From a virus (taxonomy: Duplodnaviria; Caudoviricetes), in the IMG/VR virus record IMGVR_UViG_3300048074_000056, positions 1 to 50,615 of that record: a stretch of 50,615 bases of DNA; one strand, given 5' to 3'. The translations under genes were made by a program, and so were the position numbers. This document shows, piece after piece, positions 1-50,615 of this stretch (within the stretch, counting starts at the first letter, position 1; each line of letters opens with the position of its first letter). The notes under the pieces were generated by a model. The model had not been told where the DNA came from, made no database searches, and worked only from the letters and a program-made list of their open reading frames with translations.

Positions 1-126
1 CGACGGCCCGAACGTTATATCGACTCGTCAACGTGGCCTAACCCCACGTAGATGCTCGGGAATCGGGCGAAATCTCGGGGGGGAGAGGGGGGGGTGTGCT
101 ATTCCGCTACCCACAGACCACCCCCC
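1..126. repeat. Terminal direct repeat / circular assembly overlap, left copy
   Basis: 1-126 is identical to 50461-50586. Confidence 0.95.
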
Positions 127-183
127 TCCCCCCCTCCTCCTACCCCTACCTAACCCCACGTCCCCACTAGGGATTATGGGCAC

Positions 184-212
184 TTGACGAACCAATGAAT
201 CGTTGCTACGGT
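184..212 (+). promoter_or_regulatory. Sigma70-type early promoter
   Basis: TTGACG (184-189), 17-bp spacer, TACGGT (207-212) with extended -10 TG; upstream of first + gene. Confidence 0.6.
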
Positions 213-294
213 GCATCATGCAGTCACTCGATGCGTCACGCTCAAGTCGAGCGCGCGATCGACCGAGAGACACACACAACTCGAGAGACACACA

Positions 295-675
295 ATGAGC
301 TCCACCGAACACGAGATTGAACGAGAGATCCTACGGCGAGCGCGCGCCATTTGGCTGCGCGCGCAAGCCATCGATGCCGCGGTGTTCCGGCGAACCGACG
401 GGACAGACAGTCACGACGTCTGCGACGCTCCGGACGACGCCGACCACGTCGACATCACCAGCTTGGCGGATGCGATCGCGTCCGCTGCGGCGTCTCGTGG
501 CCTGTTCGTCGTCGACGGATACGTGTTCGACGACGCCGGCCTCATAGACAACGCCGCCATTGTGTTCCGAGACGGCATGCTAGATGCCGTCTGCTCGACC
601 ACTGCACTGTGGGCATGGAAGCCGCTCGGGCGCGAAGTCATTCGCGAGCGCGCTCGGCGGCGTGCGGAGAAATAG
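295..675 (+). CDS. Hypothetical early protein
   Basis: ATG at 295 within ORF 211..675, downstream of the promoter. Confidence 0.65.
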   Translation: MSSTEHEIEREILRRARAIWLRAQAIDAAVFRRTDGTDSHDVCDAPDDADHVDITSLADAIASAAASRGLFVVDGYVFDDAGLIDNAAIVFRDGMLDAVCSTTALWAWKPLGREVIRERARRRAEK

Positions 676-677
676 AA

Positions 678-1262
678 GTGGAACGCATCAAAACGACCGA
701 CATGATCACGGCACTGGATCTGCGCGCAGAGGCGGCCGCCGCGCTCAAACACGGTGAAACGGTCTGGTACGAGCGATTGCCTTACGCATACGACCCCGCG
801 GTCACTGTCGAGACGGTCGTGATCGGCCAACCATCAATCGGTCGCGCCGGCCAAGCCGTCGACGGGGCCGTCGTATGGGGTTACGCCGCACCCGACGAAG
901 GCGGCATCATGCGGATCACCTTGGGTGATGACGGGATGGTGCTGCTCGATGGGTCGGAAGTGACGTGTGCTGTGTGCGCTGGCCGCGCGTCGGCCACGCG
1001 GCTCGAAGACCGCATCGCCGCCGCTCGCGCGTGCGTCGGCGCACACTTTCCGACCGGAAGCCACGTCAGATTCATGGGTGGCCCCACGATGATCCATGGC
1101 CGCGTGACCGGCGTCGGTGTCGCTGTGTTCGGCCGCACGAGCCGTCGTCACAGCGTGTGCCCGTGGGTCCGGATCGTGGATACCGAGGGAGTGTTACGTC
1201 AGGTGCGAATGGAGCACGTCAGCCGAGTCGACGGAGTGTGCCCACAAGCCCCGATTGACTGA
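678..1262 (+). CDS. Hypothetical early protein
   Basis: 3' part of ORF 351..1262; GTG 678 (or ATG 702) follows the previous stop. Confidence 0.6.
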   Translation: MERIKTTDMITALDLRAEAAAALKHGETVWYERLPYAYDPAVTVETVVIGQPSIGRAGQAVDGAVVWGYAAPDEGGIMRITLGDDGMVLLDGSEVTCAVCAGRASATRLEDRIAAARACVGAHFPTGSHVRFMGGPTMIHGRVTGVGVAVFGRTSRRHSVCPWVRIVDTEGVLRQVRMEHVSRVDGVCPQAPID

Positions 1263-1282
1263 TGGGTGCATCGGTGTATCAT
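1255..1282 (+). promoter_or_regulatory. Sigma70-type promoter
   Basis: TTGACT, 16-bp spacer, TATCAT upstream of the DUF932 gene. Confidence 0.5.
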
Positions 1283-1327
1283 CGCATCATCGCAACAACG
1301 CGCCCGAGAGGCGCATCGGAGAATCAT

Positions 1328-2275
1328 ATGCCCGCAAACGTTGACTCCATGGCATACGTCGGAGAGACCCCTTGGCATCGTGAGGGGACTCGCGTTCCCG
1401 CCGGGCTCGACACCCCCGCGATGGCCAACGCTGCCGGGATCGCTTGGCAGCCCATCCGGCTCCCGATCCACTGCGAGGGAAGGGAGATCGAGGGGAAGGT
1501 CGCGATCGCGCGCAGTGACACCCGGGCCGTGCTCGGAGTGGTCTCCGATGGGTACGGGCCGGTGGCGAACGTCGATGCCCTCGGGTGGGTCGACACCCTC
1601 GCACCCGAAGGGGTGCGGTGGGAGACGGCAGGCGCACTCGACGGCGGACGTCGAGTCTGGGGGCTCGCACGCATCCCCGGCGTCGGGAACGTCGAGCACG
1701 CCGACGGCCGTGTCGACGAACACCGCCGATATATGCTCGTGTCCACGTCGCACGACGGATCGGGCTCGGCTCGCATCCTGCCAACCCTCGTCCGCGTGGT
1801 GTGCGCGAACACCCTCTCCCAAGCTCACCGGGAAGGTCGGGGGACTGGCCTCACGGTGCGCCACACTCGCAACGTCGATGCGACCGCGAAAGCCGCAGTC
1901 ACGGCGCTTCGTGACTCAGTATCCGCAACCGCCACGCTGGCGGACGTGGCGCGCACCCTCGCTCGTCGGCCGTTCACCCGGTCAGACATGACCGATTTCG
2001 CCGTGACACTCGCGGATCGCGTGCTCGGTCCGCTGGAAGCCAAACCGACACCGCGTGCGATCACGATGCGGCAGGATCGCATCGACGTCCTCGTGCGGCT
2101 GTTCTCGCGCGGCGAGGGGAACCGCGGCGCAGACCGATACGATGCTCTGAACGCGGTCACGGAGTGGACGGACCATCATGCGCCTACCCGTGGCGGAACA
2201 GTGCGGATCGACTCCGCTACCTTCGGAGCACTCGCCGCGTGGAAGACGGCCGCGCTCGACCTCCTCACCGTATAG
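1328..2275 (+). CDS. DUF932 family phage/plasmid protein
   Basis: MAYVGETPWH, ETAGALDGGRRVW, STSHDGSG, RVVCANTL, LNAVTEWTDH motifs. Confidence 0.85.
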   Translation: MPANVDSMAYVGETPWHREGTRVPAGLDTPAMANAAGIAWQPIRLPIHCEGREIEGKVAIARSDTRAVLGVVSDGYGPVANVDALGWVDTLAPEGVRWETAGALDGGRRVWGLARIPGVGNVEHADGRVDEHRRYMLVSTSHDGSGSARILPTLVRVVCANTLSQAHREGRGTGLTVRHTRNVDATAKAAVTALRDSVSATATLADVARTLARRPFTRSDMTDFAVTLADRVLGPLEAKPTPRAITMRQDRIDVLVRLFSRGEGNRGADRYDALNAVTEWTDHHAPTRGGTVRIDSATFGALAAWKTAALDLLTV

Positions 2276-2282
2276 GTTCCTA

Positions 2283-2310
2283 GGATGGGGCAGGCCGTCC
2301 TGCCCCATCC
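2283..2310 (+). terminator. Perfect 12-bp hairpin after DUF932 (terminator or processing site)
   Basis: GGATGGGGCAGG-ccgt-CCTGCCCCATCC; no clear U tract. Confidence 0.5.
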
Positions 2311-2336
2311 GTTGAACCCATACCGTAAGGCACCCC

Positions 2337-2753
2337 ATGCACCCCAATCCGATCGACGCCTTGGCTGCGCACGTCGCGCAGCGACCCGCCCCCCTCGCCA
2401 GCATCGGCGCGCACGTCGACGTCTGGCGATCCCTCTACCGTGCGAGCGTGCTCGCACAATCGGCCGGTGACGACCCTATCGAAGTGGAGGCAGCGTGCGA
2501 GGCGATAGCCGACACGCTCGCTCGATCGGCCACGCGGTGGGGACTACGCGAGCCTACCCCTACCCTACTCGCCGCTGCCGGCCGCCACTTGCTCGCGCGC
2601 CTCACCGATGCACCGCCCCCACCCGCCCCCACGTTGCCCCCGGTCTCGCCCCCGCCGTCGGCCGACGGCGGCTCCCGGATCGTGCGGCCCGATACCGCTC
2701 CCCGCCCCCCGCTCCCGGGTGGCGGAATCCGCATCCCCGAACCCGTGTTCTAA
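2337..2753 (+). CDS. Hypothetical protein with Pro-rich C-terminus
   Basis: ORF with AAGG RBS. Confidence 0.65.
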   Translation: MHPNPIDALAAHVAQRPAPLASIGAHVDVWRSLYRASVLAQSAGDDPIEVEAACEAIADTLARSATRWGLREPTPTLLAAAGRHLLARLTDAPPPPAPTLPPVSPPPSADGGSRIVRPDTAPRPPLPGGGIRIPEPVF

Positions 2754-2833
2754 TGATGGATCTATACTGCGTAGTAGATGTAGGGTTCGTTCTGGCCCTA
2801 CTCGTAGCCTTGGCTTGGCTCAAGTTTTCATAA
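2753..2833 (+). CDS. Small membrane peptide, 26 aa
   Basis: MMDLYCVVDVGFVLALLVALAWLKFS; ATG overlaps upstream TAA. Confidence 0.45.
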   Translation: MMDLYCVVDVGFVLALLVALAWLKFS

Positions 2834-2852
2834 CCAAAACAAGAGGCACCCT

Positions 2853-3092
2853 ATGCACTCCGAGCAGACTCGCACCCTGATTGCCGCCTATCGTACCCGC
2901 ACCCGTGCGGGCGACGACCACTCGGCCGCGCTCGACCACGCGCTCGACGCCATGCTTGCGGAGTGGCGTCGGATCGACCCCGCGCGATTCCGCCGAGCCT
3001 ACACCCGCGCTCGCTACATACCCGCGGGCGACCCGGACGTTGCCCGACTACTGCGGGCGTTCGAGCGCGCGCTTGAAGTAGCCCCGCAATGA
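2853..3092 (+). CDS. Hypothetical protein
   Basis: GAGG RBS; ATGA overlap with next gene. Confidence 0.65.
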   Translation: MHSEQTRTLIAAYRTRTRAGDDHSAALDHALDAMLAEWRRIDPARFRRAYTRARYIPAGDPDVARLLRAFERALEVAPQ

Positions 3093-3544
3093 GCCCGGCT
3101 AGCCGTATCCGGGAAGCGACTATCCACTACCGAGGCCGACCCCGCTCGGCTTCGATCGGTGGCCCGTACGACCTAGCCCGGTTCGTGCGAGGGGTCGTGA
3201 CCGACCACGCCCGCGAGCACATAGTGTGCGTGTGGGCGGACGGTCGTCGGGTGCCGATCGGCTGGCATCTAGTCGGGGTTGGGACGGCAACCGAGGCGTT
3301 GGTTGCGCCCCGCGAGGTGTATCAATCCCCGCTCATGGCCGGGGCTGTGTCCATCATGCTGGCCCATACCCACCCGACCGGCGACATAAGCCCCTCGCAA
3401 GAGGACTACGGAGTTACCCTGCGCCTGATCGAAGCGGGGCGCATCCTCGGGATACCGCTCGAAGATCATGTAGTGGTATCACTCTATAACCAAAGCTGTG
3501 TTTCGATCCGCGAGGCCAACCCGAGCCTATGGGCGAAGGTATGA
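3089..3544 (+). CDS. radC: RadC-like JAB domain protein
   Basis: PREV...AHTHPTGDISPSQED JAMM-type HxH...S..D motif. Confidence 0.85.
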   Translation: MSPASRIREATIHYRGRPRSASIGGPYDLARFVRGVVTDHAREHIVCVWADGRRVPIGWHLVGVGTATEALVAPREVYQSPLMAGAVSIMLAHTHPTGDISPSQEDYGVTLRLIEAGRILGIPLEDHVVVSLYNQSCVSIREANPSLWAKV

Positions 3545-4245
3545 CGAGCCTCGCTCTCGCCGTCGCGTCCACCCGAAACGCCAAACTCGGCCCCTTCGTA
3601 TCGGCCACCTATGCCCACATCGGTTCGACGTGCCCCCGCGCCTGCCCCCTGCGGGATGCCGGCTGCTATGCCCAACAGGGTCACATGGCAGCACACCAGA
3701 AACGACTAGCGCCCCCGCACCCACTCCCCGATCGCGCCGCCCCCCTTGTCGCCGCCCGCGCCGAAGCGGCCGCCATCCTGCGGTTGCCCCGCGTCGGCCA
3801 GCCCCTCCGCCTGCACGTCTCGGGTGACTGTCGAACACCCGCGGCCGCTCGCACCCTCGCCGCAGCGGTAGCCGAGTGGCAAGCGGGTGGGGGTGGCCCC
3901 GCGTGGACCTACACCCACGCATGGCGCACGGTCCCCGCGGCCGCGTGGGGGAGCATCTACGCTCACGCCTCAATCGAACATCCCCAAGACGTCGCCCGCA
4001 CCGTCGCCCGCGGATACTCCGCCGCCCTTGTGGTGGCCGACCACCCCTCCGGCCATACAGCCCTCGCAGCCGTCGGGGCGAAGGGGGTGGCCTGCCCCGC
4101 CCAGACTCACCCCGCCGCCACCTGCTCGACGTGCCGGCTTTGCTTCGATGGAAACAAAGTTTGGGGTGCGGGGTCTGTGATTATGTTTGCTGCCCACGGT
4201 TCCCAGTCCCACCGGGTCCGCACCACCCTCGCAACCCTCGCCTAG
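3541..4245 (+). CDS. Phage GP88-like Cys-rich protein
   Basis: TCPRACP...GCYA, RLHVSGD, WTYTH, CPAQ...TCSTCRLC. Confidence 0.65.
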   Translation: MTSLALAVASTRNAKLGPFVSATYAHIGSTCPRACPLRDAGCYAQQGHMAAHQKRLAPPHPLPDRAAPLVAARAEAAAILRLPRVGQPLRLHVSGDCRTPAAARTLAAAVAEWQAGGGGPAWTYTHAWRTVPAAAWGSIYAHASIEHPQDVARTVARGYSAALVVADHPSGHTALAAVGAKGVACPAQTHPAATCSTCRLCFDGNKVWGAGSVIMFAAHGSQSHRVRTTLATLA

Positions 4246-4257
4246 GAGCTTTGCCAC

Positions 4258-4485
4258 GTGCCCACCCACCGATCCGACGGCTCATGTTGCCCCCGCACCA
4301 TTCTCCACCTGAAGGGCCCCCGCAGCGGTCTCCCCGCCAACCTGAGGCGACTGGTGAGCCCCATCGTCGCCGTCCACACGTTCGGTCGCCGCAACCAGCC
4401 CTACGCCTACACTCTTGAGTTACCCGGCGGGAACTACATGCGAGTCCCCGCCCTGTATTTCGTCCCCGCCGACCCCGCCCCTTGA
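4258..4485 (+). CDS. Hypothetical protein
   Basis: AGGAG upstream of GTG; fills the operon gap. Confidence 0.45.
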   Translation: MPTHRSDGSCCPRTILHLKGPRSGLPANLRRLVSPIVAVHTFGRRNQPYAYTLELPGGNYMRVPALYFVPADPAP

Positions 4486-4538
4486 CGACCCCCGCAGCGG
4501 TATGTATCTCCCACCCTCTCAACTAGGAGCACCCCACC

Positions 4539-5309
4539 ATGGCGATTCCCACATTCGACCCGATCCCCCGCGGCGGTCTGGGGGTCCGAGCCACCCTCAC
4601 CGGCCTCATTCAGGGGCCCCCCATGACCGGAAAGACTACCTTCATGGGAACATGGCCCGATCCCGGGTTCATCCACTTCGACCCCAACACCCCCGTCGTT
4701 GCCAACCAACTCGGCCCCGTCGTCGTGGTGGAGTCGTGGCCTCACTTCCGCGACCACATCGTCCCCGCCATCGTCTCGGGACGGTGGAAGGGGGTTCGCA
4801 CCGTGTGCGTGGACTCCCTCACCTACGCCTGTCGGATGTCGGATGAGGCGGCCGGCGTCCGGGGGAAGGCCAGCGAGGGGGCTGCCTACACCCTCTCCCG
4901 CATCGAGTTTTCGCAGGCCATGCAGCGACTGTTGACGGTGGCCCGGTTCCCATCGGTTCCCGCCCCCGCCCACGTCCTCTGTTCGGTCCACGAGACTGAG
5001 AAGACTGACCGGGACGGATCAGTTCGGGATATCGTGCCCGCCGTCACCGGCCAACTCAAGGACCAACTGGCGGGATGGTTCGACTTCGTGTTTCTTGCAT
5101 CCCTGCGCATCGTCAACCGGCAGGTGGGAACCCGGATCGAGCGGGTGGCCGAACGCTACCTCTCAACCATCCCGGTAGACACCATGCGTCCCTACATTGC
5201 CGACCGGGTCGGGGGCAAGCTGTTTCCCGGCACTCTCCCCGCGGAGGTGTCCCCGCCCACCTACCAACGACTTGCCGAGCTGTGGGAGATCCCCTCAACT
5301 CACCCCTAA
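4539..5309 (+). CDS. AAA_24 / Sak4-like P-loop ATPase (single-strand annealing recombinase)
   Basis: Walker A GPPMTGKTT, Walker B VCVDSLT, WFDFVF; adjacent to a putative SSB. Confidence 0.8.
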   Translation: MAIPTFDPIPRGGLGVRATLTGLIQGPPMTGKTTFMGTWPDPGFIHFDPNTPVVANQLGPVVVVESWPHFRDHIVPAIVSGRWKGVRTVCVDSLTYACRMSDEAAGVRGKASEGAAYTLSRIEFSQAMQRLLTVARFPSVPAPAHVLCSVHETEKTDRDGSVRDIVPAVTGQLKDQLAGWFDFVFLASLRIVNRQVGTRIERVAERYLSTIPVDTMRPYIADRVGGKLFPGTLPAEVSPPTYQRLAELWEIPSTHP

Positions 5310-5400
5310 CCCCGTCCGATGGAACCACCGACTGGTCGGCGGCATCCATCCATCGCAAGCCCACCCGGGCACCCAACCACCAACAGGATAGGAAACACCC

Positions 5401-5823
5401 ATGAGCATCATTCAGTGGACCACCGACGACGAAACCCGGCCGGAGTTCACCTCCGGCACCCACATCGGCAAGCTCATCTCTGTGATGAGCGAACCGCCCA
5501 AGAAGCCGAACGACGACCGGGGTCAGCCGAACCCCAACAACCTCGTCTGGCGAGTGGTGGGGAAGGACTCCATCACAAACGACACCTGCTACGTCACCGC
5601 ATGGAACCCGCTCCGTCCCAAGTCGGGCGGCATGAAGAAGAATGGTGAGTGGCTGCGCGCGCTGGGGATCGACCCGGCGAAGGGCATCACGTTCACCGAC
5701 ACCGATCAGCCGGGTATCTCCGAGATCAAGGAGCTTGCCAACCTCGACATCCAGTTCACCATCGAGCTGGAAACCAAGGACGGTGAGACTCGGGCTCGCC
5801 TCAAGAACATCACAGTCGCCTAA
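5401..5823 (+). CDS. Putative single-stranded DNA-binding protein (DUF669-like)
   Basis: Position after Sak4-like gene, beta-rich 140 aa; mainly synteny. Confidence 0.5.
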   Translation: MSIIQWTTDDETRPEFTSGTHIGKLISVMSEPPKKPNDDRGQPNPNNLVWRVVGKDSITNDTCYVTAWNPLRPKSGGMKKNGEWLRALGIDPAKGITFTDTDQPGISEIKELANLDIQFTIELETKDGETRARLKNITVA

Positions 5824-5831
5824 CCCGGTTC

Positions 5832-5858
5832 GGGGTGGGGGGATTACTCCCCCACCCC
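5832..5858 (+). terminator. GC-rich intergenic hairpin
   Basis: GGGGTGGGGG...CCCCCACCCC inverted repeat. Confidence 0.4.
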
Positions 5859-5880
5859 ACCCCACCCAAAGGAACCCCTC

Positions 5881-6150
5881 ATGAGCATCAACGTCAACGG
5901 CCTCACCAAACTCCCGTTCCGGGTCCTCAGCGGCGACGGGAACGAGGTGGCTGGCACCGAAACCCTCAAGGCAGCCGAAGCCTACATTCGGACCGAGGCC
6001 CCCAACGGCACCTACCACATCATCAAGGTGATCCGCGCCTTCCTGAACGTGGAGACGGTGACCAAGCGACAGGTGGGTGGTGGTGAGCCCACCACGAGCC
6101 GCACCCGCACCCGCCCGGCCACCTTCGACCCCGACGCAGGCTCCGTCTGA
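5881..6150 (+). CDS. Hypothetical protein
   Basis: AAGGAA RBS; codon style like neighbours. Confidence 0.7.
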   Translation: MSINVNGLTKLPFRVLSGDGNEVAGTETLKAAEAYIRTEAPNGTYHIIKVIRAFLNVETVTKRQVGGGEPTTSRTRTRPATFDPDAGSV

Positions 6151-6563
6151 TGGGCTGCTGTGTGAACCGCAGTCAACTCCTGCCCCTCATCGAAGAGCGA
6201 GTGTCTCGCGACGCCATCGCTCACCTGTCCGAAGCCATGACGGTGGAGCCCCTCGGCCACCGTCTCATCGTGGTGTGTGAGGTGACCCCCGAAACCACGG
6301 CGGGTGGCCTCATCAGGGCGGACGCCGGTCAACGGCTGTCGGCGGGATGGGTGGTAAGCTGCGGCGAAGATGTGGGTACCCCCTCCCGATTCCCCGGCGG
6401 GTGGCACCTCCCCGCCGACCAACTGCTCGGACGTCGGGTCATCTTCTCCCAGTATGGGGGAGCCCCCCTCGTGCTAGGGGACCGGGACCGCCCTTACGAT
6501 GCCGATTACCGCATCCTCAACGACTGCGATTTGTGGGCCGTCGTAAACGAGCCCACGGAGTGA
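6150..6563 (+). CDS. groES: Co-chaperonin GroES-like protein
   Basis: EPLGHRLIV, ETTAGGLI mobile loop, RVIFSQYGG, YRILNDCDLWAVV. Confidence 0.85.
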   Translation: MGCCVNRSQLLPLIEERVSRDAIAHLSEAMTVEPLGHRLIVVCEVTPETTAGGLIRADAGQRLSAGWVVSCGEDVGTPSRFPGGWHLPADQLLGRRVIFSQYGGAPLVLGDRDRPYDADYRILNDCDLWAVVNEPTE

Positions 6564-6567
6564 CCCC

Positions 6568-6768
6568 ATGACTACCAAACTCGCCCCCAGTCATCACCGC
6601 TTCATCACGTTCTACGTTCACCCCAACCACCACCGACGAGTGAAGGCAGCCGCCCGCAAGCACAAGCTCAGCTTGTCGGCCTACGTCCGCAACCTCATCC
6701 TCCACGACATCGGGCTCGACGCCTCAGAAGACTACCGCCACATCAAGCGACGGCGGGCAGTCCGATGA
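6568..6768 (+). CDS. Ribbon-helix-helix-like DNA-binding protein
   Basis: FITFYV...VKAAARKHKLSLSAYVRNLI pattern. Confidence 0.6.
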   Translation: MTTKLAPSHHRFITFYVHPNHHRRVKAAARKHKLSLSAYVRNLILHDIGLDASEDYRHIKRRRAVR

Positions 6769-7289
6769 GCCTGCGGGATGGGCCGGCCCCCTCCAACCCT
6801 TCTCAGCCGTGGGGTGTCGTCGGTAAGCGTCCTCCCACCTGTGAAGGGTGCCCGGCCCATCCCACCAGCCTCGGGTGGGTACCACCCATCGGCCCCACCA
6901 CCGCCACCATCGCCCTCATCGGGCAGGGCCCGGGACGTGAAGAAGCCTACGAGTCGATCCCCTTCGTGGGAGCGTCGGGCCGGATGCTCGATCGCTGGTT
7001 GATGCACGCCGGCCTCTCTCGCGAAGCACTCCACATTACCAACACCGTCTGGTGTCACCTACCGGGAAACCGCCCCCCTACCCTCACCGAAACTACCCAC
7101 TGCTGGGATCACCACGTTGGCCCCACCCTCCACTCCCTCCCCAACCTGCGGGTGGTGGTGCCGGTCGGCATCGCCGCCCAGCGTCTCCTGTTGTGGAGTG
7201 AGGGGCCGGGGGAGCGGTTGGTGGGTGGGGTGTACCGGGTGAGGCTCCCGGCCGTCCCTCTATATCCCAACTCTCCCGCCACTCTTTAG
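6765..7289 (+). CDS. Uracil-DNA glycosylase family 4-like, N-terminal fragment (split polymerase piece 1)
   Basis: CEGCP, GQGPGREE, PFVGASG, ITNTVWC..P.NRPP; C-terminal HP motif absent. Confidence 0.85.
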   Translation: MSLRDGPAPSNPSQPWGVVGKRPPTCEGCPAHPTSLGWVPPIGPTTATIALIGQGPGREEAYESIPFVGASGRMLDRWLMHAGLSREALHITNTVWCHLPGNRPPTLTETTHCWDHHVGPTLHSLPNLRVVVPVGIAAQRLLLWSEGPGERLVGGVYRVRLPAVPLYPNSPATL

Positions 7290-7300
7290 GAGCCAACCCG

Positions 7301-7498
7301 ATGCTTGAGTTCATCCTTGGTTGTTGTGTGGGATACTTCGCCCTCGAATTACTCGGCAGCCTGTTCTATGTCCCAAACGTCAACCCCCAACCATACGACG
7401 GCCGTTGTCGGGGGTGCGGAATCCCGCTCACCGATGAATCGGTGACGGAACTCTACTATCACGAGAAGTGTCACCCGTATGGGAGACACCTCAAGTGA
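7301..7498 (+). CDS. Small membrane protein with CxxC
   Basis: N-terminal hydrophobic segment, CRGC; AGGAG RBS. Confidence 0.6.
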   Translation: MLEFILGCCVGYFALELLGSLFYVPNVNPQPYDGRCRGCGIPLTDESVTELYYHEKCHPYGRHLK

Positions 7499-7719
7499 AC
7501 GTCATCATCCGAGCTACCTGCAACCAGTGTGAGACCGTCCTAACCACCATCGAGTACCCGGTTAGCTACCTCGAACTCACCACAAACTACGAATGCGACC
7601 TCACGGTGCGTGACCCCGACGCGGGGAGGCGTGACCCCGACGACGAAATCTGTCTGACCCTCGTAACCCTCAAACTCTGCAAAGAGTGTATCGGTGGAGG
7701 AAAAGCCTGTGCGCACTGA
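7495..7719 (+). CDS. Small Zn-finger-like protein
   Basis: CNQC...CKEC; GTGA overlap with upstream stop. Confidence 0.55.
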   Translation: MNVIIRATCNQCETVLTTIEYPVSYLELTTNYECDLTVRDPDAGRRDPDDEICLTLVTLKLCKECIGGGKACAH

Positions 7720-7942
7720 CGACCCCAACACTCGCCTACCCTTCTACTCACCGCCCGAGGAAGCCGCAACCGACGTGGTGAGTTTGGATCAACCTGCCGG
7801 ACAGGCTCTTGCGGTCGCCCTCGCGGGGTGTGGCCTCACCGCTACGGGTATCCGCGAAACCATGGAGTACGCAGGGCTCGTCCTACGGTGCGAAAGACAT
7901 GACGCCACCCATGGACGACGACGGCTGTGGCCCGACTTCTGA
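7694..7942 (+). CDS. Hypothetical protein
   Basis: ORF tiles the operon; start uncertain. Confidence 0.45.
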   Translation: MEEKPVRTDDPNTRLPFYSPPEEAATDVVSLDQPAGQALAVALAGCGLTATGIRETMEYAGLVLRCERHDATHGRRRLWPDF

Positions 7943-8079
7943 CCACTCGATGGGTGCGGGGGGTGGCCGTCCACGACGTGGGGAGCCGCCTCGTCGTCGA
8001 GATGCTACAACGGGGCAGCCACCGAACAATGGAACCGTGCCACCGCCCCCGGTGTCACACCCTTCCGAAAGGAGACGCC

Positions 8080-8229
8080 ATGCAACCCCTCAAGCCGCCC
8101 ACCTTCACTGAAGCCGCCATCCGATGGTGGGCAGAGAATCTGGTGGCGGTCGTCGTTCCCCTCACCCTCGTCGTGAGTGTGGGGGTGATGGTGGCCGCTT
8201 TCTGGTGCTTCGCGGCCCGTCCCCTCTAA
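8080..8229 (+). CDS. Small membrane protein
   Basis: AAGGAG RBS, MQPLKPP start, long hydrophobic segment. Confidence 0.6.
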   Translation: MQPLKPPTFTEAAIRWWAENLVAVVVPLTLVVSVGVMVAAFWCFAARPL

Positions 8230-8255
8230 CCACCCATCACCGTTTGGAGCACCCC

Positions 8256-8708
8256 ATGCCCACACCCACCGACAACGCTATCCGACTCCTTCGCGACCTC
8301 GAAGAGGTTGGAGTCCGCCCGACATCCTTCGAGTTCAGACCCAGAACTAACAGAGTGGCACTGATTTTCTGGCAAACTGACTACAACGACCACGACTTGA
8401 CCACCATCAAGCGGCTGTTCGGACCCTTCGAGGTTCAGATTGTGGGAGAGAACTGTTGGCTCACCCGGGCTTTCGTCCACCCCGACTACGATCTCACCAT
8501 CGACGCAACCCTGTTCGGTGCCCTCACCTGTGAGATCACCTCAACCGAAGTGGTCACGGAACGAATCACCGACGCCGACCGACTCGACATGCACAACAAG
8601 ATCCAAGACTTGCAGGAAGCTCTCAGGGTGGGAGTACGGAACCGCGCCGTCCACACCTACGACTGCAAGCCCACCCCCACCCCTTTCACCAAGGAGTCCC
8701 CCCAATGA
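8256..8708 (+). CDS. Hypothetical protein
   Basis: GGAG RBS; 3' part of ORF 8124..8708. Confidence 0.7.
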   Translation: MPTPTDNAIRLLRDLEEVGVRPTSFEFRPRTNRVALIFWQTDYNDHDLTTIKRLFGPFEVQIVGENCWLTRAFVHPDYDLTIDATLFGALTCEITSTEVVTERITDADRLDMHNKIQDLQEALRVGVRNRAVHTYDCKPTPTPFTKESPQ

Positions 8709-9073
8709 TCCCTCGACTCACCATCAAGCGACTCGGGCAGTCGACGATGTGTCTTCGGTGTGATGGCGTCGGTGCGTTGGAGGTGGAGCTGTCCGCCGTC
8801 GGTCCCTGCTACGACGGCCCGCCCACAGAGGTGGTTCACTGCGATGACTGTAATGCGCATGGGGCCGTCTGGGTGGACGATCTAGAGTGCGAGTGGTGCT
8901 CCGCGACGCCGCTCTACCTCGTCACGGACGAGCGATGCGCCCACACGACCGAGCACTACACCTGCTCAGCCCACCTCTACGACGAGCTGCCCGAGCCCGT
9001 CGCTGAGTGGCTCGGAATCGCCGAGTCCACCGACGAACAGATGGCCACGAGCCTCACGGAGGCCCGACGATGA
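8705..9073 (+). CDS. Cys-rich Zn-finger-like protein
   Basis: CLRCDGVG, CDDCNAHG, CEWC. Confidence 0.65.
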   Translation: MIPRLTIKRLGQSTMCLRCDGVGALEVELSAVGPCYDGPPTEVVHCDDCNAHGAVWVDDLECEWCSATPLYLVTDERCAHTTEHYTCSAHLYDELPEPVAEWLGIAESTDEQMATSLTEARR

Positions 9074-9990
9074 CCGACACACCCAACCCGCTGCCCGACC
9101 TCCTAGCCGGGGTATGCGAACACCGCCGCAAGAAGTATCCGGCGGTGGATATGCCGGCCCGTCTGTGCTCGGAGTGCATCCAGCTTGTGGTCGATGACCA
9201 CGCTGACCTCCAGCGGCAGGTGGCCGAGTTGGGAGCCCGTACCCACGACGGCGACCTAGCTGCCCGCCTCGCCGCGCTCGAAGCCGCCATGAGTGTATAC
9301 GTTGTCGAAGGGGCAGTCCTTGACCGTGCGAGATTTGCCGAGAAACGCGCCGAGGAACTTCGCCAAAATCTGCATGCCGTCGTGCTTCACAATGTAGAGA
9401 TGGCCACAAAGCTGTCGATTGTCGAGCGTGAGCGCGACGACGCCTTGCGTGGTCTACAGAAGGACTGCTGCGAAGCCATCGCATCCGTTGCAGACGAGCC
9501 CCGTTGCAAGCACGACGACGGCCGATGCCGTGACTGTGAGATAGAGGCGGCACACGACTCGTGTGCGAAGCCGGCGCGTTTCGAGCCCACACTAATCACG
9601 TTTGACGGTGCCCCGGTGACGATTATCGACCACACGACAGGGCTGGAATGGGATGCGCGGCCGACTAGCGAGGCAGACAAGCTGAACTGGCAGGGTGCGC
9701 ATGATCGAATCGCCACAATGAACACCGAACGCTTCGCCGGCCACACCGATTGGAGAGTGCCCACGATCGACGAGCTTTTCACGCTGATTGACCACAGCAC
9801 TCATGGTCCGTCCACGTTCGAGCCGTTCAGGGCTTGCACGCTTTCGAACGACTACTGGTCTTCGTCTACGTACGTGGGCTATCCGCAGGACGCGTGGACC
9901 GTGAACTTCTACAACGGCGACGTGAATGCGTTCAACAAGTCGAACTTCAACTACGTTCGCGCAGTCCGCACGGTGGAGGTGAAGCCGTGA
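9070..9990 (+). CDS. Coiled-coil protein with C-terminal DUF1566 (Lcl / C-type lectin fold) domain
   Basis: DHTTGLEW, GHTDWRVPTIDEL, YWSSST...AWTVNF...YVRAVR. Confidence 0.85.
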   Translation: MTDTPNPLPDLLAGVCEHRRKKYPAVDMPARLCSECIQLVVDDHADLQRQVAELGARTHDGDLAARLAALEAAMSVYVVEGAVLDRARFAEKRAEELRQNLHAVVLHNVEMATKLSIVERERDDALRGLQKDCCEAIASVADEPRCKHDDGRCRDCEIEAAHDSCAKPARFEPTLITFDGAPVTIIDHTTGLEWDARPTSEADKLNWQGAHDRIATMNTERFAGHTDWRVPTIDELFTLIDHSTHGPSTFEPFRACTLSNDYWSSSTYVGYPQDAWTVNFYNGDVNAFNKSNFNYVRAVRTVEVKP

Positions 9991-10340
9991 ACAATGAGAT
10001 TTCCGACAATGCGCAAAGGTGGCTCGATTCGCAATGTGACCACCATGTGGAGCTTGCGCGCCAACACTGTGCTCTGTGCATCGCCGAACTTGTTGACGAT
10101 GGCGTAAATGCAACATCGCGAAGAGAAGAAACATACCAATGGGCGAAGCGCACCATCATGGAGCGCACTGCGGATATGGATGCCGAGCTAGCCGCCCTCC
10201 GAGCCCAAGTTACGAGCTTGCAAGCTGTGGTGATCGCGGCAAACGCGCACTGGTCCTATTCCAGCATTGCGGCGATCAGGGAGAAACTCGAAGCACTACA
10301 CCTCATCGACTTGATGCCGATTGACGAGGTGAAGCCGTGA
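9987..10340 (+). CDS. Hypothetical cassette protein ending DEVKP
   Basis: GTGA-coupled at both ends. Confidence 0.65.
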   Translation: MNNEISDNAQRWLDSQCDHHVELARQHCALCIAELVDDGVNATSRREETYQWAKRTIMERTADMDAELAALRAQVTSLQAVVIAANAHWSYSSIAAIREKLEALHLIDLMPIDEVKP

Positions 10341-10612
10341 CCGACGATCTCGAACAAGCCAGAGAACTTGTGACAGACATGCAAGACGCGAGCGGAGCGA
10401 TAATCGTTCCGAGGGCCTCCGAACTATTGCGAATCGACACGCTACTTGCGGCAGTGCAGGCAGACCTCACGAGCCTGCGCGCGGTAGTCCACGAGGTCGC
10501 GCACGCTGGTGTCGAGGCCGAGGCCCGCAAGTACCTCGTGGTGCAGATCGGTCACGAGACAATGGCCGAGGCGCGAAGGCTCGCACTGGCCACCGAGGAG
10601 GAAAAGCCGTGA
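10337..10612 (+). CDS. Hypothetical cassette protein, C-terminus shared with 11757..12074
   Basis: KYLVVQIGHETMAEARRLALATEEEKP. Confidence 0.7.
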   Translation: MTDDLEQARELVTDMQDASGAIIVPRASELLRIDTLLAAVQADLTSLRAVVHEVAHAGVEAEARKYLVVQIGHETMAEARRLALATEEEKP

Positions 10613-10776
10613 AGCCTTACTCGCGCTGCTGTAACGGATGTGACGCACCCCCGCACGCGCCAAGCAAGGTGCTGTGCCGGGATTGCTTCGCAAAGCTGGA
10701 TGCAAAGATGCAGGCATTGTTTGTCCGTCACGCGGACAAACAGGACGCAGACACGATCGACGAGGTGAAGCCGTGA
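10609..10776 (+). CDS. Small Zn-finger-like cassette protein, 55 aa
   Basis: CNGC...CRDC...DEVKP; not in ORF track; GTGA-coupled. Confidence 0.6.
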   Translation: MKPYSRCCNGCDAPPHAPSKVLCRDCFAKLDAKMQALFVRHADKQDADTIDEVKP

Positions 10777-11210
10777 GAAACACAATCTGCGTCAGGCTCG
10801 TGCTCGCCGAACTCTCTCACCGTACGGACCTTCTGCGCGAAGCGAAACACGCGCTCAGCGTCGCGGAGCGCGAGCGCGCATCCGTCGCCGACAGACTGAA
10901 CTCGGCGCTGAGGCAGGCGCACCTCGGAGAGATCGAATCTGGATCGCTGGAGAACATCCACTCGGGAATCGCTCGGATCGAGTCAGCTATCGCTCTGCCT
11001 CGCTGCCCGCACGACGACGACGAGATCAACGAGCTGCGCGCCGAACTCGCTGCCCTGCGATCCCGCCTCGCGCGCGTGTTGGAGTATCTCAGCGAGCATG
11101 AGTGCGGGGGGCACGGCCTTGTTCACAACTGCTTCCGCATCCTCACACCTGAGACATGCGGGATTCTTCGGACCGGCGACCTTGGCCCGATCGAGGAGGA
11201 GAAGCCGTGA
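10773..11210 (+). CDS. Coiled-coil cassette protein
   Basis: Ends RLARVL...GDLGPIEEEKP, similar to 12071..12388. Confidence 0.65.
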   Translation: MRNTICVRLVLAELSHRTDLLREAKHALSVAERERASVADRLNSALRQAHLGEIESGSLENIHSGIARIESAIALPRCPHDDDEINELRAELAALRSRLARVLEYLSEHECGGHGLVHNCFRILTPETCGILRTGDLGPIEEEKP

Positions 11211-11503
11211 TCGACGTAACTGCCCTGCTGGCAGCCATCGACAATATCGCGAACCTGCCTGAGAACTGGGACACCTACGGCGGTCTCGCAGTGCCATCCA
11301 AAGTCATCGAACGTGCCAAGTGCATCGTGCAACTGATTCACTCTGCGCCTGTCATTGCGCCGATGGTAACCGGAGGTGTCTACATGGTATGGGAGTCCGC
11401 CGATGCGGCTGTGACAATCATCATCCGTACTGACGGCTGCGATGGGATTTATGTTGACGTGTGGCCGCCGGACGCACCGACCACCAAGGAGGGCGACAAG
11501 TGA
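11207..11503 (+). CDS. Hypothetical cassette protein
   Basis: LPENWDTYGG...PMVTGGVYMVWE; GTGA-coupled. Confidence 0.65.
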   Translation: MIDVTALLAAIDNIANLPENWDTYGGLAVPSKVIERAKCIVQLIHSAPVIAPMVTGGVYMVWESADAAVTIIIRTDGCDGIYVDVWPPDAPTTKEGDK

Positions 11504-11760
11504 CTCGACCGAAGCCTATCACGCCGTACGCGCGGCTATTGGCGGCTGCGAATCGGTTTGAATCGCGCGTCCTTTACCCGAAGCGAAAGATCATGTGGTT
11601 CTACCCGAAGAGCAAACTCGGCGAGTCTTGGGCTCTCAATGATCTCGCAGAGCGCGTACAAGCTGCGGACCAGCTCGGCTACGACGTGCGGTTGGTAGTA
11701 GATGGCAATGGCAACCTGTCAGTGGAGTACGTCGAGCGTCCCGGGAGTCTCAACGTATGA
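11500..11760 (+). CDS. Hypothetical cassette protein, intact paralog of 12385..12645
   Basis: TRPKPITPYARLL...VEYVERPGSLNV. Confidence 0.7.
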   Translation: MTRPKPITPYARLLAAANRFESRVLYPKRKIMWFYPKSKLGESWALNDLAERVQAADQLGYDVRLVVDGNGNLSVEYVERPGSLNV

Positions 11761-12074
11761 CCCGCCAGCAAACCCACTACGAAGGCTGCCACGAGCACCA
11801 CCTCGAATGCGCGCTTGCCAAGCTGGAGCGCACGCAGGCCAGCTTGGCAGCATCCGAGGCGGAGCTGCACCAGAAACGCGAGTGGATCGCAAAGCTCGAA
11901 GACGCCTTGGGCGCACTCCATCAGCGAGAGTGGGAACTGAGGAATGTGGTCTACGAGTTTGCGGTGGCCGGCATCGAGCGCGACGCGGGGAAGTATCTCG
12001 TGGTGCAGGTGTCGCACGAGACGATGGAAGAAGCGCGGAGGCTTGCATTGGCCACTGACGAGGAGAAGTCGTGA
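11757..12074 (+). CDS. Coiled-coil cassette protein
   Basis: THYEGCHEHHLECA N-terminus; C-terminus shared with 10337..10612. Confidence 0.7.
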   Translation: MTRQQTHYEGCHEHHLECALAKLERTQASLAASEAELHQKREWIAKLEDALGALHQREWELRNVVYEFAVAGIERDAGKYLVVQVSHETMEEARRLALATDEEKS

Positions 12075-12388
12075 ACGAGGAAATGGTTGTGCTTAGGCTG
12101 GCCGGGGCAATCATACGGGGAGAGCGGTTGTACGACCTCCTCGCCGTGATATTCCGCGACAACGGTGAGCGCGCACAGGAGTTGGGAGACGAGGCAGCAG
12201 TAGAAGAGGCGTGCCTGTCTGTGATGCGTCTGCTCGATGTCGCAGACGACCGCGACGCACTTCGTGCTCGTCTCGCGCGCGTGCTGCGGTACGTCAACGC
12301 ACTGCGCGGCTCGCATGAGAAGCAAGTAGCGTTCGACGCGCTCCAGCCCGGCGACCTAGAAGACCCGATCGAGGAGGTGAAGCCGTGA
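12071..12388 (+). CDS. Hypothetical cassette protein
   Basis: Ends GDLEDPIEEVKP. Confidence 0.65.
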   Translation: MNEEMVVLRLAGAIIRGERLYDLLAVIFRDNGERAQELGDEAAVEEACLSVMRLLDVADDRDALRARLARVLRYVNALRGSHEKQVAFDALQPGDLEDPIEEVKP

Positions 12389-12645
12389 CCCGCCCTAAGC
12401 CTGTCACGCCGTACGCGCGGCTATTGGCTATCGCGCGCGAGTTTGAGTCTCGCGTCCTGTTCCCGAAGTAGAAGACGATGTGGGTCTATGAACACGTCTC
12501 GAATGATGCGAACCGTTGGCCACTCGGAGCATTGGCGCAGCGCGTGAATGCGGCGGCCCAACTCGGCTACGACGTGCGACTGAGAACAAACGACGACTCG
12601 ATAATCGTCGAGTACGTCGAGCGACCGGGGAGTCTCGACATATGA
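12385..12645 (+). pseudogene. Paralog of 11500..11760 interrupted by in-frame TAG
   Basis: TRPKPVTPYARLL...FPK*KTMW...VEYVERPGSLDI; TAG at 12469-12471 where the paralog has CGA. Confidence 0.75.
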
Positions 12646-12731
12646 CCCGCTGCAAGCGCCTCGGGCGCACACGTATGACCGACGACATGACCCCCCATTA
12701 GACAAACCCATACCCCCAGAGGACCACCCGA

Positions 12732-13106
12732 ATGTCGAATGACGAAACTTCCGCCGGCACCCCCGTTGCCGCCGCTCGCTTCTTCGGTGCCATCATCCAA
12801 AAATACCGTAAGAACCACCAAATCAGTCAAGACGACCTCGCCACCGCCTGCGGAATCAACCGCTCCACCCTCGGTCGATATGAAGGGGGCTTGCCGCCCT
12901 CGTGGGCCGGCCTGCTTCGGCTGAGGATGGGTATGGGCTCCGTCGCCTTCCGACAGGCCATCGAGTATGCGTTCGACAAGGCGGTCGAGATGTCACAAGA
13001 GCAAGCCGCTCGAGCCCTCGCTCCCACGTTCGCCCCCGAACCCACCCCCGCCCCCAACTTCACCGTCACCAACCACACCCCCACAGAGTGGGACGTCCCC
13101 GAATGA
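12732..13106 (+). CDS. XRE-family helix-turn-helix regulator
   Basis: IQKYRKNHQISQDDLATACGINRSTLGRYEGG. Confidence 0.85.
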   Translation: MSNDETSAGTPVAAARFFGAIIQKYRKNHQISQDDLATACGINRSTLGRYEGGLPPSWAGLLRLRMGMGSVAFRQAIEYAFDKAVEMSQEQAARALAPTFAPEPTPAPNFTVTNHTPTEWDVPE

Positions 13107-13363
13107 AGCCCCCGATCCCTCTCCACGAGATGGACTGGCACGAAGCAACTCGGTGGCGGTGGCGGGCCGGTCGGGCCGACCGTGGCCTCACCGACAACGA
13201 CCCCTTCGAGGGGGAACCCCTCCTCGAAGCCTATGAGGAGTTGGTGGATGCTTGGACATATCTCAACTTGGGGGGTGAGGCTGGGTTAGCGGACGACATC
13301 CGACGGTTGGGGGAAAGGCTTCGGGCAGCCATTCAGCACCCCTACCCTCGACTCCACCGATGA
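13103..13363 (+). CDS. Small helical protein, possible MazG-like NTP pyrophosphohydrolase
   Basis: EAYEELVDAWTYL (EExxD) motif; ATGA overlaps on both sides. Confidence 0.5.
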   Translation: MKPPIPLHEMDWHEATRWRWRAGRADRGLTDNDPFEGEPLLEAYEELVDAWTYLNLGGEAGLADDIRRLGERLRAAIQHPYPRLHR

Positions 13364-14022
13364 GTGCTCGGGTCACTAGATTCACCCCTCCCACCCTCAC
13401 TGACCGTGAGGTGTGGGTGGTCCCCATCCTTCACCCTGCCTACATCATGCGGGGTGCGGCTGCCTACGGTCCCCCCCAGATCACCTCCCTCAAGCGAGCA
13501 CGCGCCATCGAACGGGAGGGATGGCAAGAGGTGTCCCTCGGTCGATCGCCGGTTCCCCTCTCCGTGGTCCCCCCCATCGACCCCATCCCCACCCTCACCG
13601 AGTGGGAAGCGGGGTGTGGGGTGGATGGGGTAGTTATCGACATCGAGACGGCCGGCCCCATGCTCCTGTGCGTGGGAATCCTCACCCTAGATGAGCCCCG
13701 CACCGCCCTCGTGGTGCCCTTCAGAGGAGAGGGGGGTGTCCCATGGTATGGCGACCCCGCCGACCTAAAGGGAGTGGTGGCATGGCTATCCCGGTTTTTG
13801 GCGGACCCCACCATCCCCAAGGTGTTCCACAACGGCCAGTCGTTCGACGTCCCCTACCTCCAAGACCTCGGGTTCAGTGTGGGGGGGTACGAGGACGACA
13901 CCCTCCTCATGCAGCACACCGCCTACGCCGAACTCCCCAAAGGGTTGGAGTGGTGTGCGGTCACATACTGCGGGGCTCGCCCATGGAAGCATCTTGGGAA
14001 GGCGGAGGGGGAAGGGAAGTGA
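13360..14022 (+). CDS. UDG C-terminal motif fused to partial PolA 3'-5' exonuclease (split polymerase piece 2)
   Basis: VVPILHPAYIMR (UDG motif B), VIDIET (ExoI), FHNGQSFD (ExoII), DDTLLM; no ExoIII. Confidence 0.85.
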   Translation: MSARVTRFTPPTLTDREVWVVPILHPAYIMRGAAAYGPPQITSLKRARAIEREGWQEVSLGRSPVPLSVVPPIDPIPTLTEWEAGCGVDGVVIDIETAGPMLLCVGILTLDEPRTALVVPFRGEGGVPWYGDPADLKGVVAWLSRFLADPTIPKVFHNGQSFDVPYLQDLGFSVGGYEDDTLLMQHTAYAELPKGLEWCAVTYCGARPWKHLGKAEGEGK

Positions 14023-14115
14023 TGAGCAGTGCGTTGTGCCGCTGACCGATGCAAAGCGGTCCCTTGCGACGCCTCGCCGTGCCTCGTAACGCACACCACA
14101 CCACACCACACCACC
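14021..14115 (+). repeat. 5-nt periodic tract 1 (candidate guide RNA)
   Basis: GCagt GCgtt GTgcc GCtga CCgat GCaaa GCggt CCctt GCgac GCctc GCcgt GCctc GTaac GCaca CCaca CCaca CCaca. Confidence 0.8.
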
Positions 14116-14116
14116 G

Positions 14117-14150
14117 GATGGAACCTCCCAACCACCAATGGTTTCCATCG
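14117..14150 (+). other. Hairpin separating periodic tracts 1 and 2
   Basis: GATGGAACC...GGTTTCCATC imperfect inverted repeat. Confidence 0.6.
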
Positions 14151-14160
14151 AGATGACTAG

Positions 14161-14215
14161 GCCGAGCGGACCGATGCCGAGCAAAGCCGAGCCCAGCCGT
14201 GCAAAGCAAACCCTA
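14161..14215 (+). repeat. 5-nt periodic tract 2 (candidate guide RNA)
   Basis: GCcga GCgga CCgat GCcga GCaaa GCcga GCcca GCcgt GCaaa GCaaa CCcta. Confidence 0.8.
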
Positions 14216-14234
14216 ACCCTTACTGGAGTACCCC

Positions 14235-14801
14235 ATGAAGTCCATCATCGTCCGTATCGAAGGTATCACTCCTCTTCTCATGCACCGATTCGCTGACTCC
14301 TCTCTTGTCTCGATCGGGGGAGCCCGCCCTGTCCACGTCAAAGACGAAGACCCCCGTACGGTGGCCGAGCATGCTGCCTACCGAGATGCCGACGGCAACC
14401 TCTACATCCCCGGGGCATCCATCAGCCGCCTTCTGAGGGAGGCTGGCGCATCCCACAAACAGAAGGGTTCCCGCCGAAGCCTCAAGTATATCATCCCGGG
14501 GGTGGTGATCGTCTCCGAGGACGAACTTCCCCTATACGACTCGGGAACGACTCGGGCTACTCACATCGAGGTAGATAGTCGTGCGATTGTAAACCCCGTC
14601 ACCAAAGCCCGCGTCATGTGCCACCGTGCGCGTCTCAACCGATGGGAGTGTGAGTTTGTGTTGGAGATTGACGACGAGGCGATCGCCGTCACTACCGTCA
14701 ACCAACTGTTGGTGGAGGGTGGTCGAAGGATTGGGTTAGGGGCGTTCCGACCCGAGAAGGGTGGGCCGTTTGGGAGGTTCATGGTAACAAGCTGGGTCTA
14801 G
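14235..14801 (+). CDS. Stand-alone Cas7/RAMP-fold protein (Vipr-like)
   Basis: IIVRIEGITPLLMH first strand, LYIPGASI motif, C-terminal G-rich loop GRRIGLGAFRPEKGGPFGRF. Confidence 0.8.
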   Translation: MKSIIVRIEGITPLLMHRFADSSLVSIGGARPVHVKDEDPRTVAEHAAYRDADGNLYIPGASISRLLREAGASHKQKGSRRSLKYIIPGVVIVSEDELPLYDSGTTRATHIEVDSRAIVNPVTKARVMCHRARLNRWECEFVLEIDDEAIAVTTVNQLLVEGGRRIGLGAFRPEKGGPFGRFMVTSWV

Positions 14802-14803
14802 TC

Positions 14804-14918
14804 GCGACCCGTGCCGATTCCTCGTGATGCACAGCCGTTCGACGCTGAGCTTCGCGGAGCCGACCGTCCCGTCGCCCTGCGTGGCGTTGCCCAGCAAACC
14901 AAACCGTCGCACCGTCCC
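14804..14918 (+). repeat. 5-nt periodic tract 3 (candidate guide RNA)
   Basis: 23 in-register pentamers: GCgac CCgtg CCgat TCctc GTgat GCaca GCcgt TCgac GCtga GCttc GCgga GCcga CCgtc CCgtc GCcct GCgtg GCgtt GCcca GCaaa CCaaa CCgtc GCacc GTccc. Confidence 0.8.
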
Positions 14919-14937
14919 CTCACCATAGGAGCACCCC

Positions 14938-16014
14938 ATGTGTACCCGTATGGATACCGCCACCCCCTCTCCCACCGACACCCCTGCCACCTACACCCCG
15001 ATGGCGGGAGGTGGGGGTTCCCGCATGGGAGTCCACTACCTCTCAGAGTTTGTGGCCTGCCCCATCCGATGGTTCTTCCGGTATGCTTACCCGGGCGGCC
15101 CCGCCGGTGAACCCACCGGCCTCACCACCCACCACACCCCCAACCCTCTCCTCACCGGCACCGCCTACCACGCCGGCATCGAAGAGCTGTATCGGTCGGG
15201 GTGGCGCGATGGTGCGGACACCGGCGAGTGGGACATCGACCGGGCGGTCGCCAAAGTCGAGTCGGAGTTCGAGGCCCGAGCCTCGGAGTGGGCCGATCCC
15301 GACGCCATGGTGGTCGAACGACAGGATACCGTTGCCATGGTCCACCGTTACCAGCGCCACTTCGGAAAGGGCGGGCTAGCTCCCGAGCAGGACCACCTCA
15401 AACTGTTGGCTACCCCGTCCGGGGAACCCGCCCTCGAAGTCGAGTATGAGATCCCGGTCGGCAACCGCATCATGACGGCGCGCATCGACGCCCTCGTTCG
15501 CTACCACGGCATCCTCATGGTGTGTGAGCGCAAAACCTCATCGAGGGTATCGAGCACCCTCCAAACCTACTCCCTCAAGGCCCAACCCCTCGCCCTCCTC
15601 CACCTCGTCAACAGTCACCACGCGGAGCCCGCCAACGCCATCCTCCTCGACATCGCCCACAAAAAACACACCAAGTCGTCCCGTCAACCCGAGTTCCTGC
15701 GGTCCCCCATCTCCCACTCTCCCGACCTCCTCCACCAGTTTGTGAAGGCTGCGGAAGGAACCCTCGACGCCATCGACAACCATATGGGGGTGTGGGGTAT
15801 CAGGGTGAAGGGTGGGGCCGACCCCATGGAAGCCGCCTTCCGAACCTTCCCCCTCCGTGGCCTCTTCAACGACCAGTGTTTCTCGTACCAGAGGGAGTGT
15901 GTGTTCGCGCGCTTCTGTCGTAACCCCGCCTCTGCCCCCAACCAGCTTCCCACCTTCCGACCCCGCATCGTCGCACCGACCGAAACCACCGACGGCGATG
16001 AGGACGGAGAGTGA
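14938..16014 (+). CDS. PD-(D/E)XK (RecB/Cas4-like) exonuclease
   Basis: ACPIRWFF, GTAYHAGIE, RIDALV...ERKTSS, C-terminal C..C..C cluster. Confidence 0.8.
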   Translation: MCTRMDTATPSPTDTPATYTPMAGGGGSRMGVHYLSEFVACPIRWFFRYAYPGGPAGEPTGLTTHHTPNPLLTGTAYHAGIEELYRSGWRDGADTGEWDIDRAVAKVESEFEARASEWADPDAMVVERQDTVAMVHRYQRHFGKGGLAPEQDHLKLLATPSGEPALEVEYEIPVGNRIMTARIDALVRYHGILMVCERKTSSRVSSTLQTYSLKAQPLALLHLVNSHHAEPANAILLDIAHKKHTKSSRQPEFLRSPISHSPDLLHQFVKAAEGTLDAIDNHMGVWGIRVKGGADPMEAAFRTFPLRGLFNDQCFSYQRECVFARFCRNPASAPNQLPTFRPRIVAPTETTDGDEDGE

Positions 16015-17501
16015 CCACCGACCTCGACCGCATCTGTCGTAACCTGACAGCTCCGTGGGGGGATCACCCCGAGGGGAAGGTTGGGTGGGGAACCGCCCAC
16101 CCCAACATCTCCACCCTCGCGGTCCCCCCCACCCAACTCCACCTCTACAACACCTTCGACCTCCACTGGACAGCCCAGCTCCACGACGTCCTCACCCGCG
16201 AACTCCGCTCCAACAACCAGCTCCCCTATTGGCGTAACCGCATCGTCCCCCGGGTGGAGGCGGGGATGGCGATGGCTGCCCGTGGTTTGAGGGTGGACCC
16301 CGCCGAGGTATCGCGACTTCGCAGCCAGCTAACCGCCGAGCTAAAGGAAACCGAGGCGGTGGTGAGGGAGGTGGCCCCCACCCTCAACTTCGCTTCCCCC
16401 AAACAACGAGCCGAGTTTTTGCATGGAGCACCCCCCGCTGGCCTCGGTCTGCCGTTGGTGTCTCGCACCGCAAAGGGAGCCCCCTCCACCAACCAAGACT
16501 CCCTCGACCGTCTCCTCAAGCGAATCAAGGGGGTCCGCAAGTACGAGGGAGCCATCCCCATCCTCCACGCCCTCTTCCACCGCTCTCGCCTCTCCACCAT
16601 CCTCTCTCGCTACCTCGATCTCCCCATCGACCGGGACGGCCGAGTCCGACCCCGTCTTCGCATGTATGGGGCTGCCACCGGCCGATGGTCCTACACCGAG
16701 CCCGCCATCCACCAATACCCCTCCGAGTGTCGAAGCATGTTTGTGGCGGCTCCCGGACACCTCTTGGTGTCAGCCGACTACTCGCAGGTAGAGGCTCGCA
16801 TCTTCGCGTGGGTGGTGGGGCTCCCTACCATGCTGGAAACGTTCCGGCAGGGTGGGGACGTCCACACCATGAACGCCCTCATTCTGTTTGGGTGGTCGCC
16901 CACCCACTGGGAAACCCTAACCCCCACCATGCGTAAAGCGGCCCGCAACGCTGCCAAGGTGTTCCTGTATGGGGTTTGCTTGTATGGGGGGCAGGCCGAG
17001 TCGGTCCACTCCAAACTCTTCTGCCCATGCCCTCGATGTGCTGAGCGGCTGCCCCCCACCATCTCCCAGACCCGCACCGAGCTGCGGGTAGCCCAAGACC
17101 GATGGATGGCCAACCACCCCCAAGTCCTCCTTTGGAGGGAGAGGGTGGTGAGGGAGGTATTGTCCCCCGGGGGATCTCGTACCTACACCAACCCATTCGG
17201 CCAGAAGCGATACTTCTCGGGGTGGGGGCCCGAGGTGGAACGTCAACTCTTCAACTACCCCTGCCAGTCGACCGCCATGGACCTCATCAGCGAAGCTCAG
17301 GTGGAGCTGCACCGAAGGGGATGCCCCATCATCCTCCAACACCACGACTCCCTCGTGGCCGAGGTGCCTGAGGGAGAGGTGGATCGGTGGGCCTCCCTCA
17401 TGCAATCCATTATGACGTGCCCCCGCCCCGAGATTCCTGACCTCCCCCTCGCCGTCGATGTCGAGGTGGGGAGGTCGTGGGGAACCCTCCGCCCCATCTA
17501 G
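16011..17501 (+). CDS. polA: DNA polymerase family A, ExoIII plus polymerase domain (split polymerase piece 3)
   Basis: YNTFD (ExoIII), ATGRWS, ADYSQVEARI (motif A), RNAAKVFLYG (motif B), NYPCQS, HHDSL (motif C). Confidence 0.93.
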   Translation: MTTDLDRICRNLTAPWGDHPEGKVGWGTAHPNISTLAVPPTQLHLYNTFDLHWTAQLHDVLTRELRSNNQLPYWRNRIVPRVEAGMAMAARGLRVDPAEVSRLRSQLTAELKETEAVVREVAPTLNFASPKQRAEFLHGAPPAGLGLPLVSRTAKGAPSTNQDSLDRLLKRIKGVRKYEGAIPILHALFHRSRLSTILSRYLDLPIDRDGRVRPRLRMYGAATGRWSYTEPAIHQYPSECRSMFVAAPGHLLVSADYSQVEARIFAWVVGLPTMLETFRQGGDVHTMNALILFGWSPTHWETLTPTMRKAARNAAKVFLYGVCLYGGQAESVHSKLFCPCPRCAERLPPTISQTRTELRVAQDRWMANHPQVLLWRERVVREVLSPGGSRTYTNPFGQKRYFSGWGPEVERQLFNYPCQSTAMDLISEAQVELHRRGCPIILQHHDSLVAEVPEGEVDRWASLMQSIMTCPRPEIPDLPLAVDVEVGRSWGTLRPI

Positions 17502-17557
17502 GGGTCCAACTCCACACCCGAATCGACTACACTGCCAGTGACCCCCGGAGGCTCCCT

Positions 17558-19276
17558 TTGAGTAACCCTAACGACACGGCGGCGGCGGGTTCTGGTCTCC
17601 CCGCCCCGATCGCCCTGCATGATGCTGCCGAGCGTGCCAAAGCCGCCCTCCATGCTCTCAACGAAGTTCTCGACTCCCCCGTCATCCGTACCGATACCGA
17701 GGTGAGGGTTTCCCTCATTCTCACCCTCTCCAACCCCAGCATCCTCTTCCTTGGGAAGGATCGGGTGCGAGCCCTCCACCAACGAGTGGCCGGCGCTCTC
17801 GGGATGACTGTCGATCGCCTTCACGCCGTCCTGCGCCTCAACGAGGTGTTTGAGATACGGCGGGCGATTCGTCCCGTCGAACAACGGCCGGTTAGTGCTG
17901 GGCGAGCCCCGATCGGTGAGCTGTTCCCTACCGACGGTTGGCTCGGTACATATCTCAAGTATGTGAGCGAGAATCAAGTGCCGCTCGGGTGGCATTTTTG
18001 GTGTGGGGTGTCGGCGCTGGGGACGGCGGCCCGCCGCAACTTCTACATCGACCGCGGTAACAACGTCCTCTACATGAACCACTATGTGTTTCTGTTGGGG
18101 CCAACCGGCTCAGGTAAGACGACCGCCATCAAACCAGCCCAGTCCCTCATCCTCAACATGAACGAGCACATCCTCCGTCAAACCTCGGTCGCGACCACCG
18201 ACACCGTTACCGTCCTCCCCGAGCAGATCACCCCCCAGCGTCTCATCCAGCTCCTCAAACACGAACCCACATGGGTAGACCGAGGACTCGACTCCCAAGT
18301 GGCGGTGTTCCCCGATGCCTGTGGCTACCTTGCCGCCGACGAGGCTGTCACCCTCATCGGCAAAGACCTGTTTGCTCCCTCCGTGATGATCCACCTCCTC
18401 ACCGCTCTCTATACCAAAGACAACTTCGAGGCCGGCACCATCACCCGCGGTGACTTCAAACTCCACAACGTCACCCTCAACATAGTGTTGGGTAGTACCC
18501 TCGATTGGTTGAGGGAGGGCATCACCCGCGACATGTTTGGTGGCGGGTTCATGGGTAGGTGGGTGTTCGCATATCGGGGGAGATCGGTAGCCCCTGTCGA
18601 TGAACCGGCCCCTCTCGATCCCCTCATGGAGAACGAGCTAGCGCAGTGGTTAGCGAGGTTGGCGACCGCTCCCCGCACCGAGTTGATTCGGACCCCCGCG
18701 GCCATCTCGTGGTTCAAACAGTGGTATCGACGCCACTACGAACTAAACCAAGATGAGACGTGGTTGTCAGGTTACTACGCTCGCAAGGGAGATCACCTCT
18801 ACAAACTGGCGGGTGTCCTCACCCTCTCGCAGGGTTCAACTACCATCACCGACGAGACGATGCGTCACGCCCTCGCCATCCTCGACGCCGAGGAGCGCAG
18901 CTACCCCGCGGCCTTCCGCCTCATTGGGGCTCACGCTCGATCTCGCATCTACGAACACGTCCTAACCCTGCTGAGGAGGTCGGCATCCCAAACCCTCCCC
19001 ATCACCAGCCTCCTCGCCCAGAGCTACCACCTGTGTGGCGGCAAGCGAGAGTTCGACGACATCCTCACCACCCTCGCTGCTTGTGGTGCGGTGAGGGTGT
19101 GGGTGGATCAAGTCGGCAAGAAGGCCATTCAGATGGCGTCGGTGGTCCCCGACGAGGTGGATGGGGAGGCTTGGGTGGATGGAGTCAACCCGCTTGCCAC
19201 GGCTCCCGGGCCGCCGGCCGACTCCCCGTGGACCACCGTACCCTTACCCTCCACCAAACCATCGGGGGACTCGTGA
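17558..19276 (+). CDS. DUF3987-type P-loop helicase
   Basis: YVFLLGPTGSGKTTAI, ADEA, TITRG, GGFMGRWVF; start uncertain (ORF open from 17477). Confidence 0.7.
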   Translation: MSNPNDTAAAGSGLPAPIALHDAAERAKAALHALNEVLDSPVIRTDTEVRVSLILTLSNPSILFLGKDRVRALHQRVAGALGMTVDRLHAVLRLNEVFEIRRAIRPVEQRPVSAGRAPIGELFPTDGWLGTYLKYVSENQVPLGWHFWCGVSALGTAARRNFYIDRGNNVLYMNHYVFLLGPTGSGKTTAIKPAQSLILNMNEHILRQTSVATTDTVTVLPEQITPQRLIQLLKHEPTWVDRGLDSQVAVFPDACGYLAADEAVTLIGKDLFAPSVMIHLLTALYTKDNFEAGTITRGDFKLHNVTLNIVLGSTLDWLREGITRDMFGGGFMGRWVFAYRGRSVAPVDEPAPLDPLMENELAQWLARLATAPRTELIRTPAAISWFKQWYRRHYELNQDETWLSGYYARKGDHLYKLAGVLTLSQGSTTITDETMRHALAILDAEERSYPAAFRLIGAHARSRIYEHVLTLLRRSASQTLPITSLLAQSYHLCGGKREFDDILTTLAACGAVRVWVDQVGKKAIQMASVVPDEVDGEAWVDGVNPLATAPGPPADSPWTTVPLPSTKPSGDS

Positions 19277-20241
19277 GGGTAGGGGGGCCACCCTACCACC
19301 CCCGCCAGCGTGTCCCCCCACATGTCCCCCACGTCACCCCTCCACTGGAGGCCGGGAATCTGCCGAGCCACCATCCCGGCCACCGCCACCACCTGCTGGG
19401 TGAGGAGATGGGGGAGGTTGCCGGCGGCCACCGCCACCCCCACCAACCCATCCCTACCCCCCGTCACCACCTCCCGACGGTCGGGGTCCACCCTCACATC
19501 GTGAAGATGGAGGTGCTTCCACGCGGCGTCGGGGAGGGTGAGGGGGAGGTCGGCCGAGGAGGGGGTGTTGGCGATGGTGGGCCACGGGGCCAGCGAGAGG
19601 GGGAGAACCATCCCAAACTGTTCCCCATCCCCCATCTCCATCATCAGGTTGAAGAGGAGGGAGCGGGTCGGGAAAGCCCACCCCTCTCCCAACTCTAGGG
19701 TGGGGGGACCGCCGTCGGGGTCAGGAAGGAGGGGGTAGTAGGTGGGGGTGTCGACCGCCGTCGCCATCGACCCCCATCGTTTGTGGAGGGGATGATCGGG
19801 GGCGAGCCGAACCGCGAGGGCACCACCCCACACCCCCGGTCCCTTCCCACCATCCCACGCCCCCATCGCCCCCACCACCATCACCACGTCAGGCTCCCCA
19901 TCCCCAACCTGAGTCTGGAGGAGGAGCCCCATCCCATGCTCCCTCCCCCCGGGGACATCCCCACCCACCATCCCCATCACCCCCTCGGGGATCGGGGTGA
20001 GGATTGGGGGTAGGATGCGACGGTGGGTAGCGATGAGGTGGCGAGTCCCTGCCATCACCTCCCTCGCCACCACCTCTAGTTGGTTGGTGGGCAGGGAGTG
20101 GAGGGAGGTGGGCCCCCACCCCTCCTTGAAACGGTCCCGGTGGATGTGGAGGGCCACGTCGACCCCCTGCCGCTGGAGGCGGTTGGCGAGGGGAAGCAAC
20201 TCTAGTCCGTGACTGACGAGGAGGAGGGGTGTGGGGTGCAT
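19129..20241 (-). CDS. Degenerate PurD/ATP-grasp-like phage protein
   Basis: N-terminal LLLVS...LANRLQRQGVDVALHI, LSLAPWP, C-terminal IPGLQWRGDVGD resemble phage phosphoribosylamine-glycine-ligase-like proteins. Confidence 0.5.
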   Translation of the reverse strand: MHPTPLLLVSHGLELLPLANRLQRQGVDVALHIHRDRFKEGWGPTSLHSLPTNQLEVVAREVMAGTRHLIATHRRILPPILTPIPEGVMGMVGGDVPGGREHGMGLLLQTQVGDGEPDVVMVVGAMGAWDGGKGPGVWGGALAVRLAPDHPLHKRWGSMATAVDTPTYYPLLPDPDGGPPTLELGEGWAFPTRSLLFNLMMEMGDGEQFGMVLPLSLAPWPTIANTPSSADLPLTLPDAAWKHLHLHDVRVDPDRREVVTGGRDGLVGVAVAAGNLPHLLTQQVVAVAGMVARQIPGLQWRGDVGDMWGDTLAGVVGWPPYPHESPDGLVEGKGTVVHGESAGGPGAVASGLTPSTQASPSTSSGTTDAI

Positions 20242-20256
20242 AAAGGGAGTCTACTC

Positions 20257-22725
20257 CTAGCGATTTGGACTACCAAACAACCCGGGAACACCGGAGCCGG
20301 GCTTTTTGATGGATCGCCCAGTCTGAGCGGAGTCGAGGGGCGGCGTTGTGCTGTTGGCATCACGAAGGATCTGATCGATGGCCGCCGGCTCCAACACCTG
20401 CACCGCCTCGGGGTTATCAAGAATCCCCTCCGTCTTGAGGGCAAGCAGATACTGGGCGAAAGCTCGGATGCCGGCCGCCGTCCCGGGGATCGACGTCGCA
20501 CCCACGGTGAGCCATCGAGACACCGCTCGATTCTTCATGGCTAGCCCAATCCCAATAGGTGTGAGGAGAGCGTAAGGGGCATAGTTGGCCCCTTGCCCAA
20601 GGTCGGGCCCAAACCCCAACATGGCACCAGCAGCGCCTGCCTGAACAAGCTGGAGAGCGACCGCACCGGGAAAATGCTTGGAGGCAGACCGCTGAGAGAT
20701 GGCGAGGGCGCGCATCCCCAGTCGAACGGAGTTTCGTTCCTCTTGCTTGGGGAATAGGAGTTCAACCCGACGATCCCCCCTACCTCCCCACCGATCCATC
20801 TCTCGTTCGAGCTTCGTACCGTCAATGTCCTTATAGGCTCGGGTCGTCTGGGTGGCTGAGTCGGCGATCCCCATTCCCGTAGGGTTTTCGACCCCACTCC
20901 TCTCAATCCAATCCGACAGGAACTCCCCTTGCATTCGCCGGATGGTGTTGGCGGCTCTCGCACGAGAGGCGGAGTTACCATCGTGGGTGTGAATAATCTT
21001 GATGATCTTCTCAAGTTCGTCGGGATCAGCCTTGCGGGCAGCCTCCGCAATCTCCGCAGGGGTGGCGAGTTTGGAGATGGTTTCTGTGAGCCGCTGCTCG
21101 AACATCTCGTTGGTCTTGGCGTACCAGTGGTCCACGTTGTCGAGAGCCACCCGTACATCGACACCATTTTCGAGTTCACTGAGTGCTCGGTCGATGTCTG
21201 CCTCGGCGGCACCCTTCAGCTTGGAGATGACTCCGATTTGGGTGTTGGTGAAGGGAACCCCGGACACCGCATCCCTTTTGAGAGACTTCAACCCCGACAA
21301 CAACGTGCGGGCGTCGCTGAACGATCGAGTAAAGGGAACCTTCACACGAGGGATAGCTTCATCCTCTGCGATCCCCAACCCCTCCCGAAGCACGACCTTC
21401 TCCGCCTCGGTCATCTGGTTGGACTTATTGAGGATCTCCTCAATGACACCCTTCACACCACCAACCGAACTCTGTAGTCCCGGCCCATGAGGCCCATATC
21501 TTGCCTCCAAGTCACCGGCTACCGCCTTGAGACCCTTGAAGTTCACAAAGTCATCGGCTTCTCCGGCTGCCCCTGCGAGTTCGTCCACCTCCCCATACAA
21601 CAGATCACGCTGGGTCCGAACGGTGTCCCTCGCGATTTGGTTTCGGTCCTTGAGAATGCTGCCAAACGATGGTCGATCAATCCTCGCTCCCGACACCGGG
21701 TCAAACGTGTAGTCGGGGCCAGCCAGCTTCTCGACCATGCTGTTCACGTTGTCGGTGGCCATCTGCTCGACTTCTCGGCGGTTGGCTCGCATCATGGGAT
21801 TGGAGAATATCCCAATCTCACTCACACCCTCGGCGAGGTGAGGAGGGGTACCCTCGGGGGTGAGCTGACCGGGGGTCGGCAAACCCATCTTCCCGGGCTT
21901 TCTGCCAAGGGTGTGGAGATAGTAGTAAGCGGCGGCGTCGTCACGGTTCACGGAGGAGGCGAATGGTGCTACCACCCTGTTGGCAAACGGGAGCTTCTTC
22001 ATGCCCTTTACCAACGCCTCCCCACCCAAGGAAAGGGCCGGGGCAATCCCGGTCTGGAGAGTTTCCCCTGTCGCCCCCACGAGGAAATCGACGGCGGCTT
22101 GCCCGGCACTGGTCTGGTTCCCAAGGAGGCGATCGTAACCGTAGCCGGCGGCTGCGGTCCCAGCCCCCGACACACCCGCCCGAGCGGCGATTCTTCCCGG
22201 CATCTTCCCTAGCTGACGGTAGGTTTCGGTCATCGCACGAGTGGCTGAACTCAGCGTCTCGGCTTTCGACATTGTGCCATGCGTGGCAGCCTTCCCTAGT
22301 TGGAAGAGACGAGCGTCGGTGTAGGAAGGGAGGGTGAGAGCTGAGATACCAAATCGAGTAAGGAGGGCTTCGGCTGCCAACGGTGCGATTGCCCCCAATC
22401 CCGTAGTGATGGCATCCCGCAAGACATCGGGGTGATCTTTCACCGTCCTACCGGCTCTCTCTACCTCGTACGCGATGGCGGCCGGTGAGCCGGGGTGGTC
22501 GGCGGCGTGCATCATCCGTTCATACTCTTCGAGGCTGACCAACCCCTCGGGATCGACCTGCGCCATGGGATCTGTTGTGCCGGCGATAGCCTCTCCCATC
22601 CCAACCTTAGTGGTGGGCGGCGGCGGCTCATTGGGGCGGACATCGACGACGTTGGGGTCCACCTTCACATAGTCACGAAACCGGCTGGCGGTCGGTCGAT
22701 AGATGGGATCGGTAGGTTCGGCCAT
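20257..22725 (-). CDS. Internal virion / DNA ejection protein
   Basis: 822 aa, helical, Ala/Gly-rich hydrophobic segments, last in structural operon. Confidence 0.6.
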   Translation of the reverse strand: MAEPTDPIYRPTASRFRDYVKVDPNVVDVRPNEPPPPTTKVGMGEAIAGTTDPMAQVDPEGLVSLEEYERMMHAADHPGSPAAIAYEVERAGRTVKDHPDVLRDAITTGLGAIAPLAAEALLTRFGISALTLPSYTDARLFQLGKAATHGTMSKAETLSSATRAMTETYRQLGKMPGRIAARAGVSGAGTAAAGYGYDRLLGNQTSAGQAAVDFLVGATGETLQTGIAPALSLGGEALVKGMKKLPFANRVVAPFASSVNRDDAAAYYYLHTLGRKPGKMGLPTPGQLTPEGTPPHLAEGVSEIGIFSNPMMRANRREVEQMATDNVNSMVEKLAGPDYTFDPVSGARIDRPSFGSILKDRNQIARDTVRTQRDLLYGEVDELAGAAGEADDFVNFKGLKAVAGDLEARYGPHGPGLQSSVGGVKGVIEEILNKSNQMTEAEKVVLREGLGIAEDEAIPRVKVPFTRSFSDARTLLSGLKSLKRDAVSGVPFTNTQIGVISKLKGAAEADIDRALSELENGVDVRVALDNVDHWYAKTNEMFEQRLTETISKLATPAEIAEAARKADPDELEKIIKIIHTHDGNSASRARAANTIRRMQGEFLSDWIERSGVENPTGMGIADSATQTTRAYKDIDGTKLEREMDRWGGRGDRRVELLFPKQEERNSVRLGMRALAISQRSASKHFPGAVALQLVQAGAAGAMLGFGPDLGQGANYAPYALLTPIGIGLAMKNRAVSRWLTVGATSIPGTAAGIRAFAQYLLALKTEGILDNPEAVQVLEPAAIDQILRDANSTTPPLDSAQTGRSIKKPGSGVPGLFGSPNR

Positions 22726-22728
22726 CGC

Positions 22729-24369
22729 TCACCTCTGTAGCTTAGGGGAAAGTCGAGGGAGGGTATCAGGCGACAACCCTTGCTCTGCCAACCATCCATC
22801 CTGCGCTGCTTGCAAGTTATGGGTCAGTTTGTTCTGGATGGCGTATTCCTTGATCTTACCCGTCACATAAGTCCCCATCCCCTCCAGACTCAATCTACGA
22901 TCCGCAAAGAGTTCGTTGCGGTCGACCGCATCCTTGGAGTCGAGATATCGCTGGGTGAGGTCGGGGTCGACAAAATCACCGTTTAGGAGCGCCTGACTTC
23001 GGATGACCGCCAACCCTCGCTTACGGTAGAGGTCGTCAATGACCTGTCTCGCCTTCTCGGGCCCCATCCCCTCCAGACTCGGCCACACCTTCTCCATCCA
23101 CTTGATCTCGAAGTCGGAGAGTTGTTTGCCGGCGGTTTCATACAACCACTTCGAGAATGCTTCGCGGTTGGCGTTTTGGTAGGAGGAATACTCTAGGTAG
23201 CCTTTGAGAACTTCTTTACCAGCCTCGCCCCTCGCAGCCAACTCTTGTAGGATGGTTGCCTTGTCGAGCTTCTCCAAACCCCACTGCTTGAGTTGTCCGT
23301 AGAAGGTGTGAGCTTCAGGCACAAACCTGTCGCGCATGTCTTTCAACCCACTCATCGCACTCAACCCTACGTTGATCTGATGTTGGAGTTCGGACCGAAT
23401 GCTCATGGTGGGTTTGCCCGGCATGATGATGTTGGCGTTGATGTTGGTGGATCGGGATGGAGCGGTAAGGGTGGTACCAAGGGGAATCTCCGACCTGCGT
23501 CGATAGGTGTCACCTGACCTCTGCCATGCTCCTTCATTCTGAAGTTTGGTTTGTTCCAAGTTGGTTTGGAGCACAAAGTCAACCACTTGGTCGTCGCTCA
23601 GGTTGGGGAGGATGGTTCCCAACACCTTGTCAACCGTAGACTTGTCGGAGATGTTTGTGGTCAGGTAGGCGAGCCGATCCCGCAACTTGACCCACCCCTC
23701 CTGCTTGGTCTTGGCGGCGTCGTTCATCAGTTGACCGTACTGGTAGGGAGTGAGAGCGTTGGGGGTCGTCTCCCGGCTGGTTTCGTTGGTGTTGATGATT
23801 CGGAAGGTTCCGTCGGGCATCAACACCGGCTTTGAGGTGTTGCGGTTTCGGGAGGTGGTGAGGGTTGGGGGTACCCCAAACAACCCACCACCCTGCACGG
23901 CACCGGGAGCCATCGGCTGACCGCCAGCCACCTGCCCCACCATCCCCTGCTGGACCCCGGCACCCCCAAGGACGCCACCTCCCTGCCCGGTGGGGGCCGC
24001 CTGCCCGTTCGTAGCCAGAGAGCCCGCCACCCCTCCCAACTCGGCGTAGGGGTTGGTGGGAATGCCGCCCGCCGGGTTGGCGGGGTTCATCTGCTGGGGA
24101 GCCGGGGGGGTGATGCCCTCGGCCTCGGCCTCATCCGCGGCCATCTGCTCAGCCTTCGCACGTCGGCTGGCCTCGTTGGAGACGAGATTGGCACGAGCTT
24201 TGAGTTGGGCGTGCTGGGCCTTCTGCTCGGCTTCTCGGGTGTCGAGCTGGGCGTTCAAGGTAGCGCGAAGCTGGTTGAGTTGGGCTGCCTCGACCGGACC
24301 CAACTGGGCGGCCACCTCAGCCTCCCGTTGGGCTTTCTCGGCTACTTGAGCACTACGGGTCACAGCCAC
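22729..24369 (-). CDS. Internal virion / DNA ejection protein
   Basis: 546 aa, coiled coil plus Gln/Gly/Pro linker; synteny. Confidence 0.6.
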   Translation of the reverse strand: MAVTRSAQVAEKAQREAEVAAQLGPVEAAQLNQLRATLNAQLDTREAEQKAQHAQLKARANLVSNEASRRAKAEQMAADEAEAEGITPPAPQQMNPANPAGGIPTNPYAELGGVAGSLATNGQAAPTGQGGGVLGGAGVQQGMVGQVAGGQPMAPGAVQGGGLFGVPPTLTTSRNRNTSKPVLMPDGTFRIINTNETSRETTPNALTPYQYGQLMNDAAKTKQEGWVKLRDRLAYLTTNISDKSTVDKVLGTILPNLSDDQVVDFVLQTNLEQTKLQNEGAWQRSGDTYRRRSEIPLGTTLTAPSRSTNINANIIMPGKPTMSIRSELQHQINVGLSAMSGLKDMRDRFVPEAHTFYGQLKQWGLEKLDKATILQELAARGEAGKEVLKGYLEYSSYQNANREAFSKWLYETAGKQLSDFEIKWMEKVWPSLEGMGPEKARQVIDDLYRKRGLAVIRSQALLNGDFVDPDLTQRYLDSKDAVDRNELFADRRLSLEGMGTYVTGKIKEYAIQNKLTHNLQAAQDGWLAEQGLSPDTLPRLSPKLQR

Positions 24370-24371
24370 GA

Positions 24372-24857
24372 CTACTCCTTCCCGGTCCCGCGAAGGTTGC
24401 CGAGGGCGGTCAGGATGTTGGCGATGAGACTCAAGCGGGGACCGGTGGGGTCGGTGAGGGCCGGGTTGGGGTGGGTAAGGCCGCCTGTGAAGTGGACCTT
24501 GCCGGTGCCTCCCGGGGCCGCCACTCCCGGAGAGTAGTTGGCACCGAGCATCTGCTGAGCGAGTTGGGTGGGAACCATCGCAGGGAGGTCGGTCACGGGT
24601 TTGGTGTACCCCATCCCCGCCAACATCTGGTCGATCATGTCGCGGGTCGCCAACAGTTGGGCGAGGCTACCTATTCCACCCATCCCCGGCGACATCCCCG
24701 GTGGCAGGCCCGGGTGGGAGCCGGGTTTGGGAGCCGTGGGCCATCCCAACGGACGTGGGCCCGTTGTGGGATTGATGTATCCCATGGCGGCATCGGTGGT
24801 GGAAGGGGGTGTGAGGGCCGGTTGACCGTCGAGGTATCCAAACTTGGGCTCATCCAC
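24372..24857 (-). CDS. Hypothetical virion-associated protein
   Basis: GTG start after AAGGAG; Pro/Gly-rich. Confidence 0.55.
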   Translation of the reverse strand: MDEPKFGYLDGQPALTPPSTTDAAMGYINPTTGPRPLGWPTAPKPGSHPGLPPGMSPGMGGIGSLAQLLATRDMIDQMLAGMGYTKPVTDLPAMVPTQLAQQMLGANYSPGVAAPGGTGKVHFTGGLTHPNPALTDPTGPRLSLIANILTALGNLRGTGKE

Positions 24858-24867
24858 GGCTGTCTCC

Positions 24868-26163
24868 TTATGGGGTGGTGGGGGTGGTCGTACTGGGCTT
24901 CTGAAACAACCCCACAATATCCTTCACCCCTGAAGCAATCTGAGGGATCGCACTTGCCAACCCCATCAAGCTGGCGTTGGAGGCCGACCCAAACGGCGAG
25001 TAGCCCTGTTGGACGTAGTTCTGTTGGGAGGCGAGGTTCGACAGACCCCCCAACTGTTGGAACATACGGGCGGAGGGGGTGAGTTGTTCGATCTGACTCC
25101 CAAGGTTGAAGGCGTCTTGGGCGTAGCTAACAGGCATCGCGACGTTGGCCTGCCGCATCGCCGACAGGATGGGAATACCTTGCACTCGTCGCTGAGCCGC
25201 TGCCTCCCTTGCGTTGTAGTCGAGCTGCCCCAACTCGGTCTCGATGTCTTTCAGCCTCCGCTGAGAAGCGTTCTGGAAGTCGGTAGAGAAGAGGCCGGTT
25301 TGGGGAGCATATTGTTGGGTGATGGCAGGGAGGTCTTCGGTCTGGTAGCGCCGCTGGGCTGCTTTGATGATGGACGAGATGTCGGTGGGGTTGCCGGTAC
25401 GAGCCAACTCGTCGGCGAGACGCACGACGTCGGCGAGTGGCCCTGTCGTCCAGTCGTTCATGGCTGACCCAGCCTGTTCGAGGGAGGCTAGGGGCACCTC
25501 GTTCTGGTAGCGGTTCTGGGTGTCCCCGTAGACGTAGGCACGGCCAAGGGCCTGCAAGGGGGTTAGACCCTCGTAGGTGGGGTTGAAGACTCCGTAGTTG
25601 ACTCGTTCATCCTGCTCTTTGTATTTGACCTTGCTCTTCTTCTTCTTGCCGAAGAGGCCACCGACGAGGGGGAGCTTCGAGAGTCCTTTGGTGATGGTAG
25701 ATCCGACGCCGGGGATGAGAGACAAACCGCCGGTGACACCCGCCAACCCACCACCAACGAGGGTGGAAGCGAGAGGGTTCACTGAGATACCGCCTCGGCC
25801 GGCGGAGGGGGCTCCCGAGTTCCCGAACGGGAGCTGGCTCCCCGAGCCATACCCCCCGGTCCCCGACAGATCCACCACCTTCCCACCCCACGGCGAGAAG
25901 TCGAATCCCCCGAACCCCGAGAAGTCCTGCCCATACTGACCGAGTGGGTTCACGAGGTGCTTGGTGGACTGTTGGGTCTTTCCCCCCACGTCGTACCACC
26001 CCACCCTCCCATACCCAAGCAGCTCTCGGATGAGGGGGTCGGTGGGGGTGAGGGAGGTTAGCTGAGGGCTGGAAGCCTTCTGTTTCGAGCTACTCGACTT
26101 GGCGGAGAGGAGTCCACCGGCGATGGAGCCGGCTGCACCAATGAGGGGGGCTACCCATGCCAT
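24868..26163 (-). CDS. DNA transfer / pilot-like ejection protein
   Basis: MAWVAPLIGAAGSIAGGLLS N-terminus typical of podoviral ejection proteins. Confidence 0.65.
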   Translation of the reverse strand: MAWVAPLIGAAGSIAGGLLSAKSSSSKQKASSPQLTSLTPTDPLIRELLGYGRVGWYDVGGKTQQSTKHLVNPLGQYGQDFSGFGGFDFSPWGGKVVDLSGTGGYGSGSQLPFGNSGAPSAGRGGISVNPLASTLVGGGLAGVTGGLSLIPGVGSTITKGLSKLPLVGGLFGKKKKSKVKYKEQDERVNYGVFNPTYEGLTPLQALGRAYVYGDTQNRYQNEVPLASLEQAGSAMNDWTTGPLADVVRLADELARTGNPTDISSIIKAAQRRYQTEDLPAITQQYAPQTGLFSTDFQNASQRRLKDIETELGQLDYNAREAAAQRRVQGIPILSAMRQANVAMPVSYAQDAFNLGSQIEQLTPSARMFQQLGGLSNLASQQNYVQQGYSPFGSASNASLMGLASAIPQIASGVKDIVGLFQKPSTTTPTTP

Positions 26164-26218
26164 GCTGACTACCTCGGGGTGTGGCTGCACCCAAGCATAC
26201 CACCCCGTGGGGACAACA

Positions 26219-28231
26219 TCACTCTCGGATTTTGGCGTCCCCACTCACGATCAGGTGGCCCTTCACGGATTCCAACCTCACCGCCCCAGACCCGGTAATG
26301 GTCCACCCGAGGTGGGTGTGGGTGAGACGGTGGTCGGTGTAGACCGTTTGGAGGGAACCCAGCGTGGCGGTGGTGGGGAGGGCGATGAGGTGGGTGTCAC
26401 GGGTACCCTCCCCATCATAGAAACCCATCAGGTAGCCGTATGGGCCTGTGTAGACGTACTCCCCCCACAATAAATCGCCTGTTTTGTAGAGGGTGGGGTC
26501 GCCATGGTGGGTTGGGCTTGATTCCAACTGCCAGAACGGCTCTTGGCCGTCCCGAGTGTGGGTGAGGTCAGAGTACCCAAACACGACACCCCCCGCGGTC
26601 CCAAACAACCCGCGGGCGAACGCATACTTGGCACCAAAGTCGGCCCACGTTCGGACCTCACTCGACCATGTTGATGTGAGTGCGGCCCATGTAACCGCGC
26701 TCTGAGAGAGGGTGTCGGCAAACGACAGGTAGGTGGGGTAGTGGATCGAGTATTCGTCGGGCCAAAGGTTGCCGGTGGCGATGTCGAGGTTCCACATTCG
26801 GTTGGGAGACACCGTTTCACCCGAGCCCGCCGGCCACGCAATCCTCACCAAGTGGCGGAGAGAGTCGTACGCACAGGTGATGCGATCGCGAGACTGGGTG
26901 GCGAGGGTAGAGAAGAAGGTGTCGTTCCACTTGTGGGCACCAGCCTCATTGATGCCGACGGGGGTGACTGACCCCTCCGAGTCGATGAGGAAGAACCCAT
27001 CTTCCCCGATGAAGAAGTGGATGTCTCGACTCACGGGGCACACTGCCCGGGAGGCGATGGCCCCCCGCCGCCGCTCCACATAGGTACGGTAGAAAGGCTC
27101 GTCCACGTTGTCGGTACGCACGAGGAAGGCGATCCCGTCTCTCGCATACGCCGCCACCTTGTCACCGATCGGTAGAACTCGAACCAGTTCTCGGGAGAAC
27201 TCGTTGAGGTCGAGGGCCCCCGCCGTCACACCCACCGCCGGCCAGTCGTACGCCGAGCCGTCGGCGTCGGTGTAGGAGTCGATGAACTCCAGCACCGAGG
27301 GATCGCCGATGGCTGACCACCTCACGCGCTGGGGGAAGTTCTTGATGGAGGTTCCCTGCCATTCGGTGGTGTTGGCGAAGATGGCCCGCTCGTCGAAGTT
27401 GCAGACCGACTGGGCAGAGAAGCTGCGAGCCATCCACGTCGTAGCGTCGGTGTTGTTTAGGGCACCCCCGAACGAGGTTAGTTGGCCCCACTCAAGGTCG
27501 TTCGAGTCGTTGTGGTAGATGACGAGGACGGGGGAATCGACACCGCAGGTCATCACCATACAGGAGCGGTTGATGTTGAGGGAGGTGGTGACTGACGACA
27601 CACCGGGACCCGACTCGGTCCCGGTGAGGCGGGTGTGGGAGCCGGCGGGTTGGGCTTGGATGGGACGGGCTCGGTTCGGACACCCCCCAACAAACACCGC
27701 GGAGTCCCACAACTGGCTGGCGTCCGACAGAGGGGCACCATGGAAGGTGGTGGCTCGGATGGTGGCGTCGTCGAAGGTGCCGGCAGCCTTGCGAGAAATC
27801 CACGCCCCTGTGTCGTCCCGAGTGTGGATCACCGCCGAGTTGATGGTGGCTCCATCCCCGGCCGTCACCGCCACCAAAAACAACCGCAGTTCGGAGACGA
27901 CCGACTGGGCAGGCCACTGCCACAAACCGATCACCGCGGACCCCGTGCTGGCGGGGAGGGTGGCGGTGTTGCCGAGAGGGAATGGGTTGGAGCCGAGGAC
28001 GTCGTAGGAACGCACCCACCCATCGTCATTCACGAGGGCTCCTTCGGACGAGATGATCCCCGAAGCCTTCTTGAAGGTGGACCAATCACACATGTCGATG
28101 GGGAGGTCGGGGCAGTAACCCTTCCACGGCGGGACCGCCCTCACCTCTTTGCGGGCGAGGGTGTTGGCGCGCGACCGATAGGCGGAGCGTTGGCGGTCAC
28201 GTTTGTAGTTGCGGCCAAAGTTGGTGGGCAC
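26219..28231 (-). CDS. Tail nozzle / head-closure protein (P22 gp10 or tubular B-like)
   Basis: RVRWSAIGDP, RGAIASRAV, FFIGEDGFF beta-propeller motifs. Confidence 0.75.
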   Translation of the reverse strand: MPTNFGRNYKRDRQRSAYRSRANTLARKEVRAVPPWKGYCPDLPIDMCDWSTFKKASGIISSEGALVNDDGWVRSYDVLGSNPFPLGNTATLPASTGSAVIGLWQWPAQSVVSELRLFLVAVTAGDGATINSAVIHTRDDTGAWISRKAAGTFDDATIRATTFHGAPLSDASQLWDSAVFVGGCPNRARPIQAQPAGSHTRLTGTESGPGVSSVTTSLNINRSCMVMTCGVDSPVLVIYHNDSNDLEWGQLTSFGGALNNTDATTWMARSFSAQSVCNFDERAIFANTTEWQGTSIKNFPQRVRWSAIGDPSVLEFIDSYTDADGSAYDWPAVGVTAGALDLNEFSRELVRVLPIGDKVAAYARDGIAFLVRTDNVDEPFYRTYVERRRGAIASRAVCPVSRDIHFFIGEDGFFLIDSEGSVTPVGINEAGAHKWNDTFFSTLATQSRDRITCAYDSLRHLVRIAWPAGSGETVSPNRMWNLDIATGNLWPDEYSIHYPTYLSFADTLSQSAVTWAALTSTWSSEVRTWADFGAKYAFARGLFGTAGGVVFGYSDLTHTRDGQEPFWQLESSPTHHGDPTLYKTGDLLWGEYVYTGPYGYLMGFYDGEGTRDTHLIALPTTATLGSLQTVYTDHRLTHTHLGWTITGSGAVRLESVKGHLIVSGDAKIRE

Positions 28232-28251
28232 CGCGGGTTCCTTGGGGTGGG

Positions 28252-29844
28252 TTAGGTGAGGCGAGCGTCCGCGACCCAGTGAAACCAGAAGCGAGGGTCA
28301 ATGGTGATGTTTACGGGATTGCTGGTGTCTGGAGTCCCCCAAACATTCGGGGTGGTTTCGCACGCAAACCCCCTCTCTCCAGTACCCTGAGCGGATACCG
28401 CAGCACTGGTGTCGATTCCTTGCTGAGCGGAATATACCACTCCACTCGTGTCGCTGGTTACCGTAGACCACATTGTTACAGTCGGTACGGTTCGCATCCG
28501 AACCGGGAAACATACCTGACACCGTTGAGCTAGTGGTTTTAGTTGGGCTCGGGTGGTAGGACCGCTACCGCCACCAACCTCAAGCTGAAGCTCAAACCCG
28601 TCTCCACCGGATTGGCATATGCCAACCGTGTTGGGTGCAGTCCCAACTCTCGTCGCGAGGTCGTAGCTCTTCTGGTAGTAGCGTTGGCACGCCTCCACCT
28701 CGTAACCGATGTCGGTGATCTGGTAGTTACCAGATGCCAGCGCCAACCCGATCACAGGTAGAGTCATGTACGCGGAGTTAGCGCCGGTCGGGAAGGTGTG
28801 GGTGGCCCCAGTCAGCCTCCACGCCGACCCACCTGTCGTCGTCCATGTTTCTGATACGGCCGACTCGTTACCGTTACCAGCCGCCAACACCACACTCACC
28901 AGCACCCCTCGGTTCTCGGTGACGTCCCAACTTCCCGAGAAGGTGTCCCAGTTGACCGTCTTGGAGACGAGGGTCCAAGTGTTGGCGACCACCGTGAAGT
29001 TGGTGAGGTAGTAACGAGCGTTGCCGGTGGAGTGGAGAGCGAGGGTGTAGGTGGCTGATTCAGTGCTCCTGAACCAGAAGTAGATGTTCACCGTACGCCC
29101 GAAGAAGTCTCGGATGCGGTGGCCCTCGATGGGGTGTGACATACGGATGACGTCGGTGGTAGAGGTGCTGGGGCTCCATGCACCGTCCGCCGTGTCCATA
29201 TACATACGGAGGGAACCATGGGGGACGATGTAGGTGGCACCCGCCGTCGTGAAGTCGCCCAACGCCGGTACGACCCCGGTGTCGAGTCGTTGCTTGACGG
29301 CCATCCCCCCACTCTCGCTCACATACCCATACCAACCATCCACTGTGTAGAGGGGGGTGGTGGTGAGGTCGGCGGACGCAGTGGTGGCCGTCGATCCAAA
29401 CTGCTGGTTGATGTTGAGATAGGGGTTGATGAATCGGTTGGCAGGGACAGAGCCCGACCCCGAAGCGGGGATCGTGGTCACAGGGGACCATGTGGCTCCC
29501 GCCCCCGTGTTCACATAGAGCTGCTTGTTGTCGGAGTCTACCCATAGACGGCCGGGGTCGAGGGCGTTCGAGCCGTTGTTGGGGCTGGTGGAGGTTGTGG
29601 GGGAGTAGTCGGCCGCCTTGAGGGTGGTGGGTTGGGCAGACTCATAGAATGCGCGGGCTGACCCCTCCCGATGGCGGCCGGTGTCGATCGGCTCACCATC
29701 AATGGACGTGGAGTTCCAAGCGTGCTCGGTGTTGGCACGGTTGGCGGTTTCCTTGCGGGTGTCTTGGATCTCCTCGTTGCCACCACCCGCACCATCCCCG
29801 TCCACCGGAGTATTGTTGAAGGTGGTATCCCAACTCTCACCCAT
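28252..29844 (-). CDS. Tail fiber / receptor-binding protein
   Basis: NRFINP...VDGW...IEG...CQRYYQKSY...FPVRMRTVPTVT...ADARL. Confidence 0.7.
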   Translation of the reverse strand: MGESWDTTFNNTPVDGDGAGGGNEEIQDTRKETANRANTEHAWNSTSIDGEPIDTGRHREGSARAFYESAQPTTLKAADYSPTTSTSPNNGSNALDPGRLWVDSDNKQLYVNTGAGATWSPVTTIPASGSGSVPANRFINPYLNINQQFGSTATTASADLTTTPLYTVDGWYGYVSESGGMAVKQRLDTGVVPALGDFTTAGATYIVPHGSLRMYMDTADGAWSPSTSTTDVIRMSHPIEGHRIRDFFGRTVNIYFWFRSTESATYTLALHSTGNARYYLTNFTVVANTWTLVSKTVNWDTFSGSWDVTENRGVLVSVVLAAGNGNESAVSETWTTTGGSAWRLTGATHTFPTGANSAYMTLPVIGLALASGNYQITDIGYEVEACQRYYQKSYDLATRVGTAPNTVGICQSGGDGFELQLEVGGGSGPTTRAQLKPLAQRCQVCFPVRMRTVPTVTMWSTVTSDTSGVVYSAQQGIDTSAAVSAQGTGERGFACETTPNVWGTPDTSNPVNITIDPRFWFHWVADARLT

Positions 29845-29853
29845 CTCTGACTC

Positions 29854-30087
29854 CTACGGCCCGGTGATGTCCCCGAGGGCCTTTTCGATGTCGGTCGCCA
29901 TCGCTTCCACCTTCAGATCCAGCTTGTCGAGGGTGCTCTTCAGCTCGGCTACCCGCTGCTGTGATAAGAGGAGGCTGGCGCGAGCAGCTTGGAGGTGTTC
30001 GTGGATGCGACCCCGTTCGGCTACCGCCGCACGAAGGGGGTCGAGACGTTCGAGGTTGGCGAGGATGGCCGCTGTCAGTTTGCTCAC
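29854..30087 (-). CDS. Small coiled-coil protein
   Basis: GTG start after GGAGG, overlaps upstream stop; 3' end of ORF 29854..30972. Confidence 0.6.
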   Translation of the reverse strand: MSKLTAAILANLERLDPLRAAVAERGRIHEHLQAARASLLLSQQRVAELKSTLDKLDLKVEAMATDIEKALGDITGP

Positions 30088-30776
30088 ATGCCCCTCCTGC
30101 CATACCCACCCGTTGCTTGCGGGTCTACCGACATTCGCATCCCACGTTCGCCCGCCAACTTCATGACCGGTGTCACGTCGCTTACGAGGGTGGCGAAGTC
30201 TTGAATGGCTACCTCGGCTCGGTCGGGCACGTTGAGTGATCGCCACCCACGGGCCGTGGCTCCCACCACCAACACCTCGTCCCACATCTCTGCGATGGGG
30301 GACACTCCGTCGGGTACGCTCACCTCGAACAGGCTGGGACGCATCCACCCCCTCACCTGAACCGCCCCTCCAGCCCACGTCGAGTCGGGAGCCGGGTAGA
30401 TGCGGACGGCCCGGGTGGGGCCGTAGGTGTAGTAGGCGGGGGTTCCCTCGGGGGTCGGGAACGACTGCCACTGGTCGAAGGTTTCGGGGGTGGTGTTCTC
30501 CAGCCACCGATAGAAGGTGCCGCCGCTCCCCTGCTGAACCTTGACTTGGTAGGGGGCGATGAGGCGGGTGGGGACCGCGTAGTTGGTGGTGCCAGCCACC
30601 ATCGTTGCCCCCGGCCCATCTTCCAGTAGTTCGATGTGGCGGTAGATGTGGGGTTGGGTGACGTGGAGGAGCGCCCAGTTGATCCACTGGGTGAGGCGGG
30701 CGGTGGTGATACCCGAACGGTTGTCGAGGGCATACCGGGTGTTCTCGGTCAGCTCGGTGAGGGTCATCAAGCCCAC
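30084..30776 (-). CDS. Head-tail adaptor (tail tubular A-like)
   Basis: LTQWINWAL, GTTNYAVP, GTPAYY, RIYPAPD. Confidence 0.75.
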   Translation of the reverse strand: MGLMTLTELTENTRYALDNRSGITTARLTQWINWALLHVTQPHIYRHIELLEDGPGATMVAGTTNYAVPTRLIAPYQVKVQQGSGGTFYRWLENTTPETFDQWQSFPTPEGTPAYYTYGPTRAVRIYPAPDSTWAGGAVQVRGWMRPSLFEVSVPDGVSPIAEMWDEVLVVGATARGWRSLNVPDRAEVAIQDFATLVSDVTPVMKLAGERGMRMSVDPQATGGYGRRGM

Positions 30777-30778
30777 GG

Positions 30779-31465
30779 TTATCTCCAGCTCCGCGATTCA
30801 CGGCGGGCAGGGCGCGGGGGCGGCTCCCCCGGATCATAGCATGATGAACACACCAGACTCCCGCGAGCCCACCCATCCTCCACCATCTCGTTGACGGGTC
30901 GAGTGAAGCCACAACGGTCGCAGCGGTGGAGCCGCTCGGAGGCGTTTCGGTACCCCTGCCGACCTGACTCAATCGGCACCTCGCCGGTGAGGATGAGGGG
31001 GGTTGACCGGGTGAGGAAGCACTGGGGGTCGGCGGTCACTGTGAAGTAGAGGTAGCCGTCCCACCCCGGCCGCCGGTACGGGGCTCCCAGCGCCCCCAGA
31101 TCGAGGCTGAGGGTCATGGGAGTGCCAGACGTCGCGGGGATGGTGGCGGTGGCCACCGTGGCCACCGTGGCCCCACTCGGGGGGTTGGTGGTGGACCATG
31201 GGGTGGGGGCGAAGGTGGGCCACCCCTGCGGGGTCGAGGGAACCACCACCCCAACCGTGAGGGTGCCTGACCCTCCCAACCCGCCTGTGGTGAGGGTGAG
31301 GGTGGCACCACGGTAGAGGTAGGCGGTTTGGTTGCCTGAGCGGGGGAGGGGTCCGTAGCGAAGGCCAACGATGGGGGCGGGGGTGGCGAGGATGGGGTCG
31401 TTAGATTCGTTCCAGACGCCGGTGGCCATGTAGCCGACTTGGGCGACGGTGGGGGTGATGCTCAT
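30779..31465 (-). CDS. Virion-associated protein with C-terminal Zn-ribbon
   Basis: MSITPT start; RCDRCGF...LVCSSCYDP. Confidence 0.65.
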   Translation of the reverse strand: MSITPTVAQVGYMATGVWNESNDPILATPAPIVGLRYGPLPRSGNQTAYLYRGATLTLTTGGLGGSGTLTVGVVVPSTPQGWPTFAPTPWSTTNPPSGATVATVATATIPATSGTPMTLSLDLGALGAPYRRPGWDGYLYFTVTADPQCFLTRSTPLILTGEVPIESGRQGYRNASERLHRCDRCGFTRPVNEMVEDGWARGSLVCSSCYDPGEPPPRPARRESRSWR

Positions 31466-31872
31466 GGGGTTAGCCTCGGTTGGCCGGGGGCACCGGTGGG
31501 GAACGCCGCGGGGGTGGAGGACCAGTCGGTGCCTCCCACACCCAATGCGTTGAAGCACTGGCCGCGCACCGACCCGAGGCCCGAGGCCGACGAGACGCTG
31601 AACTGGTAGGTCGTGCCCGGCGTCGGGCTCGCCTCGCTCACCGTCACCGGCGCGCTGCCTGTCCACGTGAACGTCCAGTCACACCGCGCCAGCTCGCCCG
31701 GCCGGTGCGCGACGCCCGCGGCATTGAGATCGGGCGCGCACCATCGCACGACACCAGCGGTGGCGTCGTACTGCGAGCCGGACCACGCAGTGGGGCACGC
31801 GGCATGGGAGGCTTGCGCGAGGATGATCGCCGTGAACGTAGTCATGAACCCAGCAATGTGCTTCACGGCCAC
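31462..31872 (-). CDS. Signal-peptide protein with Ig/Fn3-like beta domain
   Basis: Hydrophobic N-terminus ending ASHA; PGTTYQFSV, PGQPRL. Confidence 0.65.
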   Translation of the reverse strand: MAVKHIAGFMTTFTAIILAQASHAACPTAWSGSQYDATAGVVRWCAPDLNAAGVAHRPGELARCDWTFTWTGSAPVTVSEASPTPGTTYQFSVSSASGLGSVRGQCFNALGVGGTDWSSTPAAFPTGAPGQPRLTP

Positions 31873-32819
31873 GAATATGCTCCTTCTTCCCCTGAGACTC
31901 GCAACACCTTGTTCGCGACGGGTGCGGCAGACTCGATCTCGCTTGTCGGGCCAATAAACTGGTTAGAGTCAGTGTCCCACTTAGCCATCATCGCGTGGGT
32001 AATGTAGCGGTTCCCTGCGCAGGTGTTTTGCCGGTACATATTGATGATCGCTGCTGTGAGGTCTCCACCAGTGCAAGTGCCAGCAGGGCATGCTTTCCCT
32101 ACATAAGTCTTGTTCCAATCGGCAACCTTGCCGTCCTCGACTCCGCGAACGTGACCCTCTCCATAGAGGCCCGTGCCGGCATAAATGTTTCCAGATGCGC
32201 AAATCTCGGCGTAGCACCACTGATTGCGGCAATCCTCGATCGTCAGCGTTCCCGTCTTGGACAGGTTATAGGATGAGTCGGCCACATCGTTCCCGTCCGC
32301 ATCCATGTTGATGATCGTGAATCGTTCCAGCGTGCTCTCCGCGAAATCCCAGTGCAGCGCAGCATTCGACCCACCCCATGAGAACTCTGCGAACTTGTTT
32401 GCCTGACACCCGTTCGCGCCCTTCGCATCGTAATCTGCTGAGTATCGAGTGTAGAAGCGAGCGCAGACACGACGTGTGTTTGTGTCGTCCGCGGTGTCGG
32501 TAAACGACAACTGAGCGCCGACACCGTTCTCTGGACCACGTTGCGCGATGTACGAAATCCCACCGGGAAGCTCAAACCCCGTAGCCGACAGTGGCGTCCA
32601 GTTAGAGGCGTTGTAAAGCGTGCATGTGCTGTTGCAAGGCTTCACGGTCGAGTCGTCGGGGTTCTCGCTACCTCCGCAACCGCCAGCCGAGTAGTTGCTG
32701 GTGTTGAGTGGCTCGCTGCACACGCAGTTTGCACCAAGCGATGTACACAGCGACTCTTCGGCGTGTGCCTCCGCGCTAAGCACCACCGCCATCAGCACCA
32801 CAAGCAGTACGTGCAACAT
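31863..32819 (-). CDS. Signal-peptide, Cys-rich lectin/polysaccharide-lyase-like protein
   Basis: MLHVLLVVLMAVVLSAEAHA; RFYTRYSADY, NQWCYAEI. Confidence 0.6.
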   Translation of the reverse strand: MLHVLLVVLMAVVLSAEAHAEESLCTSLGANCVCSEPLNTSNYSAGGCGGSENPDDSTVKPCNSTCTLYNASNWTPLSATGFELPGGISYIAQRGPENGVGAQLSFTDTADDTNTRRVCARFYTRYSADYDAKGANGCQANKFAEFSWGGSNAALHWDFAESTLERFTIINMDADGNDVADSSYNLSKTGTLTIEDCRNQWCYAEICASGNIYAGTGLYGEGHVRGVEDGKVADWNKTYVGKACPAGTCTGGDLTAAIINMYRQNTCAGNRYITHAMMAKWDTDSNQFIGPTSEIESAAPVANKVLRVSGEEGAYSWP

Positions 32820-32865
32820 TATGTTCTCCTGTAGGGTTTGAGCGCGGGCATGAGGTGAATCGCGG

Positions 32866-34308
32866 TCACTCGAAGTATCCGTTGACTGAAACCAAGAACA
32901 CAATCACCCCGGCCGATGTTACCGTGCCGAGATTTTTCATGATGGTCTGAACGAACTCACCCGGCTGCACCACGATAGGGCTTGCGAACTGAACGCTTAC
33001 GACTCCTGTACCAATCGTGCCGACGGCAGCAGTGACGGGAAACGTCATAATCCCAAGCGGGACTCGTCGCGATGCCTTTGTTGCTGCACCCTCGGCGGTC
33101 GCCAGAGATACAGCCGTGTTGCCGTATCCGAGCGACCATGCACCGAGAACCGGCCCGCCGGTGAGCGCGGCAGTGACAAGCCCTGCGATGTAGATCCCGG
33201 TTATGTAGAGCGTTTTGCCCGGCAACGCGGCCGTCCCGAGCGGCACCTGATAGGACGAAATAATTCCGTCGGTTCCTGCTGCTAGCGTCGGTTGCAACGC
33301 AAACTGTCCACCCAAGCCAGAACCAAGGGCAGCAGTCGTGTTAGTTGCCGCAGCTCCCGCGCCAGCGGCGAGGCTGTTCGTGTAAAGTGCGGTGCTTCCC
33401 ATCGTGCCACCGGTCTGACCTTGCGAAGACATTCCACCTGCGCCGCAGAGCACGTCGGCCCACGGCTTCGACTTCTCCGCGTCCGCGATGTTCACGCCGG
33501 CAAAGGCGATTCGGATTTGCTGCGCCGATGACACCGCACCAACATTCGCAACGCGCGCAAACAATGGGAGCATTCCGCTTGCCGAAGGACCGACACCCGC
33601 CGGAACAGACACGACAGCGACAATGACGTCATCCACCCAAAATATGACTTCATCCGTATCAATCTGAATGACGAAGTGTCTTGTTGTGTCTGTTCCAACA
33701 AGTGCCGCGAAGTCGAGCGACGAAGACACGGTTTCTGATCCTGAGTAGGATACGACGCACTGGAAAAGCGACGCAGAAGTCAGACGGAAAAAGCATCCGT
33801 CAGTGGGTGCCCATGGCGTCGTTGCCGCACAGACTCCTAATCCCCATTCGACGATATTGTTCGCCTGTGGCATTTCCTTGAACTGCGCGCGGATTTCTGT
33901 CGTCAGGGGGAATGTCCCGTAGATGGGGAAACTGCGGTAAGTGGAAACGTTCGCCGAGTTGGTTGTGGTGACGCTGGCTCCTGCGTTTAGCGTCACCAAA
34001 CCCCCTGACACAGTTACCGTCATCGAGGTGAGGTTCGATCTCCATAGCGCGGTATTCAACGCGGCTCCCGGGAACCACTCATTGAACCACGGCGTGTCGA
34101 CGCCGACTCGGACTCGATAGTCCTGCGTGATGTCGACGCCGAGGACGCGGCGCGTCCCGGTCACGTCGCCAGCGTCGGATTCACACGCGGCCGTGACGAA
34201 CCCTGCAAGCAAGGAATCCGCGGGGACGTTGACGTGTGCGTTGCCGTCCGTGTCGACCGTCATCTCGGCGCTGGCCGGCGTACCGTTCGCGAGTTTGATA
34301 CCGCTCAT
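32866..34308 (-). CDS. Beta-rich virion structural protein
   Basis: 480 aa, Thr/Gly/Ala-rich, LamG-like central part (VIFWVDDV). Confidence 0.6.
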   Translation of the reverse strand: MSGIKLANGTPASAEMTVDTDGNAHVNVPADSLLAGFVTAACESDAGDVTGTRRVLGVDITQDYRVRVGVDTPWFNEWFPGAALNTALWRSNLTSMTVTVSGGLVTLNAGASVTTTNSANVSTYRSFPIYGTFPLTTEIRAQFKEMPQANNIVEWGLGVCAATTPWAPTDGCFFRLTSASLFQCVVSYSGSETVSSSLDFAALVGTDTTRHFVIQIDTDEVIFWVDDVIVAVVSVPAGVGPSASGMLPLFARVANVGAVSSAQQIRIAFAGVNIADAEKSKPWADVLCGAGGMSSQGQTGGTMGSTALYTNSLAAGAGAAATNTTAALGSGLGGQFALQPTLAAGTDGIISSYQVPLGTAALPGKTLYITGIYIAGLVTAALTGGPVLGAWSLGYGNTAVSLATAEGAATKASRRVPLGIMTFPVTAAVGTIGTGVVSVQFASPIVVQPGEFVQTIMKNLGTVTSAGVIVFLVSVNGYFE

Positions 34309-34311
34309 TCG

Positions 34312-34986
34312 TCAGACTCCTACACACGCGAACGTGTATGTGCCCTTGGCTTCGATCGGCGCGTACACCGACAGGGTGAACCCGACGCCTGCGCTGCGGG
34401 CGCTCACCGTCGGCGAGAACTGAAACAGCACTGTCTCCTCGACCTCACCTGCCGCGGCGCGCGGCGTTGCCACGATCACGCTCGTTCCCGTGACCCACGC
34501 TTGCCCGGTGACGACCGTCTCGGCGAAGTGTGTGAACGACGCGCCGAAGTCGACCGTCACCTCGACGGCGTTCCCACCACCAGCCGCGGCCCACTTGACA
34601 CCCGTCGCCGCTGCACTGTCCGCGGTGAGGACGTATCCGTTCGCACCCACAGCCAAAGCGACGGCCGTGTCGTTCGCGGTGGCCACCGCGAGGTCACCCT
34701 TTGCGTCCCACAGGGTGTCGGTGGCCATGGCACCCCCCGACGCATTGATCGTCAGGAGGCCACCCGGGCCACCATCCACAAATGAGATGTTGGTGCCCGC
34801 GGTGATGACACGTTCGTCGGTTAGGGTCGCGTTGGTGCCGAGGGTGAGGTAGGAGGCCCCGACGGGGGCTCCACCCGAGTGGTCATCCACATATCGTTTG
34901 GTGGCGGCGTCCTGATTCTCTTGAGGTTCAGGGAGGTGTTTGATGCCCACGGGGGCGATCACCAGCTCCCGAAATACCTTGGGCAT
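34312..34986 (-). CDS. Fiber-like structural protein
   Basis: DAATKRYVD, LTDERVITAG, AKGDL...VGANGYVLTADS..TGVKW fiber motifs. Confidence 0.65.
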   Translation of the reverse strand: MPKVFRELVIAPVGIKHLPEPQENQDAATKRYVDDHSGGAPVGASYLTLGTNATLTDERVITAGTNISFVDGGPGGLLTINASGGAMATDTLWDAKGDLAVATANDTAVALAVGANGYVLTADSAAATGVKWAAAGGGNAVEVTVDFGASFTHFAETVVTGQAWVTGTSVIVATPRAAAGEVEETVLFQFSPTVSARSAGVGFTLSVYAPIEAKGTYTFACVGV

Positions 34987-35108
34987 GGTGAAACCTCTAT
35001 CCGATTGGCCGCCGACTCCGAGGGGACCGCACCCCTACAATCCACTGATCCCGGAGCCGACGGCACACTCGGTGCAACCTAGTGGGGTGAAGTGTACCCC
35101 ACCCTACC

Positions 35109-35534
35109 TCAGGGGGTACCCCACGTTTGGGGACAGACGAGGGTGGTGACTGGGTTTCCGCCTCGGGGGCTCGTGAAGGTGCCGGGCTCCACGTCCGCGG
35201 TCGAACCCACACACCTCGATCGAAGGCACCCCACCCACCGCCGAGGCACCCACGCACACTCGTCGGGGCGCAGTTGGTGGGGGACACCCGGAGACGCTTT
35301 CCCGACGTTCTCGACAGCCACCCCCACATCTACCACCACATGCAGGAGGGGGCGGACAGCGGGGCAGGGGCCGGGAAACTGGACGAGTTGCTTGGTGGGG
35401 GGTGCAGTGAAGTCCGGGCAGGCCGCGTGCGCCTCGCCGCAGCACAGCATGAAGACGCCGACCCAGAACGCGCACACCGCGGCCAGCACTACGGACTGCA
35501 AGGTCAGCGCGTACCATTTCGCGCGGTCCATCAT
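35109..35534 (-). CDS. Membrane or secreted Cys-containing protein
   Basis: N-terminal hydrophobic segment ending EAHA. Confidence 0.55.
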   Translation of the reverse strand: MMDRAKWYALTLQSVVLAAVCAFWVGVFMLCCGEAHAACPDFTAPPTKQLVQFPGPCPAVRPLLHVVVDVGVAVENVGKASPGVPHQLRPDECAWVPRRWVGCLRSRCVGSTADVEPGTFTSPRGGNPVTTLVCPQTWGTP

Positions 35535-35899
35535 TTATCCCAATATCGTTTGTAGTTTGTTGAAAACCACTCAGCTTCGTTCTTAGCCTTACCACCGTAT
35601 CTTGATGATGGGAAGTAGATAAACTCCCCTGTGCTGATTGCTCTATCAATCGCTGCGCGTGGTTCAAGCCGACTCAGCTTCTTGGTGTAGTTGTCGTACA
35701 CGATTGTTGGGTATACAATCGCGTTGCCTGCGCCATCGTCAGCCCAAGACATCTTGTGAGTTGACATAGTACCATCAGGATTAGGCAATGACGGAAACAT
35801 GCTAGGGTTTAGAATGCGCTGCACGAAGTTCTTCGTCCTGTTGTCAGCAAGAATCTTGGTTACATAGCTGCGATATACGTCATTGGGCATCAGATCCAC
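35531..35899 (-). CDS. Hypothetical protein in a lower-GC insert
   Basis: 122-aa ORF, visibly more AT-rich than neighbours. Confidence 0.7.
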   Translation of the reverse strand: MDLMPNDVYRSYVTKILADNRTKNFVQRILNPSMFPSLPNPDGTMSTHKMSWADDGAGNAIVYPTIVYDNYTKKLSRLEPRAAIDRAISTGEFIYFPSSRYGGKAKNEAEWFSTNYKRYWDK

Positions 35900-36198
35900 C
35901 CCCGAATCACCATCCGGCGATCTTTCGCGATGGCTTTGGATTCACGATAGTAGAGGCGTCCTCGCGCACGACGTCTCTCGATCGGGTCTGCGATGGCACG
36001 CACCGCGATCATCGGGTCGTCGTCATCAGGCTCCGCCAGCGCACGAGCCAACAGGCGCTTGCTGTCCTCGGTGAGATCGCCGACCGCTGTGGGCTCGATC
36101 GACTTCTCGCGTGTCTCACGGATCGGCAGCCAGCCTGTGTTCTTCCCAGTGCCCTTCTCGGCGCGGGCTTGGTGGAGGGATCGAGTACGTTTGGCCAC
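35890..36198 (-). CDS. Hypothetical basic protein
   Basis: GTG start just after upstream stop; 3' part of ORF 35890..36432. Confidence 0.55.
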   Translation of the reverse strand: MAKRTRSLHQARAEKGTGKNTGWLPIRETREKSIEPTAVGDLTEDSKRLLARALAEPDDDDPMIAVRAIADPIERRRARGRLYYRESKAIAKDRRMVIRGWI

Positions 36199-36199
36199 G

Positions 36200-36508
36200 T
36201 TAGAACACCAACCCAACGAGGCCGGCCGCTGCCTGCCCCAGCATTCCAAACAAGGCGCTCGGGATCGACTGTGCCTCGATGCGCACACATTCCTGTGGTG
36301 CGCTGCTGATGATGCCGGCCTCGCCACGCGGTACACACCGCTCGACGTGGCCGCCGGCCGCGGCAAACCCGCGCACCGTGCCGTCTGGGTCGACGGTCGC
36401 GGCTGCGCAGCCCGTACACCACAGGATCGCACTGCCCCAAAACAGGACGAGGAACGCGACGACCGCGAGCCGGCTCACGAGCACGATCGCGCGGTCGCCG
36501 TCGTCCAT
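36200..36508 (-). CDS. Putative lipoprotein / spanin candidate
   Basis: Hydrophobic signal with lipobox-like CTGC, hydrophobic C-terminus; in lysis cassette. Confidence 0.5.
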   Translation of the reverse strand: MDDGDRAIVLVSRLAVVAFLVLFWGSAILWCTGCAAATVDPDGTVRGFAAAGGHVERCVPRGEAGIISSAPQECVRIEAQSIPSALFGMLGQAAAGLVGLVF

Positions 36509-36690
36509 CACAGCGTGGTTGGTCCCGTGGCTCGGAACCGGCCGACGATTGCAGTCACAGCAGCGAGGATCGGGAGCACCTTCGCGGCCGTGTCGCCGCC
36601 GATCGCAGCGACCGTCTCCTGTGCTGCGCCGAGCACCGCACCGACGATCACAGCCCACACCGTCAAGCTCGCGTACCACTTCTTGCCCAT
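36508..36690 (-). CDS. Holin-like membrane protein
   Basis: MGKKWYASLTVW, two hydrophobic segments, GRFRAT; follows endolysin. Confidence 0.7.
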   Translation of the reverse strand: MGKKWYASLTVWAVIVGAVLGAAQETVAAIGGDTAAKVLPILAAVTAIVGRFRATGPTTL

Positions 36691-37163
36691 CACGTCCCCT
36701 TCACTGCGGCGAGCTTCGCGAGAACCTCGTCCGCGTAAGCGGGGCGTCCCCCGCCGTTCCACGCCAGCGCAAGCGATCGCTCGTCGCCGTGCGTCCTCGA
36801 TAGGTGGCGCACAAACTTTGCGCCGTAGTAGAGGTTGGTTTTTGGCCGGAATAGCACCTCGGGGTCGGCGTCGATGGCGAGCCCCATCCACGCCGCGGTG
36901 GCCGGCATCAGTTGGAGGAGGCCGTACGATCGCGACACGCGGTCACGCCAGCAGGCGAGCGAGCCGCCTGCGAGGCCACGGTGCCACTCCGGCTTCCCGG
37001 CGAGGTAGTGATCCCAAAATGCGGGCTCGGCGCGTGTGGCCCACGGACGGCCGAGTGACTCCTGCCAGACGAGAGCGAGCAACAGGTCGGGGTCACAGGG
37101 CTGCGCGGTGATCGTGTCCTTGATGTGCATACGCCAGCACGCGACCTGCGAGGGGACACTCAT
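36690..37163 (-). CDS. Endolysin, SLT-family lytic transglycosylase
   Basis: ALVWQES, SYGLLQLMPATA, NLYYGAKF, LAWNGG. Confidence 0.9.
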   Translation of the reverse strand: MSVPSQVACWRMHIKDTITAQPCDPDLLLALVWQESLGRPWATRAEPAFWDHYLAGKPEWHRGLAGGSLACWRDRVSRSYGLLQLMPATAAWMGLAIDADPEVLFRPKTNLYYGAKFVRHLSRTHGDERSLALAWNGGGRPAYADEVLAKLAAVKGT

Positions 37164-37447
37164 GGCTGAGTGCTCCGCGTCGCGATCTGATCGAGGTGGG
37201 CGTCGAGGCGAGTGCGAGTGTGGGCGAGGTCGCGTTCGATCTTACCATCACGCTCCTTGCAGCGGGCCTCGGTGTCACCGAGCCCGCTCCACAGGGTCGC
37301 GTGCTCCTCTTTGTTGTCGCGCTTCAACTCGATGAGCGACTCGCCAATCATGTCGATCTTGGCTCGTGCGACGCCCCATACGATACCGGCCCCGACTGCG
37401 GTGGCGAGGAGGCCGGTGAGCGCGGAGATGGCGGAGTCGAGGGTCAT
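37160..37447 (-). CDS. Membrane-anchored coiled-coil protein (lysis cassette)
   Basis: N-terminal TM then coiled coil, upstream of endolysin. Confidence 0.6.
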   Translation of the reverse strand: MTLDSAISALTGLLATAVGAGIVWGVARAKIDMIGESLIELKRDNKEEHATLWSGLGDTEARCKERDGKIERDLAHTRTRLDAHLDQIATRSTQP

Positions 37448-38250
37448 CAGATGTGTCCGTATAGTTCACAATGACCGGAGATCGCAGTCATTGCAGTGCC
37501 CGTGTCAACCGATTGGGTTGTGACTCTTACTGAGAATGAGTCCCCTGAAGTGAAGTTCAGGTAAGCGTAACGGACGTCGGCCGATGCTGTTGGGTCGGCC
37601 GATGTCAAAGTGGTGTAGTTGAGGACGAGCGGTTGGCTGAACCTTTGGCGGATGCTTGGGCCAAACATCTTGAGAACCTCGAATGCGATTTGATCCCCGG
37701 CGTCTACCCCGGTAGCGGCCGAAACTGTGCAGGTGAGTTTACCGATGAGCGGGGATAGCCAAGGCCAGTCGTGGGCTCGATTTACGGTTATGCCGAGTTT
37801 CTGAGCGTTAGTAACTGAAGTGCCGTCGGCACAGGGTGTTACCGAGGTGGCTGCCTGTGGCCAACGCGGTAGGCAGCTACTCAGGAGAGTGGCGAACGAC
37901 ACGTTACTGAACGCAAACGAGAGGTGGAATGGAGGCATGGAGGGGACACGGACCAAGTCTTCGCCGTCACACATGATCCAACGGCGCTCCGCGGATTGGT
38001 CGCTTGACATGCTGTCAGTAATGCGAAGCCCTCCACCCGCGTTGAAGTCACAAAAGTACCCATCCTCGTTGATTGTTGGGCTGTTGGCTTGTATGTCGAA
38101 GTAGTTACCGGGGGCGGTCGCACTCCTCCCACTGGTGGTATCCTTCAGACAGTCCGGCCACCGACACGAGAACTGTGCGTGGGCAGGCGTCGCGAGAACG
38201 CAAAGCGCCCACACGATCGTCGAGATCCACCAACGGTTAGATGTAGCCAT
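37447..38250 (-). CDS. Signal-peptide protein, paralog of 38237..38998
   Basis: TPAHA cleavage site; APGNYFDIQAN, GGGLRITD, ISGHCELYGHI. Confidence 0.75.
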   Translation of the reverse strand: MATSNRWWISTIVWALCVLATPAHAQFSCRWPDCLKDTTSGRSATAPGNYFDIQANSPTINEDGYFCDFNAGGGLRITDSMSSDQSAERRWIMCDGEDLVRVPSMPPFHLSFAFSNVSFATLLSSCLPRWPQAATSVTPCADGTSVTNAQKLGITVNRAHDWPWLSPLIGKLTCTVSAATGVDAGDQIAFEVLKMFGPSIRQRFSQPLVLNYTTLTSADPTASADVRYAYLNFTSGDSFSVRVTTQSVDTGTAMTAISGHCELYGHI

Positions 38251-38998
38251 AGAGTTCACACGCACCTGAGATGCTGGTTACGGATGCGTCGGTGTCTTTG
38301 GTGTTGGCTAGGTTGACCCGTACCCCGATACCGCCGTCGGAGTAGACCCCGTAGGTGTCTATCTCGATCTCTTGAGGGGGTTCATTTGAGGTGATTTTGG
38401 AGTAGTCCATCGTCATTACCGAACCGATGACGTTCCGGGTACTGGTACCGCTGAACTGCACGACCTCAAAAGCGATTGCATCGTCGGAGTTTGCGCCGGT
38501 GATGGAGCTGATGGTGCAGGCGAGGTGTCTGATGTAAGGGGGTTGGTGGGCGTTAGCACTGGCTCGTGCGAGCATGATCCCAAGTTTGTCGAGGTTGGTG
38601 AGAGCGTTACCGGCAGCACAGTTGGTGACAGCGGTAGTTGTGCCGGGCCATCGCCTCAAGCATCCACTCTTGAGGGAGTTTAGGGCGATGCTCTGGAACA
38701 CAAACCCGACATGGAATGCCGACAGGCTAGGGACAGTCATGACCCGAGTTCCGTCACACTCCTCCCACCTTCGTTTACCCGTGGTGTCTTGGTAGACGTC
38801 GGTGATACGCCAGCCACCACCGCTGTTGGCTGCACACCCGAAGGTTCCGCCGGGAGCTGGATTGGTGTCGTTGGCCTGCACGTCGAAGTAGTTACCGGGG
38901 GCTTTGGCGGAGTTGCCGACCGTTGTGTCGTAGGCCAACGCTGACAAGGGTAGTCCGACGAGTAGGCAGGCGAGAGCGAATGAGTTCAGAAAGGCCAT
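38237..38998 (-). CDS. Signal-peptide protein, paralog of 37447..38250
   Basis: LSALA cleavage site; APGNYFDVQAN, GGGWRITD, ISGACELYGYI. Confidence 0.75.
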   Translation of the reverse strand: MAFLNSFALACLLVGLPLSALAYDTTVGNSAKAPGNYFDVQANDTNPAPGGTFGCAANSGGGWRITDVYQDTTGKRRWEECDGTRVMTVPSLSAFHVGFVFQSIALNSLKSGCLRRWPGTTTAVTNCAAGNALTNLDKLGIMLARASANAHQPPYIRHLACTISSITGANSDDAIAFEVVQFSGTSTRNVIGSVMTMDYSKITSNEPPQEIEIDTYGVYSDGGIGVRVNLANTKDTDASVTSISGACELYGYI

Positions 38999-40302
38999 CG
39001 GCGTGCTCCACGACCCTGCTGAGGTAGGGGTCTAACCTGAAGAGATTTAGCGGGGAACCTCGGGATGGATAGGGATACGGGGGTGGAGAAGCTGGTGGTG
39101 GGGGTACCCGTCGAGTAGATGAGCCGGCTAGACCACCCCGGCGTCGCTGTATCGAACAAAACCGCGACGGCATAGGTTTCGGTGGAGTCCATTGAGATTT
39201 CGCCCCATAGGGACTGGCCGAGGGCATCAACGAACCCCGGCGTGGTTACTTGGGTAGGGGTTCCCCACGCGGAGTTGGTGTTAGCGCGGGTGGAGCGCCA
39301 AAGGGTGGTGGCCCCGCTCGCTCCTCGGCGATTGAAGAGAAGGGTTAGCTCGTTGCGTGCGGGGTAGGGTTGGGTTTCGTCGATCGCATCTGAATCGAGC
39401 CCGGTGATGGCGTACACGTCGTTGAACCCGTCGCTGGTCTTGGTGACGGATGCGCCCGACAGGGGGGTACTACAGTTGGCACAGTTGAAGGAACCGGCGG
39501 CCACCGGGAGGGTTCCCGACGACATATAGACTTGGGCGATGGTGGAGCTGTTGACGCTGCGGATCGTGCCCGATCCCGAGGTGGCACCCGTCCACGACAC
39601 TGCGTCGTTGTCGGTAGCATCCTGTGCGACGAAGTTGGCGGTTGCGATTGTGATGTAGAAGAGAGGGCTACCGGTGTCGGTGGCGGTCATTATTCGACCG
39701 ATGTAGCTGCTCACACCGGAGGAACGTGCGTTGGCTACATACGCATCCCCGGTGACGGCACCAAAGTTTACGTCGGCACGAAAGTCGCTTTGGGAGTTTG
39801 CCGGCCACAAGCTCGGCTCGAATGAGAATGCCTCGGTCCAGACGGTAGAGTCCCGGGTTGCTCGCGTCGCGAGGACGTTTACCTTGCCATCCGCGCCATC
39901 TCGATGAAACACCGCGGTGAGTTCGTCGTCTGATAACCAAATACAACACTCTCCGTTGTCGGTGGTGTTGATGTTGCCTAAGCCAGTAGGCTTACTCCAA
40001 CTCGTCCCATTCCACTGTGTGTAGAATAGGTCGGTAAACTTTGGGTAAATCGAACCGCGAGCTGCACTACCGGGTAGGTATTCCCCAACCGGGTACACAT
40101 GGTCTTTACTGGAAGGGTCTGTCGCCCAGTCGAGGATAGAGTAGGGGGTGTGCATGAAGTAGATGCGGTCGCCAGCGGCGTTCACGAACGGCGAGTCGGT
40201 CCAGCCGTAGGGGATGTTGATGACGTTTGTGTCCCATTTGGCTGCGAGCCCCGAATGTGGGCTTAGGCAGATCGCTAGGATGAGGAGGAGATAGTAGAGC
40301 AT
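38986..40302 (-). CDS. Signal-peptide protein with PD40/TolB-like propeller repeats
   Basis: DSPFVNAAGDRIYF, DETQPY...ELTLLFNR, LWRSTRANTNSAWGTP. Confidence 0.7.
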   Translation of the reverse strand: MLYYLLLILAICLSPHSGLAAKWDTNVINIPYGWTDSPFVNAAGDRIYFMHTPYSILDWATDPSSKDHVYPVGEYLPGSAARGSIYPKFTDLFYTQWNGTSWSKPTGLGNINTTDNGECCIWLSDDELTAVFHRDGADGKVNVLATRATRDSTVWTEAFSFEPSLWPANSQSDFRADVNFGAVTGDAYVANARSSGVSSYIGRIMTATDTGSPLFYITIATANFVAQDATDNDAVSWTGATSGSGTIRSVNSSTIAQVYMSSGTLPVAAGSFNCANCSTPLSGASVTKTSDGFNDVYAITGLDSDAIDETQPYPARNELTLLFNRRGASGATTLWRSTRANTNSAWGTPTQVTTPGFVDALGQSLWGEISMDSTETYAVAVLFDTATPGWSSRLIYSTGTPTTSFSTPVSLSIPRFPAKSLQVRPLPQQGRGARRWPF

Positions 40303-40304
40303 GG

Positions 40305-40784
40305 CTATTCACCGCTACAAGCAAGAGCCTTGACGGTTGCGGTAGCCGCTCCTCCTGTAATGTCTGTACATTCTGCCCAGATGTAGGCAAACGGGGCGAT
40401 GATGGTGGTTCCCATCGCAGTAAGGGTAAGTTGGGTGAGGGCTGCGGCCGACGTTACGGCGATTCGCTTGGTGGCGCTGTAACCGCTGGAGCTGGAGTAG
40501 ATGTCGCACGCTAGGCTAGTCGTCGCGCCAGACTCAGTGGCGTAGAACGTGAACTGGGTCTTGCCGGTCACGTCGGCGACGATGTTGTCGGAGCCGTTGT
40601 CGCAGGCTGCGGTGGTGTCAGTTTCGGCGTTGCAGAGGGTGTAGGTGTTGCAGCCCTCACGATGGACGGTCTTGGTTACGGTTGCGGCGACGTCGGCGTG
40701 GGCTGGTGAAGCAAACAACCAAGCGGCTACGAGGAGGGTGAACCAGACCCAGCTCAGGTACTCGATGAAGTTTCTGGTGTCCAT
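40305..40784 (-). CDS. Signal-peptide protein
   Basis: Hydrophobic N-terminus ending SPAHA; six Cys. Confidence 0.7.
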   Translation of the reverse strand: MDTRNFIEYLSWVWFTLLVAAWLFASPAHADVAATVTKTVHREGCNTYTLCNAETDTTAACDNGSDNIVADVTGKTQFTFYATESGATTSLACDIYSSSSGYSATKRIAVTSAAALTQLTLTAMGTTIIAPFAYIWAECTDITGGAATATVKALACSGE

Positions 40785-40809
40785 GGTGCCTCAGTTAGTC
40801 GAGAGTGGT

Positions 40810-41643
40810 CTACCCGTTTTTGATTGCCAAAGAAAGGTTGGAGACGTGGAGGGTGCGAACGGTGCTCCCGCCGTTTTGGATTCCGAACGCGGGGCCGACC
40901 ATAACCGATCCCCCAGTCATTGGTTGACTCACAAGCGACTTCACCAGAGTACCATTCACGAAGTAACCGATGTTTGCGATTGTTGAGGTAGTCGTAAATA
41001 CTACCCCGAGATCGAGTTTTCGGGCAGCTCCGCCAGTGGCTGGCATCGTTGCAATCGACGAAGCGTCTACCGTAGCTGCTGAGAAAGCAACAACACCGTT
41101 CGTAAGGTTTCGGATTGCGTTCATGCTAGCTGAAGCCGCAGGCTTGTAGAAACCCAATGAGTATTCGGGTCCAGCCCACCAGCTTGCGAGCGCAGCCGAA
41201 AAACAAGAAATCCCAAAAAACACTTCGGCGTCAAGCAAGTCCGCTGACACCATTGATACTGTGCCTTTGATGACGATAGTGCGACGGTATCCGCCGAGAG
41301 TCGATAGAGGGATACCCAACCCCGCCGCGTTGCTTGTGGTCTGAATCGGAACCACCACAGTATCGGCCCCGGCGTTTGCGGTCGTAGGGACAGACAGAAC
41401 CGGCGGCCAGATCCCAGAGCTAGGAGCAACGCACGTAGGGGTACCCGGGGTGTTGCCGCCAGACTGCCACAGGTTTGTGTAGTCTTGAGTGGTGTTGATG
41501 AATGTATAGTTGCGGGTCCACCAACCATCACCATAGGCGTCAAGGTCGCCGACCGGCGCTCCGTAGAACTCGCTCGGGTTGGAAGGATCTCCAACATTGT
41601 GCATGAGGCGCTTCTTGAATGCGGGCACCGTGGCTCCTCTCAA
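40810..41643 (-). CDS. Beta-rich virion protein (LamG-like)
   Basis: Follows capsid gene; GYFVNGTLV; likely GTG start near 41631 after GAGGAG. Confidence 0.6.
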   Translation of the reverse strand: MRGATVPAFKKRLMHNVGDPSNPSEFYGAPVGDLDAYGDGWWTRNYTFINTTQDYTNLWQSGGNTPGTPTCVAPSSGIWPPVLSVPTTANAGADTVVVPIQTTSNAAGLGIPLSTLGGYRRTIVIKGTVSMVSADLLDAEVFFGISCFSAALASWWAGPEYSLGFYKPAASASMNAIRNLTNGVVAFSAATVDASSIATMPATGGAARKLDLGVVFTTTSTIANIGYFVNGTLVKSLVSQPMTGGSVMVGPAFGIQNGGSTVRTLHVSNLSLAIKNG

Positions 41644-41793
41644 GTGACCTATCGGCCATCAAACCCCACCCTGCCATGGGTGGAGAGTCTTTCGAGTCGC
41701 GCCCCACGCAGGGGGAGGGCGAGTCCCTTTGGTTCGCCTGCGGGACAAGACAGGCACCCTCACTAACGTAGAGGGTCACGAAACCCCGATCAG

Positions 41794-42720
41794 CTAGCTG
41801 GCCGATCGGTACACACCGCGCCAGTCGCGAGCACATGCCGATGCCCGGTAGTGGGCGTCGAACATGGTGTCTTTGGTCTGGAAGTCTCGACCGCTGTCGG
41901 TCGTGACCGGCTTCCGGGAGTAGAAGGTGAGGCTGTGCTCGCGCTTGTCGGTCGCCATGAACCAGTTCGTGGAGGAGGTGAGGTAGGGGACTACCTTCAC
42001 CTGCACGCCGGTTCGCGAGGACTTCATGGTGTTGATCTGGTTGTCGGAGGTGAAGGGTTCGTACTCCGACTCCAACAAGCGGGCGGCCTCGAACTGAAGA
42101 CCCGGCGGCACAATCAGGTACTTGAGGCGAGCCTTGATGGGAGTGAAACGTCCCGACTCGTCTCGCACCAACGTCGCTAGGTTCATGACGGACTCGATCC
42201 CCGACACCGACAGGGCGACGGCGGGGGTCAGGTCATTCGACTGTGTGGCCGACGACGAGGTGCCCTGCGACTTGAGGTAAGGGTGGGCGGTGCTGAAGAG
42301 GGCCAACCCATCGAGGGTGCCGGTCGTCGATGTGCCGCCGTTGTTGACGACACCCCACGCGAGGTTCTCGCGATGGTCCCGAGCTGAGCGAGCGAGGTCT
42401 GCCGGCATCTTGGACATGATGTTGAACTGGTCGTCCTCGATCATCTCCATGGTCTGGCGGCCACCAAGGGCGAACGTCGAGTGGATGACACGCTTGCGGG
42501 GACCACTCACCGGGTCGTCGTACCCGACCGGGGAACCCTCGGCCTTGAGGGCAAACGAGCCGAGCCCGCTGACCTTCATGGCGTCCTCGAAGGCCCGCGT
42601 CGACTTCTCGACGTTGAAGACCTCACCGAAGGACTCCGGCTCCTGCATGTATTCGTTGAAGAAGATCCGCTTCTGGAGCGATTCGAGGAGGTCGGGGTGC
42701 TGGCTTGTGAAAGATGCCAT
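41794..42720 (-). CDS. Major capsid protein
   Basis: STRAFE, KAEGS, TMEMIEDD, DGLALFSTAHP, LIVPPGL, PYLTSSTNWF, DWRGVY. Confidence 0.9.
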   Translation of the reverse strand: MASFTSQHPDLLESLQKRIFFNEYMQEPESFGEVFNVEKSTRAFEDAMKVSGLGSFALKAEGSPVGYDDPVSGPRKRVIHSTFALGGRQTMEMIEDDQFNIMSKMPADLARSARDHRENLAWGVVNNGGTSTTGTLDGLALFSTAHPYLKSQGTSSSATQSNDLTPAVALSVSGIESVMNLATLVRDESGRFTPIKARLKYLIVPPGLQFEAARLLESEYEPFTSDNQINTMKSSRTGVQVKVVPYLTSSTNWFMATDKREHSLTFYSRKPVTTDSGRDFQTKDTMFDAHYRASACARDWRGVYRSAS

Positions 42721-42764
42721 CTCAGTTCTCCGGGGTGGGGATTAGCGGAAGTTCGAGGCTAGTC

Positions 42765-43304
42765 CTACTTGGTCTGGAGCTGGAAAAGGGCGTAGACGCC
42801 GGTGGTTGTGTCGGTTGCGGCGATCGGGTTCTTGGCGGAGTCGAGGACACCCACGATCGTAGCGACCACATCGGTACCACGGGTTGCTGCGGCACCCGGG
42901 ATGATGGCCCACTTGCTGTTGTTGTGTTCGAGCTGGACAGCCAAACCGACCATCGTTCCGGTCGGGACTACGGCTGTACCAGAACCATCCGTGATGTTTC
43001 GAGTGATGAACACCGTTCCGTCGTCGGCCGGCCAGTAGGCAATCAGGTCGCCTGTCGTACGAGCGAACCCATCCGTTCGGGTGGTATCACCATGGACGGC
43101 TGCGATACCGATGGAACGAGCAGTGTCCATGTCTGCAACGAGGGCCGGGGTTCCATCGGCGGGGAACTCGGCAATCTCGCCGTCGGAGTTGATGCCAACC
43201 AGTTCGCCTTCGTAGAAGGATTCGGAGGCGTTGAGGCGACCCGAGAGAACAGTGGTGTGTCCACCCGTAGCCGATACAAAGGGCATGAAGTCGCGTGCGG
43301 ACAT
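42765..43304 (-). CDS. Capsid decoration / cement protein
   Basis: Immediately upstream of capsid gene; FYEGELV...G motif. Confidence 0.6.
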   Translation of the reverse strand: MSARDFMPFVSATGGHTTVLSGRLNASESFYEGELVGINSDGEIAEFPADGTPALVADMDTARSIGIAAVHGDTTRTDGFARTTGDLIAYWPADDGTVFITRNITDGSGTAVVPTGTMVGLAVQLEHNNSKWAIIPGAAATRGTDVVATIVGVLDSAKNPIAATDTTTGVYALFQLQTK

Positions 43305-43334
43305 CTAGGTTCTCCCGGGGTGGGTGACGGTTGG

Positions 43335-43832
43335 TTACTCGGTTTCGTCCCCGATCCACGTCCCACGATGGGCCGGGAGTCGGTAACGAGTGGGGTAGCC
43401 GGGGCGACTGTAACGGGACTCGACGTCGGAGCCACCGTTCAGGAAGGGATCGTTGTTGGAAGAGAGGGGGTACTGGGCGGCCACCTGCTCCTCCTTCACA
43501 AACTGGCGGTACTTTTCGATGGGGATGCGGGTAAGGATCACGTCGCCGAAGGCTTGGCTGGAGTCGAGGGCACCCCCAAATCGAGGGTCGCGTGATTCAC
43601 CAACCAACTCGGGGGACTCGGGAGGGACTACCTCGTACCCCTTGTTGATGAGGCCCCGAAGTGTGCCGCGTTTGGCGGCCGGGGCGTGGTAGTAGTGCAT
43701 CCCGGGCTGGGGGTTGCGGACGTTCAGGGCCTCGGTGTTGCCGACATGGCAGCCAAGGGTCCGTTCGCCGTAACCGTCGTCGGTGTCCGAGTAAGGACGC
43801 ATCCAGTCTTCGAGTTCCATACCACCGTGCAT
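43335..43832 (-). CDS. Conserved head-module protein
   Basis: PGMHYY...KGYEVV...DVILTRIP; lies between scaffold and capsid. Confidence 0.65.
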   Translation of the reverse strand: MHGGMELEDWMRPYSDTDDGYGERTLGCHVGNTEALNVRNPQPGMHYYHAPAAKRGTLRGLINKGYEVVPPESPELVGESRDPRFGGALDSSQAFGDVILTRIPIEKYRQFVKEEQVAAQYPLSSNNDPFLNGGSDVESRYSRPGYPTRYRLPAHRGTWIGDETE

Positions 43833-43848
43833 GAGGCTCCCCGTGGGG

Positions 43849-44583
43849 TTAGGCCGACCGCTTGAGGTCGGACCAGTCGTCGAGTGAGTTGCCGCGTTTC
43901 ATGGAGTCGAGCATCTCGGCCGCCGTAATCTCCAAACCACCCCCATGATTCCACTCCGCGAGGACACGAGCCGCCTCGGTGGGGAGGGTGTCACCCTTCG
44001 GTCGATACCTGCCGCCACCCGCCGACAGCATCTCGTCGGGCTCGGGTTTGGGGGCCGTCTCACGAGTGTGGCGAAGGGTGTAGAGGGTGTCGGTGAGACC
44101 ACCCATCACCGACTGGACGGCCAGCGAGGTGAGGTTGGGGTCCACCTGCTTCTCCAGCGGAGACGCACTGATGATTTGGAGGGCGGTCGGGCGGACGTGC
44201 TTGTCGAACATCCCCTCCCCGTACTTGGCGTCGAACCGTGCCTGTTCTTGGGAGAGGTTGAGGTTGATGGCCGCCTTCACGGTGTTTTCCATGAAGGGGA
44301 CAAGGTGCTCTTGGGCACGGGCGTTGAAGGTTTCGACGGCTTTCGACTGGATGTAGGCGTCGGGGTCAGCCCAGAGGGCGTTCGCCGGCTCCCCCACCGG
44401 TTTGGGGTCGGGGGGCGGCTCGGACAGCCGTTGGTTGATGTGTTGGAGGTTGTTGCCGATTGCCTGCAAGGCGGGGGACATGGCCCGCTGCACGGAGTCG
44501 GTAATGCGGGCGTCGAGGTCGCTACCACCCTCCGGTGTGGCGGGAGTAGTGGGTTCTCCGGTCGGGAAGGGTGCGTTGGACAT
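43849..44583 (-). CDS. Scaffolding protein (putative)
   Basis: Helical, Pro-rich linkers, WADPDAY; synteny. Confidence 0.6.
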   Translation of the reverse strand: MSNAPFPTGEPTTPATPEGGSDLDARITDSVQRAMSPALQAIGNNLQHINQRLSEPPPDPKPVGEPANALWADPDAYIQSKAVETFNARAQEHLVPFMENTVKAAINLNLSQEQARFDAKYGEGMFDKHVRPTALQIISASPLEKQVDPNLTSLAVQSVMGGLTDTLYTLRHTRETAPKPEPDEMLSAGGGRYRPKGDTLPTEAARVLAEWNHGGGLEITAAEMLDSMKRGNSLDDWSDLKRSA

Positions 44584-44667
44584 ACGGTGGTGGTCCCCCG
44601 GGGGTTGCTAGGGACATGTTGAAGGAGCCCCGAGGGGATGTCAAGCCTTCCACCCTACCCCTCTCCA

Positions 44668-44961
44668 CTATTGGGAGTCGCCGTCTGAGTCGTAGCGCAT
44701 CCAACCGTCACCACCCTCCACGCGAGATGGGGTGGACTCTCGCTGTTCGTGGATAGCGGGAAGGCCACCCCGTAGGAGGTGGTCGATGAACTGGATGATG
44801 GCTCGATGGGATACCAGTTCGTCGGGGGTAAGGCTGGTGCGGTAGATGATGGAGTGGGCGCGTGACTCACGCTCCCATCGGAGCCATGCCCCCAGCGCCT
44901 CCCATTGGTCCGACCGGAGGAGGCGGAGGGCCTCCCGCCATCCCTCCCCCTGCCCCGCCAT
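44668..44961 (-). CDS. Small head-module protein
   Basis: MAGQGEGWREALRLLRSDQW; follows and overlaps the portal C-terminus. Confidence 0.55.
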   Translation of the reverse strand: MAGQGEGWREALRLLRSDQWEALGAWLRWERESRAHSIIYRTSLTPDELVSHRAIIQFIDHLLRGGLPAIHEQRESTPSRVEGGDGWMRYDSDGDSQ

Positions 44962-46888
44962 CAGGCTCGACACCCCCACCGGGTCCCGAGGGTTCCGGGG
45001 CAGGCTGGCCGTCGAGGGGGGGTTGGCCGCCGGTGAGTTGGGAGAGGGCTGCGGGGTCGAGTCGGGCGAGGGCATTTTCGGTGGTTTCCTTGTTGGCGGT
45101 GACGTACGCCTCAATGTCGTCGATCTCGGATGCACGGAGGTACGACCGGAAGGCTTCCGCCTGCGCCTCGATGGCCTCGGTGATGACGGCCTTGGCGAGG
45201 GGGGGTGTTTGGGGGTTGGACCCCATGAGGGTGAGTTGGAGGAGTTGGGCGTAGAAGTTCTGGGTAGCCTGCATGGTGAGGACAGCTCGCTTGGCTTCGG
45301 CCTCGGGGTTCATGGTTTCGGACATGGCGTGGAGGTCGAGGGAGAAGTCGGCCACCGGGGTCTGCTGGGTGGCTGACGGGAACATCCACTCGATGACGGG
45401 GGTGGCGTCCGCCTCCCCAAGCAGGGATGCCACCTTACCGCGGTCGGTCTCAAACTGACGGTAGAGGGAGAGGATCTCCCGACCCATCCGTTGCATGGTA
45501 CGACGGATGTTGCGCAGACCGAATGAGAAGAGGAGGGAGGACTCTTGGAGAAGGGCCATCGTAGAGGTGGCGGGGGCGGGGTGACCGCCTGTCGGTGTCT
45601 CCCGACCCATCTGCGGTTCGTTGATCCCCGATGTCTTCTCGGCAATCTGCTGAAGGACTTGGAAGAGGCTGATCTCGGGCATGACCGAGTGTTGGGCGTT
45701 GATGGGGGCGAAAGCTCCCTGCTCGGTTTGGATGAGGACTTTGTTGGGGGCGAACTCGAAGTTGGCGTGGGTGGGGTCGGTCGAGGCTCCCCAGACAGAG
45801 TTGCTGCGGGTCACGGCGTCGATCGCCTGATTCATCATGGTGGTTTCGCCACGCTGGGCGTGCTCCAACATTTTAGCGAGACCCACCGCCGACCCCCGGC
45901 CCGGCCTCACTCGTAGGTGGCTCTCGAAGAAGAGCCACCCATCCGTCAGGTAGGGATAGGGGGTAACCCGAACCACTGTGTTGGTGTCACGGTGGAGGGT
46001 GACGACCCACGGGGTTTCGGGACGACCGGGCGGCACGTCCTCAGGTTTGATGGAACTATCCATCCCCGAATCCTGCATAAGGGGCCACGACAGGTAGAGT
46101 TCGCGGAAGTCGTAGTGGATTCCGGGGGTGTCGCGACCCTCCCGGCGCTCCATCCCTTCCCGTACCGACCCGCTGTGGGTAGTGCGACCGGCGGGGTGTT
46201 TGAGGATGGAGGCGATGGTGTCGTCCGGGACTCCCCACTTGCGGCACTGGGCGCGGGTCTGGGTGGCGGTGAGGGGGCACTCCTTGATGACGACGGGGGC
46301 CGCTTGGATGGGTAGAGCCATGTCCCACAGGATTTGGTGGCGAGGGATGTGTTCGATGTAGGCACCCCTCGACAGCCGAAGTTCCATGGGAGAGTTACGA
46401 CGCTCGCCATCCATGAGGCGGTAGCCGGTTTTGGTGCGCCATGAGAGTTCGAGGATGGATTGGCCGACAACGGTAAGTTCGTGGAGCCAATGTTGGACGG
46501 GACTCTCGATGTCGAAGTCTTTGCCGGCCAACCCGTTGAGGAGTTGGGTGAGTGGGGTGACGGTGGTACGGGCGAACTCCTCGTTGTCGGAGCGCCCGAT
46601 CCACAACCGACCTGTGCCGAACAGGCGGTTGAAGTAGCGGGCGGCCACGTTGTCGGCGTGGGTACGGATGACCGGGACTACGAGGTTCGAGGCTCCGATC
46701 CACGGGAATGACTTCACGCGGGTTTGGGGTTCGGCCTCGTACCACGACCACCAGCAGTCGATGTCGGAGAGGTAAGTGGAGTAGGCGGCCTCCATCTCGC
46801 CGATGATGGACTCACACTCCCCCGCCAGCCGATCTCGGGATCGGTCAGACATGCGGAAGGGGGTGGAGGGTTGGATGGAAGCAACCAC
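44867..46888 (-). CDS. Portal protein
   Basis: 673 aa after terminase; FPWIGASNLVVP, GLAKML..Q, EKTSGINE.QMG, ATST. Confidence 0.85.
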   Translation of the reverse strand: MVASIQPSTPFRMSDRSRDRLAGECESIIGEMEAAYSTYLSDIDCWWSWYEAEPQTRVKSFPWIGASNLVVPVIRTHADNVAARYFNRLFGTGRLWIGRSDNEEFARTTVTPLTQLLNGLAGKDFDIESPVQHWLHELTVVGQSILELSWRTKTGYRLMDGERRNSPMELRLSRGAYIEHIPRHQILWDMALPIQAAPVVIKECPLTATQTRAQCRKWGVPDDTIASILKHPAGRTTHSGSVREGMERREGRDTPGIHYDFRELYLSWPLMQDSGMDSSIKPEDVPPGRPETPWVVTLHRDTNTVVRVTPYPYLTDGWLFFESHLRVRPGRGSAVGLAKMLEHAQRGETTMMNQAIDAVTRSNSVWGASTDPTHANFEFAPNKVLIQTEQGAFAPINAQHSVMPEISLFQVLQQIAEKTSGINEPQMGRETPTGGHPAPATSTMALLQESSLLFSFGLRNIRRTMQRMGREILSLYRQFETDRGKVASLLGEADATPVIEWMFPSATQQTPVADFSLDLHAMSETMNPEAEAKRAVLTMQATQNFYAQLLQLTLMGSNPQTPPLAKAVITEAIEAQAEAFRSYLRASEIDDIEAYVTANKETTENALARLDPAALSQLTGGQPPLDGQPAPEPSGPGGGVEPDGGAGGGMAGGPPPPPVGPMGGAGGMAPMGA

Positions 46889-46953
46889 GACGACTCCGAG
46901 GGGGTGGGTAGGTGGGATGGGTCAGCCCCCACAACGAGAGGCTGACCCGTCGG

Positions 46954-47010
46954 TTAGCAGCCCTTGCCGCCCTTGCCCTTCTTGGGCTTCTTGCCTTTGG
47001 GACCCTTCAT
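46954..47010 (-). CDS. 18-aa Lys/Gly-rich micro-peptide
   Basis: AAGGAG RBS then MKGPKGKKPKKGKGGKGC*. Confidence 0.6.
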   Translation of the reverse strand: MKGPKGKKPKKGKGGKGC

Positions 47011-47038
47011 GGGGCTCCTTTGGTGTGGGTGTGGTTGG

Positions 47039-47464
47039 TTAGGTTCGACTCGCGGTCGAAGGAGCCTCGTTCCCGGCTCCACGGGACACTCCACCCCGAT
47101 CCGATCCCGACCCCTGCCCCTGCCCCTGTTTGGGGGTGGGGGTGGGAGGAAGGGTGGTGGGTTTGGGGAGAGGGGGCACACCGTCGAACTTGCGGTCGAT
47201 GATGTAGATGGGGTGGCAGGAGGCTGGCGGCACCCCCCGAATCGGCTCCCCTCGTCCCACCAAGAATGCGGTCTGGTCTTTGACGGTGAAGAGGGAGAGG
47301 TCTTTGATGGGGTGCCAGCGGAGGTTGGGGTCGAGGGAAGCCGACGTCTGGATAAGGTGGTTGGCACGCTCGGGGGTAGTTAGGAGGTAAGCGACCCCCG
47401 GCAGGCCGTTGGTGCCCAAGATTTCACCGAGGTCAGGGATGTGGTCGAACGGTCCGGTGGTCAT
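47039..47464 (-). CDS. Hypothetical protein
   Basis: AAGGAG RBS; ATGA overlap. Confidence 0.65.
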   Translation of the reverse strand: MTTGPFDHIPDLGEILGTNGLPGVAYLLTTPERANHLIQTSASLDPNLRWHPIKDLSLFTVKDQTAFLVGRGEPIRGVPPASCHPIYIIDRKFDGVPPLPKPTTLPPTPTPKQGQGQGSGSDRGGVSRGAGNEAPSTASRT

Positions 47465-47739
47465 CGGGAAGACTCCTTTGGGGTGGTGGGGCGGCTGATG
47501 AAAGATCGGGCGGGGACTCGTACCTGCCAGCGGATGTGGTCGCCCTCACTCCAACCTTGGGGGAGGTTTACCATGCTACGGAACTCCTCCACAAGCTCCT
47601 CGCATTCGGGGGTTCCGTCGCCCACCTCGTCGAACCGACGGAAGAGGGCGAGGAGGCGGTCCCACTGGGAGGGAGTCACTTCCAGTGTCCACTCTCGCAT
47701 TCCACCATCGGGACCGCCGGGTGTGTAAGGTTGGGACAT
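47461..47739 (-). CDS. Hypothetical protein
   Basis: GAGG RBS; follows terminase. Confidence 0.65.
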   Translation of the reverse strand: MSQPYTPGGPDGGMREWTLEVTPSQWDRLLALFRRFDEVGDGTPECEELVEEFRSMVNLPQGWSEGDHIRWQVRVPARSFISRPTTPKESSR

Positions 47740-47758
47740 TCTGGGTACCTCGATGGGG

Positions 47759-49432
47759 TTAGTAGCCGGTTACGACGTCGCGGGTAGCTGATGCGTGGCG
47801 GCGGACCCACTCACGGTGGACCTCCTCCGCCATCGAGGTCGGCCTCGATAGGCAGTCTTGAGAGTACGCCCAAGCGTCGATTACGTCACGGGTGCCGCTG
47901 TAGGGATACTCGCGGTACTCCTGCTCGAACGATGGGGTGCCCCGGCAGATATACCACCATCCTTGTTTGGTGGGGGCCACCATCGCCATGATGCGGGCTT
48001 CCTTCTCACGGCCGCGGGTGTGGAGGGGGAAAGGGGCTAGGGCGATGCCTCTCAGGTCGGCTTCCCGTAGGAGCCAGTGGCGGTAGAGACGGGAGAAGTT
48101 GACTTCCTCGATACCCACCCGGACGGTACCCCACCGCTGACAGAGTTGAATCATTTTGAGGATGACGACGTGGGGGTCGTCTCGGGATACCCACTCGTCG
48201 AGGAGGTATCGACGGCCCCACGCATCCCGCCCCACCACTACGAGGGCGTTACGGGCACCCGGCTCCCGCCGTCGATCGCTCTTTTCGGTGGGGGCAGGGT
48301 CCACCAAGATTAGTTTGGTTAGTTGGGATAGGGGGACACGGATGGGAGGCGGATCGGTGTCGTCCTCGATCTCGTTGATGAGGGGGTCGTAGGAGTCGGA
48401 GTCGATGGTGACGTAGGGGTCTTCGGAGTTCCACACAACGGACGCCCGCCGTAGCCACTCAGGTTTGAATGAGCGGTCGCTACCGGCGGTGGGGAGACAC
48501 ATGATTTGGGAGGCAAACCCTACCGGGTCACGCTCCTGAAATCGCAGGAGCATCTCGGTGGGCATCTTCTCGGGCCAGATAGAGACTCCGTTCTCCAACC
48601 CACCGCGTCGATACAGAAGGTACTGGTAGTTACGGAGAGCGTGGACATATACGTCGTCGTGGGACCACGGGGTGCAGACCACGAGGTCCATACCGTTCAT
48701 GGCCGGTGCCTCTAGGAAGAAGGAGCGGTCGAACCAGAACTTGGCGGATTCCATCTCTGAGGGAGACTCGGCGGCCCTCACCGACACGATGTCGTCTTTG
48801 ATGATTTTGGGCCAGTGACCGCCGGTGGAGGCGGCACCGATGCCGAGGCCGGTAAGGGAGGCTTCGGGGATACCCATTCGACCTCGTTGGAATAGGAGTT
48901 CGTTGTCGTTCCACTTCCACCAACGCGGGAGGGAGCGAGTGTCGCCGGGAGCTACACCGGGGGGCACCATGTCCGGGAAGATGGTGGAGAAGAGACGGCT
49001 CGACTGGACGAGTTCACGGATGGCTTTGAGCCACTTGGAGGCGTTCTCCAGTCGTTCGTTGAAGATGGCAACGGGGGCGTCGGGGTCGCGACATATCTGC
49101 CAGAGGGCGTTGGCGCGGGTGGCGATCGTAGTCTTACCGGCATCACGGGGAACTTGGACCATGAGACGACGGCGGCCCGGCTCACCCCACCTCTCGATGA
49201 ACTTGCAGATGGGGGCGTGGACGGGCGGGTATAGGAAGCCTGCGGCTTCCATGATGATGTATGCGAACGAGAAGAGGTCGCTGAGGAGGTAGTCGTGGAC
49301 TTGTTGGGTGTGGGTTTGGGATAGGTCACGGGGGTCGATGTCACCCAGCGCCAAACCCATCCCCACCTCTTCGACGGGAGACGGACGATCACCCGCGATG
49401 GGGTGGTGGTTAGGAGTCGGAGGGAGGGACAT
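47759..49432 (-). CDS. terL: Terminase large subunit
   Basis: Walker A VPRDAGKTT, TGGHWPKIIKDD, CTPWSHDDVY, VDPA, GIEEVNF, RDVIDAWAY; start estimated (ORF open from 49621). Confidence 0.92.
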   Translation of the reverse strand: MSLPPTPNHHPIAGDRPSPVEEVGMGLALGDIDPRDLSQTHTQQVHDYLLSDLFSFAYIIMEAAGFLYPPVHAPICKFIERWGEPGRRRLMVQVPRDAGKTTIATRANALWQICRDPDAPVAIFNERLENASKWLKAIRELVQSSRLFSTIFPDMVPPGVAPGDTRSLPRWWKWNDNELLFQRGRMGIPEASLTGLGIGAASTGGHWPKIIKDDIVSVRAAESPSEMESAKFWFDRSFFLEAPAMNGMDLVVCTPWSHDDVYVHALRNYQYLLYRRGGLENGVSIWPEKMPTEMLLRFQERDPVGFASQIMCLPTAGSDRSFKPEWLRRASVVWNSEDPYVTIDSDSYDPLINEIEDDTDPPPIRVPLSQLTKLILVDPAPTEKSDRRREPGARNALVVVGRDAWGRRYLLDEWVSRDDPHVVILKMIQLCQRWGTVRVGIEEVNFSRLYRHWLLREADLRGIALAPFPLHTRGREKEARIMAMVAPTKQGWWYICRGTPSFEQEYREYPYSGTRDVIDAWAYSQDCLSRPTSMAEEVHREWVRRHASATRDVVTGY

Positions 49433-49895
49433 CGTACACGGGGAGGGCAGCCGCTCCCTGCATGACGTGGGGGTCGGACTCGATGTCGTGGGCCGGGATA
49501 GCTCGTAGTTGGGCGATGGCCGCGAAGGATTTGGACATGTGGTCGATGAGTTCGGGGGCGGCAGCCACCTCCGTCCTCGATTGGATGATTTGGACGGTGG
49601 GGGCAAACTTGTCAACCACATAGGTTGACATTTTGATGTTGTCGCGGTGGTCGGGGTCGTTCACTACTCGCCTGATGTTGGTCACGCACTGTTCGAGGGT
49701 CTCGTAGAGGCCGGCGTAGGCGAGGATGGCCCGGGCATCCATGTCGGACCGCTTCTCGGAGATGCGATCTTTGAGGGACTCGACGAGGCCGGCCATGCCG
49801 CCGGGGGTGTAGCCGAATCGACGGGCGAGGTCGGCGGTGGGGACGCCGGCCGCCGCCAACAAGATAACGGCCTGCTCGGTGTTTTCGGATGCCAT
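49410..49895 (-). CDS. terS: Terminase small subunit (putative)
   Basis: N-terminal HTH (VPTADLARRFGYT) directly upstream of terL. Confidence 0.65.
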   Translation of the reverse strand: MASENTEQAVILLAAAGVPTADLARRFGYTPGGMAGLVESLKDRISEKRSDMDARAILAYAGLYETLEQCVTNIRRVVNDPDHRDNIKMSTYVVDKFAPTVQIIQSRTEVAAAPELIDHMSKSFAAIAQLRAIPAHDIESDPHVMQGAAALPVYDVPPSDS

Positions 49896-50460
49896 CGGGG
49901 GCTCCTCCCATGTTGTGGTCGCCGGGGGCGGGGCGTGGGACTCACGACACCATACCGCCCCGCGGGGGTGGTGGGTAGGGGTGGGTTATGTTGGAAGGTG
50001 ACACGGGCTGACATACACCACAAACTCACAAAAAATTTGCCCTATTACACGAGTCGTGTCCCCACGTAGGTGGGTGGGTGGGGGTGGCCTCGCCGCCCCC
50101 GGGGGGCGAGTGGTGGGGCAAATCGCCTCATCCCCACGGGGACACCACATCGTGGCGATATGTCACACACGGGGCGGCTCGCCCCACCGGCCGGCCCGTC
50201 GGCCCCAACGTGACAATATGTCCCACCCGACGGGTCGATCGACGTGGCTTGGCATGGGGCTTGCTTGCTGGCGGGGGTTGTTTCGCCATCCGTTCGCATA
50301 CACACCTAAGTGTTACTTTGACGCACGGCGTCGCGGCACCGGTGCACCGAATCGAGTAGCACGACTGCGACGTCGCATCGTCCCACCGCCTGGACACTCA
50401 ATCATGAATCTCCGCCCATAACCCTGCGGAATCGCTCACTTTCGAAATAGGTGTATCGTC

Positions 50461-50586
50461 CGACGGCCCGAACGTTATATCGACTCGTCAACGTGGCCTA
50501 ACCCCACGTAGATGCTCGGGAATCGGGCGAAATCTCGGGGGGGAGAGGGGGGGGTGTGCTATTCCGCTACCCACAGACCACCCCCC
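50461..50586. repeat. Terminal direct repeat / circular assembly overlap, right copy
   Basis: Identical to 1-126, then degrades into C/A runs. Confidence 0.95.
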
Positions 50587-50615
50587 CCCCCCCCCCCACC
50601 CAACCCAAAACAAAA

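Follow-up and report, generated by a model that had tools for sequence, protein, structure and literature searches.

A phage UDG-exonuclease-family-A polymerase that is probably assembled from three separately encoded chains

The window analysed here, the whole 50,615-nt stretch of a contig from an uncultured phage (IMG/VR record IMGVR_UViG_3300048074_000056), carries one UDG-exonuclease-PolA in three genes (ORF1, 6765–7289; ORF2, 13360–14022; ORF3, 16011–17501). The three ORFs very probably encode subunits of a single replicative UDG-exonuclease-family-A polymerase that assembles non-covalently. The gene order is most likely that of a working three-protein enzyme rather than of damage, because many related phages share both cuts. 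The recurrence of the cuts, the conservation of motif residues, the existence of unsplit homologs and the failure to find a rejoining device lead us to infer one enzyme assembled in trans from three chains. The features of this region are as follows.

ORF1 (piece 1): 6765–7289, plus strand, 174 aa; N-terminal two thirds of a family-4 UDG fold
Gap 1: 7290–13359, plus strand, 6070 nt; about 18 small ORFs, most of them orphans, including tandem paralogs
Zn-ribbon-like ORF in gap 1: 7301–7498, plus strand, 65 aa
Lcl_C/DUF1566-domain protein in gap 1: 9007–9990, plus strand
XRE-type HTH protein in gap 1: 12732–13106, plus strand
ORF2 (piece 2): 13360–14022, plus strand, 220 aa; last UDG core strand, motif B, UDG C-terminal helices, ExoI and ExoII
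Gap 2: 14023–16010, plus strand, 1988 nt; a 212-nt spacer and two ORFs
phrog_4652 ORF in gap 2: 14235–14801, plus strand
PD-(D/E)XK nuclease in gap 2: 14938–16014, plus strand; its stop codon overlaps the start of piece 3
ORF3 (piece 3): 16011–17501, plus strand, 496 aa; ExoIII helix, then thumb, palm and fingers

In place of the single chain of a UDG-PolA, the window has three ORFs, each with its own start and stop. Each start overlaps the stop of the preceding ORF (ATGA, ATGA and GTGA), in line with a sequence-only reading that had described the pieces as open frames coupled to the upstream stop, and whose coordinates and motif placements were recovered by Pfam, PHROG and structure alignments. 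Together, the pieces tile an unsplit 816-aa UDG-exonuclease-PolA (P0017) at 24–33% identity: ORF1 22–144 aligns with P0017 9–143, ORF2 20–206 with 155–340 and ORF3 38–490 with 355–801, leaving about 11 and about 14 of its residues uncovered. An unsplit homolog of 845 aa is also encoded in G003. The same order is seen against PHROG 17, on which ORF2 occupies positions 671–787 and ORF3 positions 802–1232, so that both comparisons bear out the colinearity proposed earlier.

ORF1 matches the Pfam UDG profile PF03167 (E=1.1e-16, profile positions 1–101 of 141) as well as PDB 9qhs, a UDG-PolA. It also aligns to residues 10–128 of the 192 of the family-4 UDG 1L9G; since the match ends at residue 128, the C-terminal third with motif B is missing, in agreement with the earlier description of family-4 motifs lacking HP. 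Four cysteines in the family-4 arrangement CxxC ... C ... C, aligned to 1L9G (C26, C29, C97 and C113), are invariant in alignment A3 (20 sequences), as are G53, P56, G57, F67 and N93, and we infer that these cysteines could bind an Fe-S cluster. Motif B is carried by a different chain, with HPAY present in ORF2 and absent from ORF1. As previously noted, ORF2 opens with LHPAY (13429–13443; motif B H25-P26 at 13432–13437), contains ExoI (D94 and E96, 13639–13647, VIDIET in the window) and ExoII (N158...D163, 13831–13848, HNGQSFD), and ends (...EGEGK) upstream of ExoIII in the domain order. A profile of 42 ORF2 homologs aligns these two motifs to FAFDTET and QN-LKYD of Klenow (E=1e-4); in alignment A2 (42 sequences) D94, E96, N158 and D180 are invariant, and H25, P26 and D163 are at least 90% conserved.

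ORF3 then begins with ExoIII (Y46-N-T-F-D50, 16146–16160), followed by polymerase motifs A (D256, 16776–16778), B (R312–G327, 16944–16991) and C (H445-D446, 17343–17348), which identify it as a PolA. In family A, motifs A, B and C have the patterns D..SQ.E, R...K...Y/F G and HD, respectively, and sit in a palm/fingers/thumb fold. This arrangement, already read from the sequence, is upheld by alignments to PF00476 (E=7.7e-49, profile positions 3–380 of 381), to Klenow (chain residues 159 to 604 for the ORF3 profile) and to Taq (E=2e-56 for the profile of alignment A1). Y46, N47, D50, D256, R312, K316, Y320, H445 and D446 are invariant in A1 (11 sequences), and the fingers contain a clade-specific CPCxxC insert (17022–17039). 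The 3'-5' exonuclease motifs of a PolA, DxE for ExoI, Nx2-3(F/Y)D for ExoII and Yx3D for ExoIII, are all present but divided, with ExoI and ExoII in ORF2 and ExoIII in ORF3.

The positions of the cuts were mapped on an AlphaFold2 model of unsplit P0017 (pLDDT 87.7). Cut 1 corresponds to loop 145–153, between strands 142–144 and 154–158, and cut 2 falls between helix 330–338 and the ExoIII helix 357–383. The pLDDT of 10-residue blocks drops to 79 and 61 at cuts 1 and 2, respectively, so that both are low-confidence loops of the predicted structure. The division of the motifs and the mapping on P0017 agree with the earlier claim that the breaks lie within domains, cut 1 in the UDG fold and cut 2 in the exonuclease domain. 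Judging from the fold, most of an Fe-S-type UDG would come from piece 1; piece 2 would complete it with the core strand that it lacks, the HP motif and C-terminal helices, and would also bring ExoI and ExoII; the entire polymerase, preceded by the ExoIII helix, would come from piece 3.

Both cuts recur in relatives. The 10 closest ORF3 homologs (459–487 aa, 36–45% identity, PF00476 only) all begin just before ExoIII. ORF2 has 1191 representative matches at E<=1e-3, and among the best 150, which were classified, middle pieces showing both cuts account for 73, with a median length of 208 aa; M is the first residue in 65 of these and not in the other 8, counts to be read in the knowledge that metagenomic gene calls can be truncated. 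The remainder comprise 34 proteins with a whole UDG plus ExoI/II ending at cut 2, 20 with a shortened N-terminus that likewise stop at cut 2, 9 that extend past cut 2, and 14 that are other or ambiguous. Some two-piece relatives carry inserts of 55–75 aa exactly at cut 1. Three viral genomes (G001, G002 and G004) encode all three pieces on a single strand in unchanged order, with cut-1 gaps of 0.2, 2 and 10.4 kb and cut-2 gaps of 6 nt, an overlapping stop/start and 0.5 kb, respectively; overall, the gaps of relatives range from a few bases up to 10 kb. Among 31 metagenome contigs fetched with a profile of polymerase-only proteins, a sample that may under-represent unsplit close relatives, all 17 that show both the middle and the polymerase part encode them in separate frames, and 10 of the 11 that show both the UDG N-terminal and the middle part have these separate, the exception being L046, where they are fused. 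The split is thus old and shared: rather than a one-off, it is the usual condition in a large lineage of uncultured phages, and the window is exceptional only in the distance between its pieces.

This recurrence bears directly on whether the pieces are what is left of a polymerase gene that broke and is now decaying, with replication handed over to host polymerases. Such decay would account for an interrupted gene in a 50.6-kb genome that has one PF00476 match and no second family-A polymerase. Set against it are the same cut points and intact motifs kept across relatives at only 35–48% identity, the open frames with coupled starts, and a GC3 of 0.77–0.79 in all three pieces, the value of core genes, and we consider it highly improbable. 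The catalytic and motif residues of the divided sites instead appear to be under purifying selection.

Alternatively, the pieces might be rejoined through introns, split inteins, programmed excision or recoding. Dassa and colleagues are said to have described, in 2009, metagenomic 'fractured genes' in which split inteins accompany endonuclease genes between the gene halves, and in G001 the middle and polymerase pieces share one frame, a stop and two codons apart, which would also favour rejoining. Yet a search for Rfam introns, group I and II included, found no family at gathering score anywhere in the window. Split intein halves measure about 100 aa (N-intein) and 35 aa (C-intein). The unaligned tails amount to about 13 aa in ORF1, about 17 aa at the N-terminus of ORF2 and about 35 aa at that of ORF3, the last partly conserved with relatives; the first two are far too short for intein halves, none of which was found on the pieces, and with the pieces tiling P0017 the earlier remark that no intein ends are visible holds. 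Furthermore, no flanking direct repeats of more than 27 nt match one gap edge to the other, the pieces of G002 and of the window lie in different frames or kilobases apart, and the joints are absent from the contigs assembled from two DNA and two RNA-library runs. Rejoining by any of these routes therefore seems most unlikely.

It is less credible still that the dispersed layout is a misassembly, even though the record is a metagenome-assembled contig. Contigs from independent runs match the window at >=99% identity over 27/30 (X3) and 29/30 (X4) bins. The end of ORF1 (7289/7290) is bridged by contigs of two other runs (6859–7357 and 7073–7676) and that of ORF2 (14022/14023) by one RNA-library contig (X7, 13954–14217), and none of these independent contigs joins the pieces; among the matches listed, no contig piece bridges the start of ORF2 or of ORF3. 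The order recurs in three other genomes and in many contigs, and the ORF1 protein has been recorded, unchanged, from 3 contigs.

The chemistry of the UDG module is in doubt. Motif A of ORF1 reads GQGPG (6921–6935), in which Q54 aligns to the Glu of 1L9G and replaces the catalytic Glu of the family-4 pattern G-E-(A/G)-P-G. All 7 UDG N-pieces of the three-piece clade that we examined have GQGPG (the window, P0272–P0274, G001, G002 and G004), whereas all 116 cellular-type family-4 UDGs sampled have GEAPG or GEGPG. Among six sequences grouped as running past cut 2, five have GEAPG, and no motif was found in the sixth (P0211). The motif-A Glu position is occupied in the solved phiLo UDG-PolA by the catalytic E53, according to the cited account (PMC13697223). 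Because motif A has Gln at the catalytic Glu position, uracil excision by pieces 1 and 2 is uncertain: the canonical glycosylase site may be absent, and glycosylase chemistry altered or lost. The sequence-only reading had proposed a three-subunit enzyme with two active sites completed in trans. One enzyme in three chains, its UDG fold and its proofreading site each divided between two of them, is strongly supported by the recurrent cuts and conserved motifs; a catalytic site in the UDG is doubtful, and the claim of a site completed between chains is the safer one for the exonuclease.

We therefore also weighed a variant of the split enzyme in which the UDG has ceased to be a glycosylase, pieces 1 and 2 rebuild a UDG-like fold that binds or guides the template or senses uracil without cutting, and the exonuclease is the only trans-completed active site. 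Besides the uniform Gln, this tentative variant is in keeping with the N4-like UDG-PolAs, where, in the cited text, the UDG catalytic residues are reportedly lost and the domain is thought to serve processivity (PMC10201439). The window ORFs scanned likewise include no thymidine-modification or BER genes. Against it, the His-Pro of motif B, the pocket Phe and Asn and the four Cys are still conserved, a degree of constraint that seems greater than DNA binding alone would require of the fold. Some UDG families, moreover, are active despite a non-acidic motif-A residue. Taken together, we regard loss of glycosylase function as possible but not as the favoured account.

As for the origin of the three-chain enzyme, gene fission by mobile nucleases with later filling of the gaps by other genes is likely, the mobile-nuclease part resting on two relatives: L070 has an HNH_3 endonuclease ORF (HNH_3 + AP2) in its cut-2 gap and L053 an HNH_3 ORF in its cut-1 gap, both scoring 28.4 bits against a cut-off of 24.8. 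An ancestral single-chain UDG-PolA would have been broken at two surface loops, probably when free-standing homing-endonuclease genes inserted there; the pieces would then each have gained a start and a stop, and both gaps would have become slots that gathered other genes, 6 kb and 2 kb of them in the window phage. In the window itself, Pfam scans detected no homing endonuclease in either gap, and the gap-1 ORFs scanned gave no match to HNH, GIY-YIG or LAGLIDADG. The GC3 of gap-1 ORFs is 0.65–0.79 (most 0.65–0.72), compared with 0.77–0.79 in the three pieces. The intervening genes had been called unrelated, which suits the many orphans among them but not the PD-(D/E)XK nuclease of gap 2, whose homolog lies elsewhere in the replication module of two relatives, upstream of the UDG piece (G001 and G002).

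Family-A polymerases are textbook single-chain enzymes. The enzyme described here would tolerate two within-domain cuts, one through the proofreading site and one through the UDG beta-sheet, stably over deep divergence, and thereby supplies naturally occurring break points at which split or regulatable polymerases could be engineered. The gaps mark two defined places in phage replication modules where gene gain is concentrated, and the Glu-to-Gln change raises the question of the role of such a UDG at the replication fork. More speculatively, and with considerable doubt on our part, the three proteins might form the obligate heterotrimeric replicase of a large lineage of uncultured phages, two of its folded domains each being built from more than one chain, with the cuts, as endonuclease scars, acting as 'landing pads' in the replication operon that swap accessory genes of up to 10 kb, and with the Gln-UDG sensing uracil or modified bases in the strand that serves as template, ahead of the polymerase, not excising them. 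If true, this sensor would be the equivalent, in a bacterial virus, of the uracil pocket with which archaeal family-B polymerases read ahead.

Among known systems, single-chain UDG-PolAs are described in the cited texts for N4-like cluster 17, for the SPO1/SP-10/SP-15 type and, as solved structures, for phiLo and YerA41 (Czernecki et al. 2023, PMC10201439; Missoury et al. 2026, PMC13697223). The window system shares their domain order (family-4 UDG, 3'-5' exonuclease, family-A polymerase) and differs in being three polypeptides cut inside the UDG fold and the exonuclease domain, in having GQGPG rather than GE.PG, and in the CPCxxC insert. The cultured Caulobacter phage Kuura (OQ067476.1) has the same cut 2, but in two pieces with the UDG uncut: a 369-aa UDG+ExoI/II protein ending at cut 2, two small ORFs, and a 560-aa polymerase starting from ExoIII (Kuura_029, Kuura_026). 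Kuura motif A differs (GD...), and the four-Cys pattern was not seen in the stretch inspected. Its first piece is annotated as a hypothetical protein. Like Kuura, the three-piece family is a warning to annotators, its 'hypothetical' proteins of about 200 and about 175 aa being polymerase subunits.

In the literature searched, the only published PolA split is the two-gene exo/pol case of T7-like cyanophages, called the first such split in PolAs in the cited 2023 text (PMC10201439). In these S-SBP1-like phages, as far as the cited texts go, a 1-nt frameshift produced two overlapping adjacent genes (PMC10201439, PMC12695635). Both systems derive a family-A phage polymerase from separate genes by fission, with non-covalent reassembly presumed. 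The cyanophage split, as described there, separates the exo and pol domains, whereas the window has two cuts, both within domains, leaves ExoIII with the polymerase, and includes a UDG module; across the group, other genes separate the pieces by as much as 10 kb. The window PolA also belongs to another lineage, its polymerase piece having Taq and Klenow as nearest solved structures.

The nearest parallel in mechanism is the ribonucleotide reductase gene nrdA of Aeromonas phage Aeh1, which the cited account describes as split by the free-standing endonuclease gene mobE (Crona et al. 2011, PMC3045599). There, as is proposed here, a mobile endonuclease gene has broken an essential enzyme of the phage into parts, and the enzyme is regained when the protein parts associate, with no splicing involved; HNH genes sit at both cut sites in relatives of the window phage. 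The window differs from Aeh1 in that no endonuclease gene is left in its gaps, the splits are ancient and lineage-wide, and the gaps have become multi-gene cargo regions.

The sequence-only reading had divided a UDG-exonuclease-PolA polymerase between three ORFs, a division borne out by matches to profiles, structures and an unsplit homologue:

6765-7289, + strand: ORF1, the N-terminal UDG piece (UDG-N), 174 aa, covering positions 1-101 of the 141 in the Pfam UDG profile
13360-14022, + strand: ORF2, the middle piece, 220 aa, with HPAY after the first 24 residues, D94-I-E96 and N158...D163
16011-17501, + strand: ORF3, the polymerase piece, 496 aa, in which YNTFD lies at 16146-16160 and the PF00476 domain is complete

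ORF1 carries CxxC...C...C and motif A but lacks motif B; its match to 1L9G, a family-4 UDG from Thermotoga, takes in residues 10-128 of 192. In the Klenow fragment, ExoI (FAFDTET) and ExoII (QN-LKYD) align with the D94-I-E96 and N158...D163 stretches of a profile built from 42 ORF2 homologues; this alignment ends near chain residue 160, and that of the ORF3 profile begins at chain residue 159. On PHROG 17, ORF2 is placed at positions 671-787 and ORF3 at 802-1232. Aligned to P0017, an unsplit 816-aa UDG-exo-PolA, the pieces are colinear (ORF1 at 9-143, ORF2 at 155-340, ORF3 at 355-801). Taken singly, none of them amounts to an entire UDG or exonuclease domain, so that one of the outcomes named as refuting in the sequence-only reading is not seen. 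The start of each of the three ORFs overlaps the stop of the preceding gene, in agreement with the coupling claimed earlier. The fingers of ORF3 also contain an insert of ~15 residues (window 17022-17039, C338-C343), absent from Taq, whose F-C-P-C-x-x-C pattern is invariant in all 11 aligned polymerase pieces and may form a small metal site.

Both cuts separate residues that are strongly conserved. Across 42 middle pieces with 34-48% identity to ORF2 (alignment A2), D94, E96, N158 and D180 are invariant, and H25, P26 and D163 are kept in at least 90%. Four Cys together with G53, P56, G57, F67 and N93 are invariant in 20 UDG-bearing sequences (A3), as are Y46, N47, D50 and the polymerase catalytic residues in the 11 polymerase pieces (A1). 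These alignments indicate that the divided sites are under selection. On an AlphaFold2 model of the unsplit P0017 (mean pLDDT 87.7, pTM 0.88; target-normalised TM 0.80-0.84 to the Klenow fragment), cut 1, the break between ORF1 and ORF2, maps to the loop of residues 145-153 that joins two UDG-sheet strands, the second of which bears HP. Cut 2, the break between ORF2 and ORF3, maps to a poorly ordered stretch from helix 330-338 to the long ExoIII helix 357-383, where 10-residue blocks have pLDDT values of 79 and 61. The two-piece relatives P0133 and P0177 carry inserts of 55-75 residues exactly at cut 1. Since the ...EGK... motif at cut 2 is also present in unsplit relatives, the termini of the pieces are ancestral sequence rather than new tails.

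We then considered how widely this arrangement recurs. The ten best homologues of ORF3 are 459-487 aa long and 36-45% identical to it, have the polymerase as their sole Pfam domain and all start a few residues ahead of ExoIII. When 1.84 billion representatives were searched in full with ORF2 (HMMER), 1191 matches at E<=1e-3 were obtained, of which the best 150 were classified: 73 are ORF2-type middle pieces (median 208 aa, starting at most 45 aa ahead of the HP strand, with the same C-terminal ...EGK), 34 comprise a whole UDG plus ExoI/II ending at the C-terminal point of ORF2, 20 are N-terminally short with that same end point, 9 extend past it, and 14 are other or ambiguous. In three viral genomes (G001, G002 and G004), the UDG-N, middle and polymerase pieces lie on one strand in unchanged order. 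Among 31 metagenome contigs fetched by the polymerase profile (A1), the middle and polymerase parts occupy separate frames in all 17 that show both, and UDG-N is separate from the middle part in 10 of the 11 that show both, the two being fused in L046. Two contigs, L057 and L067, have frame lengths and scores identical to those of G001 and probably represent the same phage. Unsplit relatives also occur (the 845-aa homologue of genome G003, P0017 and several IMG/VR contigs) and are more distant. Viral-contig searches returned 2 loci for the single ORF2 protein and no match for the single ORF3 protein, and megablast of window 6000-18000 against a phage collection gave no match. Different arrangements were also seen: distant UDG-PolA relatives in L029, L030, L033 (about 9550-12600) and L035 are cut elsewhere, at profile position ~218 or ~150 within the polymerase domain, their parts lying 0.3-0.5 kb from each other, and in L036, L038 and L039 a stand-alone UDG gene adjoins a fused exo-pol. 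In L069 (909-3695), the 948-aa frame of a related polymerase piece includes ~1.2 kb of extra in-frame sequence between profile positions 188 and 200; this insertion looks like an intein.

Misassembly, a concern of the sequence-only reading, was checked against other runs. Contigs of two other sequencing runs, with at least 99% identity, span the junction of ORF1 with the next gene, and an RNA-library contig spans the ORF2 stop; among the contig pieces listed, none bridges the starts of ORF2 (13360) or ORF3 (16011). No joints between the pieces were reported in the contigs mapped from other DNA and RNA-library runs, although several bins of the RNA-library runs are without cover and uninformative (e.g. 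15850-16971 in runs X7 and X9), and RNA-library contigs do not prove transcription. We conclude that the three-ORF split is not the product of chance, damage or assembly error, and that the feature is real and very probably functional. One low-depth contig of run X4 joins 16158 to 12272 via 14 unmatched letters, with loose ends at window about 12272-12289 and 16141-16158; this link may reflect contig chimerism or a rearranged variant.

Rejoining of the pieces was weighed in several forms. Split-intein rejoining was rejected, as the unique tails of the pieces are too short for intein halves, consistent with the earlier remark that no intein ends are visible. Intron rejoining was likewise rejected: no Rfam intron model, nor any other Rfam family, matches anywhere in the window at gathering score. 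No long direct repeats bracketing the gaps were found. Because the middle and polymerase genes of G001 share a frame, with a single stop codon between them, readthrough or recoding of the stop at cut 2 was also weighed; in G002, however, the two genes overlap out of frame, and in G004 and the window they are parted by other genes, so that this is rejected as a general mechanism.

As described in PMC13697223, solved single-chain UDG-PolAs have their UDG in front of the polymerase site, on single-stranded template DNA, and the phiLo enzyme excises template dU via E53 and H178/N177. In the window the motif-B His is retained, carried by ORF2. The Glu position of motif A is Gln in all seven three-piece-clade sequences, Glu in five of the six grouped as running past cut 2 (the sixth having no detectable motif) and Glu in all 116 sampled cellular-type UDGs. 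The earlier proposal of a three-subunit enzyme with two active sites completed in trans therefore stands in part. The three ORFs likely constitute a replicase of three subunits whose proofreading site is completed in trans; because of the Gln in the three-piece clade, this reading does not extend to UDG chemistry, uracil excision being uncertain. That the UDG module is non-catalytic strikes us as possible, if rather unlikely. A three-chain complex prediction (A3, A1 and A2, with ORF2 as partner) gave a score that was not specific, the polymerase-replaced control also being high.

The IMG/VR record is a whole virus of 50,615 bp (completeness estimate 98%, G+C ~63%), with early and replication genes on the + strand to ~20 kb and late genes on the - strand beyond. 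It matches family-A polymerase and UDG once each, and no tRNA genes were found in the window. Its replication module (1262-6563 and 17477-19276) also encodes DUF932, a RadC-like JAB protein, DUF7227/GP88, a Sak4-like AAA_24 ATPase, a GroES-like protein and a DUF3987 primase/helicase-like protein. Thymidine-hypermodification genes, known companions of some UDG-PolAs, were sought, and none was seen among the scanned early genes.

The distances between the pieces vary:

Gaps between the pieces in the window and its relatives
G001: 0.2 kb at cut 1; 6 nt at cut 2
G002: 2 kb at cut 1; overlapping stop/start at cut 2
Window: 6.1 kb at cut 1; 2.0 kb at cut 2
G004: 10.4 kb at cut 1; 0.5 kb at cut 2
Metagenome contigs: 0.2-2.2 kb at cut 1; 5 nt to 1.2 kb at cut 2

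An HNH_3+AP2 ORF lies in the cut-2 gap of contig L070, and L053 has an HNH_3 ORF in its cut-1 gap; both exceed the Pfam cut-off and represent the signature of free-standing homing endonucleases. Such an endonuclease is the mechanism shown for the 'genes-in-pieces' nrdA of phage Aeh1 (PMC3045599), and free-standing homing endonucleases may similarly have produced the split at both cuts. In most relatives, a small coiled-coil/zinc-ribbon gene lies directly 3' of UDG-N (L045 4678-4983, L048 6413-6709, L050 8852-9094, L055 6823-7050, L056 6283-6582, L020 3666-3995 on the - strand), often with a CI/XRE-type HTH gene next; the window counterparts are a Zn-ribbon-like 65-aa ORF after ORF1 and an HTH gene ahead of ORF2. 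The coiled-coil/zinc-ribbon protein may have long resided in the cut-1 gap, or may serve as an accessory factor.

PHROGs and Pfam scans assigned no family to most of the window gap ORFs; gap 1 includes an Lcl_C (DUF1566) domain protein (9007-9990). Small genes in gap 1 are in tandem duplication, and GC3 in this gap is mostly 0.65-0.72 against 0.77-0.79 for the three pieces, which fits later accretion. The duplicated segments (10484-10613 and 11946-12075; 11487-11765 and 12372-12650) share 73-89% identity and encode paralogous small proteins (...HETM.EARRLALAT.EEK. and ...VEYVERPGSL..). Seven consecutive small genes are terminated by a 28-nt element (9963-12388, consensus ...GAGGAGGTGAAGCCGTGA), which supplies the last residues ...E(E/V)KP of the protein, a GGAGG resembling a Shine-Dalgarno site and a GTGA in which the stop overlaps the start of the following gene, and which may be a recombination or coupling cassette for small-gene shuffling. 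Gap 2 contains a PD-(D/E)XK nuclease whose G001 and G002 homologues are found upstream of UDG-N, and it is therefore a gene of the same module that moved into this slot.

PMC10201439 and PMC12695635 describe fusions of UDG to PolA and, in T7-like cyanophages, an exo/pol split over two genes; in the open literature searched, we found no description of a UDG-PolA whose UDG is itself cut, whose chain is broken between ExoII and ExoIII, or whose parts lie kilobases from one another. Among cultured phages, Caulobacter phage Kuura has cut 2 as in the window; its UDG+ExoI/II subunit, Kuura_029 (L076, OQ067476.1), is annotated as a hypothetical protein, the polymerase piece alone being named. The window belongs to a large lineage, essentially undescribed, whose polymerase is encoded by three genes, and it is unusual there solely in the distance between the pieces.

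Follow-up and report, generated by a model that had tools for sequence, protein, structure and literature searches.

A probable VIPR locus with an H-S-Y-N-N pentamer scaffold in a tailed phage genome from a bioreactor community

Systems of the VIPR type (Viral Interference Programmable Repeat) are related to CRISPR and silence DNA under the guidance of RNA; their first description dates from 2026 (10.64898/2026.04.26.720920). Here we describe a locus of a tailed phage that is probably such a system, composed of a Vipr protein of the RAMP type and three vrRNA tracts on the same strand. VIPR has already been published, including a repeat variant with the consensus YNNNG into which the locus fits, which makes it one more representative of a published kind of system. 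The window, as we denote the whole stretch of DNA analyzed (50,615 nucleotides, or 50.6 kb), comes from the IMG/VR virus record IMGVR_UViG_3300048074_000056, which is 98% complete and of bioreactor origin. The coordinates of the main features are collected in Table 1.

Table 1. Features of the locus in the window
Feature	Position	Strand	Description
vrRNA tract 1	14026..14115	+ (predicted)	18 pentamers, closing with three CCACA units and one CCACC
Hairpin	14117..14149	+	stem of 9 bp interrupted by one bulge, within the 45 nt that separate tracts 1 and 2
vrRNA tract 2	14161..14215	+ (predicted)	11 pentamers; the end GCAAA-GCAAA-CC lies 24 nt upstream of the vipr start codon
vipr gene	14235..14801	+	188-aa RAMP protein; phrog_4652; homolog of SUSP1 Vipr
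vrRNA tract 3	14804..14918	+ (predicted)	23 pentamers; GCAAA-CCAAA lies 34 nt upstream of the following gene's start codon

The protein, the tracts and their genomic setting

The reading frame of the vipr gene is intact, and its product contains the motifs ITPLLMHR, LYIPGASI and GLGAFRPEKGGPFGRF, in which the RAMP hallmarks pointed out in an earlier note on this DNA (TPLLMH, YIPGAS and a C-terminal Gly loop) are found. The protein matches phrog_4652 over its full length (E 6e-18 in a PHROGs scan) and has 454 homologs at E <= 0.001. The sole sequence match in the PDB is the Vipr of Escherichia phage SUSP1 (36pp_D), with an E-value of 0.0021 for the single sequence that improves to 9.5e-10 with a 31-sequence profile; the alignment is limited to the C-terminal third of the protein (residues 122-184). 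In the G-loop, GLGAFRPEKGGPFGRF of the window protein is aligned with GVGDWRPR....FGRF of SUSP1. The fold comparison with Cas7 and Csm3 that the note had proposed came out in favor of its prediction: the AlphaFold (AF2) model (pLDDT 86.7, pTM 0.81) yields 107 PDB matches at E <= 0.001 in a Foldseek search, with Csm3 and Cas7 chains among those matched and Csm3 at the top (6ifn_F, 9.8e-7). Unlike the Csm3 and Cas7 proteins of type III CRISPR-Cas, to which the identity is 13-20%, the window protein is encoded without Cas10, csm genes or a CRISPR array, and the period of the tracts is five bases with a repeated scaffold, as opposed to six bases on a spacer.

In SUSP1 Vipr, H17 and D177 read the first guanine of the scaffold (G1), the D177A mutant lost silencing, and the pyrimidine pocket excludes purines, according to the available text of the two reports on that protein (10.64898/2026.04.26.720920 / 10.64898/2026.04.26.720927). 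Several contact residues of SUSP1 are retained in the window protein (H17 as H17, R138 as R131, W178 as F171 and R179 as R172). The counterpart of D177, the G1-reading aspartate of the G-loop, is A170, the sole residue other than Asp at this position among 175 family sequences; in all 80 loci of relatives described below, position 170 is Asp. Of the 40 alignment columns with a conservation of 95% or more, the window protein deviates at 6 (P117A, V118I, I120N, G125A, R129C and D170A), the highest number among the 175 non-redundant family members.

The three in-register pentamer tracts reported in the earlier note are present, with a correction at the beginning of tract 1, where the pentamer GATGA (14021-14025) is off pattern and shares bases with the upstream gene's stop codon, so that the tract starts at 14026. 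All 52 pentamers fall into one register on the + strand. When the unit is written as GC/CC-NNN, position 1 is G in 36, C in 14 and T in 2 units; position 2 is C in 48 and T in 4; positions 3 and 4 are near background; and position 5 is A in 22, C in 15, T in 13 and G in only 2. For positions 1 to 5, the chi-square test against the composition of the window gives p-values of 1.2e-8, 6.9e-20, 0.048, 0.19 and 1.7e-6, respectively. Written as a scaffold, the same units read H-S-Y-N-N. At position 1, G is depleted (2/52 against a background of 0.31, p 1.4e-6) and the other three bases take its place; position 2 is G (36/52 units, 69%) and less often C (14/52), with G in 34 of the 43 units outside the 3' ends, which is inside the range of the relatives; and position 3 is C, rarely T, which makes it a pyrimidine in 52/52 units on the + strand.

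The genome-wide test for a period of five that the note had called for singles out these tracts. When a 50-nt segment was slid across the whole 50.6 kb and the phased [GC]C units in it were counted out of 10, values of 9-10 were found at 14021-14120, 14151-14225 and 14824-14923 only, with four other segments reaching 8. In the single-phase scan, the real sequence attains a maximum of 10, with 22 segment starts at 9 or above, whereas none of 100 dinucleotide-preserving shuffles got to 10, their maxima being 7 (35 shuffles), 8 (60) and 9 (5). Tandem Repeats Finder detects the perfect parts only, which are repeats of CACAC (14092-14114) and of a 10-nt unit (14176-14207).

The similarity of the tract ends, also claimed in the note, holds for tracts 2 (GCAAA-GCAAA-CC) and 3 (GCAAA-CCAAA-CC); tract 1 runs out in its CCACA and CCACC units and is followed by the hairpin. 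This hairpin appears in both the minimum-energy and the centroid folds, and the stability of the 76-nt stretch is not unusual (z -0.69); the first RNA may end in this element or carry it as a tail. The 3' flanks of the three tracts fold no better than shuffles (z -0.69, 1.02 and 0.92), and neither a structured tail nor one with a pseudoknot was apparent after the tracts in these folds.

Among the 46 open reading frames of the window scanned against PHROGs are genes for a terminase, a major head protein, a tail fibre protein and a primase. The same scan found no cas operon and no csm/cmr operon with Cas10, and repeat scans of the window found no CRISPR repeat-spacer array, in agreement with the previous reading of the sequence. 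The vipr cassette sits within a split family-A DNA polymerase module, between the exonuclease and polymerase genes, in a block (10.7-19.3 kb) in which every gene is on the + strand; a gene for a PD-(D/E)XK nuclease lies downstream. No sigma-70-like promoter was found near the tracts on either strand, and the single terminator-like site found (13776-13790) falls within the upstream gene. Neither the locus nor 20 loci of relatives have an Rfam match at the gathering threshold, and thus no hammerhead ribozymes were found in them.

Relatives and known VIPR systems

To place the locus in context, we compared it with the relatives of its protein, which are encoded on 122 IMG/VR stretches, with 80 loci retained. 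In these 80 viral loci, GGYNN arrays adjoin the gene, and arrays are likewise found next to the gene in 7 MAG loci and in Pseudomonas phage LESphi2; the refuting outcome named in the earlier note, homologs devoid of such tracts, thus did not materialize, pentamer arrays being present beside the gene in relatives from viral contigs and MAGs alike. Together with the match to SUSP1 Vipr, these GGYNN arrays support the VIPR-like reading. In the reduced set of 54 loci, in which each distinct protein is counted once and every locus has 15 units or more, position 1 of the scaffold is G in at least 70% of the sense-strand units in 49 loci, and the position weight matrix (PWM) of the family, built from 3972 units, gives.85 for G,.93 for G and.95 for Y. 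The arrays of the relatives reach up to about 200 units, compared to the 52 in the window.

The phrog_4652 relatives L001, L002 and L005 (58, 57 and 50% identity, respectively) resemble the window in that the family match is full-length and the arrays are located directly beside the gene. Unlike the window, L001 and L002 have canonical GGYNN units. Relative L005 has about 150 units of the form N-G-C-N-N, without G at position 1, which are distributed over many arrays; at the end of these arrays, the sense strand has a GC-rich hairpin and then a T-rich stretch. A G1-less form thus exists in the protein family. Both L005 and the window protein carry K81R and R129C, but L005 keeps Asp 170. Across the family, departures of the protein from the conserved columns do not correlate with G1 content (rho -0.11, p 0.43; 55 rows, after 26 of the 81 were dropped as identical proteins or as having fewer than 15 units). 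The gene neighborhood is shared only in part. In L002, L012, L013 and L080, as in the window, a family-A DNA polymerase gene is found just downstream, and when the 50 open reading frames of the window were compared with the loci of the relatives (E <= 1e-5), only vipr (80/80) and the polymerase (4/80) had homologs there. Accordingly, none of these 50 is an accessory (vap) gene common to the relatives, and the PD-(D/E)XK nuclease has no homolog in these loci.

The discovery paper (10.64898/2026.04.26.720920), in its available text, accepts as VIPR repeats at least four tandem pentamers near the gene, with the consensus YNNGG or the related NNNGG, YNNNG and NNNNG; it divides VIPR into seven types that differ in vap, a gene that is typically located beside vipr, and describes copurifying RNAs of about 100 nt with a conserved 3' tail after the repeat tract. 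As in the type II systems of phage SUSP1 and a Pseudomonas fulva prophage, so far as these are presented in that text, the window encodes a small solo RAMP protein that is phage-borne and devoid of a CRISPR array, and intergenic pentamer tracts with two variable bases per unit are found on both sides of the gene. Unlike these systems, the window has an H-S-Y scaffold, not G-G-Y, and Ala in place of the G1-reading Asp, has no vap gene recognizable after vipr by comparison with the loci of the relatives and no structured tail in the folds, and carries the cassette inside a split polymerase.

The tracts depart from the canonical GGY scaffold at positions 1 (G in 2/52) and 2 (G in 36/52), but related consensus forms are admitted in the VIPR family by the same text. 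In particular, YNNNG is N-G-Y-N-N written in another register, with the first G free, which is also the arrangement in L005; unlike the YNNNG repeats, the window avoids G at position 1 and has C at position 2 in 14/52 units. Judged by its sequence, the H-S-Y-N-N scaffold is a degenerate form within the YNNNG class of that paper, whose text assigns YNNNG to no particular type or clade. The earlier note was right that the scaffold differs from GGY; the distinct variant that it proposed is already covered by the published YNNNG alternative.

Predicted mechanism, target searches and the state of the system

By analogy with the cryo-EM structure of the SUSP1 VIPR, each RNA is predicted to be coated by a polymer of Vipr in which every pentamer is bound by one protomer, gripping the fixed bases and displaying the two variable ones (positions 3-4 of the GC/CC-NNN unit). 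The resulting filament would recognize a competing mobile element by reading its double-stranded DNA, skipping one base per unit, and would silence transcription of that element.

In the available text of the discovery paper (10.64898/2026.04.26.720920), VIPR targets follow the one-base-skip rule, with a match of at least 80% of the NN bases and no self-target. Under the xNN rule, we found no self-target in the phage's own genome: with one base skipped, the best scores of tracts 1, 2 and 3 (21/36, 15/22 and 26/46) are at the level of shuffled guides, skips of 0 and 2 score alike, and a skip of 3 recovers only the tracts themselves. Nor were there targets above shuffles in the 80 loci of relatives in either strand reading. 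When three bases of each unit were allowed to pair, a search of 1.69 Mb of sequence gave best scores of 27/39, 21/24 and 33/54 against control maxima of 26, 20 and 36. The IMG/VR scans relied on exact seeds of 8-9 units, so that detectable targets are those with a perfect 8-unit run. In the + reading, tract 1 had 0 matches and then, in a second scan, 23 matches (best full-length 22/26, which is background), tract 2 had 73 (best 20/22), and tract 3 had 20 (best 26/36) and 7 (best 25/36); the - reading, used as a control, produced 35 matches for tract 1 (best 22/26) and 16 for tract 3 (best 26/44). Given that the top score is the same for both readings, no IMG/VR match counts as a target. Throughout the target searches, controls with shuffled guide order gave an equal level in every case. 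In the reverse comparison, 2751 guide words of the relatives gave 2 exact 7-unit matches in the window genome, within the 0-3 obtained with shuffled controls.

The 22/26 match of tract 1 involved three related contigs (L085, L096 and L102), where it falls in an open frame whose wobble position is the base that is skipped; it was rejected as a target, the minus-reading control having also reached 22/26.

We consider it reasonably likely, if less so than the assignment to VIPR itself, that the system is active. Several observations weigh against the VIPR reading, namely A170 at the D177 site, the 6/40 departures, G at position 2 in 36/52 units only, the lack of a sigma-70-like promoter near the tracts, the 3' flanks without significant structure, the lack of an accessory gene common to the relatives, and the PWM and strandless RNA-library results given below. 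The first of these also has a counterpart in the arrays: A170 in place of the G1-reading Asp goes together with the lack of G at scaffold position 1. A tentative explanation, to which we assign less than even weight, is that the locus represents a naturally recoded, working pair of Vipr and vrRNA in which the scaffold code has changed from G-G-Y to H-S-Y together with the protein. Under such recoding, the G1-bonding Asp would have been replaced by Ala, five conserved thumb residues would have changed as well, including R129C, which is also seen in L005, the only other G1-less relative, and G at position 1 would be selected against, beyond mere loss of constraint.

It seems rather unlikely that we are instead observing a VIPR in decay, in which the Asp-to-Ala replacement disabled scaffold recognition, the arrays are drifting from GGYNN and the guides no longer work. 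Such a course would be compatible with the loss of silencing in SUSP1 D177A, given that the window protein, alone among the 175 sequences, has Ala there, as well as with the largest number of conserved-column departures in the family (6/40), the 69% of G at position 2, the small arrays (52 units as against up to about 200 in relatives) and the outcome of the target searches, which found none. However, the frame is intact, the other contact residues are retained, position 3 is a pyrimidine in 52/52 units, and the AA-AA end units persist in tracts 2 and 3. Furthermore, drift from GG would leave residual G or bring position 1 near 31%, whereas the observed 2/52 is far under background (p 1.4e-6), which argues against neutral decay, and L005, also G1-less, has about 150 units, which indicates that a G1-less form can thrive.

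Strand, RNA-library contigs and significance

The vrRNAs are probably transcribed from the + strand. Support for this comes from the pyrimidine at position 3 in all 52 units on that strand, from the + orientation of every gene between 10.7 and 19.3 kb, from the G at position 2 in 34/43 units outside the 3' ends, and from the ends of tracts 2 and 3, which consist of two AA units; in the sense arrays of the relatives, AA-AA outnumbers every other doubled unit (80 pairs, in 40/78 loci, vs 8 TT-TT pairs) and often precedes array punctuation or the array end. An AA-AA unit within 80 nt upstream of vipr is found in just 5 of 58 distinct contexts and is of little help here. Contigs from four metatranscriptome runs are 100% identical to the window and span all three tracts along with part of vipr; they are strandless, and DNA carry-over is possible. 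For tract 1, these RNA-library contigs cover 13954-14217 (X6) and 14032-14182 (X10); tract 2 is represented in X6, X10 and X13; and for tract 3 the contigs cover 14741-14964 (X9), 14765-14936 (X6) and 14771-14963 (X10). Some parts of the region 13300-16300 have no RNA contig coverage, an observation that carries no information.

An alternative that we regard as improbable is a VIPR in which the vrRNAs are read off the minus strand, their N-G-S-N-N units running antisense to vipr. On that strand, G occupies one position in 48/52 units and the position before it in 16/52, vs 2/52 on the + strand, and the PWM of the relatives does not favor the + strand but leans toward minus, both with the G1 column (-13.5 vs -60.0 nats for +) and without it (30.3 vs 23.5), as does the PWM of L005 (35.0 vs 31.4 nats); relative L045 may have antisense arrays, and the RNA contigs are strandless. 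Conversely, minus-strand units would place a purine at the pyrimidine position in 16/52 cases, although the pocket of SUSP1 excludes purines, and the doubled ends would become 5' TT-TT, ten times rarer in relatives than AA-AA (8 vs 80 pairs). The arrays are sense in relatives of clear strand, the whole 10.7-19.3 kb block is on the + strand, and a promoter-like site is found on neither strand.

A reading in which the tracts encode no guide RNAs, but owe their periodicity to chance or to properties of the DNA itself (compositional repeats or sites for binding proteins, for instance) and adjoin an orphan Cas7-like gene left behind by CRISPR, is highly improbable: the searches returned neither a target nor an Rfam match, but the pairing of protein and array recurs in relatives that share almost no other neighbor genes, the protein matches a solved Vipr in sequence, the periodicity is far above shuffles, and the genome has no cas genes or CRISPR array.

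The assignment of the locus to VIPR leaves the general picture of what VIPR is unchanged. What it adds to the family is a clean, nearly complete phage genome from a bioreactor community habitat, with a protein of a clade far from the two bench-studied VIPR systems. It also amounts to a natural experiment on the repeat code, in which the G1-reading residue proven by mutagenesis is absent and the first G is avoided in all three arrays. If the recoding considered above is real, the scaffold specificity of VIPR would be evolvable through few residues, and orthogonal Vipr/vrRNA pairs blind to each other's guides would become possible, allowing, for example, escape from hijack by the solo vrRNAs of competitors, which are described in the available text of a further report (10.64898/2026.10.15.759431). 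The locus thereby offers material for testing how Vipr reads its scaffold and whether mutually blind protein-guide pairs are feasible.

Vipr protein and pentamer tracts in the window

VIPR systems, as outlined in three preprints (10.64898/2026.04.26.720920, 10.64898/2026.04.26.720927, 10.64898/2026.10.15.759431), pair a small phage-encoded RAMP protein (Vipr) with guide RNAs (vrRNAs) composed of 9-16 YNNGG units followed by a 3' tail, and usually include an accessory gene (vap). Each unit is bound by one Vipr protomer, which holds GGY, and the NN bases pair with double-stranded DNA such that every third target base is skipped; the outcome is the silencing of competing mobile elements. The 2026 VIPR preprints report seven types, and the methods of one (10.64898/2026.04.26.720920) mention the alternative repeats NNNGG, YNNNG and NNNNG.

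The RAMP motifs named in the earlier note are indeed present in the 188-aa protein. Pfam yields no match above threshold for this protein, which belongs to a PHROGs family of unknown function with a full-length match (E 6e-18). The single match among all PDB sequences is 36pp_D, the Vipr protein of Escherichia phage SUSP1, with an E-value of 0.0021 for the single sequence and 9.5e-10 for a profile of 31 homologs. Among 673 candidates, 454 are homologs of the window Vipr at E <= 0.001, the nearest with 59% identity.

Features of the VIPR locus and its surroundings
Feature	Position	Strand	Remarks
3'-5' exonuclease part of family-A polymerase	13360-14022	+	upstream of VIPR cassette
vrRNA tract 1	14026-14115	+ (probable)	18 pentamers, single register
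vrRNA tract 2	14161-14215	+ (probable)	11 pentamers, single register
vipr	14235..14801	+	188 aa; phrog_4652; homolog of SUSP1 Vipr protein
vrRNA tract 3	14804-14918	+ (probable)	23 pentamers, single register
PD-(D/E)XK nuclease, Cas4-like, C-terminal cysteines	14938-16014	+	downstream of VIPR cassette
polymerase part of family-A polymerase	16011-17501	+	after PD-(D/E)XK nuclease gene

In the GC/CC-NNN register of the plus strand, the 52 units have G (36), C (14) or T (2) at position 1, C (48) or T (4) at position 2, near-background composition at positions 3 and 4, and A (22), C (15), T (13) or G (2) at position 5. In a sliding scan across all 50,615 bases, 9 or 10 phased units out of 10 were reached at the three tracts only; the maximum was 10 in the real sequence vs 7 (35), 8 (60) or 9 (5) in 100 dinucleotide-preserving shuffles. 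The in-register tracts described previously are thus borne out, except that tract 1 starts at 14026, directly past the upstream gene's stop codon.

Relatives and their arrays

Vipr relatives are encoded in 122 IMG/VR stretches, and 80 loci were kept. Phased pentamer arrays adjoin vipr in these loci and, with SUSP1 Vipr as the single PDB match, the proposal of the earlier note that the window encodes a VIPR-like system stands. On the strand of the gene, the relatives' arrays are canonical (G.85, G.93, pyrimidine.95 in a PWM of 3972 units). In the scaffold register H-S-Y-N-N, where position 1 (the G1 site) is the fifth base of the GC/CC-NNN unit, 49 of 54 loci carry G at position 1 in 70% or more of their units (identical proteins collapsed and at least 15 units required, with 26 of 81 rows dropped); in the same comparison, the values are 10% for the window and 26% for the locus L005. 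The L005 arrays read N-G-C-N-N and close, on the sense strand, with a GC-rich hairpin and then T-rich sequence, which makes L005 a YNNNG-type representative of the window Vipr's family. These arrays are dispersed across at least 5 kb around vipr, and the hairpin with T-rich sequence closes every one of them (L005:1330-2010 and 3559-3800), as if each array had its own terminator.

Arrays of the G-G-Y form are also present in seven MAG loci (Opitutaceae, Phycisphaerae, Chthoniobacterales, a bacterium and a Woesearchaeota archaeon) and in Pseudomonas phage LESphi2 (L212, vB_Pae_LESphi2, record 2906-7475). In the latter, P21_9, annotated as 'hypothetical protein', is a Vipr homolog (29% identity), three YNNGG tracts of canonical form, all with hairpin tails, occupy the 470-nt gap upstream of it, and a 163-aa ORF that overlaps its stop is likely vap. 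In locus L045, residue 17, which contacts G1 in SUSP1, is Q instead of H; the G-G-Y signal there is stronger on the strand opposite vipr, so this locus may have an antisense array. Punctuation recurs regularly in some of the relatives' arrays: every block closes with GGTAAGGTAAGGAATGGTTTAATGAATTTAAT in L025:3600-4840, and with GGCAAGGCAAGGTAC or GGCAAGGCAAGGCATGGTAC, accompanied by a phase shift, in the upstream arrays of L073-L079. No Rfam ribozyme was found in these punctuated arrays.

Among the 50 window ORFs, only vipr (80/80 loci) and the DNA polymerase (4/80: L002, L012, L013 and L080) have homologs in the relatives' loci, and the same comparison revealed no vap common to the window and these loci. 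The neighbouring genes are thus not conserved, and the recurring unit is vipr with its arrays, in line with VIPR.

No self-target was found in the window genome, no target in the relatives' loci, and no convincing one in IMG/VR, where a perfect run of 8-9 units was required and imperfect targets are missed. The best plus-strand match, 22/26, was equalled by the minus-strand control. For tract 1, the best one-base-skip match (22/26 guide bases), in the IMG/VR contig L085:2609-2647 and identically in L096 and L102, falls within an open frame whose wobble positions coincide with the skipped bases; it was rejected as a target, being at background level with an equal opposite-strand score.

Strand, genome setting and expression

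In the plus-strand H-S-Y-N-N register, the pyrimidine position holds a pyrimidine in 52/52 units, in keeping with the pocket of SUSP1 Vipr, which is described as excluding purines (10.64898/2026.04.26.720927). AA units are doubled at the ends of tracts 2 and 3, with the next start codon 24 and 34 nt on. AA-AA is also the commonest doubled unit in the relatives' sense arrays (80 pairs in 40/78 loci, 49 expected), often directly preceding punctuation or the array end, whereas its minus-strand image, TT-TT, occurs 8 times. All genes from 10.7 to 19.3 kb are on the plus strand. These features make it likely that the vrRNAs are read from the plus strand. Production from the minus strand appears considerably less probable, although the PWM of the relatives' units scores that strand equally well or better (-13.5 vs -60.0 nats with the G1 column; 30.3 vs 23.5 without it) and one minus-strand position is G in 48/52 units. 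The tracts' 3' terminal parts contain seven of the 14 CC units; elsewhere, scaffold position 2 is G in 34/43 units, within the relatives' range.

The window is an entire IMG/VR virus record, 98% complete (CheckV), and encodes terminase, major head, tail fibre and primase/helicase. The record has a 146-nt direct terminal repeat (1-146 and 50461-50606, 97% identity) and a 21-C run at 50581-50601; although classed 'linear', it looks like a complete, terminally redundant genome. The family-A DNA polymerase is divided between two genes that flank the VIPR cassette and the Cas4-like nuclease (13360-17501); vipr and the nuclease gene have the identical translation start context GGAG(T/C)ACCCCATG (14222-14237 and 14925-14940). 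A tandem family of small paralogous genes, for which no PHROG match was found, occupies 9963-12650. In it, a 28-nt gene-end motif (...GAGGTGAAGCCGTGA) is present five times, the proteins ending ...EE[VE]KP and the next start overlapping each copy, and there are duplicated segments of 44-130 nt with 73-89% identity (e.g. 10484-10613/11946-12075 and 11487-11603/12372-12488).

The runs that hold the window stretch are all labelled bioreactor metagenome, and five are RNA libraries. Contigs with 100% identity from four RNA runs (13954-14217, 14032-14182, 14166-14337, 14741-14964, 14765-14936, 14771-14963 and 14401-14753) place the locus in RNA libraries and indicate presence alone, not strand, ends or transcription. 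No promoter-like site was found at the locus, and hence the simplest inference is that the vrRNAs are co-transcribed with the replication genes and then processed.

Loss of G1 together with the residue that reads it

The cryo-EM study (10.64898/2026.04.26.720927) reports that D177 and H17 of SUSP1 Vipr hydrogen-bond G1 and that D177A abolishes silencing. In the HMMER alignment, H17, R138 and R179 correspond to H17, R131 and R172 of the window protein, W178 to F171, and D177 to A170. Asp is found at position 170 in 80/81 sequences from the window and the loci, and in 174/175 non-redundant family sequences, with the window Vipr as the sole exception. In the window tracts, G is present at scaffold position 1 in 2/52 units (background 0.31; p 1.4e-6); G1 is depleted, not relaxed.

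The window Vipr shows five more departures from columns at least 95% conserved (P117A, V118I, I120N, G125A and R129C), all in the thumb region. The resulting 6 changes in 40 conserved columns are the family maximum, the other members having 0 (106), 1 (39), 2 (19), 3 (4) or 4 (6). L005, the sole other locus poor in G at position 1, has K81R and R129C in common with the window, and P173V and P178S in its G-loop region. Departures and G1 content show no rank correlation across all compared rows (rho -0.11), so the link between G1 loss and protein change rests on two cases, the window and L005.

We favour a co-adapted variant scaffold, because G1 is depleted, the pyrimidine position is strict, the end units are retained and the reading frame is intact. 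The alternative is a VIPR system in decay, which we regard as unlikely. The window locus is a real VIPR system of the already published kind, in a YNNNG-like form, and its interest lies in how the loss of G1 is matched by that of its reading residue.
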